Origin: Podarcis melisellensis
Lineage: Eukaryota
Assembly: GCA_964234715.1 (NCBI GenBank)
Contig: OZ174281.1
DNA length: 64,000 nucleotides
Reading direction: 5' to 3' (one strand)
Numbering within the stretch: position 1 is the stretch's first letter; every line of letters starts with the position of its first letter. The position numbers and the translations under genes were made by a program. The notes beneath the pieces were generated by a model that did not search any database, was not told where the DNA came from, and saw only the letters and a program-made list of their open reading frames with translations. Of the stretch, positions 1 to 64,000 are shown one piece after another.

Positions 1-2940
1 GGCCTATGCACATAGAGGGCTATGGGAAAGAACCTGTAAATCTCTGCCTACCCTGCCAATCTACATCATCTTTCTTATTAACTCGCTGTTTAGTATGAAT
101 AGCTTCTCCATTCCAGTTCCCAAACCCCACAACAGAGAAAATTATGCCTACTGCTACCTCACTGATGTTTGTTTGTTGTTTTGCTTCTTAAAGAATAATG
201 CATTATTCTTCAATGATCTCTCCTTTTTATTCTTGCTGATCTTCAGATTGCACCATTACTGACCAACTGATTCTCTACAGAGGGCAAGTTAGTGGTGGAC
301 TTGGTTAGATGCTAATCCTTTGTTATGTCCTTGCATTTGGAAGTCAGCAGCTGACAGTTTCTTTGCCAAATCTGACTCACTTGTGATGCTAGATAATGAA
401 AGTGGGAAAAGGATGGAGTGCCATTTGTGGCATTTGGATACAAATAGGCCGAGTTGGACAGTGGAGGGTTGGGGCTTCATTCCCACCACATTCCTTTATG
501 CAGGTGGTCTTACAGCAAAATTAGCTGTTGGTCTAACTCCCATTCCAAGCTGGGAGAAACTTGCCTCCCACATTCCTTGGATTTTGAAGGAAAAGAGAGG
601 CCAGGCAAATGGAAGACACTCTATTTCTCTTTGCAAAATGTGGATATCATCAATTTTTCCAAAGTGGGTACTTCTGAAACAATAGCAGATGGCAGAGGTA
701 AATGATTAAAACTAGAACTCAGCTTTGGTTGAATTAAGATGTCAGCTCACTGCCTGAGCTACGCTGAGTATGAATTTCAGGGCAGGGCACTATTTGGAGG
801 AAATGGAAAATTGGAGCATTCTTTTTCAGGAAAACTTGCCAGATCCGCTATCAATTTCCAGGATTTTCAGAAAAACTTTTAGACAGTCTGTTATAGAAAA
901 AATACAAACCTGAAAGACCAACAATTTTGCTATGATTTGGATTTAAGTCTGCTTCCCCAGGCGAGAATACACACAAGACTTGTTTGTGTGTTCACCTGAA
1001 CACTTGTAGCCTCAAAGTGGGTATGGGCAGAGATGAGCGTGCTTAAGCCCCATTCTAACAGCCCCTGGGCACACAGGCTTCCTTTTAGACATCTGTACAG
1101 GGTTTCTAAGTGCATTCATGGGAACATGCTTCAAATCCTCATTGTGAAGAAAAACCCTGATAAGACAGGGATCCTGACAGTGATAAGGTCTCTAAGCACA
1201 TTCAACCGAATGCAAGTGGCTGGGACTTTCATGCGCAGCCCTTCTTGTCCCCACTTTGAGCCTGCACAAGTTCAGGAAATTGCCTGAATGGGGGCATCCT
1301 TAAGGTGAAGTCAACAAGCTTTAATTTTCATTTTCAACTAGTTAATTGGGAGCCAGTTTGATGAATCCAGTGGCAGTCAGGACAATTTGTCTATTGCCTC
1401 TAACAGTTAAGTTCTTGCTGTGCTTGTGCATACTGATTAGTCACTAGGAGTGCCTGCATTTTGCTCTGGCTACCCTTTCCAGAATGATGTGAACAGTCAG
1501 CCACATTCAGTCCAGCCAGAGGTACCCAAATCAAGTGCTACTTGGAGGCTGTTTTATCTTATTCCCCATAGCAACAGCCTCAGTGTATCAGTCTCCTCAC
1601 ATCTAGCATCTTGCCACAAAGTTTGGCACAGTAATAGCTTTGTGTGGCAGGGAGAAAATTGCCCAGCCTGCGAGGTGCGATGCTGCGTGTAAACGGCTTG
1701 CCACCTGAAGAAGGCTGCTCTGGAGAATAATTTCAGATGGTCTGTGCGTCATGGCTGTCCATCAGCGCAGCCTTTGCTAGTGCAGGTCAGGCTCTTGGGT
1801 GCTGTTTCCTGGGAGACAACTGGCAGTCAGGAAATGTGTGAATGTCAGAAAGCAGTTTGGCTGGTGCTTCTTTGCTCTGATCTCTGCAGGCGGGAAGTGT
1901 CAACCTCTGTGCTGCTACTTCTGGCAGCTGGTAGAGCCACTCTAAAGGATGGCGAGACCTGATTAAATAGAATGCAGTTTGGCAGGCAAGAGACAGCAGG
2001 GCCTGCAGTATGTAATTGAATGGCAAGTGATGGATTATTCACCTTCTGTCCCCTCCATACTGGGAGAATCAACAGGATAATAAAGCAGAAGGGGCACACT
2101 GACCTTTGGGTATTTTTAGCTGTGTGCGCTGGGGCAGATACAGTTACGGTCATAGCTCTGCTCCTGGAAGTCCTGCAGGGAAACAGCAGGTTTCACATTC
2201 TGGTGCCTGTACATTCATTCTCCAGGAAAGTAGAGTGAGGGAAACTGGGCTCCATCTCCCTCCTCATTAAAACCGTGCTTTTTAGGATTTCCAGAAATTT
2301 TGCATACTGCTTCTGACACTGAAGATTGTGCATAGACATCATGATTAGTAGCCACTGATAGCTTTTTCCTTCATGCCTTTTAAAAGCCGTCCAAGTTGGT
2401 GGCCATCACCACTGTTTCTGGGAACAAATTCCGTGGTTTTACTATGTGCTCTGCTTCTGGTATCTGTGTGATGGCCGTGGGGGTTGTGGGTATTGATTTC
2501 ACATCTTTACAGTGTTGAGTCTTCTGTTCAATGCTGAACACCCCACTGTGTAATGTTACTACATCCTTGACTTTTGTTAACTCTTTATTAACCAGCTAGG
2601 GAGAAGAAGGCTTTAAGTTTAACCCTTGCAAATATAGGAGTAAATACTGACTGAAATTTTCCACTGGAATGCCCAGCAAGGACTGGACAAGGGGATCAGA
2701 AATATTCTGCGGTTTGTAAGAATAGATGGAAGCTTGTAAATGTATATCCTTCATGCACCTGTCCTCTGTTGTTATTCCACATTAGATTTTTCAGCTGGAA
2801 TATTCAGAAATGATGTGTCTTGAAACAGAGAGAGTGGCATTTTGATGTATCTTTTTTCTACCTTTCTGTAGAAGCTGTTGTCACCATCCTTTGAAATGAA
2901 ACTTGTCCTTTTCCTCATCTGAAGTCTTTTCTCTCTTTAG

Positions 2941-3119
2941 ACAACCTATGGAACGACCAGAATCTGGAGGCAGATCTTGATCTTCCCCCAGGATGGAGGA
3001 AAATCCACGACTCCTCTGGGACCTACTACTGGCATGTGCCCACGGGCACCACCCAGTGGCAACACCCATCTTGCCCCTCTGGTTTAGCACACACTGGGGA
3101 AGCTGCATTGCCAGAAACG
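2941..3119 (+). CDS. APBB3: APBB3 WW-domain exon
   Basis: ctctttag|AC...ACG|gtatca; translates (D)[45 protein letters not shown]. Confidence 0.95.
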
Positions 3120-6100
3120 GTATCAGGATTCCAAAGCTTTTGTGTGTATGATTGACAGGACCCATGTGAAAAGTAATGCCAGCAGCCCAACCCTTGTTCT
3201 CTCTAGGGCTGCTGTTTCTTTACATATACCCATAAATGCAGACTTGCCTGTCTCTCGTGGTGACACATATACAGAGCCTTGTGTGGTAAAATTTAACAGA
3301 GTAGTAACTGTGTACTGTCAATCCCACCTGGCACCATTTTTGTAGGTTTGCATGCTTCTGCATGATCTTCTTGTTCTTACTGGGCAACAGGGACTTCTGG
3401 CTTACAAAGCTGACTCCATTGACTGATAACATCCAGAGGGCATGAACTGGGATGGGGTCAACTGAGTCCCTCGACTGGGTGAACAGCTGTGGAGAGAGGG
3501 AGATTACAGCTGCATTTTCCATGGCGCTTCTGCTGTAAAATGCAATGTCTTAAAAAGCCTAAATTCGTTTACTTGGATTGATTTCAGTGGGTCTTCCAGG
3601 TATGTTTAGGATTGTAGCATTAGTCAGCAGAAGCTATCCAGTAAGGCACTGTGAATGCCTAGGATAAAATAGATGTAATCAATGCTAAGATCTATTGATT
3701 TGCCATAATGATCTTTTTTTATTCATGCAGTAAAGTAACATTGTCTATTGGGGTACCAAACTGCTTTCCATTAGGACTTGGCTCAATGCATCTGTTTTGA
3801 AAATCATGATAGAATTTGCGTTTTTAGAAGAAAACAAATGGAGAGTACAACAAAATATGCCCTCAGCTCCTTTCACAAGTTCTCTCCTTCACAGCTCCAG
3901 CCAGCCCAAAACAGAAGTCCTTGTAGTGCTGTTTGGGGTTTGCAGATGACATGTTTTTTTTCTTTCCCACCTTTCTGAAATGTTCCTGTGCTGTCTAAAT
4001 AGTGCTAAAGGACTCAGTACTTCATTAGAAGTGTGGGGATAAGAGCTTTTTAATATCAAGGTATAGTACTCCAGACTACTATAGTGGCTTAAGCTGGCCA
4101 ATTCCCTCTCCCCCTCCTCCCGGGATTTTCCTTTCTTTTTTATATAAAGAAATCCTCACAAATGTTTCATAGCTCAACTGCTCGCAACCATAGACTGAAT
4201 TTCTACATACACACTTTAGCTGCTTGGCTGGGCCTCAATGTTAATAAAACAACAGTGCCACATTCTCTTCACTTTCACAACCTTCTTTTCTGTCTTCATC
4301 CAGGATCTTCAGGTTGCAACAGTAAGACGTCTGCCAAGGGAGAGACCTATCCCAAGTCCGATGGCATCGCTGCCCAGAAGGTAGGGTTGTCTCCTGGGGG
4401 CAGGAGCATTTCATCCAAACACTAGGGCACATCGAATCTGAGTAAAAGTGAAAGAGGGCTCTAGGACCTGTTCATGGTCTCTTCAGGTGACCTCACAGGT
4501 AACCCAGCTCTGTGCAGATGCAGAAGCAAGCAGGTTTGTTTCCATCCCACAAGTCTTTGGTCTAACTTTTGAGTTATAAAGAAATACTGATCCTCTGCTC
4601 CAATCTCCATCCTACTCAGATGGCTCCACCAAAATGGGAAAGGACTGGGTTTTGCAAAGTACAGGCTGGAGGTGCCTGGTCCCTGCAAATCACATCAATA
4701 GGGTTAGAGCTGACAAGCCTTTGGTTAGGACCAATGGAGGCTGGAACCATTGAATTAAACTTAATGTAAGTGAATTAAACTTAATGATGTGTTGGAGAGT
4801 TGAGAGAACGATGGGATCCACAGCTGCCACTCTGGGGATGAAGAGACGCTCGCTAGAGTTATGCCACGACTGAGAACCTCCATGTCACTGCTATGCTTGT
4901 CTACCTGTTACAGGACATCAGTGAGCTGGCATGGGGAGGAGCATCACCAGGGCAACCCAGAGCTTGGCTCCAAGGTACAGTCAGGTGAGGTGGGGGACAC
5001 AGGGGGTACGTAGCTCAGAAACCTGGCTGATTGAGGAAGCCCCTTTCTTTGAGGCAAGGGGTCCAGATTCAGCATAGGTAAGGCCCTTCCTTGGAGGCTG
5101 CTGCAGAAAATTTACCCCTCTGTGAGCTTTGTTTGTTTCTTTATTAAATTTGTATACTGCCCTATACCCATATATCTTGGGGCAGTTCACAACACAATAT
5201 ATCAGGCTCTGCATTGGAACCTGGGAGTCTCTCTTATTTTGGAGAAGCTGGCATGTGTCACCTTCTGGTACTGTTCTGAAAATCATGGCAACTGCTTTGA
5301 ATATTCCCTTGGCATTTTACAGTGCATTCCCAGTATCACTCAATATGTTTTAACTACCCTTTCATTCATGTGAAAGATTGGCTAGATGGTATAAATGAGT
5401 AATCTATGCATGTTGAGTAGTCTTATCCATGTCCTTTGTGATGTTCCCTCAACTATCCTTGAACCTTGTGGCCCCTTTCCTTGATAAAATAGCTTATCAA
5501 GTAACTGAACTATTTTTAACTAGTTAACCTATGGTTAACCTATGTGGTTTTTTTTTAAAAAAACTGAATGATACCTCTCTTAAAATTATTTTTAAAAATT
5601 ACAAGCTCCTTCCCCAGAACTTAAACACAGCCCAAGTATTTTGAAATCTATTGTTTTAGTTGGATAAGTTGTAATTTTAATTGTGAACTGCCTTGTGTGC
5701 TGTGCTTGGTGAAGACAGATGACTAACTGTGCCACACATCCCTGTTGTCAGATTACTATAAACATGTATAAAGTACCCTGCCTCAGAAGAATAAGTTATT
5801 CAGTCCAGAGTTACCTAATACCTAATCAGAATTAAACAGCTCTTAAATCACACAGCACTGCAAGTCCAATTTATAGCAAAATAGTAATTAAAGAATGCTT
5901 GAGGAAGCAGGGGAGGGAAGGACTTTCTAAAAGCAAATTTTCAGGATTGGAACTTCTACCACTTCCAGTCAGATATTATCTGCAGAAGAACTTGTCTCTG
6001 ATGTGGGCAGGAGATAATGGCCTACCCTTTTACGTAGGTTTATGCTTGACAGCATCTCCCTGCGGTATCATTTTGAGAGTTCACATACAATTACACAAAG

Positions 6101-8689
6101 CTGGTTTGCTGTTTCCTTCTCTCACCTGAAGGCGTGCCGCCCAACTTTTTTGGAGCCAAAACCAGGATGCGTGTCTTCTGGGATGCGCTCCTGGGTGCCA
6201 CATGAAATCATGGCCCTTAAAAAGTGATTTTTGTTCAGGGCAAAAGCACAGCGCAAGAGTGCAGCACCCAAAATGGCCACCACAATCTCCCATGAAGAAA
6301 CAGGATGTCCTGGGGCACTTGGGAAGTATGGAAATGAGGGGAAGTGTTTTTCCTACATGGGTAAATAATTAGAGATTTGGAGTAAGGCAATTAAAGACTA
6401 GTTCACTGACACACCAGTCTGAGCTATGAATCCTTAACAAGCTACAATTTGATGAGGGAAAATAAGCTAGGAAAGCCTCACTTTCTATACCTCTAGCCCA
6501 GGGGCTGAGTGTGACCCTCCAGGCCTCTTTCCCCAGACCCTCCCTGGCCCTGCACCCTCCTTGAATGTTTCTGCCTGCCTGGGATGTGTCACTGAACACT
6601 GATAATGCTTACTGATTGTCTAGGTGGAGGACAGAGAGGGGCATGAGTAGGAACTCATCTATTGTGCAAAGGTGAAAACCACATTTCTTAGAATAATGGA
6701 ACTGTAGAGTTGGAAGGGACCCCAAGGGTCATCTAGTCCAGTCCCTCTTGCTCCACCCACTTTTGCCTCTGGCGTGTGAGCCATGTCCCCTCCAAAAGAT
6801 TGCAGCCCTCAGGCTAAAAAAAGTTCCCCATCCCTAATCTAGTGGGACAACCTATGAATAAGGACAGACATGAGGACTCCTTTGTGACATGTTGTTGTTG
6901 TTGTTTAGTCGTTTAGTCGTGTCCGACTCTTCGTGACCCCATGGACCAGAGCACGCCAGGCACCTCTGTCCTCCACTGCCTCCCGCAGTTTGGTCAAACT
7001 CATGCTGGTAACCTCGAAAACACTATCCAACCATCTCGTCCTCTGTCGCCCCCTTCTCCTTGTGCCCTCCATCTTTCCCAACATCAGGGTCTTCTCCAGG
7101 GAGTCTTCTCTTCTCATGAGGTGGCCAAAGTACTGGAGCCTCAGCTTCACAATCTGTCCTTCCAGTGAGCACTCAGGGTTGATTTCCTTCAGTATGGAGA
7201 GGTTTGATCTTCTTGCAGTCCATGGGACTCTCAAGAGTCTCCTCCAGCACCAGAATTCAAAAGCATCAATTCTTCGGCCATCAGCCTTCTTTATGGTCCA
7301 GCTCTCACTTTGTGAGCTCTCACTTTGTGACATACAATGTGGTAAAGAATTTGGCAGTGATGGTATCAGTTGATGTTCTCCGGAAGTGTTCATGATGGCT
7401 AGATTTGAGGTACAGTCAGGGAGGGAGGGGCTGCTCCAGTTCACATGAGCTGAAACGTTCACAAAAAGCTGCCAATGGCCTGGGCTGCATAGCCAATGGT
7501 GAGCTAGGAAGGCTGGAGACACGCCTTACGGTAACCCCTCTGCCCCTCTCTTGCCAGTGCTTCGTTGTGCGTTCGTTGGGCTGGGTAGAAATCCCTGAGG
7601 AAGACTTGGCTCCTGGCAAGAGTAGCATTGCCGTGAATAACTGCATCCAGCAGCTCTCCCAGAACAAGTGTGACGACTGGGACCCTGCGGACAGGTGGGG
7701 CGAGGTGAGTGCGGGAGGCCCAGGGAGAGATCTACTCAAATGTGTTCTCCCACATAGACTTCCAGCAGCCCTTGTGCTGAATGCAGCCATAGGGGCCAAC
7801 TCCTATGGGGACGGGCATTGCCCTTCCAATGGTGTGCTGGTACCATATCTTGTGGTCAATTATGTGAGATGGGGTTTACCTGCCACTGGCGGAGGAAGGG
7901 AGTGTGGTAGGTGCGGTCCGCCCCGGGTGTCATCCATGGGGGGGTTTGACATCACTGCCCCGCCCCCCTGGGACGCCTGCCCCACTCCTGCAGGTGACTA
8001 GCCCCACCCCCGGGTGCACAGCATGTGTGCCACTCTGGGCACTGAAGCAACTAGCTCCACCTCTGTCTGCCCCCTCCATATTTTATTCAAGTTGCCACCC
8101 TTCAATGGAGCAATTGATTTCCTGGGTCTAGGCACTGCTTTGCATCCTTTCCGCCTTTGACAGGGACCCAGGCATGAGCTGCTGGGTGTCCCCATGCCTC
8201 TTCCTTGTACATATTTGCCAAAAATGCACCCATTCAGTCCATGGCATTACATACAGGTGTTCCTATGCACTGCTGGGTGGATAAACATGCCAGTCCCTGT
8301 TTTCCCTAGGAAAGGGATATCATTATCGCTCTAGTTGCAAGAGGCAAGTGGAATTTTTTTCCTACCCCTGCACTGTATCTCAGTTACAGTCCTATAGTCT
8401 TCCCTTTTCAGGGCCAAAACATGGTGATGATCCTGAAGAAGGACACAATGAGTTTAGTGGATCCTTTGGACCAGAGCCTCATCCACTCCCAACCCATCAT
8501 CAACATCCGTGTCTGGGGTGTGGGATGCAACCACGGCAGGTGAGGGAACCTTTGCTCTGGGGTTGAAGAGGAGAGGGCATTTTCTGCTGCTGGAAATTAA
8601 TATGAAGGACAACTCCTCGGTCTTGTAGCATTGCACCAAAGTGGAGTATGGAGCCACAGGTCCTGTAGGAGGGAGAATCTTGAAATTGT

Positions 8690-8745
<56 letters not shown>

Positions 8746-11700
8746 TTTCTCTCTCTGTGTTGATCTTGCTGTCCTCGCCTTGCCACGAGGTCCTTCTGCT
8801 CACTACAAAGAAACCTTTGCTCTTCTTGCCAGAAACTATTACAGCTGATAGCACACAGACCATTAAGAGGGTTGCTTCTTGAGGGATTCTGCATTAACCA
8901 GATTCTTCTTTCTTTCCCTACATGCTGTGCTTGACCCAAGGGACAGGTAAGGCCCCTTCTTCCTTCTGCAGCAAGGACCAGTGCCTGGAGCCCTGCCCTT
9001 GCTTACTGGGCTCTCCTCTCCTTGCAGGGATTTTGCTTTCGTGGCCAGTGACAAGGACACGTGTATGCTGAAGTGCCACGTCTTCCACTGCAATGTGCCT
9101 GCCAAGGCCATTGCCAAGGCCCTGCATGAAATGTGCTCCAAGGTATCCCTGCTGATTCTGGCATGGTTCTTTCCCTACATACACACATGCACACACGAGG
9201 AAGGAAGAGTGTCCCAACCCCTGAAGTGCAGCGCCAGTCCCCTGCACCAGGCTGCTCTCATTTTGCAAGGAGGTGGCAGGTGGAATTTCATCCTGGTTGG
9301 CTGGGGGCTGGAAGAAATTCCTCTGAACCATGTATTCATTGGACCTCTGTATTAAATGAATCTTGTCAGATTTCTAGGAGTCTAGCAGTCCTTGTTGGTG
9401 GAGGGGCACAGCTATAAGGAGAGTGGCAATTCTGTGCGTGCTTACTTGGCAGTAAGTCCTACTGAAAGAAGGGGAACCTACTTCTGAGTAAACATTCATA
9501 AAGCAAATGGGATTCCCATTTGAATTGCAACTTCTAGCCATGTCATTGAAGACTGGGAATGTTCTTTCTATACTTTCTCCTGGGTTACCATCTAGGAGGG
9601 TCTTCTCCCTGAGCTTTGCCACCACCACTATTCAGGTTTAGGTGGGAAGTTCCAGCAGGTGGTCCCAACTTTTCATGACCTTTCTCTGTATTACAGATCA
9701 TGGCTGAGCGAGCCGTGGCAAGTAGCAGCCTCAGCCGATCTGTTACCTTTGAACCTGTCACTCCAGATGACGTCTCTCTACAAGGTAACAAAAGTTACAA
9801 ATCCCATGAGTCCCTTTCTGGGGCACCTGTCAGCACTTTATCAGTTCCGTGCTCTGACAGAATTGAAGTCATTATTCCCATCCTTGGTCTAAAGAAGCAC
9901 CCCTGCTTCTTTCTTGAAATAAAGTGATGGTTTGGCTAATAGGACTCCCCACCCCGCCAGTTGGCTGGGAGAAGGTTGAGATAACCCTCAGAACTGTGTC
10001 TGGGAAGAGGAGAGGTTGTTCCATCAGGCGAACAGAAATGTTTGTGCTGATGAAGCATTTGTTTCAGTGTGACGTTGAATTCCTCCTTTTGCTTCGGGCA
10101 GTTGATATTCTGGATGCCGTGGGAGAGTCTGTCCGGAAATATGAAGCTTTGTATATTGGCACCTCACCAGTGTCCAAGGCCATGGGTAAGTAGCTGTGCT
10201 CTTTGAATTCTGCTACCTATCTCTGGTGTGTTCAATGGGTGAAGTTATTGCTTATGGGGCACCTCCTCTTTACCAAGTCTGTCAACCCCTAAAATCTGAA
10301 GCAGGGGCCCTTCTCTGTGCCCCAGTTATGGTGGAAGTCTTGAGAGAACCCTGTTCTCTGGCTGATGAGCATTCTCACTTTCCCTTGGATCACCCATTTA
10401 TTTCTTGCCTCCCCACTTCAGGGATGGATGTGCTAAATACTGCCATCGAAGACCTGGTGGGCAGCCGTGGCCGTGACCAGTGGACTCCATCTGTTGTCAG
10501 TGTTTCAGACTCAGTGATGCAAGCAGACCAAGCTGAGGTAAGGCTCCTTGTGATACTGGCCACCCTGGCAGCTTTCTCCTCCTACCAAGTGACATGACAG
10601 TAGCCATCCTATCTGGCATCCTGCTTGCCCCAGAGGCTGAGAGACTGGAAGAGGAGCTAGACCAGAATGACAAGAGGACCGTTGGACTTTAGTATTTTAC
10701 TGTACGCTAGCCATTTTCCATGGCAATTATGTGATCTAGACAAAGCTAAGCACTTTCAGATCCCATTTATTTCAGTGAAAGAGATTGATGCAACTGCTTA
10801 ATTCTCCCACCAAAATCAATGGAACCTTAAAGTGCTTAGTTTTGGCTGGATCATACAAGTCCAATTGATTTCAATCACAGAGTTGAACAGTTTCATTGAT
10901 CTTTTCCACTGAAATCAATGGGACTGGATTGTGTGGATAGTATGATTTAATTTATTAAATACAAATTTGGAAAATAGTTCACTAGTGGGCATGCAAACCC
11001 CTCATTAGCCTTTTTTGTTCCCAGTGATTTCAGTTTTCAGAGAACAGATGGCAAACACAATAAGACTCTGAATCAAGTCCAGAGAAAGTGACTTGTAGCT
11101 GGTTTGTTCTATTGATTTCAATGAGAACTAATCACAAGTTTCTGTGGAATGAGGCTGAGACAGTTACAAAACATCTTTCCTTTTATTGATCTTTTTTTAA
11201 AAAAATTGCTGCCTGCACAAACCCTTTTTAGTCATAAATATATATTTCTGAAACTGAAGGCAGAACTACAAGAAATTTGTTTGAATAAACATTGGTGCAG
11301 TCAGAGAAAATACCGATACATTATGTTCATAGGCTCTCACAAAATAAAACAAACTGTCTATAAGAATTATGTGCTGGTGGCAGTTCTAATTGTTAGGCAC
11401 AGTCTCAAAGCAGGATACCAGAATAATGCTGCCACTTAAGATATACATTTTAGCGGTAGTCACAACTCATTAGGAGGCATTGCTGGGGTCTCCATTGAGA
11501 TCCTGCATGTGCACTGACAGCTTCCTTGGTTCACTTGAGTATTCTTTACTCTGCACACCCCTTCACATGTCTTTTTAAAAAATCAACCTTCTACTGCACA
11601 CCAAGAGTGCCAAAGGGTGAAGAAGGAATTAAGAAAGGAAGCAGTGGAGGGTAACATCAGGGGGACAGAAAAGTCTATTGTAGAAAACTGCTGCAGCCCA

Positions 11701-14282
11701 TATCCTTTACATATATATATATAGTTAAGACCTTTCTTTGGATGGACTGAATTGGTACAGAGACAGCAAAAATGATATTACCGTATTTTTCACCCTATAG
11801 GACACACTTTTCCCCCTCCAAAAATGAAGGGGAAATGTGTGTGCGTCCTATGGGGCGAATGCAAGCTTTCGCTGAAGCCTGGGAGAGCGAGAGGGGTCAG
11901 TGTGTACCAACCCCTCTTGCTCTCCAGGCTTCAGGAAGCTATCCCCCCAGCCCGGCAAGCTCCGGGAGTGATGGCGAAGCTGCACACAACTTCACCATCA
12001 CTCTGGGACCCATTCTGGGGGCTGGGGTCGGGGGAAGCTCGGGCTTCCCCCATCCCCAGCCCCGCAAGCTCCGAGAGTGATGGCAAAGCTGTGCGCAACT
12101 TCGCCATCGCTCTCTGACTCTCCAGGCTTCGCGCAGCTCTCCACAAGCGGTGGGAGCCTGGCACTGGGCTCCCACGGCTTGCGGAGAGTTGCCTGCATGC
12201 CAAAGCCTGGGCGCTCTGAGCTCAGCACACCCAGACTTCAAGCTTTGCGCAGCTCTCCGCAAGCCGTGGAAGCTGCCTGTTCTGGCGGCTGGGGTCCGGG
12301 GAAGCTCGGGCTTCCCCCGCCCCAGCCCCGCGCCTGGAGGGGAAATAATTTTCCCCCTTTATTTCCCCCCCAAAAAAACTAGGTGCACCTTATGGGCCGG
12401 TGCATCCTATGGGGTGAAAAATATGGTATCTGGTGAAAGAAATTACTAAAGAGTTGCCCGTGATACACGCTGGGCAGCAGCATTTTCCCACTGTTTCCTA
12501 ATACCTTATGAGATCCCCCCCTTCTTTTGCTAATTTCTGCCAAATGGTTGAGCACCTGGCACGTACCATTTTATTTTAGTAAAATTGTGAAAGTGGTTGG
12601 GATTTTCCCCTGGAGCTGCACTGAGCCTCTGGGGGTGCTGCACAACTATGGGGAAGACCCCCTCCCTGCTTTCCAGTTCCAAAGGAAGGCTAGAGATGGT
12701 GCTCAAAATTCCTCTGCAACACACTGCCTGGCTTTACGTTCCCTCTGCAATCCTATATACATTTATGGAGGAGGAAGCCCCAATGAATACAAGGTAATTC
12801 TGTCCCTGAAGGAGAGGGACAGAATCTTAGTGACCACATATTTTGGGCTGGTTACTAAAGTCAACCACAGTTTGTGGTTCCCTCTGGATCTCATTGCTGT
12901 AAGGATTACAGAAAGATAATCGAGAGCCCTGCTCAAGGACTTCCGCTTGTGCAACAGGGATTCCCTCTCCCCACCCCACCCCAACAACTGGCTCTGAGGG
13001 GTCAGAAGAGCTCCAAGAACAGTGCATGGGTGGGGGGAGGAGAGGGGAGATCATTCCATCAGGCAAGCTGCAGTATAACAATGAAATCTACCTTTTTTCT
13101 TATTGTTTTCATTTAGCATGCTTTACAATGTTGGAAGCCTATGCTATGATTATGTATTGAATTTGTATATCAAGGCCACTGCATCAGGTTTATTAGAATG
13201 TGCACACAGGTTCAATATTTGGCCTAGGACATATAAATATTAGTACCTTGGATAAAACTGAAGTGCAGGAAGAATGGTGGCCTGGATGCATCCTTAAGTC
13301 TAATCTCTTTTGTGTTCTTTCTTGAGGCTGAGGATGAGGACGGCTCTTGCCTGTGGGAATGTCAGGTCCGCTATGTGACTTTTATTGGGATTGGGAAAGA
13401 CGCCCACACCTTCGCACTCATTACTGACATGGGCCAACAACGTTTCCAGTGCACAGCTTTTTGGTGTGAGCCAGATGCCGGCACCATCTCAGAAGCGGTG
13501 CAGGCCGCATGCATGGTAAATGCCAAGACACTTAAGCTGGGCTTGCTCAGTAGTTCATGTCCTTTTATTTATTGACTACATTTACATCCCACCTTTTTTC
13601 CACCAAAGGATCCCAGGCGCCATACGTAAGGTTCCCTTCCAAACACTGGCCACGCACTGTTGAGCTTCTGCAAGGGGGCTGCACCCTTTGCAAGGCCTCT
13701 TAACCAACACTGCCCACTTTGAGCTTCAGAGTGGACCAATCTCACCCCACCTCCACCCCATCAGTTAGAAACCCTAGTGTTTGATCTCTGCCCTCAGCAG
13801 TTTCAAAGCATCTGAAGCTGGGATCCTGCATGAAAGGTTCTCATATGTTCATTGTAAGCACTGATGATGCTGTTGGAGCTCTCTCTCTCCCCCCTTCCCC
13901 ACTTATAAATGTGGTGCTCCGAGCTTTATAAGCCTATATCACAGACTGAAAGAATTTATGTCAGGAAATAACTAGATTCAGCAACCACCAGGTTTTGGTA
14001 AGCTCTGCCCTTTGTAAATCCACAATGATTTGCTTTTTTTTTTGGTAGGTCCAGTATCAAAAGTGCTTAGTGGCTTCTACATCGCGAATGAGACCAAAGA
14101 GTGGCTCACGCTCCATCCTGAAGATGAAAAGGACAGTGTCAGTCGACTCGCCAGTCTGTTCCTTTCCTGTCACAGGGCACTCCCTGCAGAAAAATGGCAA
14201 CGCGGCCACTACACGCAAGAGGGGTTTATTCTCATTCTTCGAAGCATTTCGCCAAAAACATTCCATACTACACACCCCTTAG
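2941..14282 (+). CDS. APBB3: Amyloid-beta precursor protein-binding family B member 3 (Fe65L2), WW + 2 PTB domains; 5'-partial, multi-exon
   Basis: Exons with AG/GT boundaries and continuous frame: 2941-3119 (WW domain [29 protein letters not shown]), 4304-4380, 4914-4974, 7558-7704 ([33 protein letters not shown]), 8412-8539, 8941-8946, 9028-9142 ([19 protein letters not shown]), 9697-9784, 10102-10185, 10422-10537, 13327-13515, 14049-14282 ([22 protein letters not shown]). The human-type first coding exon (MLGKDY...) was not found in the window. Confidence 0.96.
6891..7322 (-). mobile_element. BovB (RTE clade) LINE, 5'-truncated 3' end
   Basis: Minus-strand peptide [23 protein letters not shown]...[11 protein letters not shown]...[17 protein letters not shown] typical of the BovB ORF C-terminus; (CAA)n tail; TSD CTTTGTGACAT at 6880-6890 and 7323-7333. 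Confidence 0.92.
8692..8756. repeat. (CT)n microsatellite
   Basis: About 25 perfect TC units plus a degenerate extension, in the APBB3 intron before the microexon. Confidence 0.97.
8941..8946 (+). CDS. APBB3: APBB3 6-nt microexon (adds DR in PTB1: GR-DR-DFAF)
   Basis: cccaag|GGACAG|gtaagg; restores the GRDRDFAF sequence of human APBB3; same position as the 6-nt ER microexon of APBB1. Confidence 0.88.
11781..12426. mobile_element. Non-autonomous Tc1/mariner-superfamily element (Tc2-like TIRs) with internal palindromic repeats
   Basis: TIRs CCGTATTTTTCACCCTATAGGAC ... ATCCTATGGGGTGAAAAATATGG, flanked by TA on both sides (11779-11780, 12427-12428). Confidence 0.85.
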
Positions 14283-14543
14283 CCCAAAATATATGGTGTG
14301 AGAAAGGGATGTGGGCCCCTCGTGATACTTAACAGTGGCCTTCCTTTGATATCCAGGTTCAGAATGTAAATAGCGTACTTTTGTCTGTTGACTCTTTCAT
14401 TGAATCTAAGAGCCAACAGATCCAAGCAAATCTGGCCGCTGAGAGAGGTCTGTGGCTGATCCTAGACATGTTATGCATAGTTTTGCTAGTCCTTTGCCAT
14501 GTAGATGCTATGAGAAGGAGGCAATGTTGTTTTCAGGGGGAAG

Positions 14544-14549
14544 AATAAA
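14544..14549 (+). terminator. Candidate APBB3 polyadenylation signal AATAAA
   Basis: First AATAAA seen after the APBB3 stop codon (~260 nt downstream). Confidence 0.45.
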
Positions 14550-16553
14550 CAAAGCTGCACCTGAATGTTCCGACAATGTTCCCTGGCATGTGGAGTAGGC
14601 AGCACCCAGCGCATCACACAGGCTTAAAACGTTGCTCCTGTTTGCTCAGGGTGGGTTATGGAACAGGGCAGAGCAGGCATGCCAGCTTGAAGCAGTAGCT
14701 CCACTTGGTTTTTGCAGTAAAAGCTGTGAGTATCGCTACTCTTCCTTCCCCAGCTTGTAGCATGAATGCTTGGCGTACGAAACCTGACTGCAACCCTAGG
14801 CAGGCCATGGAACAGCCACTCGTGTTAATTTGCGGCAGCAAATAGATGCTTGTGAGCCTCTGGATTTATCAAATGTCAGTACAGATACACATTTCCCTTG
14901 AAAAGTGACAAATAGTCTCTTCTTTTTGAACTGGCACACTGAGATATAAGGACTCTCTCAATCCTCCTCCCTCCCTAAATCTGCTCCCTAACAGTTTAGG
15001 GGGCACACAGGGGGAGGAGGGGGGGTCCACGTTTTATTGTGCAATTGGATGTTCTTCACACAGTGCTATGTTACACTGTTCCATCGATGCCACCACACTA
15101 TTATCTCTTCACAGTGTAGCCTGCAACAGGCCTGTGTTTCTTTGGCAACGTCTGGGCTAATCCTTTAACTTCTGTACATGCTGTAGCAACTATTCTTTTG
15201 AAACAAGCCAGTGACCATAATGAAGCCTAGAATAATCAAAGGGTGCACTTAGTTCCAGTGCTCACTAGCAAAATGTCTGGTATGTGAGTGAGAGAGTCAT
15301 CAGCACTCATTACTGTCCTAATAACACCAGCATGCCTAGTCAGGCACTTGGATTGGGAACAATGAATTGACCAGGCCATCACTGTAGGACCCAATGCTGG
15401 CTAGCAACTCTGACAGACAAAAGTGATTCACACTTGTAAGATGCAGGTAAGGAGAATATAAAGCTGCCTGTGGATTCTCTCCCCCCCCCCCATTTTTTTA
15501 AAAAAAGAAAGAGCCTATAAATATTGAGAGCTTATTGCACCAACATTGGCAAAAGTGACTGCTGAGTCTCATTTGATCTGTGTCCAGAAATGGGGAGTGA
15601 GGCTGGTGCGATGAAAGGGTAAATCTCCAAACACGTTCCTTTCTTTTCTGTTTGGGAGATAAGGTAACCCATCAACTTTATCTTATTTATAACTAGCCCC
15701 AGATTAAGATAGACTCAAGTCTACCTCAGTGATACTTTATATCTGATCATTTGTGCAAATAAACTACTAATATGGAAGAAATCTAGAGTTGTTTTATCTT
15801 TGGTCTCTGTTTCCAGGTAATTTTATTGGGGCTAGAATGAGCTGCTGATCTGGGTGGGAAATGAATGACTTCCCTTTGGTGTCACTGTCCAGTGCCAACT
15901 CTATGGCCATGCTCACTTCAAGGCTAAATTGGAAGTGGAAAATGCCAAGTTCTGAATGAGGAGCTGAGTCCTTTTCTATGATATAAGTAGGCAGAAAGGG
16001 GGATAGGCAGCAAGTAAGCCTAGACTGAATAGCTCCTGCCTCCTGTGGTTTGTTACCTACCATGAATGGCAGCCGAGAAGTGGAGTAAATGGAAGGAGTG
16101 AATGGATATTAGCAGGAACAGTGTGAGGTCTGCCATCTGTACAGCTGCTCATTTTCAAATGTGCCTTGGTCCAAAGAGTAGGGATATCTGCAGAGATTAG
16201 TCCTTTAGGAGAAAAACTACCAAAGGCCTATTAAAGCCCAAAGATAAATGCCTCCATACAGAGGGAACGTCTATGAAAGGGATCAAGGCCCAATGAAAAC
16301 AACCTATGAGAAATTCAGGATTGTACCTTTGCGGTACGCTTAAGGACAGGAATCTTGTGATTGAACTCAAACACTGAAAATATAGTAATTCGTGCTGGAT
16401 TAATTTTAGACAAAGCTGTTAAAATGACTTAACCCAAAGGGCTTATGGAAATACTGGGCCTTGGGCTGTGCACTTTTATGAAACGAAAAGGCAAAGATGC
16501 AACAGACCATTAGCTGTGCAGACATTGGCATGCAATAAAACAAAAACTCTGTA

Positions 16554-16800
16554 CAGTCATACGTTTGCTTCAGGTTGAATCTTTTCAGGCTGCGTCCTGC
16601 GGCGACCCAGAAGCAATGGAATGGGTTACTTCCAGGTTTTGCCGCTCGCGCATGCGCAGACGCTCAGAATGATGTCACACACATGCACAGACACGACGAA
16701 TCGTGACCCGCGCATGCGCAGATGCACAGACTGGGTTGCATTCTGTTCATGATGCGAACGGGGCTCTGGAATGGATCCCGTCCACATTCACAGCAATGCA
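16554..16800. mobile_element. Degenerate Tigger/pogo-like MITE carrying GCGCATGCGC motifs
   Basis: Begins TA-CAGT; CpG-rich interior unlike the flanks; the right end is degraded. Confidence 0.55.
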
Positions 16801-17399
16801 TGTGCAATGCTGTGGGGGAACCGTAAGGAGAGCCTGCTGGATCAAGCCAGGGGCCCATCTAGCCCAGCAACCTATTCTCACAGTGGCCAACCAGATGCCT
16901 TGCGGGGAGCCCAAAAGACCTGAGCATAACCGCACTCTACTGTCCTGTGGTTTCAAGCAACTGGTATTCAGAAGCGTCACCGCCATCAATCATGGAGAAA
17001 GAACAGAGCTATCACCAGGGTTATTAGCCAAGTGGAGTATGTGTAGGAAATACAATACAATTTTTTGTTTTATTATATCATATAAACAGGCAGGCAAACA
17101 AATGTCATATAATCCACACAGTGACTGAGATGCAATGCCTATCTCTAGCTACAACACATAAGGAGGATTATGGTAAAGATAGCAAGGTCACTTAATATGG
17201 GAAATATCATAATGACAGCAGCATTGATTGACAACTAGCATGAAAAAAGAGTCACATGTCCTGCTGGTATGATTGCCAGGATGCTCCAAGATGAAGCTAA
17301 TAAAATGCAGAACTAGTCATGCGTGAGCTGCAGTGATTGCCAAAAAGGGCAAACCAAAGATGAAAACTTTTGCCATCTATATCCCTCTAGTTAGGTTAC

Positions 17400-17650
17400 G
17401 GCAATGTGTTATAAGGAGGCTGTCTTGGAAGATGGTTCAGAAACTCCAGCTGGTGCAACATTTTAAGCATATTACACTGATCCTGGCCCAACTACACTAG
17501 CTGCCAATTAGTTTCTGGGCCCAATTCAAGGTGCTGGCTTTGCCCTATAAAGTCTTAAATGGCTCAGGATCATACTACCTCAAGGCCTGCTTCCTCCCTA
17601 TGAACTGACCTGGACCCTGCAATCATAAGCGGAGGCCCTTCTTTGGCATA
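17400..17650 (+). mobile_element. L2/CR1-clade LINE fragment
   Basis: Resembles the other L2 copies in the window (aaactccagctggtgcaa, caattcaaggtgctgg, tataaagtcttaaatggctc). Confidence 0.6.
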
Positions 17651-18789
17651 CAGCTGATGAGGGCCAGCGCCAGGGCCAGTTCTGGGAAGCCGGCAAGCGG
17701 GACCAGAGCCCAAGAGCAACTCTCCCCTCCTGCGGTTTCCAGCAAGCATTTATGTTTTTAAACTGTTGCTATACCTGCATTGTCTCTGTTACACCTAATT
17801 GCAAATTCAAATGTATCCCTATTGTGTTTTATGACTTCCTTGATATTGTATGTGGCTGGAACTGGTCTGTGACCGAAATAATAAAAATTCCTCCTCCTCC
17901 ACGAACTGCTCTGATCCTGGCTTAAAGCTGCCCGAGTTGGTCTCCGCAGCCTCCGGAGGGAGTGAGTTCCGCAGTTCTGACCCAGCGCTGCCTGAAAAAG
18001 TCCTTTTGTAGCCTTATGAGGCTTTGCCCTCGGGTGGGAAAAATATTGTGCCTGGGAAAGGGAAGTGGGAGTCAACAGACACTCGAGGAATAGTTTCGGA
18101 GAAAAGGCTTTTATTTCTTCCATTCATGAACTGGTAGAAGGAGCAAGTGTGATAAGTCACAAAAAAAGCATGCACGAAATTCACAGTCATGTGCACAAGC
18201 ATATATACCCATTTCCAGTTCCCTCCTCCTTTCTCCTCCCTCAGGAGTCCCTCTGAACATGAACAGAAAGCTGTCTTGGGACTATTGGGACTCTTGGTGC
18301 CCTTCCCAGGAAAAGGGTTTCAGAGTGTTCAGATATGTTTCAATCTCTTGTTCTGGCCTGGTTCCCGGACAGAAAACAAGTTGCAATGTGGTTCTTTAGC
18401 AAGGCCAGAAGGCATGAGAAAGGCCTGAGAAACAATGGACTGTTCTCTACCTTTGTTACAGCAGAGCGGAATGTTTCTGATGCTTCGCTGCTGAGAAAAT
18501 GATTTTGAAAAGCTCTGAGAAGCTTTGAGCCTGCTTTGGTAAAAGGGTGACTTCGGGCCTAGGTGAGGTCACCTGTCCTCACCTTCCTTCACTTTCTTTT
18601 CTCTGCCCAGAGACATTTCTTGTCTTTCTTTTATACATTTATTATTGTTGTTGTTGTTAACATGGTTATTAAAAAGGTGCTGCTTTTCTGCACAGCAACG
18701 GCGGGAACCCACCGACTTGTTATTATTGTTTTAATTAAATGTGTATATACATTTTTATTTTTCTAAGTATTCCCTTTGAGTTACGCAGC

Positions 18790-19510
18790 AACCTTTCCCT
18801 CGGCGGCTCACCTTCTGAGCGTGCCCCCCTGGCTGGCACTGGGCCGCAGGAGAAGGGCGCGGGGCGGGCGAGGCCGGCCAACCCCACGCCCTCCCGGCCG
18901 GGCTCCCGGGCTCCGCCCGACACCTGCCAAGCGCCGCCCGGCCCCGACCCAGGGCCGCCTCCTCCGCGCATGCGGGCCTGGTGTCCTTCGCCCTTCCCTC
19001 CGGATCCGGCCCGCCACGTCACGCGCCGGGAAGGCCATGGCGGAGCTCTACGTGAAGCCGGGTGAGGGGGCGCCGGAGGGGCGAGGGGGCGGCGGAGGGG
19101 CGAGGGGGCGGCGGAGGGGCGGGCTGCCGGCGGAGGGGCGGCCTTGACGTCTCGCTTTCCTTTCCAGGGAACCGGGAGCGCGGCTGGAACGACCCGCCTC
19201 AGTTCTCGTACGGCCTGCAGCAGCTCCAGGCTTCCGGGGCGGCAGGAGGCGGCGGCGGCGGCGGCAAGCGGGGGATCCTGACGCGACGCCCGGCAGCGGC
19301 TCCCGGAGCAGCACCGCCGCCGCCGCCCCCTCCTCACGGGCCAGGTGAGGAGACGCGGAGATTGATTTTCCTTCTTTCTTTCCTCCCTCCCTTCTTATTG
19401 TTTTGTTAACAGGGAAAGCGTAGAAACCAAACCAAACTCGGGACTATAAAATCAAGGTTCCCACCCAAATCCGCTTCGCTGGCGGATTAGCCCTCTCCGT
19501 CGCGATACGT
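18790..19510. promoter_or_regulatory. CpG island / SRA1 promoter
   Basis: Very GC- and CpG-rich segment around the SRA1 ATG; GC box GGGGCGGG near 18861, NRF1-like GCGCATGCGG 18966-18975, CCACGTCA (CRE/UPRE-like) 19014-19021. Confidence 0.88.
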
Positions 19511-22500
19511 TCACTTATTCAGTCATCCATCTATTTGTTTCATGGAATTTGTAAACAAACCAGCAAACAGCCCCTGCAAGCGGCTCTCTGAATGTGACCC
19601 CTGCAGGAGCCTCTTGGACTGTCCATCTCTTCCTGTGCTGAGATGGGTCAAGATCCCCACGCCTGCCAGGAACGCAGAGNNNNNNNNNNNNNNNNNNNNN
19701 NNNNNNNNNNNNNNNNNNNNNNNNNNNNNNNNNNNNNNNNNNNNNNNNNNNNNNNNNNNNNNNNNNNNNNNNNNNNNNNNNNNNNNNNNNNNNNNNNNNN
19801 NNNNNNNNNNNNNNNNNNNNNNNNNNNNNNNNNNNNNNNNNNNNNNNNNNNNNNNNNNNNNNNNNNNNNNNNNNNNNNNNNNNNNNNNNNNNNNNNNNNN
19901 NNNNNNNNNNNNNNNNNNNNNNNNNNNNNNNNNNNNNNNNNNNNNNNNNNNNNNNNNNNNNNNNNNNNNNNNNNNNNNNNNNNNNNNNNNNNNNNNNNNN
20001 NNNNNNNNNNNNNNNNNNNNNNNNNNNNNNNNNNNNNNNNNNNNNNNNNNNNNNNNNNNNNNNNNNNNNNNNNNNNNNNNNNNNNNNNNNNNNNNNNNNN
20101 NNNNNNNNNNNNNNNNNNNNNNNNNNNNNNNNNNNNNNNNNNNNNNCACTCCAAGCCACAGGGCCTTCTGTAGAAGGAAGGGCTGCTGCTCAGAAGTCTT
20201 GCTTGCATTATTAGTTTTTAAAAAACAAAATTGTACCCATAAGAAACATGCAAAGAGCTGAAGCTATTACAAAGGGCAAAATACATAAAACAGAATGAAA
20301 TACATTAAACAGTTAGCTTTATTATTAAAACCAGACATTATGTGAGGATAAGCGCTTGCTCCCCTGAAGACCTCAACTTGTCACCCCCACAAACGTCTCC
20401 CTAAAATTGCCACTCTAAAGGCAAAGCTGGCTGTTTTTTATTTGTATTCTAATAAAATGTTATTCAAATACCCAGTCGATCTCCCAACTGTGAGATTTAA
20501 CTTGTTGAACAAAGCTGCTCTTAATTCTCATAGACTGGGCAGCCAGTAAGTCTTGAGGCAGATTTCCTCCATGTGGGCAAACTCTCTTCATAAGTGATCC
20601 AGCAATAGTGTCCTTCAACTATACTATGGCAGAACACATAGGCTGGAACTGCAGAGCTGTAAAGGCTTTTCTCTGTTTAATATTTGTGATGCTGGTTACA
20701 TAGTGAGGGCAAGGAGTCTAAATGGATAGTTTGGCATAGGTAAAGGTAAAGGGACCCCTGACCATCAGGTCCAGTTGTGGCCAACTCTGGGGTTGCGGGG
20801 CTCATCTCGCTTTATTGGCCGAGAGAGCCAGCGTACAGCTTCCGGGTCATGTGGCCAGCATGACTAAGCCGCTTCTGGCGAACCAGAGCAGCGCACGGAA
20901 ACGCTGTTTAACTTCCCGCCAGAGCGGTACCTATTTATCTACTTGCACTTTGACATGCTTTCGAACTGCTAGGTTGGCAGGAGCAGGGACCGAGCAACAG
21001 GAGCTCACCCTGTCGCGGGGATTCAAACTGCCGACCTTCTGATTGGCAAGTCCTAGGCTCTGTGGTTTAACCCACAGCGCCACCCGTGTCCCCAATTTGG
21101 CATACCAAGGGGCAAATTTGGACAGACAAGCAGAAGCGCAATCAGCACAAAAATCATGCTTTAAAATATGAGATTTCATGTGGCGAGATGTCCAAACTCA
21201 GAATGTCCAAAGGAAGGCCATGCTTATCAATAACTTGTAGCATTTCCTAATTCCAAGATGGGCTTGAAGATCATAACGTAAAACAGAAATAAAAGTCAGT
21301 TCCAGAGATTGACAGGCACACAGCAAGAGTCACACAGGAATTTTTCTTTATGAACATCACAAGTGTGACTATGGGTTCCCACAATGAAAAGTGCTGTGAG
21401 AGGCCTGTGAAAATTTCTCAGACGAGTCCAGTCTGCCTTCACAGTTCGCCAGAACTCATTAAAGTCTTTAATATGGTTTAGGGTTTGAAGCTGGGCCAGG
21501 ATATTTTGTAAAGTAGATGTGTTTGCATCTGCCTGTTAATGCTCAGTAGCCTTTGAGTCAGCTTTTTTTTTTTCATCAGCCATATTTTTTTCAGTGTTGG
21601 TTTCTGCCGCTTTTTTTCTTTCAGCAGCTCTCTTGTTGGTAGACATCTTAAGTTGTAAAGAGATAGTAGAAAGTTCATTTACCATTTGACATTAATCTTT
21701 TGGCAGCACAGAGCTGCTTTCCAAGTATTTAGTCGGAGCGATCAGAAGGACGTCCCTCACAGCTCCATTCCCAGACCGGAGGCCCCACCCCTTTCTTCTT
21801 GGAGAAAGTTGTGACCTGCTTAAGGATTACTGATGCAATTCCTGGACCCACCTCAGAATTGCACTCTTTCTGCTAGTGGTTTCCCATCAGATATATCTAT
21901 TTAAAAATATTCTGTGAAACTCTCAACATGAAAGTGCTTCATTCAGCCCAATTTTTAAAGGGATCAATAGATATTCTTCAGAAAAACTGGTCATCCTCTG
22001 AGAGCTATTTGGTTTTGATCAGGTGGTTGGGTTTTTGTGTGATGTGTGTTCTAAGGAAGTGTGTGCAGAAATTCTGAGGGTGGGAACTACATAGCTGAAT
22101 CAAATTTATTTATTTACTTACACAAATATTTGTATACTGCTATTCTTAAAAAGAAATGAAAGCTGTGTACAACAATTGTACATAAAAACATACAACAAAA
22201 AAATACAAAGTTGGAATCAGCTAACTATTGTGGAAAGCTGTCTTCTTAATTCCCTGCATAAGCCTGATGGAATAGAGAAGTTTTCATCAGATGCTTAAAA
22301 GTTGAAACAGAAGGTGTCTGCTGAACATCTGTTGACAGAGCGTTCCACAATACTGGGCAAATGACATAAAAGTCTTGGTTTCTATCTAAGGGGTGTAGCT
22401 TTGCTTTGCTTTGCTTGCCTGATTCTGAGACCCAGAATTCGATTTTCTCTATACACTGGTTGTATGCTTGATTGTGTCTTTCTCCTGACTTGTATTTTTA

Positions 22501-24381
22501 GCACCTGGTCCAGAAAGTGCTACCTGCTCAGCAGCGTCGTCAGCTGTTCCACCGCCACCGGTGGGCTTGCCTCCTCCTGGTTTGCCAGGCCGCTCTATGA
22601 GGGTAGATGCCACAAACCAACCCGCCACTGAGGCTGGAGAGGATTGCCATGTGGAGGATGTTCTTGCCCCCTTGAATGAGGCTCTGGCCAATTGCAGGAG
22701 ATCTGTACCCGTAAGTAGAATTGCTGCCTTTTCAGGATTTCCCCATTTTACTTTGGAGGGAAGAAAGTTCTTTTGCCTCTTTATGAGCAGTTGTGGTCTG
22801 CTTCGTTGTACTTAAGTGATTAGTTGATCAGCTAGAGCAGAGGGTGTGGGGGCACATTTGGAAATCTAAGAAGGTGTAATGGGCACCATTTCACAGAAGA
22901 AAAAACTGGCACCTCAAAAAAAGCACTTTTTTTTTAAAAAAAAGCTGGCCGCCTTCCCCCACAACTCATGCCCCAAGCAAGTAGGTAGCAAAAACCCCAG
23001 ACAAAACATCTTCTAATAAACAAATGGCATAACACTCCCAGTAACTACAGAAAGACGAAAAAGAAGAGAAAGATAGCAAGCAACCCCCCCCCAAAAACAA
23101 CAACAACATAAGACATAGCAAACAAAAACACAGGCAAAATGATCCCCAGATTTTGGAGACATTCTGGGGAAAGGGAAGTAAAAGGATGAGATAGCAAGAT
23201 GCTTGCAGTTTTCCAGCCACCTCTATGTGCATGTAAGCCAAATACCTAAAGAATTGAGGTGCTAATCATTAGAAATATATAGAGTGAGGCTTCTATCTCT
23301 TGCATTACTGTGGATCACATCTCAGTGTAGCATCTAACATTAAATGGTTTTGACTTTCTGTAACTGGAATTCCACCAGGTCTAGATATTATATAAAATTG
23401 GAGCTCTGTTGTTGTGGACTTCTTGCAATGAGGGCTTGATTAATGTGTCAGGCAGTGTTGAAAAGATGGCATCCTCAGTGAGCTAGAGACTGTGCCAGAC
23501 TCTGAAAATAGATGGTTTAACTAGGACATCATATTGAACTATGGTTTGGCACGATGTCTGCAGTGACAAATCTTAGGTATAGCTATTGCTTTAGCAGAGA
23601 TTAGAGTGAAATTATAAAACTGGTAGGATGAAAATGAAGGCAGGCGGACAGCTTTACCCAGGTTTTGCTTTTTTGTGAGCTCAAAGCTAATGAGGGTTTT
23701 GCCATTCCCTTTTGTCTTAAGAGGACCAAGAAGACTGTGGTGAGAAGTTATAAACATAACCTTTGCGAGATGTGCTTCCTAATAAGAATTGCATTTTTCA
23801 GAAACAGGTTTGTGATGACATCAGCAAGCGCTTAGGGATCCTGCAGCAGATGTGGGTACAAGGGAAACTCTCTGCCCCAGTGAGAAAGGGAATGAAGATT
23901 CTGACACAAGGTAAGCAGCAAGGACAAGGTTCAATGCTCTGCGGCAACATTCCTCATTGTAAACCCTTATCTTACAGCCTCTGGCCACCTTAAATAATCC
24001 CTATAGCAGAACTACTGCTGCAGTAGGATTAGCATGCAGTCCATGTGTGTGGCCTGTGGAGCCACAAACATCTGCATTCCTTAATTCTTTAGTGACTTAG
24101 GAGCTAGGGTCAGGGGAAGCAGTTGAATTGGGCTACTTTTTCATTACCTTTTGCAGTTCTGAGATGCTTTCTTTTTACTTTCAGAGCTCAAGCAGCAGCA
24201 CTGGGATGCAGCTGATGAGATCCATCGCTCACTAATTGTGGACCACGTCACTGAAGTGAGCCAGTGGATGGTAGGAGTGAAAAGGCTCATTGCAGAAACA
24301 AGAAACTTGCATACAGAAGATCTGGCCACAGAAGATTACGAGCAAAAAGTTGAAACCTCTTTGGAACCAGAATGCCAGTAA
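19037..24381 (+). CDS. SRA1: Steroid receptor RNA activator 1 (SRAP), 238 aa, 5 coding exons
   Basis: Exons 19037-19061 (MAELYVKPG), 19168-19344 ([17 protein letters not shown]), 22502-22710, 23802-23910 ([27 protein letters not shown]), 24185-24381 ([32 protein letters not shown]...*). All introns GT-AG; total 717 nt. Confidence 0.96.
19680..20146. other. Assembly gap (N run) in SRA1 intron 2
   Basis: 467 consecutive Ns. Confidence 0.99.
20739..21093 (-). mobile_element. Sauria SINE, full length
   Basis: tRNA-derived head (GGGACACGGGTGGCGCTGTGGGTTAAACC on minus), (ACCTTT)n tail, TSD TTTGGCATA at 20730-20738 and 21096-21104. Confidence 0.92.
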
Positions 24382-25064
24382 GATTAGGGCAAGTCCAAGG
24401 AGTTGGCAGTATAAGACTGGGCCTGCAGGGGACTGATTTCCTAAGCAGCAGAGGAAGGTGTTTTATCTCCTGAGCATTGGTGACCTACTCAAGTTAATTT
24501 TTGCCAATCTGACCAAAGCTCAAAGCTTAAGGAGAATCTCTCAAGTAAGCTGGAGAATTCTGTGTAGCTATTTGAAATTGGTGACTGTGGTTAAAAACAG
24601 CCAGCCCTTTCTGGACTTGGTACAAAATGGAAGGAAGTGACTTGGTGATGCAATTGTAATGCCAGTGTACAATGAAAGTCCAGACTGATACATGTGGCAC
24701 TGAAACTAAGAGCTTGCACTTACAGCTACTGCTGCTCTGGAGTTCATTTCAGTCTGGATAAGGTTCCTGGTCTTCATTTACAGGCAACGACCGATTTACA
24801 TGTGACTGCACGCATGCGCATTGCGGCAACCCAGAAGTGGCTGGAAAAGGGGGTGGAATGGGGAGGCGTGGGCTTGTGCATGCTCCACTGCACATGATGA
24901 CCTGAAATGCACCCCCCCACACACACACAGATCCGGTTGCATGTACCTTGTATTTTTCATTCAAATCTTTCTAGGAAAACGTAGACTGTACAAAAGTGAG
25001 GTCTCATGTTTCCCAGCAATTGCATCTCCGTCCTCAGCAATTCAACCAAAATGAGGGGATAGAT

Positions 25065-25314
25065 CATGGGTAGGCAAACTAAGACCTGGGGGTCGGATCT
25101 GGCCCAATTGCCTTCTAAATCGGGCCCACAGACGGTCCGGGAATCAGCATGTTTTTACATGAGCAAAATGTGTCCTTTTATTTAAAATGCATCTCTGGGT
25201 TATTTGTGGGGCACAGGAATTCGTTCCTCCCCACCAAAAAAATATAGTCTGGCCCCCCACAAGGACTGAGGGACAGCGGACCGGCCCCCTGCTGAAAAAG
25301 TTTGCTGACCCCTG
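25065..25314. mobile_element. hAT-superfamily MITE
   Basis: Imperfect TIRs CATGGGTAGGCAAACT / AGTTTGCTGACCCCTG; perfect 8-bp TSD GGATAGAT (25057-25064, 25315-25322). Confidence 0.88.
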
Positions 25315-25766
25315 GGATAGATGCTATTTCTATTTTATTTTAAAGGAACCATTTTTTTACTGCAATGTCTTCATTGTAGAGAGGATATTGTGCTGCTATA
25401 ATTTTTTTACTGTAACCCTCTACTGGCTTCCATTCAACCAGTTCCCACTGTGACGTTCTTTCCACATGCCCTTGGGGCAGCGTGGAGAATATGATGACAA
25501 CAGTTGCTGTGCATCCTGCTTCTTTCAGTCTTAAAGACTGCAGTTTAATTCTGGAAGTAATTTTTCCATTGTGGCAACTATTGAAGGTTACTATAGTAAT
25601 TCAATTAGTAACATTCCATTAACCTTTGGGTGGGGAGTTACTGTTATTCAGCAATGATCCTTCTGATTGGCTGACAGCATCTAAGTTTTTGTGGTTTTTT
25701 ATTTTTTTAAAAATTGGAATACTGTGTACACAGTTTCAAGGTAACATTATACTTAATTTCCCCTTT

Positions 25767-25838
25767 ATCTCACATGGGGTTCAAACCCAGAACCCTGAGA
25801 TTAAGCATCTCACGCTCTACCGACTGAGCTACGACAGC
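25767..25838 (-). pseudogene. tRNA-Lys(CTT)-derived pseudogene or SINE head
   Basis: Minus strand GTAGCTCAGTCGGTAGAGCGTGAGATGCTTAATCTCAGGGTTCTGGGTTTGAACCCC matches the vertebrate tRNA-Lys-CTT D arm and anticodon arm; acceptor stem broken and T-loop TTCGA changed to TTTGA. Confidence 0.75.
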
Positions 25839-26628
25839 TCAGTGACAGCATCTATAAGTTAAGGCTTATGTTACCTTAATTTTGCTAATTCTTAGAAAAA
25901 AGTCTTGTATCTTAACTTGTATAATACACATATTAAACGAGTTCCCAGCTTCCAGCTGTTGGCTGCAAATGGGCCTCTTAAATGTCTTGCTGTACACAAG
26001 CATAACAGCAGCTAGAAGCCAATGACACCTCAGAAACAAGGTGTCAAGTCTGCATCCTCCATCTAGGCTGTACTGGCCATTGCCAACAGTCTACATGTTG
26101 GCATGATTCACACATTATGCTAAACCAAACCATGGCTTAGTATGAGCACGTGGGTTCTAGAAGAGACAGCAGCCACTTTGCTCTTCTGCCATGCTGAGCT
26201 AAGCCATAGTTTGGCTTAGTGTGTTGTCTGAACCCAGACTTATGGTTTAGCTCTCTCCAGACTAACCCATGGAGTTGTGACCAAGGGTTGCCCTATGATT
26301 TTGCTCCTCTTATCTCAAGTGTTCCAAGAAGCACCTCCCAACACTGCAACACCAACAGTGAAAAACAATAGCAATTGTATTCAGTGATTTACTTCCCAAT
26401 GTTTTAGATTCAGCTGCCCTGCCTTGGTTTCTTACCTACTAGAGGCAGTTTGCTCTACAAATATAGTGTCCAAAGGAGTCAAACTGCAAGTCAGTGTAGG
26501 GCAAACATGGAGCACTGGACTAGCCATAAAGCTCACTGGGTGACCTTGGGCTCCTTCACTAGCTCTAATCTGCCTCAGGGCTGAGAGGAGAAAGCTGGGG
26601 AGCTTGGTCAAAATTGTGCATAAAAAAT

Positions 26629-26634
26629 AATAAA
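26629..26634 (+). terminator. Possible distal SRA1 polyadenylation signal
   Basis: First canonical AATAAA noticed downstream of the SRA1 stop, followed by a GT/T-rich tract; could instead be a repeat tail. Confidence 0.3.
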
Positions 26635-26834
26635 CTGCTAGAATCCTTGTGTAGTTTGTTTTAAATATAAGGACTCATACTTTACGTAGAATAAAAATAC
26701 AAGCATACCCATATATTAAAAGACCCTACAGGAAAGGTGGGTGGCCACAGAAGGGATTTTTTCTTCAGTGCGTCTCAAACTTTAGTCCACCACCTGTAGT
26801 TTCTCAATGTAGACTCTATACCAACAGTCAGGGA

Positions 26835-26946
26835 GTTCTCCAGGGTTCAAACAGCTTTCTCAGCCTTATGTAGAACTGCTGGAGGCAAAACATGGACCTT
26901 CTGCATGCAGAACATATGTTCTACCATTGAGCTATGGTCCTTCCCA
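26835..26946 (-). mobile_element. Short tRNA-derived squamate SINE (degenerate)
   Basis: Minus strand GGGAAGGACCATAGCTCAATGGTAGAACATATGTTCTGCATGCAGAAGGTCC with an A-box; a related copy lies near 33690-33750. Confidence 0.6.
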
Positions 26947-29900
26947 AAGATAAATTTTAGGTACCACTTAAAAATGCTTTAGCTTTTGGCAGCATTACAT
27001 TTGATTGGCTCTTGTTTGTGTACTGGTATTTAGTTTTAATCTATTAGCATGATTAATTTCAATTTTAATGGTTTTAAAACCATCTTTGGGTAGTAGTCAA
27101 ATAAATTTTACTCAGAGTAGACCCACTGAAATTAATGTGACTGTTAGGTCTACTCAAGAAAGGCCAACAACATATGCTGCTGCAGTGAAAAAGGTACTTG
27201 GCTGCCTTTGAGCAAATGGTTTTTACCCACAATACCCACATGCCACGGCATGTTTCCCAAATTCATACATTGTAGGCTATTGGCTGGGCTAGACTCAGGT
27301 GTTAAAAGGGTGTTGGGAAAAGTTAGCACAATAGACACCTCAGATTAGGGAAACATTTGGTTTTCAGTCTCCATTCCCTTGATCTCAGCCCACACCCAAG
27401 AGGCCCTGTTAAAAATGGCCTTGTGATGGTACTGCACACCTGCAGCTCTATCTTACAACAGCAACAATCTCTCTGTGATGCTGGAGATACAAGAAAGTAA
27501 AAGGCAGACATATGCTCATCTGGAAGGAGTGTTGGGCAGCAGAATTTTGGGAAGTTGTGTTTGCAGAAATCTGATCACAAAACAAAACTTATAGCCAATC
27601 CCCACCGTGGCTCTTTGGGGATGGCCCCCAGGCCCATAGAAAGATATTTACAAATAAGATACTTACAACTGCAAGAATGCGAATATCAAGATATTGAAAC
27701 TATCTAGGTGTAAGCAAAGAAAAATATATGACCAAGTATGGCCATATCAGAGAAATTGAATTATCAGCTTGGATTAAGCAGAGACTTAAATAACTCCCCC
27801 CCCACCCCGTTTGGGAAAAAAAATTCTTCATGCAACAGCCACATAATCCTAATACAATACACCAACGTCCAGAACTTGTTACCAGCACCACACAATATTG
27901 ATATTAAAAGTTTTTCTTCAGAAGATCTCTAAATACCGAGATACAGGGATATAGTTGTGAACTCTGATCGATACTCTGATGCTGTAGAATCCTTCTGACT
28001 TCAATATTTTAATTTATGGATATGATTTGTAATTTGTGAATTGTCCTAATGCATTCCAAGGCTATTAGCTGTGTTTTTCTTTTCTGTACTCTATCTTCTT
28101 TCATGAATAAAAAAATAGTCTCCCCATCCGAGAGATACTTGGTAACATCCAAAATTAGTCATACTTCCGGCTAATGTTGGATATATGGGGTAGCTTTGAT
28201 TATAAGGAAGAGGACTAAAATACAACTGTCAGTACGGTAATGTCCTAATATGTAGTTGCAGTGCAGACACACTTGGAATACTTTGCACAATTCTGACAAG
28301 CCCATCACAAGGTATCGTAGGGTAATAAAAATGAATGGGGAACTGGAATACCTTTCCTACCAGGAAAGACTATGTTTGGAGCATAGGATAGTGTTTTATA
28401 AAATTATGTATAGTGTGGAGATTCATTCATTAGCAGTGGGTTGTTGGTTATAAAAGACTGAGGTGAAAGCCCTTGATTAAGGTCATTTTGCAATTTGTAC
28501 CAAACAATTATGTCACTGTTAGCTTTAAGGATTGTTTTTTTCCCCCTTGATACCATAAAGATTCACTAACAGCATTGTAGTGGAATTCCCTCCACCACCC
28601 CCAGGTGGTGCTAGACGAGCTGCTCGACAAACACAACTTGGACAGACTATCAGAATAATGCAACCAAACAGACACTAACAAATGCACATGGTACAACACT
28701 GAAAATGAGAAGTGTGTGTCAAAATCTTGCTCCTAAGGCTGGTGAAAAACATCCATGTCCTCCATTTAATCACTCTTTAACAAAACTCTCACAAAGGGAA
28801 GAGATGTGCTGCTCTTGCTGCCACCAGAGGCTAGTCTTTGTCCTAATAACATACATTCCACAGGGTACACTCCCAGCTGAGTTTGTACAGGCTACATTCC
28901 TAGTCATGTGTACCAGAAATGAAGGAAGCCAGACTTGCTTCCAACCCAGGAATTTGGGTGCAGTGGAGATTTAAAAAAACCCTAAATTACTATTTTCTTA
29001 TGTGTTTTGCACTTGTAAAGGACAGGTAAACATCTCTTCCTCAAAATTTACACCTGTTGAATGTAACGTTCAAACCCTGCAAAATAGTAAGACTCTTTCT
29101 TCACCTGGGAATTTTGTGTGTTCAGGCAGGCTGGAACAATGTGCAAAAAGCTACTGCTGTATCTTGGAACTTTGATGTCACAAGGTGACCAGATTTGGCA
29201 GTTGAGATCACACTTCTATAAACGGGAATCTACTCTCAATTCACTTTACATATTGCAGTATTTGGATTAACAAAAACCCCATCAAACCATGTCTACTTGT
29301 CCATCAGCTGACTTCACCCAGCTGGGTTAATTTCCTGTGGGTTAACTTTGGCAGGTGGGTGGGCTCTGCCCATCTGTTAAAGTTGGCCACGGGGTAGGGA
29401 AGTTACACAGATATGGCCTGCCAGGCCAAAAAGGTTCCCTACCGATGCTCTAGGGGGTAGGATCTGAACAGGAAGATCTTAGTTCAAAACCCCTTTCAAG
29501 TATTAAGCTCACTGGGGGAGCTTGGCAATTGAACTGCTACATAGAATTACAGATTCCCAATTCTTCTCTACATCCTGAGCATTTGGAGAACTTACTGATT
29601 GTATCTGCCCACAATAAATTTGATTATTATACACAGAGTCCTGCATCATACTCACCATTGGTTACCAAAAGACTAAGTGCACCAGTGTATTATGTGCAGC
29701 CTTGCACTATTTAGGTGATGAGCTGCCTTTTCCCTAGTCAGCAACTAGTTTCACTACTGGGCCACACTGTGAAGGAGATGAGTGTGTGGCCTGCTGGCAA
29801 GCCCCGTTGTGTTAGAAACAAATTAGCCTTCTTCTGTGCACTCCAGCCAAACACAACTTAGTATTTCTGCTTCTGCACGGCAAGCTCTTCCAAATCCAGA

Positions 29901-30598
29901 AATACGACAAACTGTGTGACAAGTTAATTAACTGATGTTGAGGTTTCATATTAAAGTAGCCAGTTTTAGAGCATCGCTATGAAATATGACTTAGGGCACC
30001 AGCACAGTAAAGTCACCTACTTCCCAAGGAAGAAACATGGCTTTGGCATAGCATCTCGTAACTCTGCAAGTCCATTTTTGAGAGTTGAAGTCAGAGAAGA
30101 ATTTTCCATGTTTAAAGATAATTTAATTTTAGTTCTGAGGTGTATGTTGGGTATAGATACCTTAGGTTGGTATGGAATGTGTACTTAAATATGAATCTGT
30201 TACTTAAGTGAAGGAGCTTGATGTGTTGTTATATGTACTCTTAACACCTGCTGGTGATTCTTTGGTTGGTTTGTTCTGTGTTAGATTTCTGAGTACCTAC
30301 TTTAACCTGGTAGACTGTGTCCGCTGAATAAAGCTACCCTTGGCTACAGTGCTGAGGAGGCAGCTACCATGGCCGTCCAGTGATTCAACCATATTCTAGA
30401 TTTCTCTGACTTTCTATCAAATACGAGAACAGATAATAGTACTGGAAACAGTGTTGTATATAGTACAACAGTTTTCTAAAAGTGCTGGGAATCTATTAAC
30501 GATCTTAAAATTAAGTACTGACAGTACCAATCCAATGGTACAATCTTGCAACTGGTATTTCATTAAAATCATTACACAAAACTTATAATGTTCATCTT

Positions 30599-30604
30599 TT
30601 TATT
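30599..30604 (-). terminator. ANKHD1 polyadenylation signal (AATAAA on minus strand)
   Basis: TTTATT on plus, ~440 nt after the ANKHD1 stop, followed on minus by a T/GT-rich element (ttttgtgtaatgatttt). Confidence 0.65.
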
Positions 30605-31042
30605 GAATATTCAGGTAAATATTTCACATTAATACAGGCTACATAAAGTAGAGCCACTATACGACATGAAATTTACTCAACGTTTTTACTTTTAAGTATG
30701 TAAACAATTATACATGTATTTATCACCCTAAAAGGTTGAAATCATGTACTCATCTAGTTCTCTGCTGCATACAAGTAGCATTCAGTAGTGTTTAGCCAAA
30801 AGCACTAGGTTCATCCGATTTTGAGTTCAAAATGGCTAAACTAACTGGAGAACAGAATCAGTTGAATAGGTAACTCATTTTGTTCTTACACAATGGGCAA
30901 ACAAGTTTCTCTTGTTATAGCCCGCAGAAAAATTGCTTAGTTAGGCACATTAAAAAAATTCCCAAGTTCTTCCAAGGTCATATGTTTCTCCAAACAAGGC
31001 TTAAAAAAAAGAAAAGGAAAGAAAAAGGTAGGCCCTCCTAAA

Positions 31043-34000
31043 TCAGTTGACGTATTTGAGGTGCATGTTTCCAATGTGAGGCGCCCAGGTGCCAGGCCAA
31101 ATCTACAGGAGGAGAAACATCACAAAATAGTTAATTTCAGAGTATGGTTCCATCACCACTATACAAAGACCTACAAAATCAAGTACTGCAAAAAACCAAG
31201 TTCTAGCTGACTAAAGCTTGGCCCCAACACCCAGATTTAATGATCAGCTATCCCACCAAGACTCCATTTTGAAGTACACTTAAGGAAAATGTAACATTAG
31301 GATGGAAGAATGAAGACACTCCTAGTACTCTTACAAAAATTCAATTATATTATTTAAGGCAGATGTTTGAAAATTTAATAGTACAAAAAGCATTAATTAC
31401 TGCACCTGCTGAGCATCGGTACATTCTGTTGAATTTTGGACAACCTTTATCATGGGATTCCATGCTGGATCTGGAGTATGCAGTCCATTGAAGAGAGGCC
31501 CACCTGGTCCATCAGCTAGCTGAGGATGAGACGGTATAATAGTGCCTCCATACATGGAAATTGGAAGGCCCTAAGGAGAGACATGGCAATTTACAGAAAA
31601 TGGTAGCAGAGAAACAGGTTTACAGATCAGTAGCAATTTTATTTGTAGTAACTAATGAGTACAATGCTACTGTTATGCAGATATTATCTGCAAGAATTCT
31701 ACACCACCTCTAAGAGGCTCCCGAGCATAGACTAACCAATTGGGATATTGGACCTAACAGACCTTCATGCCTAACAGCACATTTACCTACTGTACTGTAA
31801 GGTAGGGGTGACCAACACTGTGCCTGTGGGCTCCAGAATGCCCATAAGTACACACTCAACTAAAGCTCAGAGTAGACATGAGGGCCATTTCTATTGGGCG
31901 GACTCCAATTATAGAATGTTCTTCCCAGTGAAGCCTGTCTTGTGTCATCTTTTCAATTTCATGTTAATATTTTTCTGTTCTACAAGACTTTAAGATCTGC
32001 CTTTAAGTCTCTGCGATGTGGTTGATGCTTTAATGTACTAAACATATTTAATGGCTGCTATAGTTATATGCTATATATTGTATTTGATTGTGCTGGTTTT
32101 CTATTTGGGTTTTGGTGCTAATTTTGGTATAAGTATAACATGGCTGTTAATTATTAAGGTTCTTTTAATCCTCTATACAGTTCCTAGACAATTTATAAGC
32201 AAATAGGGTGGGATTCACCTAACAGTCCCCACCAACAGAAACCCTGCACAAGGACTTCTGCTTGGGAAATGGGGCTCCCCCCCCCAACTGGCTTGAGGGG
32301 GTCAGGAAAAACCTCCTGAACAGTGTTGGGAGGTCTGTTCAATCAGGCAAGCTGGAATACTTGTGCAAACAGAATGATTGGAATTCCACCCATAAACCAG
32401 TAGTTTGGAAAGTCTTCCTCTCCACAGTACATATACAATCCTTGATACTCAGGAGTAACTCATTACTGTGTAACAGGCTCTTCTTTCCTATACACAACAA
32501 AATGTAAGGCTGTTGTCACCTGGCAGTTCACATGGCTGCCAATAGCTGGGCACACCAACTCCAGTGTGACAACAGAACAGCAGGTAGGCAGCTGTGCAAG
32601 CAAATTGCTCTGTGAAGCACCTCCCTCTCTTTGCTAAATGCAGCTGCACCAAAGTTTAACAGAAGGAAGACACTTCAGAGAAAATTGAAGCATCTCTCCC
32701 CTCCTTTAAAAGGGGGTGGGACTTGGGGCGAGCTGTAAGGAGATAGGCAAGGGGTGAGTGAGGTGTAAAGGAATGAGGGAATGGCCAGGTGTGTGGGGGG
32801 GGGGGCGGGGAGAAGGGGTTTGGCAGGTAGGCAAGGTTGGCAAGTGGAACAAGCGGAGATACACAACAATACATATTAATACACAAAACGGCAAGCAATG
32901 CAGAATGTTATCCCCAATTAGCACAAATTGCCTATTAGACACCCCAGACAAACAGAAGTGATGCTATTCTGGAAGGACTGGAAGCTGAGAAGCTCCCAAT
33001 GTTCACAAACAGCTTCCATTGAGAGTACAAATTCTAAGAATGTTCCTACAGCTGTATGATTTAGTTTGATTTGAAGCAACTGTGTGGAGCTCTGTGCATA
33101 GTATGACTGTGCGCAAGTGTGAGAGAGAAACTTTTGAAAGCGTACTTTAGAGAAATCTACAAAGCTGTTCGGCATAGGCTGCTGGAAAATATTTGAGGGC
33201 GCCACTATTCCAGAGTCATCTCTCTCCATCGGCTGATGTTGGGAAAAGGTGCCAGGGTCCGACAGCTGCTGATGAACTGGATGATTTCCCATGACAGGCT
33301 GAGACCAACCTGACATGCCTTCTAGAAAGATAACGAAGCACTTGTTTAGGGATCAGAAAAATCTCTCGTATTAATCAAATTTTATCTCTCTTATTACCCA
33401 AAAGTTAGAAAAGCTCCTTCTTGCTGCAGGAAGAGCCCACCCAACTCTACACACACTGCTCTTCAAGGGCAGTGACCTTCCCATGGCAAATCCAAGGACT
33501 AGTTCTCAGTCCTCATTCTCCAAGATTAATGACTGTGTCCTTTAACAAAGTTTATCTGCCACCCTCCTGAGATTGCTGTGGCCTGAGGTTTAGGAACATG
33601 AGAAACTGCTTTATCATAACAAACTGTTTGCCCATCTAGCCCAAGTATTATCTGTAACTAGCAGCAGATAGTTCTGTGTCATCCTTCTAACTGGGGATTC
33701 CAGGGATTCAACCTGGGACTACCTCCATGCAAAACAATTGCTCTGCCATTTAAGGGTACGTTGTCCCTTTCCCTCCTCACCAACATCCTCTTGTACAATG
33801 TCCTGCCAGTGTCTCAAGCCAAACATGGTGCTAGCAGGACATACCTGCACAACAGAACTACTTAGTAGTAGCTGAAACTTCACTTACTGATTCACTGCAG
33901 CAATACCTACTCCCCAAGATACAAACTACTATTTGAAATTCAAAAGGACTTGCCTCTTCAGAAATAGAAAATGCTGCAGTAAAAAAATCAGGAATTAAAA

Positions 34001-36012
34001 CTCCAGCCATTTTCATAGGGTTCCCTTTTTGCCAGTACCTCCCTTATTTGGGGTCTGATCCCTGCACATCAAAGGCACGTATTCCCCCCCCCTTCTTCCC
34101 ATATCCTAGAAGTTGTCACACCCTGGCGCCACTCCCGTTTTGGTATCTCCAGGTTCTCATCTAGCCTCTATACGCCCTATACAATGGTCTTCCATATCCA
34201 ATTTACTGAAAATTACTTATCGAAAGATCTTCCTTCCTGTTAACTGCTATCTTCAATTGCTCTGAATGCCTCTTCTAAACCATTGTGTCTCCTCCATACC
34301 GATCACCCCTTTCCAGTTTCCTACACTGACTCCATGGGAAGCATTGCACTGACTTGAAGATTCGCTTTGGAGCTCTCTCTACTCATGTGTCTTCATTCCT
34401 TTCATGCTGCACAAGGCTCACCATCAGCCACTTTTCCCACTCCCCTTTCTCTGAACTTTCTGCCATGCAACAGTTCTGTATCCCTGTATAGACTTATTTT
34501 CCTGCAGCTCCACTTCTTTAGCCACCTTCCTGGCTATTCTCAGAAACACTCTTCTATTCAGGGCTACTACTGGCATTATTAAATTCCTGCATGGAAGATT
34601 TCCACTCTTGCACAAAGTAGGAAAAGCACAATGTGCAGGAATACATGTTTAAAGTACTAAAGATGTTTAAATAATTTCTGTCTAAACAATGGACTCTTTA
34701 GGATTTATTTAGTTAAAAGCGGCTGGGAACCTTTATCCTGTATTTGCAAATTACTGTTTCCTTTAACTCTTACAATCATTTCCTTTGAGATACTCACCTG
34801 AAACATTGTTAACACCAAATGACCAGATACCACTGTGTCCGACAGGAGCTGCAAAGTTGGTTCCCAAGGGGGTAGGTGTGACAGAACCTCCTTGACGAAT
34901 CCTAGCAAGTCTTTCTGTTCCAATAGGCGGTGGCACCTTTCGATCTTGTGCTGTGCTCCCTGATTTTGGCTGACCCAGAGAAGAAGGTGCAGAAGCAGCT
35001 GAAAGGGGCGAGGATGATCCCGAGGAAACTGATGGAATAGGAGATTCACCTGATGAAAAAACAGTTCTCTTGCTTTATCACACATGAAATGCTGAGTTAC
35101 CTTAACTGCTGCTCTAGGAAGTTTCCACTAGAGATGAAATTCTCAATGCTTCAGCAAAAGTACACTTCTACTGTAATCAGCGGGATTTAAATACTAAAAA
35201 CATTTTTTTTTGGTAAAGTATCAGTATTTTAAAATAGATGAAAACTGTGTTTTGAATTTTAATGCATCTTAAATTAGGTTATAACATGGTGCTTCATTAT
35301 ATAGTTTATTATTAGCTTATGTCTTCAAAACTGTACATCCATCAAGGAGCTGTTTGAGAACATAATTCAGGGAATGCATTGGCAAAGCAGACCACTTCTT
35401 ATTGGACAATGGCTGGGATTGCTCACCTGCCAAAGGCAGCCCATGGAGTGCAGTGAGATTAAGATCTGACTTGTTGGCCAAAAGGGTCTCCCTCCCTTCC
35501 ACAAATGTCTCTAATCATCAGCCTCAACAAAAAACTGGGTCACCCTGCCTAAGTTATCTAGGCTCTTTAAACTTTTATACTTCAGAGCTATCTGCCAGAT
35601 TTATTGTTCTTTGTCCCTGACTGACATAGGAGCCAATTGCTCTCTAGTTTATTTACTAAGCTTAAAAATAACTATAGGGGACGTTTTCTCCATGACTGAT
35701 CTATGAAACAGACTGGACTACGTGGTGTTCTGTTAACAAGCACTCAACTGATTTCCCCATCTCCATACACCAATGTCTAGGATAAATAAGCCACTAAAGA
35801 GAGAGATAAGGGGAGAAATAACCCAAAGGCAGCCAGCCAGCAGCTTCCTTGTGGCATATAATTGCAGCCTCCTCCAAATCACTTCTGAACAAACAAAATT
35901 ATCAAGAGCTGATCTCATTCAGCAAGCATCCTATATAGACCAACTCTAGCTGAATCTATAACATGACTTAAGCATCACTTATTTACATTCAGATATTCTG
36001 AACTTGTCTGGG

Positions 36013-36079
<67 letters not shown>

Positions 36080-39000
36080 GCAGTTTAAAAGTATTGGGTC
36101 TAAACTAAAGCAAATGTGCAACTGCATGCATGTTTCCTTTAAATTGTTTTTAAGACCAGCAGTGGTCATAGGGAGCTGCAAATTTGAGTGGGTAAAGAAT
36201 GAAATGGGAAGGGTATTTTTATCTTCCTTCCAACAGAGAGAAAAGTAATTGTGACAGATTTGTGTGTAGGGAAAGCCAGATGGGAAAAGTCAAGCAACCC
36301 TCACTCCATCAATTCTTCTACTCAAACTCTCTGAAAAGGAAGGGGAACCTTCATGTGACTGCATGTTATGTCTAATTTGGCCCCTTTTAAGCAGTTCAGT
36401 AATTTCATCTTTTCAAATTGCCTCAATTTCTTTAATTAATGCTGAAAACAAATTTATGTGTTAGAATCATACAGCCAGCAAAAAGGTCAATACCAACAGA
36501 CTGAAGAGTTGAATTAGACAGACCCCCAAAACTCCTACATGAATTTGTAGCACTTGTCCAAGGGTGTGGTGAAAAATGCTGTCTGTTAAAGCTGGGGGTC
36601 CCAACAGGTGCTGGCCCTTGAAGATAAACCCGTGCTCCTTGAATGTTTGCTGAAAAACCAGCCATAGGCGCTGAAGAGGAGTTTGAGGAGCTGCTGGATG
36701 GATCTAGAGAAGGTAAGTCTACAATTAATATGATTATGTCTGAGAAAATAACTCCAAAGACCCTACTTGTTACCCAGTTATACTACGAATTACAGAAACC
36801 CTCCCATCATAATCTGATGAGGTCTGTAGGATAAACAGATTCTCATTTATCTTGATTTCTATCATTAAATAGGGCTGGGTTACATTTGGGATTTTTCTAG
36901 CCTGCCCATATAATAATTAATTACATCCTGTGTTTTAAATATTACTTGCTTCTAGCATGAACTGCTTTTCACAATCCTACCTAAAATTAAGGAGAATATT
37001 TATAGATGTTCTGTGCATAGTTGAGTTGGCATAAATAGTTAAGCCAAGATAGGGGAAATTATTTGTTATTGCCATATTGGTCAAATGCCCAGAATATACA
37101 GTAATCTCAAAATGGCATTGTTACCTGTATAGTTTTGCAGTGCAAACATTTTCAGACTGAGTCAAACTAATACCAGCCTGGCTTGATTTGAGCATTTCAC
37201 AACATTAAACTGTCACTCTTACTGCAGGCATTAAACATTTTTTAAAACATCAGGGAAGAAAACACAACCAGCATAGAATTCAGTTCAAAACCACCTTTTT
37301 AGATGATGTAGACCAGGAGTGGTTAACTTGATGTTGTTGGGAATCCAGTTCCCATAATCTCTGCCCACTGGCCACATTTGCTGAGATAAATTAAAATACA
37401 TCTGGAACAGGTTCCCCATCCCTTCTGTAGACTCAATGAAAAGATTTTGCTCCTCTTTTGCAGCAAAAGCCAATAATGGGATAGTCTGCTGCTCAAGACC
37501 ATTTTCTCATGGTTGACTAAGCAATCTTGCTTGCATATTTAGGTTCTAAACTAGCAAGAACGCCTCCCCAGATGGCTGAATATAGGTGCTTTTCCACTTT
37601 ACCTCTCTCTATGTGGTTTGTTGCATCTACTGCGTGGTGTATTTTAAGAGCTCTTACAGGGCCTCACTTCATCCCCAGAATGACTGTGGGATAACTGAGG
37701 GTCACTATTCTGGTTTGCTTGTTCTTTAAATGCCACCACATAGTGGATGGTTGAAAGGCTTCTAAATTAACATCCCACGAGTCTCCTTTATGTCCATTAG
37801 TACACACATAATTTTCTCACAATGGAATTCACATAAACAGGTCACAAGGATATAGTGCCCATGCAATGCAGAACTTGGTTTAAACTATGAACAGCAGCAA
37901 GTTGAGTAAAATCCTTCTTAATCTTATTTTACCAACTATGGTCTCTGTAAAGGTTAGTACTATCGGGACTGAGGCTTAGAAAGGCATCATTACATCAATG
38001 TGTCAAAGATAAATATATGTAAACCACATCAGCAAAGATTCAGAGTGGGGTTTTTTTTTAACTGAACCCTACTGGAATTCAAGTTTGAGAATGTAAGAAA
38101 TCTCAGAGCTGACTGAAGAGGAATTATCATCTGCTAAGTATAAAGCACAATGCAAAACCTTAGTGCAAGCATAACATAATCAAAGAGTGTGGCTTGTATT
38201 GACTGCAATTAAAACTGGTCAACACCACCAATCAGCAACAGAGGGAATGGCCATCCTTCCATTTCCTATTTAATTATGCAACTTATTTTTATCTCATTAT
38301 GGTTCTGACAAGAGTTCAAAAATAAAAAAGCAGAGCAAAGCTTTAATAGGTGGAATGCTGAGAAACATTTTCCTAAAATGCAACTTTTGGTTCCATTTTG
38401 TTATGGAGTAAAGAAAAAGGCTAACTTATCAATGAATCACATTATCTTGTCTTAGAGGAAGAAAAACACAGGAAAGGGGAGGGACTGGTATGAGGGTATG
38501 TGAAGGATTAAACAAAAAGTCCCCATCATCTATATGGGCCAGAATTTTTCTTTAGGATGTTCTGTTTTCCCCATCATTTCACAGAAGTTACCTGAACCAA
38601 TATTGTGTGCCAACGTTCATTCTACAGAGTCAAACCAATTCCCCCATCTCTTGGTTATATTAAGTCACATTATGAAGAAAATATCAACTGAGTAAAAATA
38701 ATCAAAGACCCAACACAATTCTTGTTTTCAGTATTCCTCTGGTTCAGGATCACAGAAACAATTTTAAAGTTTGGGGAAGCTTTTCAATTGCTATCAAGAG
38801 GCCATGAAGAATTATCTCCCTTTCCATGCAGAACATAGCAACTCACCTACAGGACTAGTTGAAACTCTCTGGGAAGGAGGCCGGAACCCTGGAGCCTTGG
38901 AGTTATCAGGATGCACATTTTCCATGTGCCCCATCACAGAGTTACCCAAAAACGTAGACTGGACAGTGTAAGGTTGGTCTGCTGCTCCTCGTGTGGACAG

Positions 39001-42000
39001 TGGGCAGTCTCCCCATCCCTGGTTAGCTGGCACCTGGTTGCTATCAAAAAGACTGCTAAAGTGATTGAAGAGTGTTGCTGGGCCAAATGTAGGAGGCAAG
39101 GATTTGTTTGCTGGGTTAATATGCATCTGAGAACCGTTCATAACGTTCATGGGCGATGACAGCTGAACTGTGGGTGGTGGCCCTTGCGAAGGTGTCAAAG
39201 GTACTGCATTTGTAACGAAAATGGACTGAGGTTCCTGATGTATGTTTGCATTTGGTACCATTGAATAAAATGAATTTCTAGGTTGCATTCTGTGAGAGAC
39301 ACGGGGTGCTGGTACAGCTAACTGAGGTAAGGTACCATTGTCCTGATTATCCGTAGCAACCGATCTAGGTGAAGCTAAGCTTAATGGAGTAGGTTCTGAA
39401 CTGGAAGAAAAAGGCATAGATATGGGAGGACTTAAGTCAGACATATTGGTCGGCAGTGTTTCATCTTGCGCGTTGTTTGGAGGTGCAGGACTGCTAGATG
39501 TGCACGTTTCTATGACTCCTGAAGTGCTGCCAGATGAGATATTGCTGCTAGCAGCAACCGATGATGGCACACATGCGTTTCCAACAGATTGTTCTGGTGT
39601 TGATGCCTTTTCTTTGGGTACTGGGGCAGAAGAAACAGCATCTGTTTTAAGTGAAGACTGCTGTGCCTGTGGAACACTAGCGGGTAGAAATGTAGTGGGA
39701 ACATGCCCAGTGTTTTCAGGTGCAGGAGAAGCTGAAGGCAGTGTGCTACATGTAGTTGTCACAGTTGAGATCGCTGTCGTCATGGTACTTGTTTTAGGAA
39801 CGCAAGCGAACAACTGTTTCCTGACCGATGATGGAGTCCGGTTACTTGTAACACAGAGTGGCTGAGAGGATGCAACTACTGAAGAGACAGTACCAGGACA
39901 AGTGGGAGCTAAACCCGTGGATTCAGGCTGCAAAATATTGCCATTCTGGTTAACTACGCGACTTGAACTGTTATGCTTTGGAGAGCTATTTGTGCTGCCT
40001 GGGTTAACTGGCCTCACTGGGAATGGTCCCCAAGTGTTTGGAGAGGTTGAAAATGTTCCTCCAAATTGGGCCATTGGTAAGCGAGGGTGACGAATTTGTT
40101 GCATAGTTTGGGCAGCCAATATGGCAAAGTGAGGGTGGGAATAAGCTAAGGGAAGAGAGACTGGGAAAGAAGAGCGCACGTTTGCAGGGACATTCTTGCT
40201 TAATTTGTTAGCAGACTGGAAGGTAGACAGCGTTGATGACTGAGAGGTGACAAGAGATGGAGCTCCAAGGGGAAATGAGTTTTTGTTTGAAGCTGAAGCA
40301 GTACTGACGCCAGATGAAAAATTTGTATGGACTGACTTGGTGCTGGAAGCCGGTGTTCTTATATGAGTTTTAGGAATTAAATCTTCCAGTTCCTTGGCAG
40401 GATCTTGAATAAGGGCATTAATAAGTTGCACTGCATATCTTGTTGATTCTGTTCCACCCCTGAAATAGAGAAGGCAGGATCATCTTTAGAACACAAGCCT
40501 CAGTTCAGTACAACTTAAATCCAATTGAAAAACATGAGCTTTAAACATTAGATTTTAGGCACTCTACCTTATTGTGATCATTCTCTCTCCATTTTTATCT
40601 TTTTGTTTGTCCACATCAATATGAGCACCAGTGACATCCTGGATTGCTGTGATGTTGCACCCACCTCTTCCCATTATTCGAGAAACAACAGATGCTGGGA
40701 CAGAGAGCTTTTTTGACCTAAATGACAAAAATTATAAATGTTTTGAGGGCTTCCTGCTTTTAAGTTTAAGAGATTTAGGTAGTATTATAATATACTCGGC
40801 CTGAAAAGCAAGATGAGCGCTGCACCCCATAGTCGCCTCTGACTGGACTTAACTGTCCAGGAGTCCTTTACCTTTAACCAAATATTATAGTATGTCATTT
40901 TGATAACTAGACAGGTATCTCAGGATAGTTAAGTGATATTCTTGCGGATATTCTGGGCCTTGTTAGATGTGTGTTCTGGGCATGTGAATTTTTGTTTAAC
41001 TTAGGCTAATAGCTCTTCAGATAATGCTACTGTAATTCACACATTAACTGCCAAACTTTTAAAAAGCCCCCCTTGAGAATATGTGTACTACTGACAAACT
41101 GAATGGTTACTATGCCTTTTAACTGCTATGCATGCTTTAGAACTGGAGATATACCACATATTTTACCCTACAGCTCTGAAAACACTAATGAGGAAGCTCC
41201 ATGTGTGCTGAAAGTCATGGAAAGGTTTTTGTTGTTTTTTTAAAAAAATCCCTGTTATTATATATCTTGTACTTGTTGAGTCACTATCTTTTCCTTTAGT
41301 TATTTTAAAAAATGACATTCCCTCCAACAATTCCAGCAGCCTTGGAAGTTTACAAGCCCTTTCCCCAACACTTCCTCACATGGATTCTATTTTCTTCCTC
41401 TCTTCAGCTCAGTTCCGACAGTGATACATAATCCCCTGTAATCCATACTCCCTGAAGTTCTAAACCCTCATTGATTCCACCCACAGCCTCATCTACAGCC
41501 TATTCATAAATCCTCTTCAATTCCAATGCAGAACTTTTGAATGCCACCAAAGTACCTTTTTGCTCCTGAAAGACAGCGTCCGCCTCTCTGCAGCTGAAAC
41601 TGTTCAATTGGCGTTGACTGCAGAGTGTTGCTAGGGGAAGGGTCCTTTAAAACTCTGCCTACTTGCCTGTCAAGGATAGAAAATACAATTTCCTTAGTTT
41701 TCTAGGCAAGAGATGAAAAGAGTTTCGAGTCATACATTTTCAAGCTCAGGTCCAGACAAGAAAACGTTCTCTCATTCTCCCTGTTTTATTTGTTACATTT
41801 ATATATTATCAATCTCTGTGGAAACCCAAGGGATCTCCAAGCCAGATATTAGCAGGTCCCAGATCTACTCAGCTCTACACATATGGAACTATTGTAGGCA
41901 CTTCCAAAACATGTTCTAATTATACCCTAGATTAGTCAAGACTAAAATATCACAATTATTTTAAACACTAGGAAATCTTAAGAAACTGGTGTGATAGGCA

Positions 42001-45000
42001 TATGGAACCTAATATTGTACATAATGTAGATGGCAGTCCATTTAAGGCCCATTGAAATCAGTTGAGCAGTTAATGGCTTATTGTCCTCCCCATTTCAACA
42101 GGATTAAGTACTTCATTAGAATCACTATGCTCCAGACAGGGCAGAATCTATAGCTCTGCTAGGATAGCAAAATATCTCTTTTTAAAATAGTTTGACAGAA
42201 AGGGAAGGCTTTGGAAGCATACATATTTCTACAAGATTCACTATTGTTAATATGTTTACAAATGCATCAGCAGCCAAGAAAAAAGTTACATCAGAACTGT
42301 TACATATGGAAAAGTATATGGTTTCATATTAATGGCTCAGATTTAAAATGTCAAAGTTTCCTGTACTGAAAAGCAGTTCACACGGCTTCTAAAAGATCTG
42401 TATTGTTTGCATCTATTAAGTGTACTTTTTATATTGTAAATAGGCCTGTGCTCCTCGGCTGAAGGGTAGTACAGAAATTAAATTATTAATAATAATAATT
42501 TATTTATTAAATTTATATACTGCCCTTCATCTCAAGGCAGTTCACAAGATAAAAATACAAGATAGAAGAACAAAATAAGTAGTTAAAACAAAAACCCCTC
42601 CTCTCACAAACACATTTAAAAAACTGTAGAATCCTAGCTATCAACTTTTTCCTTTTCTTGCGAGGAACCCTATTCGGAATAAGGGAATTTCCCTTTTTTA
42701 AAAAAGGGAAACGTTGACAGCTATGTGTAGAATATCAGTCAAAGGCCTGGTTGAAGAGGAATGTTTTTGCCTGGTGCCTAAAGACATATAATGAAGGCAC
42801 CAGATGGACCTCTCTGGGGAGAGCCTTCTACAAATGGGGAGCCACTGCGGAAAAGGCCCATTTTTGTGTTGCCACCCTCTAGACTTCTCACAGAGGAGGC
42901 ACACAAAGAAGGGCTCAGATGATGATTGCAGGCTCCGGGTTGGTTTATATGAGGTGAGTTGGTCCTTGAGGTATTGCAGTCCTGAGCTGTTTAAGGCTTT
43001 ATAGGTCAAAACCAGCACTCTGAATTGGGTCTGGAAGCTAATTGGCAGCCAGTGTAGTCAGGCCAGGATCAGTATATGCTCACACTGTCTTGCACCTGTA
43101 AGCAACCTGGCTGCCAAATTCTGCACCAAATTCTGAAGTTTCTTAACTGTCTTCAGAGGCAGTCCTACGTATAACGCATTTCAGTATTCCAACCTAGAGG
43201 TTTCCAGAGCACAGACAACAGAAGTTAGGCTATCCCTGTCCAGACAGGGGCACAGCTGGGCCACCAGCCGAAGCGGATGGAAGGCAATCAGCACCACTGA
43301 GGCCACCTGAGGCTCAAGCGACAGCAAAGGATCCAGGAGTACCCCAAGCTGCTCACCTGCTCCTTCAGAGGCAGTATAACCCCATCAAGAGCAGGCAACC
43401 TCCCATCCATCCAGACCAGTGCCTTAAGTCTTATCTGGACTGAGCTTCAGCTTGTTGGCTCTCATCTGGTCCATTACTGAGGCAAGAAAACGGTCCAGCA
43501 CACCCACTGCCTCACCTGCAGATGCTAAGGTGAAGTAGAGCTGTGTCATCAGCATATTGCTGACAACGTACTCTGAAACTCCAAATGACCCCTCTCAGCG
43601 GTTTCATGTAAACAGCAGAGGGGATAAAATCGAGCCCTGAGGAACTCCACATTGACGGTTCCACGGGGCTGCAGAGCACTCCCCAAGCATCACCCTCTGA
43701 GAACCACCATCCAAGCAGGACTGGAACCACTGCAAAGTGGTGCCACCTACCCTCAACACAGACAACTGCTCCAGAAGTCGATAGTATTGAAAGTTGCTAA
43801 GAGATTAAGAAGAATAAACAAGGACATATTTCTCCTGTCTCTCTCCCAGCAAAGGTCAACATACAGGGTGACCAGAACAGTTTCTGTGCCAAAACCAGGC
43901 AAAAAAACCCAATTGAAATGGATCTAGAAATTCAGTTTCCACCAAGAGCGCCTGAATCTGGTGCATGAACATCCACTCTACAACCTTGCCCAAGAACGGG
44001 AGTAGTTTTACCACTGTCACCTTCAAGCAGGCAGGGACCAACCCCTCTTGTAAGGCTGCATGAATCACCTGCCTGGCCCAGCCAGCTGTCTCCTCACTGC
44101 TAGTTTTTTATCAGCCACGAGGGTCCAGAGCATAAGTGGTCGCCCTGACTAATCCAAGCACCTTGTCTGCATCCTCAAGCCTTACTAACTTAACAACAAC
44201 AACAACAACAACAGGGCTCTTACAAGAGAATTGACAGTCTGCTTCCCAGACACCCAGCATCTCAGCTTAATGGGGTGCATACACAAACCTCAGGCTCAAC
44301 TCCCCGCCTCCATGTGCAGAACCTTCACTGTGAACTAGGATCCATGAGTAGGCGCTGCTTATGTGATGCTACTTAACACTTAAGTTTGTGTGATAGGAGA
44401 GAGCATGTGACCCTAATGTTCGCTCCTCAACTCCACAGCATTTAAGACTTATAATGTATGTTAAAGTTAGCAAATGCCAAGTGCTTTTTTAAAAAATCTG
44501 ACACGTGTATCCACTACCATTCGTATACTGTCACACCTTCACCCCCAATTCAAAACTGACCAAATTACCAATCATGTTCAAACTGGTCAGATGCCATTCA
44601 TGAAACTGCATGAAAACAACTTACCTTCTCACTACTTCTTTCCAGCCTTCTTCTCTTTTTTGCCCTCTTTTTGGACTAGTCAGATTCAACTTTATGTTCG
44701 GAGACGTCAGAGGCAGGGACACAGATTTATAACTTGTTGTTAAGGAGTTTGGATTAGCTTCACCTTCAAGTCTAAAAACAAAGATAAGTTTGATTATAGA
44801 TTGCCTGCCACCAAACGATCAAAATCTCAATTCCAATTACTGAATTCCATGTAAGTCAATGATACAAATTGTTATCAACAGAGTCCTCCAAGTGCTCAGG
44901 CAGCATAATCCTATTTCCAGATGAGTTCAGGTGAGCACAGAACATTTGTTCCTAATACAGGAAGCTCTATCACCAGATCAGCACTAATGACTATGTAGGG

Positions 45001-48000
45001 GGGCACTTATTTTGATAAAAGATTAATAACTTTTGATAACACTTAATGGCAGCATAAATTATTTTGCGGCAACAGTTGCATTAATTATGTGCAAAGGGGA
45101 TGGGGGACTGTTGAACAGCCTGCTTACCTGAATCTAGTGTTCTTATGAGTGGTAATTATGCAGATACGCTTAAAGGTTATGAACCTGTGCAGAGCATTGT
45201 TCAGAACTTTTTGAATTTAAAACTAACTTTGGGCACGAACGATCTGCCCAAGTGTAGTGTAAATGTACCACAACTTCCTGCTTGGCACTTAAGTATCATA
45301 GTTATACAGCTACCTGCAACAAGGAAGACCAACTGTGTGGATGCACAGACAGCTATGTGGGAAACATCAATTTCAGGTAAGCAACCTCAGCTTTGTGGTT
45401 TTTTGTGGGGGCACAAACATAGGAGATTGGTAAGCTAGTTATTGAGATACTGGATGCAGGTATCGTCATATGAACAAGGATAAGGATAGCCCATATCTGA
45501 AGTGTCCACTCAGCTTAAGTTGACAACTGAAGCCAGGTAGAACAATACATATGGAGCACCATGCAAAGGCTGTGACTAGACTGTACTCAAAAACCATCTG
45601 GTACTTGGTATTGGGCCAGTTCATGTTACATGGTATGTGAAGAGACCCAATTAGAAAATTCTGAAGATTGCACTTGGAAGATATTCTCCCTAATGATAAA
45701 ATGGTGGCTGAAAAGAGAACTGAACAGAAAAATGTGGAATTCACCCCATAGGCCATAAGCACTATAGTCAAAGAGCAGATCTTTTACACCAGAAGTATCT
45801 AGATTTAGTCTTAGAAGGTTTGAATGATGCAGAGCCAGAACTAGTGTGTGCCTGGGCAGACCAAAACTGGTATATATTGCAACTATAACTGAAATCCATC
45901 TGGCTGTGACCATGAAAAGGACCTTCTCCATAGCTGTACCAAGGCCCTGGTGCTCACCTCTGAGACAAGTTTGTCATGCTTCTGCCACTTGAAACGATAG
46001 TGAATGCCAAAGATTTTTAAAAAAGAAAACTTGACTTTGGACTATAACATCTGGTTTTAGTAGCTGGCTGATTTTGAGCTACTTAGGTATGTCAGTTGTA
46101 ATTGTTTCATCTTCTGTTGTTTCTTTTAAATATTTGTTTTATCTTTTTATGCTATATAACAACAACAATTTATACCCCGCCCATCTGGCTGGGTTTCCCC
46201 AGCCCCTCTGCTTAGATCTTGTAAAAACTTGATGTTTTGTTATTTTAATAGTGATGTTCTTAGGTACCTTGTACTATTTATAAAAAATGTAAGGTATGAA
46301 TCTTTTAAATAAGACGGAACTAGCTAATCATGAAGCGTAGGTCTGTAGCCAAAATGTATTCACAGGATCTCTCTAAAACAAGCACGGGAAATTTTTAAAG
46401 GGTCTTAATTAGGCCCACAAGGCTGTTTCCCTCTAACCACACCCACTTGCCCACACATGACATCAACTGTGGGGGCAGGCAAACCCACAACTGCAAAGGA
46501 ATGACCAGGAGCATTAAAGGGATCTTCCCACTGTTCCTTATCAAGCAGTAAATTCCAGTGGGCCTTGCATTCGGTACTAAATTTTAAAAGGTTCCGAATG
46601 CAAGCCTTGCTTGCACAGGGACAATACCGTGGTACCACTGGTTAAATACTTAGTTCATTCTGGAGGTCCGTTCTTAACCTGAAACTGTTCTTAACCTGAA
46701 GCACCACTTTAGCTAATGGGGCCTCCTGCTGCCGCTGGAGCACGATTTCTGTTCTCATCCTGAAGCAAAGTTCTTAACCTGAAGCACTATTTCTGGGTTA
46801 GCAGAGTCTGTAACCTGAAGCGTATGTAACCTGAGGTACCACTGTATAAAGTGCACCCTAATATTCCCAATAGTTCCTTTGCAGTCATGTCAGGTATGGA
46901 TGGGACAGGTGGGTGCAGTGGGGGGAAATGGCCTTGTGCATCACGTTAGCCACCCCTGCTCTAGATTATGGGGAATTGGAAACCATTAGCATACCTTGCC
47001 TTGGCTAAGCAACACACTTGCATGCGAATGGTCACTGCTCCCACCAACAGGAAACCTTTGATGCAGGAGGATGGCAATTGCTAAGAGGAGCACACAGGTG
47101 TTCATGTGCAGAGCAAGCAGCATCTGTTACACCCACCTTCACCACGAGGTCAGAGAACCTGCTGCCCAACCCTGTCTTCAAAGTTACATTCTGGCAACAC
47201 TAGATGCTATCATTTGCTGTTACTGTTGTCCTGGAGGATTAACGTGCAGCTGTTGTTTTTAATTGCTTTGCTTTGTTTTTGATCAGGAGGGATGGATTAG
47301 AGGTTACTAAGGAGAGCTCATCTCCTTAGTAACATCTAATTTGGGGAGCTATAAGGTAATTTAAAGCCTCTAATCCCCCAACCTTGAAGCCCAAAGTCCA
47401 AAACATGTGCATTCAGAAACAATTCAGCATCAAGCTAGCATGAAAAAGACTCATTAAAAGCTTCAGTAATGGAGATGTAACTTGTGACTCACCTGGTTTG
47501 CACTTTGGAAACTGAGGTGTTAGTCTTGTCTTCCTGAGAAGGGAGCAGTACTGAGGCATATCGTCTCTCGCCTGAAGAGTGTGTGTCCATAGTGAAGTTT
47601 AGTTCCTGGCTTTTACCACCGCTGCTGCTCTCACTATTGCAATCTGTGCTGTCTAAGTTGTCAGAATCACTATTTCCACCAGCACTACCGCCTCTTGGCT
47701 CTCCGTTGATTTTATTTTTATCTGCTTTTTGCTGTGCTAGAGTTATATGCTGGTCTGGCAAAATTATCTGCACATTTTGAGGAGTGTCTTTTGTTTTATT
47801 CTTCTTATTCTTTCTATTTGTGCTGGGAGTTGTTACCACATTGGCCCTCTTCTTTCCAAAAGCATTTGTGAAAGTAGTTGATGTTGCAGATATTCCAATA
47901 GTAGTTGTAGTGGTTGCACTTGGAGGCTCTAAAGGAACTTCTTGATCAACTGAAACAAAACATATTTTTAAAAAGTAAAACTTAATGATGGGAACAGTGC

Positions 48001-50484
48001 CCCCCCAAAAAAAACCTGTATCAGAATGGTAGTGACTTGTACCATGACATTAAAGGCAGAGTTTTTCTGCAAGTTAGACCAGACATTTAGCATTCTGGTT
48101 TTAAATCTATTTTTTAAATGCTTTACTAGCTGTTTAAATCACAACTGACGAATTAAAAAAGCACTTCTTTTGAAACCTGCTATTCTAGGAACTGTTTGTT
48201 GATTTTCTTCTGTATGGATCATATAGAACTATATAGCATCAATGCATAAGGTACTTTACAGGGTAGCAAGAACTCAGATGGTCTGAAATTGGACAATATT
48301 AACATGCAAAGCTTCATTTCAGGGGGATGAGATTCGAAGGTGATTTCAAAAGCTTTAGGGAAGAGGTAGCTTTGGCCGAGTTACTAACAAGGGAGTAAAA
48401 AAAGTGACAGTACAACTTGAGTCCCATTTTTGCATTACCCCAGAGTTGCTGCAGAACTTCTTCCCACATGGTTACGGTAGAGATGAGATGAGCCATTCAG
48501 AAGGGGCTGTAACCAGGAGTTACTTTACCCAGTGCCATAGGAATAAGTGGTGCTAAAGTCAGTTCCAGTCATCAGAATTATGGGGGGGGGGGGTTAGAAC
48601 CCAGGTGTGAAGAAGAAACAGGAAGGGATACTTGAGAGAGAGCAGGTGATTGTTGGATGGCCAAGGGTAATAGACACAGTGCCTACAGTATCCATTATGT
48701 AAGACACACAGATCCTTTCCCAAAGCAGAGTTTAAATCTACAGTTTGACTGGGTTGTGGCAGAAGAGGAAAGATAAAGATTATCCTTTGGGGCTGTCTTG
48801 TTAGGTGGGGCATGGGAGGCACTGTAGTAGGTTGGCTCCAGAGCGTCCTAAAGGATCAGTCCAAGGTGGTGCTGGGGGCCTTCAAGTTCTCACCCTTGAT
48901 TTGTGGGGTGCTTCAAGGTATTATTCTGACCACACGCTGTTTAACATGGAGAGTTGGACTTTGGTGTCACCAATATACAGACAACACCTAGCTCTAACCT
49001 ACAGCCAGGTCTTTTTTTCAGCCGGAACTCGGTGCCATTATAAGAGAACAATGGAAGCTTTCCAGGGCAAGTTAGGGCACCTCTTTTTCTAGAAAAATAG
49101 CACTGCCTGCATCTTCCTGAAGCTGGGGAACATCTGAACAGGTGTCTGAAAACGATTCTGGCATACATGAGGGTGAACATGCTGAGGCTTAATCCAGACA
49201 AGACGGAGGTGCTCTCCATGGATGGAATGATTTAACAGTCCTGAATGGGGAAGCACTCTGGTTTGCATCCTGGGATTATGCTAGGAATACCTTTTACCAG
49301 TTTAGGCTGATACAGCAGCTATGGCCCTATCTAGAGAGACCAGACCTTGCCTCAGTAATCCATGCACAAATTACATCCAAGACATTACCATAATGGATTC
49401 TTTGTGTGGCTGCCTTTGAAGACGGTCTGGAAACTCCAACTGGTGCAGGTTTCCACTGCTAGGATGCTGGTAGGGGCAAGGGAACTGGAGGACATGACAC
49501 CAATTCTGTACCAAATGCACTGGTTATAGGTGCGTTTCTGGATGCAATTCAAAGTGCTTGCCTTAACCTTGAAAGCCCTATATGGTTTGAGACAGAATTA
49601 TCTGAAGGATAATAACCTTGAAAGCCCTATATGGTTTGAGACAGAATTATCTGAAGCAATCATACAAACTTGCCTGGGCACTGAGATAAGTCTCTGAGGC
49701 CCTGTTTGTGTACCTTCCTATGATGTCAATTTGGTTGCCAGGCATGAGAAACGAGGCCTTTTCTGTGGCAGCCCCCAGCCTCTTACACTCCTACACACAG
49801 AAGCACAGAAAGTGTGCATTTTTAAATGGGTTTTAAAACCCACCTTTTTCAAGATGTATTTTCTGGACTATGCCTTTTCTTCTCTACAGAGTCATTCTAA
49901 ATACAACTCTACTAGTTTTATAAATAAGACAGGAATATAAACGATGTACACTGCTAACGGAGTCCCTCACACATGACTTGGATTTCCTTACTAAAATGAA
50001 GTGACCAATTATTACCAAAACACATGTAAAAATTACTTTCACTCTGTGCTTTAGAAGAGTTGTAAATCCCAAAAATACAAGTTTAGAAAACTAAGTTGAA
50101 GGAGTGATGAATTCCTCACCATCATCATCATTCTCATCTTCATCTTCATCTTCTTGCAGCTCTAGTGTTTCCTTAGGTTTGTGCTCCTCATCTTCTTCCT
50201 GTTTTCGTTTTTGCTCTTCTTTCTTCTTCTTCCTCTTCTCCTTCCTCTTCTCTCTTTTTGCTGCAAGAGCCTGCTTTCTACTCTCTTCTCTGGACTGTGG
50301 AAAAATAAATTACAATATACCTGATTACACACCAATATAGAATATAAACATATCTACATTGATAACTACAGCAAATGCATTATATAAAGAATTCTAAATT
50401 CTCCAGTGTCTTCTTTTTGGCTCAAGAAACCTCCATAAAGAATGATCCCCCCACGCAAATAAAATAAATAAAATAAATAAAATA

Positions 50485-50539
<55 letters not shown>

Positions 50540-53261
50540 GGTTGGGTTTCCCAAGCCACTCTGGACGGCTTCCAACCGAATATTAAGAATGTGGCTCATG
50601 GGGATGGTTAAGATTTTCAACTGTTAGATCTATACCCATTTGATTTAGAAGTCTTGCTAGCCTGAGTGAAGGAGTGATGGTGGCTTATTCCAGAAAATTA
50701 AAATCCAAAGCAGACTCAGATTAATCCTCTGCTGCATTTATCCCACGCAGGTGCATGAATAAGTCTGAGAGAGGATTTCACTTGATTTATGTAACAGTAT
50801 TTAAGCAAGGTGATGTACTGTATCATCTTACCTTTTCCAAATCTAGCTCTTTTAGCAGGATGCTTGCGTTCTTATTTGCTTCAGCTGCTTGCTGGTCCTT
50901 TGCCTTCACAATTGTTTCAACACACTGGTGACATTTCTTCAGCAAATCCTATACAGTAGAAAGTTTGTGAAAAGGAAAGATAGGTTCAGCAAGTTGCTAG
51001 ACACCAGGAACTACTTCACTGGCATATACAAATGCAGTACCAGAGAATATGTCTGTAGGTAATGAATTAAAACTAGTGATTTTTTATTACTGTTTGGCTG
51101 ATCTACAGTTTTCTGAAAATACAGATTTTAAAGCAATTATCAATTTGTTTGCCATACGTGTGCTAACTGATCTTTCAATGCAAAAAGAGCAGAATTTATA
51201 CTGAAGCTGCAAGTTTAATACTATAAGAGTTTATTGTTTCAACTGGCAGGCCTTGTGCTGGCCAGTTGTCCACCTGCCTACTTTTAGAATACAACTGTAG
51301 CATGGCATTCCAAATCTAGAAAGCATTTCTTATGCTGCCCTTGATAACAGGTGCAAAACCATAACTACCAATGGAAGTAAAGGTGATCAATTTCCTTAGG
51401 CATATCCAGATTTGCAGATGTTGGATATGGTACAGACCAGAAAAGCCTTTACTACTTCAGACAAGATTTATTCCCTCCTACCGAATGTTTCCCCATACAT
51501 ATTTCTACTAGGGCAAATCTAGCATCTTAGAGAAGCATTCACTCCTAGCCTTCTTGCTAACATTTTGGTAGGTCTTTTTTCCAGTGGCAGAAGCATTCAG
51601 CCATGCCCATTCACAAAGTCTAACATATTGTGAAGTACAGCCCTTCACAATAGCAGCTGAGTATCTATCTCTGTATAATGGTAGTTAAGACATATGCGGT
51701 AAAACTGAACACAATATTTTTGTAAAAAAATCCAGTGCTTGTTGAAATTCAGCTATTGGGTATTGGTGGAAGGCAGGTGTGTTGGATAATAGATGCAATG
51801 CCTCCCTTGTACATTTCCAATGCAGGCCTGTGAAAATACAACAGTTTTCAACAGCCTCGCCCCCTCTCTCTGAACCTCATTTTTGTCCAACCTACATACA
51901 TTTATTTCCAATTTGTTGTGCACAGTCCACGCAACTTCCATCAAGGATGTGCTTTTTGGATATAATCTCTATTTGAATAAAGTTTTTTTTTTAAAATAAG
52001 CACTTTCAATATTTGGTACATGAACAATGCTGTTCTACCTACATATGAAACATGCATTGCTAATATACTTGTATAGTATAATGTGGTTCGACTATACAGG
52101 ATCTTGTGAGAGGGATGTAACAAGTGCCTAAAATCCTCCCTTTAGTCTGACCTCATTTTGTGAACTTTTTTTCTTTCAGACCTTTCCCCTAAATTATTTG
52201 GGAGCTGTGATCTTCAACTATAAAAGTCTTGCAATCTGTTTTTTTGTCTGTTTGTTTTAAGTGGTGAACAGAGACTATCCCCTCCCCACCAACACACCAC
52301 ACCTACAATGGAGAAAATGCCCTCACTCAAGAATTTGGGGTGAGGACGCCTAGCTGTTCATTGTCAGATAGCAACTTTGCTTGCAAGTTAATAGATCCAA
52401 GTGGTCTAACACTCAGTTTCATTCATAAACATATCACAGAACCAAGACATAATTGTTTCCATTTTTTATAGTCCACCTTTCCTCTAAAATAGCCAAAGTA
52501 GGCTATGTTCAACTTCTGTATATATTTGGTTTTCAAGAACACTATCAATATTGATTAGATTTGGCTTCATGCTCAGTAGCATCAATATCTGTTGAATTTA
52601 TCTATGCATTATTAAAAATAAATATGGGAGCTACTGCTGGGGAAAAACCGCCACTGTTGATTTTTATCATTGTTAAGTTGCAGGTGGTGCACCACATCAT
52701 TTAAGAACACATTGGGAGCCTTTCTGGCACTCACCTTGTCAGTTATTGTTGCTATGTACCTCATGCATTCAATGTCTGAAGGAAACTGGTTAACTTCTTT
52801 TACCAAAAACTGCACTACTCTTACGTGACCCTGAAAAAAAAAGAGCAGCACCAAGGTTTTATTCATTTATCATTTCCTATCAGAATGGTACACACCAATA
52901 TGTATACACTAAAATATAAAACACCATTAAAAACAGTACAAAATAATCATTAAAACTTTAAACAACTGCATAGGCCTGTCAGCATAACAAGGTCTTCAAC
53001 AGAAAATCAAAAGCAAGTGTTTCCAGCACAGAACCAGCAACACTAAATACCCGACTTCTGATTGAGGCCAGCTGGGCTTCTGAACATGAAGAACAACCAA
53101 CAGCACTTCTCTAGATGATTTCAGTGATCAGGCTCAAGGATCAGGATTCCTCAAGGTATCCTGGACCCAAGCTGTTCAGGGCTTTGTTTAATCTTGAACT
53201 TGGCCAGGGAGCATACAGGCAGCCAGTGCGCATATATGATATGATATGATATGATATATGA

Positions 53262-53309
<48 letters not shown>

Positions 53310-56300
53310 GATCTAACTATCTATCAGAGGTCACATGCTGCCAGTCATCTACCCCCATCTAATTTTAGCTTCCAGACCAAGGGCAGCTCCACATGGAACA
53401 CATTGCAGCAATCAAATGTCAAGATTAACAATGCATGTACTACAGTGGCCAAAATTATTCTGATCCAGATATAGTGGTAGCAGACATACCCAACAAAGCT
53501 GGTAAAAGGCATGCCAGCCACAGAGGTCACTTGGGTCTGGAATGATAAAGATTTACCCGGGAATAATCCCCAAGCTACGTGTTTCCTCCTTTGGAGGAAG
53601 TGCAACCCTGTCTAAAAAAGGCAACTGTCCTATCCTCTGGACACTGAAACCACCTACCTATAATGCCTCTGTCTTTCCAGAATTCAAATGCTGTTTATTT
53701 GTCCTCATCCAGACCACCACTGCATTAAAAGCAATGGTCCAGGGCTTCAACAGCCTCTCCCGATTCAGATGTTATAGAGGAAAAAAGCAGTGTAGTGCTA
53801 GCACCATTCTCCAAAACTCCTAATGGCATCTTCCATATTCAGATGTTAAATAGTGGAGGACAAAATGGTGCCCCCGTGGAGCCCCACAGCACAGCTGCCA
53901 GAAGATTGAAGAGCAGTGCCCCAATGTTACTCTCAGGACTTTACCACACAGCTAGAAATGGAACCTTTGTAAAGAAGGAATTTGATGTTGCACTGTTACA
54001 AATGTTCTGTCAGTGCAAGCATTTCTCCTTCCTCAACAGAACAATCACTCTTCTCCTCCTACGTGGTTTTTGGGTGGGGTTTTTTTTTTTGGTGGGGGTT
54101 CTCCTGAGTTCCACCTGAGTCATTGGGGGGGGGGGCGGAGAGCAGGAGGCAGGACAGCCCCTTTGCCCTAGTGTAAGTCCTTGCATAGGCTTCCAGTAGC
54201 AGGACCATTAGCTGAATCCAGCCCAGTATCTCAGATAACCAGGCCACACAGCTGATCTAGGAGGATACCAGGATCAACGGTATAAAAGGCCTCTGGGAAA
54301 CTAAGAGTAAAGGGATCACAATCTGCCTGTCCCTCTCAATAAAGGTCATCCGCCAGGGCTGATTCAGTCCCCTAATCAGGCCTAAAACCAGACTGAAGTG
54401 GATTCAGATAATCAGTGACATCCAGGACACTTGGAAGTTGCTCCACCACCTTCCCTGCAAAAGGGACGTTGATGGCTGACCAGTAGTGGGTCCAGGATAG
54501 GTTTTTAAAGGAGTAATTGCACTACCCCCCTCTTTAAGAGCAGCTGGGACCACCCCATCATGCAGTGATAACATCCTAGACCCATGTAGTCACTCCAAAT
54601 TTGAGCTAGCTTTGACCAGCCACAATCTAGAGTGCATATGGTCAAAGGCATTGCTTTAAGTATCCTGGCTACATCATCAGGCAACATCAACTGAAAATGA
54701 TCCAGGTGTAGCACTGGACATCATGATTGGATAGTAGCATCCAAGTCAAGATGAAGACTTTGCCTTTAAAGGGTATTGCAAACTACTTGCAGATATGATT
54801 TCATGGATCTGCTCTCGAATCCAGGGTAACAAGTCTCTGGACCAGCTAGCTGACTCCTTGAGGGAGCAATGGATGCAGACATAGGATTATGTCTCCTAAC
54901 GAGTGTTTAGCCAGTTTGAAAGCAAGATTTCATCACTTTCCATCTCATCAACTGCAGCTCTTGGGAATATGAGCGAGCAATGTGATCTCCACAGCACTGA
55001 AGAGCAGCTTGGGAATGATCATGTCAGCAGCCCTTCTTGTCTCACTGCTCCACAGCAAAACAAGAACCTCAACAAAATCACCTACTTTTTCCACTGGGAA
55101 ATCCTCCAGAGCCATTAGAGTCCATCACCCTCAGAGCAGACAATCTGAACTGGTCCCTCCACTCTTGCAGGCATGAATAGCAGTTACAATAACAAACTTC
55201 ACCAGGAAGTGGTCTGACCATGACCATTCCCCACCTGAAGACCAAAACATGTTGAGGGTATGTCCTGCTCTGTGTCAGGATCATGACCATTTGAGGCAGT
55301 TCCACAATTAATATGGAGAAAGTGAATAAGTACAACTAGGTAGCAATTATATCCTGGGAATCAGCGGACATAAACATTGTTTTAGGCAGGCGAAATTGCT
55401 TCTTCAAATGTAAACTACAAACTTTACAGTTCACATCAATTCCTAATGCAAGCTTTCTCAACCTGGTGCCCTCCAAATGTTTTGAACCACTGCCCTCCAT
55501 CAATCATAATGGCTGGGGGCAGCTGTCAGAAACACACAGCGGGCACTAGGTTGGGGAAGGTCGTCATAAGGCAAACAGCAACAGGAAAACGGAAAAAGAG
55601 GAAATTTCATTCATTCTAAGATAAAAGATAGGAAAAACCATCAAGTTGACTTTTTCAGATTTAAATTTTGTGAAACATCAATGAACTTACTTTACGAAAT
55701 GCAGACATAAGGGGAGTAATTTTTCTGTTATCTGCACCATCCACATCAGCTCCTGCCTGCACAAGCAGCTGAACTACATCAAGGTGGCCACCATTAGCTG
55801 CAAGCCAGAGCGGTGTGTTCCCTTTCTTGTTGCGAACATCAATATGTGCCCCCCTGAAAGGAATCAGAATTAAATTCAAGCTGGCAAAAAAATCCAGGCA
55901 GAAATTGAAACTACATTTCACTTCACAAACACTGGTTATATGGAAGCTGCTAAGAACTTCAGAATGTCATCCATGATCTTGAGGTATGTGCTATAAAGAC
56001 TAAACTGAAATTTAGAATTCCAAAAAGGGGGTCTGCAACAAAATTTTAAGGTCTGAGTTTCCAATCATCCCATCCTTTCCCTAACATGTTAGCACTATGT
56101 CAATTGGAACATGCAAAGTGGCTTTTTTCTCTGTAAGTTTTTATTTTTTATTTCTGCAAACATTGCCAAGCATGCTGATACTTCCTTCTTATGCATGGGA
56201 ATGAATTGACTTTACTATCATACAAGTGGGGGTCTCACAACTAAGTGCTGCAGTGTTATCATGGGTGCATATATCATGTGAACTTGTGGCTGAGGAAGTG

Positions 56301-59300
56301 GAAAACACAAAAGTGAGCATCAAAGAGGAGTTTCTGGTCTGACTTAATGTGTAAAATACATATTTTTAGTTACATTTTTTTTTGTTACAGTCTACATGAA
56401 AATCAATAGAGCAATGGTCTTTGTAAATGCAACTCAGTGCTTGACGTGGCCCAAAGGAAAGTCTAAAGGGGCAGTTTTAGAATAGTGACCACCCCTGATT
56501 GGCAATATCAACAGTGAATTATACTGCAGGGTTGTTGGATGCTACTTTCTGAACCCAGCTTGCAATGTGGGGGTAAATGCAATGGATAACAGTGCAGGGT
56601 TTGGACTCTGGTTGAGTCCAACCAGTAAAGCGTGTTAAATACACTGCAGGGCTGCTATATTCTCTCCATCACAAGCCCTGTCAATCTGCAATATGGAGAA
56701 TGAACTTCATTTGAGATGGTTCTCTGCACCTCTTAACATCTGTCTCTCTCCTACAATCCTTCCCAGTTGCTCCACTCTGTTCCCCCTCCCACCCAGTTGG
56801 CAATTCCCCCTTCACTTAAATAGCCCAGTTTGTAGATTACAGTAGATGCAGGAATGGGAACCTGCACACATCCAAATGTCGTTGGACTAAACTCCCACCA
56901 ACCACAGTCAGAATGACCAATGGCCAGAGATGATGGGAATTGCAGAATTTAACATCTGGAGGGTCACAGCTTCTTCACCCCTTTAGTAAGCCATAGTCAA
57001 TGGTTTACTCCAAACATCATGATTGCAACATTTTCACACAGACCCTCTAGCTAGCAGGAGCAACAAACCAGGTTTAGCATTATGTCCAACACCAGGTAGT
57101 TTGTTTCATTCAAACAAATCATGACTGGTAAGCCTGGCTTAACTTTGTGCTTTGTTAGGAGCAGAACTTTAGTATATTACAATGCTAAGTTCCACTAGTT
57201 AGAGGGAAGGATTGAAGCAGGAGCCTTCTGCAGTCACATGGTAAACCATTAACTATGGTTTACTATGATGTGTGAATGCTGCCAGTCTCAACGTTCTATG
57301 CCATTGAATTTCTAAGGAACTATTTCAGTTTTTGCTCCTCCCTGTGGCTTTTTTATATAGTGCTGCCAAAACCACCAGGTTCTTCTGAGTCTGCTGGTAC
57401 CTACTTTTGTATGTGGGTACTCTGGTCGTTATAGTTATTCATGTAAAAAAAATGACATACCGATTAATCAGGAGCTCACAAAACTTGTAGTGGCCTTTAT
57501 CTGCTGCAATTGTTAAAGCAGTATCTCTTGAGGAAGGCACAGGAGGAGCATTGACATCTGCTCCTTTATCAAGAAGAACTCTTCCAACTTCAGCATAACC
57601 TCCAGAAGCAGCTTCCATCAGAGGGGTGAGCCCAGTCTGTTTAAAAGAATGTTTGAAATAGAGTCTATATAAAGCAGTTCTAAACATAATCTAGAAACAG
57701 TTGCCAACCTCTTTCACTATGTAAGGATCCCAATGCATGCAAGACCTATCAACATGACTCAGGGTAGCTAGAGTCACACACAATGGATTCACAAGTCAAA
57801 AAAAAGCTGTAAGGTCTTGGGACTATTATGTTCAGGTCAGTAGAAGCATCTGTACAGCATAAATGTTCACTTTAATGGATGTCACATCAAAATACAATGC
57901 TTTGCTTTAGTACAGAATTTTGCTGCCTTGAACACTGCACACTTGAACAATTTGAACAAAAGTACCTCATCACTTATTTACTAGCATGATATTCAGAATG
58001 TTAATATTAATCTGCTCACCACAATATTCAAGACTTTGCAGTTTGCATTTTCTTTGGCTAGTGTTTGGGCTTTTGTTTCCTGCTTCTCTCCAATACACCT
58101 GCACGACTCCTCCTGCAGAGGCTCCCACAGGGCTATAGTTCAGGAACTAAACTGAGTCAAAGCTAATCTATTTCTTTAATCTTCAATTTACCTCAAGGTT
58201 TCTGCACTTTTAGTCAATAAGGGAAGAGAAGTGGAGTTCGCCACTACTGGCATGCACCTTCTGTCAGGTTGTCCAAATGGGAATGTGGCCCTCGAATTGC
58301 AGAGAATCCCCATCCCTTTCCTCTTTTCTCTCCCCTTATTGACAGGCAGTGAGGAACGATCAATGAGGAACTTTTTTCGATTTGAAAGCTGCATTCCTTT
58401 GTGTGAAGAATAAAGCCACAACCACCCAATATATCCTACACACACTGCAGCAAACTGCTCATGGGAAAATAATAATCTTTTACTCTTTGGACAGCTCGTA
58501 ATCTCTTCCACCACCACTCTCTTGTTGCTTGGCCGGAGAAACTGGGACATGGAGTAGGCAGACTCTGGAAAAAGAGGCTGGCGGGGCAGATGAGGAGGCC
58601 CCAGGTTGCTTCTGGTCTATAGGCCAGAGGTTCCTCACTCCTACTGTAAACAGGTACCCTTAATCCTTTTAAGATCCAGAATTCATCTTTAACACCCACC
58701 TCCAATATAGGAGCCACTCAATTTTTTCACTGTTCATCTTTTGCCTTTTCTCTCTAGGACCACCAGCAAAAAAAGAGGCTATTGGAACAGTGAGTGCCTC
58801 TCTACTTTACAGTTACAATCTATTATACAACAGCAAGAAAAAAACAGCTGCCAAAATTCCCTATTCCACACAAAAGTACGTAAGTTTCATATCTGCTTCA
58901 ATTTTGTCTTCACTCTAATTTAATATCAAAATAAGTGGTGTGGTGCATTTTAGGCTGCAATCCACCTTAGCTTGGATAGGTACAACCCACTATGTGAAAA
59001 CCAGTATGATAACCAGTAAGGTATCTTACCATCAGGTGTAGCATTTGAGGCAATGTCAGCCATGATGTGGTATCATGAATAATGGTACATTTACTAAAAT
59101 AAAAGCAATAAAGCCTTCCAATACTCAGTGATGGACAAGATAAGTTGGCATTATTTCAAATTACTGAAATAGTTAAAACCGGAAGCTTTAAACTAAGTCT
59201 ATTGCCAAAACCCTTTTTACCACAAGTCTATTTGAGAAGAAAGCTATCTGCAGGCTCACCTTTGCCCTATGTTCAACATTGGCTTTTCTGTCCAAAAGCA

Positions 59301-62300
59301 GGCTGACCACCTCTGCTCTGCCCTGGAAACAGGCCAAAGTGAGCGCTGTATTCCGATTGGTCTCAATCTGAGCATTTATATCAGAGCCCATATCAAGCAA
59401 CAGCTTCACTGCAGGAACATGGCCATTCATAGCCGCCAACATCAGAGGAGAAATGCCTAGCTTACTCCCAGTCCTAGAGGGAAGAGATAATTAATACAAC
59501 CACCAGAACAAAAGAACCTGGACAAATGTACAGAAAACAAGTCCCCCCCCCCCCCGCCCCTGGAAGAATAGACACAGGTTTGCAGAAAAATGGAAGACAA
59601 ACCTAACTGACAAAAGCAGACCAGAGCAGACTAAAGCAGACTGGTCTCAGTTGATACCACCATTTTACATGCTAAAAACACTAGCAGGAATTTGAGGGGG
59701 GAAATCTACTAACAAAGTATGTGAGCTTTCAATATATAAAAAATAGACATCAATAAATTGCACATTAGTTATGAGGAGCCCGTATTATGATCGTTTAATA
59801 CAACTGAATAGGATCAAAATAGATAAGTTGACTTAGACATCCCCTTTATTCCTCCTCCCAAGGTAGAACCAGAAGTGGCAAATGCAGCATGCCACAGAGT
59901 CCAATAAACACAGCCTGTTACCTTGAATTAATTTCCGCTCCAGCATTAAGTAGGATCTTAATAATATTAACATATCCCCCAGATGCGGCAAGACTAAGAG
60001 GTGTATAATCAGACACATTCCTGTGTTCTTTATTTGCTCCTCGTGCCAGCAGTAAGTCAACAACCTGAAAGGTACAATATTAGCAGGATCAGAGGATAAC
60101 ACCACTCTGGCACTGGGTGGAATTCGCAAACAGCCAAACTGTTAAATCTATAAATAGCTAGAATACAAAATGGCAAGTCAGGGAACCAAGGTTCTCTTTT
60201 AATCCTTTCTTTTCCTCAATGGCTATACAAAGAACCAGTTGCCAATTGTCATTAGCGTATAGAGAGATTATGGCAGCAGAGCACTCCTCAAAATTAGTTT
60301 CACTAGTTTGTACGTTTTTAATGGTACTGAGAATCCTATAGTCTATATCAAGGTTTCCCAAAGTTGGGTCTCCAGATGTTTTGGGACTACAATTCCCACC
60401 ATCTCTGATGACTGGTTTGCTAGCTAGGGATGATGGGAGTTGTAGTCAACAGCTGGAGACCAAAGTTTGGGAAACCCTGCTCTATATACAAAAAATCCAC
60501 AGAACAGGTCGCTTACCATGAAGGCTCTTTCTGGTTTGATGTAGAGGCATCCAGAATGGGCTGTCTTGTTGTACTGCCCAGGACACAGAGTACTGACCTG
60601 AAATTGTGTGGCTCCAGACTCTTCTCCACTTTCCTGCCTTGACCAGGAACAGAGCCCTCTATTCTAGCTTCCCTCTCTTTCATTCCTGCAACAGGCTTCT
60701 AGGACTTCAAGAATTTCAAAATCGTGGCAAGTGTGTGATCAATGGAAATGTAACGTTTGTCAAAGGCTCTAGATTGCATTGTGAGGCTTGAAAGCAGCAA
60801 AGTACTGATTCTTTTTCCCCTGCAGATCCCAACATGTCCTTTTTAGTCTGAATGCATGGAGGAAATTTTCCTTCTTACAGAGTGCCATAGTTTTCTTTTT
60901 CCTTTTCAAATGGATCTTGGAGAAAGCAACAAAAAGGTACTAGTAACAAGAACTGAAAAAGGTAAAGCTGGTGAAGGTGTAGAAGCTACTGAAGTCACAA
61001 AAGGTGTTGCAGAAGTGAGAGAAAGGACATGGAAGATTCAGCTCTGTTCCTGGGCAAAGCTGGCTGAAGAGTAAAATTTCTCTTGGACTCAGATCTGGTA
61101 TACAGTTACAGGTGGGATGTGGTTGGTGCTGTGGTCTAAACCACTGAGCCTCTTGGGCTTGCCAATCATAAGGTCGACAGTTCAAATCCGTGCGACAGGG
61201 TGAGCTCACGCTCCTGCCAACCTAGCAGTTCGAAAGCATACTAGCATGAGTAGATAAAGAGGTACCACGGCGTCAGGTAAATGGCATTTCCATGCACTCT
61301 GGAACTTGTCAAGGTGTTCCGTGCGCCAGAAGTGATTTAGTCATGCTGGGCACATGACCCCGAAAAGCTGTCTGTGGACAAATACCAGCTCCCTTGGCTT
61401 GAAAGTGAAGATGAGCACCACACTCCATAGACAAATTCGACCCAGGAGTCCTTTACCTTTTACAGTTACAGGTTACATGATACCTGCCCATCCTGAGCAG
61501 TATGGGGAGTATGGACAGTCCAACTTGGATGCCTTTTTCACACCAGAGAAGATTTTGAAGAATCTTGTTTGCCAGACTGACAAAATCAAATCTATCAAGA
61601 GCCATTTTAAAGAATGTTTGTAGGAAACAAATTTCTACTACTGGCAATCCACAAATTAAAAAATTAAACATGTTCAATACAATATATATACTTATAAACT
61701 AAAATATACAAAAAAAAAAAATGTTTCAGGGAGCAAGGGGACATATCAGGCTGCTACATTCATGCTCTCTTCTCCTAACTTAAGACTAAGGAATATGATA
61801 TATTATAACATTTACCTCTTGGCGTCCACCAGAGCATGCTAATGAAAGTGGAGTGTCCTTAGTACGTTCAGATTGTGCTTCTATATCTCCACCCTTGTCT
61901 AGAAGGATCTCTACAACACCAACATGTCCAGCAGTTGCAGCTAAAATTAGCGGTGTAAATCCTAATAGAGATTATTATATTAGTTGCCATTTTCAAAAGA
62001 GGCAAAGAGGTAGAAAGAAAAGTTGTGTATTAAAACCAATAATTCACAATAAATATTGGCAATGGAAATCACTGAACAGTCAGTGTTTGAGTTTGTGATA
62101 AAGCACTTGTGGTGGGGGACAAAAAGCTAACAAGAAGCCTCTGCTAAAAAAAACATATCCTCCATTCACAGTTAATGCTCAAAGTTCCATATAACAAACA
62201 TTAAATTCCCCCCAAAACTGTTTCAAAGCAGTTTTTCTTCTATGAGCTAGAAAGTTATGAAAAGTAATGGAATGTCCAATATCAAGCCCTGAAAAAAATA

Positions 62301-62699
62301 CCAACAAACAGCAGCACTTCAGTAGCTTACCCTTCTTGTCTCTGTGTTCTATACTGGCACCACGTGCTATCAATACAGAGACGAGCTCTTCGTGACCACC
62401 AGCACATGCAAGAGTCAGCGCAGTATCGTGGTTACTCTCCGTCTTAACAGTAGAAAGGATATGTTAGGTTTACTAAATACACACCTTATTACTACTCTGT
62501 TATAAACAGAAACAACTATTATATTAAAAACAGCTTTGTAACTTATCTACATTACTCACGTGGGCATCAATGTCAACTGAAGGATACGTGGGGAGCACAG
62601 ATTGAGAAGTGACACTGAGTGTTTGCGAACAAGGTTCAGGTGTAGGCGATTCTGTAGCATGTGAAGAATTGGAGCCAGTAGGCACTCTGCTATTAACAG
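31043..62699 (-). CDS. ANKHD1: Ankyrin repeat and KH domain-containing protein 1 (MASK1), 3' 19 coding exons; 5' part lies beyond the window
   Basis: Minus-strand exons with consistent phases: 62699-62560, 62442-62331, 61961-61816, 60064-59922, 59473-59260, 57636-57461, 55853-55691, 52830-52735, 50948-50832, 50294-50120, 47949-47493, 44771-44625, 40717-40568 (KH), 40459-38847, 36718-36539, 35049-34798, 33321-33146, 31570-31406, 31102-31043 (IWPGTWAPHIGNMHLKYVN*). Ankyrin repeats such as TPLMEAASGGY and TALTLACFQGR. Adjacency to SRA1/APBB3 identifies ANKHD1 rather than ANKRD17. Confidence 0.96.
36016..36073. repeat. (GA)n microsatellite
   Basis: About 29 perfect AG units. Confidence 0.97.
38847..40459 (-). 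CDS. ANKHD1: ANKHD1 large (1613 nt) Ser/Pro/Thr-rich exon, starting with the end of the KH domain
   Basis: Covers the 539-aa ORF 38812-40431; acceptor tttcag and donor gtgagt on minus. Confidence 0.95.
40568..40717 (-). CDS. ANKHD1: ANKHD1 KH-domain exon
   Basis: SKKLSVPASVVSRIMGRGGCNITAIQDVTGAHIDVDKQ with the GxxG loop (GRGG). Confidence 0.95.
40795..40879 (+). mobile_element. Sauria SINE 3' fragment
   Basis: gatgagcgctgcaccccatagtc...ccaggagtcctttacctttaacc matches the 3' end of the copy at 61114-61460. Confidence 0.75.
42483..44190 (-). mobile_element. L2/CR1-clade LINE, degenerate RT and 3' region
   Basis: Broken minus-strand ORFs with QQYADDT (RT core), LDPFQLGF and LVLTYKALN; AT-rich 3' tail near 42483-42530. 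Confidence 0.85.
42633..42725. mobile_element. 93-bp palindromic hAT-type MITE nested in the L2
   Basis: TIRs CCTAGCTATCAAC / GTTGACAGCTATG; 8-bp TSD TGTAGAAT (42625-42632, 42726-42733). Confidence 0.8.
46627..46844. mobile_element. Tigger/pogo-like MITE
   Basis: TIRs C(C/A)GTGGTACC ... GGTACCACTG with TA TSD; internal TAACCTGA repeats. Confidence 0.85.
49110..49860 (+). mobile_element. L2/CR1-clade LINE fragment
   Basis: ctgaggcttaatccagacaagacggaggtgct (LRLNPDKTEV), aaactccaactggtgcag, caattcaaagtgcttg typical of the L2 ORF2 C-terminal half. Confidence 0.8.
50457..50539. repeat. (AAAT/AAAAT)n-(AAT)n microsatellite
   Basis: Seen directly in the sequence. Confidence 0.95.
53060..55300 (-). 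mobile_element. Older fragmented L2/CR1-clade LINE
   Basis: Patchy similarity to the 42483-44190 element on the same strand; interrupted by a microsatellite and other inserts. Confidence 0.6.
53233..53324. repeat. (ATATG)n-(TATC)n compound microsatellite
   Basis: Seen directly in the sequence. Confidence 0.95.
60349..60479. mobile_element. Palindromic hAT-type MITE
   Basis: CAAGGTTTCCCAAA ... TTTGGGAAACCCTG, long internal inverted symmetry, near-perfect 8-bp TSD GTCTATAT/CTCTATAT; degraded relatives near 37314, 55450 and 56850. Confidence 0.82.
61114..61460 (+). mobile_element. Sauria SINE, full length (different subfamily or older copy)
   Basis: tRNA-like head GGGATGTGGTTGGTGCTGTGGTCTAAACC, CCTTTACCTTT tail, perfect 13-bp TSD TACAGTTACAGGT (61101-61113, 61461-61473). 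Confidence 0.92.
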
Positions 62700-63359
62700 C
62701 TGGAAAAAAAGGATAACATTTAACATCACTTGCATAAAGAGCTCCTTTCCCAGAGAAATCATGTCTTATTAATTACGAAACTTGTTACTGAATAATGAAC
62801 TTACAGGGAAATGCAAAATTGTACCCCAACCCCAGAAACACTTAGAATAGATTTTCACTTTAAATTTTGTACTCTGGTGTGTGGGTGGGTGTGTATATAT
62901 ACACACTCACACCCTAAAGAGTGTGAAGGGCACACATGTAAGATCTGAAGCATACCCCTTTAAAATATTTGGAAGCAGGCATAGGAAAATATCTCTCCTC
63001 ATCCCCCCAAATCAAGACAGGCATCATATTTTACATGTGTAATCTCCTTCAAACTTGATGGACTATGCTATGGTTCTATCTGACTTTCCACTTACACTCC
63101 TGAAGCCGCACAATAATAAAATACAACATGTAAAGAACTGGCTCACAGATACCCAGTTTCAGTGAATTTTGATTCTAAGTAAGCAAACTCAGCGAAAATT
63201 AATTGCAAACCTGCATTGGGTAACTCAAGATCCTACTATTATAGAAAAAAATTTCTACACATTTTTTTCTGAAACATGCACATTTTGACACTATTATACC
63301 CCTCCCTATATTTGCCTTTATTCTAAATTAAGCCTTAAGTATTGTAACCTTTACTTGCA

Positions 63360-63975
63360 GGAGCTGCTCTGGCTCCTTGATCATGACCAGAACTGCACAT
63401 AGTATTCAAAGTGTGATTGTACCATAGATTTATATAAAGACATTACACTATCAGAAGTTTTAGTTTAAGGCATTTCCCTAAAGGATTCCAGTTGCCACAT
63501 ATTAGGTTAACATTTTCATTGAGCTATCCACCAAAATCAGCTATTGAATGCTCAGACTCCATTAGGAGTTATGATTTTTCACTCCAACTTGCACAATTTT
63601 GCAGAATTTGTCACTGTAATACCTATTCACCCACTTTGGAGCTCTTCACAATCCCTTTTCATTTTTACTACACTGAAAAATTTGGTGTCATTAGAAAATT
63701 TGGTCACCTCAACTCCAGGTGATTTATGAACAATTTAAAAAGCACCAATCCTAATATAAATCATTTGGCAATGGCCATTCCTCACTTTCTCCTTTGTGAG
63801 AACTGTCCAGTTGTTCCTAATTCTCTGCTTCCTGCCCTGTTATTTGTATATATTTTATTTGTATATATTGCTTGTTTTATGTTGCTAGGGCCGTTGGCTA
63901 ATGTGAATAAAGTTTATCTTATCTTTTATCTTATCTTATCTTATCATCTTCCTGCCCTGTAACTAGTTAATCTTA
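63360..63975 (-). mobile_element. CR1 LINE fragment with a nested insertion
   Basis: gaccagaactgcacatagtattcaaagtg and tttggtgtcattagaaaattt correspond to reverse-complement CR1 ORF2 motifs (degenerate KFADDTK). Confidence 0.6.
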
Positions 63976-64000
63976 TCCTGTAACTCCTAAGTTTATTCAA

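Follow-up and report, generated by a model that had tools for sequence, protein, structure and literature searches.

The EIF4EBP3 slot between SRA1 and ANKHD1 is empty in a lacertid lizard and holds a decayed exon in geckos

Of the three eIF4E-binding proteins of vertebrates, 4E-BP3 has been studied least. Mammalian 4E-BP3 is reportedly induced transcriptionally and takes over translational repression under prolonged mTORC1 inhibition (PMC4915159), and the read-through between its gene and the neighbouring one, ANKHD1-EIF4EBP3, has been described as conserved (PMC10454556). An earlier note on DNA of the lizard Podarcis melisellensis had suggested that EIF4EBP3 is missing from its place between SRA1 and ANKHD1. 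Is the gene really absent there and, if so, was it lost or did it move?

The slot in Podarcis melisellensis

The whole stretch of DNA analysed (the window) comprises 64,000 nt of one strand (assembly GCA_964234715.1, contig OZ174281.1), and the Podarcis evidence for the missing gene has this scope. APBB3(+), SRA1(+) and ANKHD1(-) follow each other in the expected order and orientation, with synteny intact. Pfam SRA1 (PF07304) matches three plus-strand exons, at 22.5, 23.8 and 24.2 kb. The last of these coding exons (24185-24381, plus strand, stop codon at 24379-24381; Pfam SRA1, E = 1.7e-15), in which open reading follows the acceptor ...ttactttcag/AGCTC, is the left border of the slot and is 86% identical to that of Phrynosoma and 87% to that of Tiliqua. 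On the other side, the penultimate exon of ANKHD1 (31406-31570, minus strand) ends in ...TECTDAQQ/gt, and the last coding exon (31043-31102, minus strand, stop codon at 31043-31045) encodes IWPGTWAPHIGNMHLKYVN and a stop; this terminal peptide is identical in kiwi and Phrynosoma, and its opening WPGTW also occurs in gecko and skink. The ANKHD1 3'UTR (30560-31042, minus strand, AATAAA poly(A) signal at 30604) is 87-91% identical to those of Phrynosoma, Tiliqua, Eublepharis and gharial across about 500-600 nt. What other amniotes use as the EIF4EBP3 slot thus corresponds to 24382-30559 (about 6.2 kb, no strand assigned), which contains no exon, relic or CpG island. The earlier note had given the interval as 24400-31000, which is right for 24382-30560 but not for the last 440 bases or so (30560-31000), which are conserved ANKHD1 3'UTR. 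It had also called the interval gap-free: 24400-31000 holds no N at all, and the sole N run of the gap check (19680-20146) lies within SRA1.

EIF4EBP3 is gone from its usual slot in this lacertid, without recognisable trace, as motif, protein-profile, DNA-profile and CpG tests all bear out. No three-exon gene with a CpG-island promoter was found in the slot on the ANKHD1 strand, next to correctly oriented neighbours. A six-frame scan of the slot returned none of TTPGG, TPGGT, YDRKF, Y[DE]RxF[LMI], FEMD, CxNSP and RIIY, in keeping with the stated absence of an intact 4E-BP motif and of a C-terminal FEMDI. The eIF4E-binding motif YxxxxL-phi that characterizes eIF_4EBP (PF05456) is matched in none of the six frames of the slot, and neither TTPGG nor TPGGT of the exon-1 Thr-Pro sites (S/TTPGGT, twice) occurs in any frame. 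The DNA profiles of exon 1 and exon 3 are both negative in the window. Across the whole window, the motif scan gave two loose chance matches only, a bare IPGV at 25307-25318(-) that sits in a repeated element and FQMDL at 60904(+), which is unrelated and the sole match to F[EDQ]MD[IL]; of the TOS motif (F[EAK]MD[IL] followed by a stop), no FEMD was found in the window, the patterns scanned being narrower than the FAMDI and FKMDI variants of turtle, tuatara and gharial. The protein profile was built from 67 4E-BP3 proteins and DNA HMMs were made for exons 1, 2 and 3, the exons being queried individually rather than as a joined spliced model. The protein HMM reaches 4.4 bits at most (E about 20) in the window, at a place outside the slot, and the best nhmmer score within the slot on the correct strand is -1.0 bits, even with the gecko relics described below in the profile. 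Significant similarity to any 4E-BP3 exon, by which a unitary pseudogene would be recognized, was therefore not found in the slot of the lacertid window. The check that the earlier note had proposed, tblastn into the interval, was run with bird exons, and its matches stay inside shuffle noise. The interval has a GC content of 0.41, 55 CpGs and a CpG observed/expected ratio of 0.20, also obtained for the slot, and no CpG island (200-bp windows, GC >= 0.5 and observed/expected >= 0.6) was found across 21.1-61.1 kb, again as the note had it. One candidate was set aside: SPRLPIP (seven residues, 24830-24874(-)) matches cuckoo exon 1 at 20.8 bits, a score that shuffled queries exceed (up to 23.9).

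Could a working gene nevertheless be hidden here? A highly diverged functional 4E-BP-like gene that the searches missed is hardly credible. Transcript contigs from a relative cover 24400-28350 with graded depth, and therefore some transcription takes place in the slot, but these contigs show no splice joints, the nine longest minus-strand open stretches of the slot give no Pfam match at E <= 10, and the sequence of the slot is unconserved even between lizard families. Moreover, the identity of 4E-BP3 exon 2 stays at 74-100% over the range from chimaera to birds, and the slot has no YxxxxL-phi core in a 4E-BP context.

An assembly artefact, in which a real, GC-rich 4E-BP3 was dropped or collapsed, is very improbable too. 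GC-rich bird genes are known to drop out of assemblies, and that this gene can be hard to assemble is seen in kiwi, in which exon 1 falls within a gap (L003, N run 15564-15928). The depth of the source DNA run also drops at 27.2-30.4 kb, but dips of this sort can stem from the filter. Against an artefact, the slot is free of N, the source DNA contigs match the assembly letter-perfect over 24400-27131, and contigs of a roughly 96%-alike relative from three studies are collinear over 24400-30278, with short uncovered stretches between them and no large insertion. The same absence recurs in seven independently assembled squamate genomes.

The earlier note had described the interval as mostly SINEs and MITEs. 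About 2 kb of high-copy DNA and a tRNA-like SINE head agree with this description; the word 'mostly' is only partly borne out. In the source DNA run, where single-copy k-mer depth is about 40 and copy number could be judged outside 27.2-30.4 kb, high-copy blocks lie at 24.9-25.4, 25.6-26.6 and 26.8-27.2 kb. The first includes a very high-copy, MITE-like interspersed repeat (25055-25320, borders approximate, no strand assigned; k-mer depth above 1,000,000), and contigs from all runs are interrupted at 25089/25287. Depth is 2,000-5,000 over 25.6-26.0 kb, where the tRNA-like SINE head is located (25770-25834, minus strand; Rfam tRNA, 29 bits, E = 0.007). Comparison of the interval with the remainder of the window yielded no repeat copies, so the repeat content is read from k-mer depth.

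Intact genes in other vertebrates and absence in the squamates sampled

The same searches recover the gene where it exists. With the 67-protein profile, exon 2 scores 123-140 bits, in the same slot and orientation, in kiwi (L003:13399-13575, minus strand), cuckoo (L004:12748-12924, minus strand), the turtle Platysternon (L006:13030-13206, plus strand) and gharial (L007:12504-12680, plus strand), and Pfam eIF_4EBP matches the kiwi exon with E = 3.7e-18. At these four loci ANKHD1 is followed by 4E-BP3, tail-to-tail with SRA1, and the neighbours are those of the window; the bird, turtle and crocodilian loci hold a three-exon gene with an intact eIF4E-binding motif, whereas the window has none of it. 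The frog Dendropsophus was unusable as an outgroup for the slot, with a C1q/collagen gene downstream of SRA1.

Protein searches extend the distribution to all major jawed-vertebrate groups but squamates: named 4E-BP3 proteins are listed for tuatara, turtles, gharial, birds, a monotreme, marsupials and placentals, and likewise for frogs, salamanders, caecilians, lungfish, coelacanth, a chimaera and ray-finned fishes. The tuatara protein is known from a UniRef model rather than from its locus; its N-terminal part is apparently mispredicted, and it is 4E-BP3-like in exons 2-3 only. No squamate 4E-BP3 is named among the best 120 of 275 or the best 120 of 220 protein matches, in which Logan-derived sequences are nameless and could conceal a divergent squamate copy. 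The same protein collection contains squamate SRA1, from more than 20 species.

We compared the loci of Pogona, Phrynosoma, Tiliqua, Ahaetulla, Eublepharis and Heteronotia, with Anolis taken from the literature. An intact gene is absent at all seven, which form the squamate part of the synteny comparison proposed in the earlier note, and the sampled lineages with no working gene are Gekkota, Scincoidea, Lacertoidea, Iguania and Serpentes. Pogona, Phrynosoma, Tiliqua and Ahaetulla have no called EIF4EBP3 and no profile match, in slots that are partly covered in Pogona and Ahaetulla, where the 10-kb flank ends short of ANKHD1. When the entire ANKHD1-to-SRA1 regions of turtle and gharial were compared with the squamate loci by blastn, the ANKHD1 3'UTR alone was recovered. 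A weak protein match in Phrynosoma (L002:12516-12647, minus strand; 'LLPGGTHIYLEC...SVVART') resembles a relic of exon 2 by eye and scores 6.9 bits (E about 3-4); we did not count it, as it has no support at the DNA level and its score is typical of chance matches at other loci.

For Anolis carolinensis, the entry for Eif4ebp3, between those for Ankhd1 and Sra1 in a table of synteny at the protocadherin flanks, reads 'no homolog' (Jiang et al., 2009, PLoS One 4:e7614; PMC2764143, Table 1). The identical slot is thus empty in an iguanian as it is in our lacertid, but the table entry concerns a single species and is uncommented, with no relic test, outgroups or squamate-wide claim. A paper on squamate gene loss (PMC13005343) leaves EIF4EBP3, ANKHD1 and SRA1 unmentioned in its main text. 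The absence in Anolis was therefore tabulated, and the loss partly anticipated, in 2009; apparently neither its extent across the clade nor the relic in geckos has been reported before.

A decayed exon 2 in geckos

Two geckos keep remains of the gene in the slot. In Eublepharis macularius a relic of exon 2 lies at L008:16465-16611 (minus strand; nhmmer E = 5e-5) and in Heteronotia binoei at L011:19404-19580 (minus strand; nhmmer E = 8e-5); searched within their own slots with the gecko relics added to the profile, the E-values are 6e-6 and 6e-5, respectively. The two relics are mutually orthologous, and in both a preserved ...cag acceptor is followed by TRIIY. Their YDRKFLL motif is ruined (YASQLVQ and YMNQPVQ), and premature stops occur at codon 14 and codon 35. 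They are about 67% identical to each other, the same as the flanking intergenic DNA, which means that the gecko copy has been dead for a long time. Geckos and the lacertid share a squamate slot with no working gene, but geckos retain a recognisable dead exon 2 whereas nothing is detectable in the lacertid window. Indeed, neither the gene nor a recognisable relic of it occurs in the lacertid window or at five non-gecko squamate loci, and the gecko relic used as a bridge query finds no match in the window, Pogona, Phrynosoma, Tiliqua or Ahaetulla.

Since an orthologous decayed exon 2 remains in the slot, EIF4EBP3 of geckos died in place and did not move. This in-place death speaks against relocation, in which the gene would have left the slot by translocation or retroposition and survive elsewhere in this lizard or in squamates generally. 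We consider relocation improbable, bearing in mind that the genomic search covered the window and that the protein listings comprised the best 120 matches each; among the matches listed no squamate 4E-BP3 is named, though chimaera and teleost orthologues are. The empty window set against controls of 123-140 bits, the decay in place in geckos and the lack of a named squamate among the matches listed support loss, the first of the two explanations offered in the earlier note. That note had called the loss lineage-specific, which is right if the lineage is Squamata as sampled, and not if it is this species alone.

Very probably, then, inactivation of EIF4EBP3 came early in squamate evolution, once the tuatara lineage had separated, and decay at its original position followed. 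In the lacertid, substitution, small deletions and inserted transposons would have erased its remains altogether, and SRA1 and ANKHD1 now stand tail-to-tail with about 6.2 kb of partly repetitive, non-coding DNA between them. How many losses were there? Parsimony suggests that the gene was lost once, on the squamate stem. On the other hand, the gene may have been alive in the first squamates and have died separately in geckos, recently enough for a relic to remain, and in at least one other lineage. The relic is found in geckos only, no lesion is common to geckos and the remaining squamates, in which nothing comparable survives, and across the whole exon the gecko relic can still be recognised as similar to functional genes (E about 1e-5). 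Such independent losses would require two events or more although a single one is enough, all sampled lineages lack the gene and the gecko copy is itself long dead; we thus regard them as possible, if unlikely. The gecko relic offers a handle with which to date the loss.

Consequences of the loss and the ANKHD1 read-through

We lean slightly towards the broader reading that the common ancestor of today's squamates was already devoid of 4E-BP3 and of the ANKHD1-4E-BP3 read-through, geckos carrying the only molecular fossil. If this is true, about 11,000 lizard and snake species are a naturally occurring knockout, on the scale of a clade, of the translational-control branch that mammals reportedly switch on under prolonged mTORC1 inhibition, and a species-rich amniote clade lacking both products offers a natural test of how far that branch can be dispensed with. 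The loss also raises the question of compensation by 4E-BP1 and 4E-BP2, which presumably cover the remaining function. For annotators, neither EIF4EBP3 nor ANKHD1-EIF4EBP3 is to be expected in squamate genomes, and orthology tables in which squamate EIF4EBP3 is 'missing' would be correct and not a sign of assembly failure.

Lineage-wide gene losses are common, and the loss of EIF4EBP3 is thus unsurprising in kind. TCR gamma/delta (PMC11754216) and the dopamine transporter (PMC4894405) are reportedly likewise conserved vertebrate genes missing from an entire reptile clade, among squamates or sauropsids. Other genes and pathways are affected there, and some of these losses reportedly came about by segmental deletion, whereas the gecko relic of EIF4EBP3 points to decay by point mutation.

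The read-through (MASK-BP3) can be followed from its ANKHD1 side. The donor ...TDAQQ/gt is kept in the window at 31406 and is the same in kiwi and cuckoo; bird annotations join it to 4E-BP3 exon 2. In the window the acceptor exon of the read-through is lacking and the canonical terminal exon at 31043-31102 is the only usable one. Because the acceptor exon is gone, the read-through product would have been lost together with EIF4EBP3, as judged from the sequence. The recorded ANKHD1 products are 2583-2600 aa long in squamates, compared with 2685-2781 aa in two birds.

Borders and content of the intergenic slot

APBB3 (+ strand) occupies about 7-15 kb of the window, as placed by open-stretch listing and Pfam, with a PTB/PID match on the exon at 13.2-13.6 kb. 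SRA1, on the same strand, has a promoter CpG island (18.7-19.65 kb), exon 2 at about 19.16-19.35 kb, Pfam SRA1 exons at 22.5, 23.8 and 24.2 kb and a last exon at 24185-24381 (stop 24379-24381). The SRA1 exons share 93-95% identity with those of Podarcis muralis, against 60-80% with other squamate families, so the source is a lacertid other than P. muralis. The sole assembly gap of the window, a run of N at 19680-20146, falls in an SRA1 intron between exon 2 and the 22.5 kb exon. ANKHD1, on the - strand, fills the window from about 31 kb onward. Its penultimate exon (31406-31570) ends in ...TECTDAQQ followed by gt, and its last exon, reading IWPGTWAPHIGNMHLKYVN, has its acceptor at 31102 and its stop at 31043-31045. 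Identity across species marks 30555-31042 (-), with AATAAA at 30604, as the ANKHD1 3'UTR, which stands out for its conservation: over about 500-600 nt it shares 87-91% identity with the corresponding DNA of Phrynosoma (an iguanian), Tiliqua (a skink), Eublepharis (a gecko) and even the gharial. Since this 3'UTR fills the DNA below the ANKHD1 stop, the true intergenic slot, the usual place of EIF4EBP3 (4E-BP3), spans about 24382-30560. The interval from which the earlier note had reported EIF4EBP3 missing (24400-31000) runs some 440 bases into the ANKHD1 3'UTR.

The slot holds no N, in agreement with the description of the interval as gap-free. The reported lack of a CpG island also holds: the interval has a GC content of 0.41 and a CpG observed/expected ratio of 0.20, and no island-like CpG stretch occurs between 21.1 and 61.1 kb. 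The description as mostly SINEs and MITEs is borne out in part: k-mer depth in the source-organism DNA run was informative for the first 2.8 kb, of which high-copy DNA makes up about 2 kb. A MITE-like element at about 25055-25320 exceeds a k-mer depth of one million in that run, and the tRNA-like head of a SINE lies at 25770-25834 (-). Contigs from all four runs break at the edges of the MITE-like element, which has no second copy within the 64 kb window. The longest open stretch of the slot (28615-28971, +; 119 codons) has about the length expected by chance for 6.6 kb on both strands.

Logan contigs were compared with the 6000 letters of window 24400-30399. Those from source-organism DNA match letter for letter over 24400-27131; depth dips beyond 27131, as the tool's filter can produce. 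Contigs from a relative about 96% alike (three studies) are collinear over 24400-30278, with short uncovered stretches between them, small indels only and no splice-like joint. Contigs that are exact or collinear and free of such joints argue against both misassembly and a hidden spliced gene. The depth of the relative's contigs drops steadily from 121 beside SRA1 to about 4 (121, 92, 66, 31 and 8 over 24400-28350, downstream of the SRA1 stop), and neither AATAAA nor ATTAAA occurs on the + strand between the SRA1 stop and 25932. The signal beyond this stop, in contigs that carry no strand, suggests a long SRA1 3'UTR or run-on transcription.

4E-BP3 in control loci and in the window

We queried a representative protein library with the last exon of SRA1, named the matches by cluster and then took their loci. 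In kiwi and cuckoo, 4E-BP3 exon 2 and exon 3 (...DQDQFEMDI) lie between SRA1 and ANKHD1 on the ANKHD1 strand. The turtle (Platysternon) and gharial loci come from the 275 4E-BP proteins that a word search with the kiwi exon gave; 4E-BP3 is tail to tail with SRA1 in the former, and the order is ANKHD1, 4E-BP3, SRA1 in the latter. Judged by these four loci, birds, a turtle and a crocodilian have 4E-BP3 in the same slot as humans.

Some bird copies look relaxed. Cuckoo exon 1 (L004:14140-14259, -) reads SSMPGGT rather than S/CTPGGT and its C-terminus (L004:12572-12634, -) FEMGI; chicken 4E-BP3 (P0220) reads CKISSGARTLP and FEMDL. The C-terminal motif is FAMDI in turtle and tuatara and FKMDI in gharial. 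In the frog Dendropsophus ebraccatus, synteny at the SRA1 border differs, with a collagen/C1q-domain gene downstream of SRA1 (L005:24319-28102, -) and not 4E-BP3 or ANKHD1, though frogs have named 4E-BP3.

EIF4EBP3 is absent from the lacertid slot, with no trace left; motif, tblastn, profile and Pfam searches, all negative, bear out the earlier note. No diagnostic 4E-BP motif was found in any of the six frames of the slot; over the whole window, the loosest patterns alone matched, twice and by chance (a bare IPGV within a repeat; FQMDL at 60.9 kb, unrelated). The proposed tblastn check, run with bird 4E-BP3 exons on the window, gave nothing exceeding shuffled queries. A profile of 67 4E-BP3 proteins, which gives 123-140 bits for exon 2 and 23-29 bits for exon 1 on the four control loci, scored at most 4.4 bits over the whole window, outside the slot. 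At the DNA level, profiles for exon 1, for exon 2 and for exon 3 with its 3'UTR had no match in the window, and stayed empty when limited to the correct strand of the slot and with gecko relics added. Pfam had no match on the nine longest - strand open stretches of the slot (control: kiwi exon, eIF_4EBP, E 3.7e-18).

Squamate loci and gecko relics

Over 20 squamate species are represented by SRA1 in the protein collection; the loci of six were compared. The distance from the SRA1 stop to the ANKHD1 stop is 6.3 kb in Phrynosoma (L002), 3.9 kb in Eublepharis (L008), 3.2 kb in Tiliqua (L009) and 3.8 kb in Heteronotia (L011), and exceeds 10 kb in Pogona (L001) and Ahaetulla (L010), where ANKHD1 was not reached within the 10 kb flank. 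This synteny comparison revealed no annotated gene between SRA1 and ANKHD1 (0/6 loci, Pogona and Ahaetulla covered for 10 kb only) and no 4E-BP3 gene. No 4E-BP3 profile matched in Pogona, Phrynosoma, Tiliqua or Ahaetulla beyond a 6.9-bit hit in Phrynosoma, which was rejected as noise.

Both geckos keep a dead exon 2 in mid-slot on the ANKHD1 strand (Eublepharis, L008:16465-16611, nhmmer E 5e-5; Heteronotia, L011:19404-19580, E 8e-5). The two relics are orthologous and retain the acceptor ...cag and the TRIIY codons; in place of the eIF4E-binding core DRKFLLEC they read ASQLVQVC and MNQPVQVC, respectively, and stops follow the ruined core at codons 14 and 35. Between the two geckos the relics are about 67% alike, much like the intergenic DNA on either side, against 84% for the ANKHD1 3'UTR region, so the relic is drifting neutrally. 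The relics show that gecko EIF4EBP3 died in place through point mutation and small indels and not through translocation or block deletion. Of the loss or relocation proposed earlier, loss is supported, the lineage being Squamata as sampled.

Read-through and history of the loss

Kiwi and cuckoo ANKHD1 products (longest annotated, 2685 and 2781 residues) end inside 4E-BP3 exon 2 (L003:13421-13594, -, and L004:12770-12943, -) in a frame other than that of 4E-BP3, with an open stretch ...RYPHHLRPQVPAGVQEF...AQGAE before the stop. The bird annotations therefore carry an alternative-frame read-through of the MASK-BP3 (ANKHD1-EIF4EBP3) type. Squamate ANKHD1 products on record have 2583-2600 residues. 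With the acceptor, 4E-BP3 exon 2, gone from the slot, ANKHD1 can end solely in its own last exon, which supports the suggested loss of the read-through product.

Every squamate lineage sampled (Gekkota, Scincoidea, Lacertoidea, Iguania and Serpentes) lacks EIF4EBP3; tuatara (by protein model) has 4E-BP3, as do all other major gnathostome groups. Among the best 120 matches of each word search (kiwi exon 2; tuatara exons 2-3), named 4E-BP3 comes from tuatara, turtles, gharial and many birds; platypus, marsupials, placentals, frogs, salamanders and caecilians; and lungfish, coelacanth, elephant shark and many ray-finned fishes. Squamates are not named among these best 120, which is strong, not absolute, evidence, as it extends to those matches and to entries that carry names (Logan-derived ones have none). 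The most economical reading is that EIF4EBP3 would have been inactivated once, on the squamate stem, its remains then eroding wholly outside geckos. Separate inactivations in different squamate lineages may have occurred instead, with no lesion comparable between them.

Our literature search found no paper pairing 4E-BP3 with lizards; the single relevant item is Table 1 of Jiang et al. (2009), whose Anolis entry for Eif4ebp3, placed between Ankhd1 and Sra1, reads 'no homolog' (PMC2764143). The loss was thus partly anticipated in 2009; what seems new is its extent across the clade, the contrast with tuatara and the gecko relic. Events of this kind are ordinary. EIF4EBP1 at least is reported to be expressed in a lizard, Anolis sagrei (PMC9203151).
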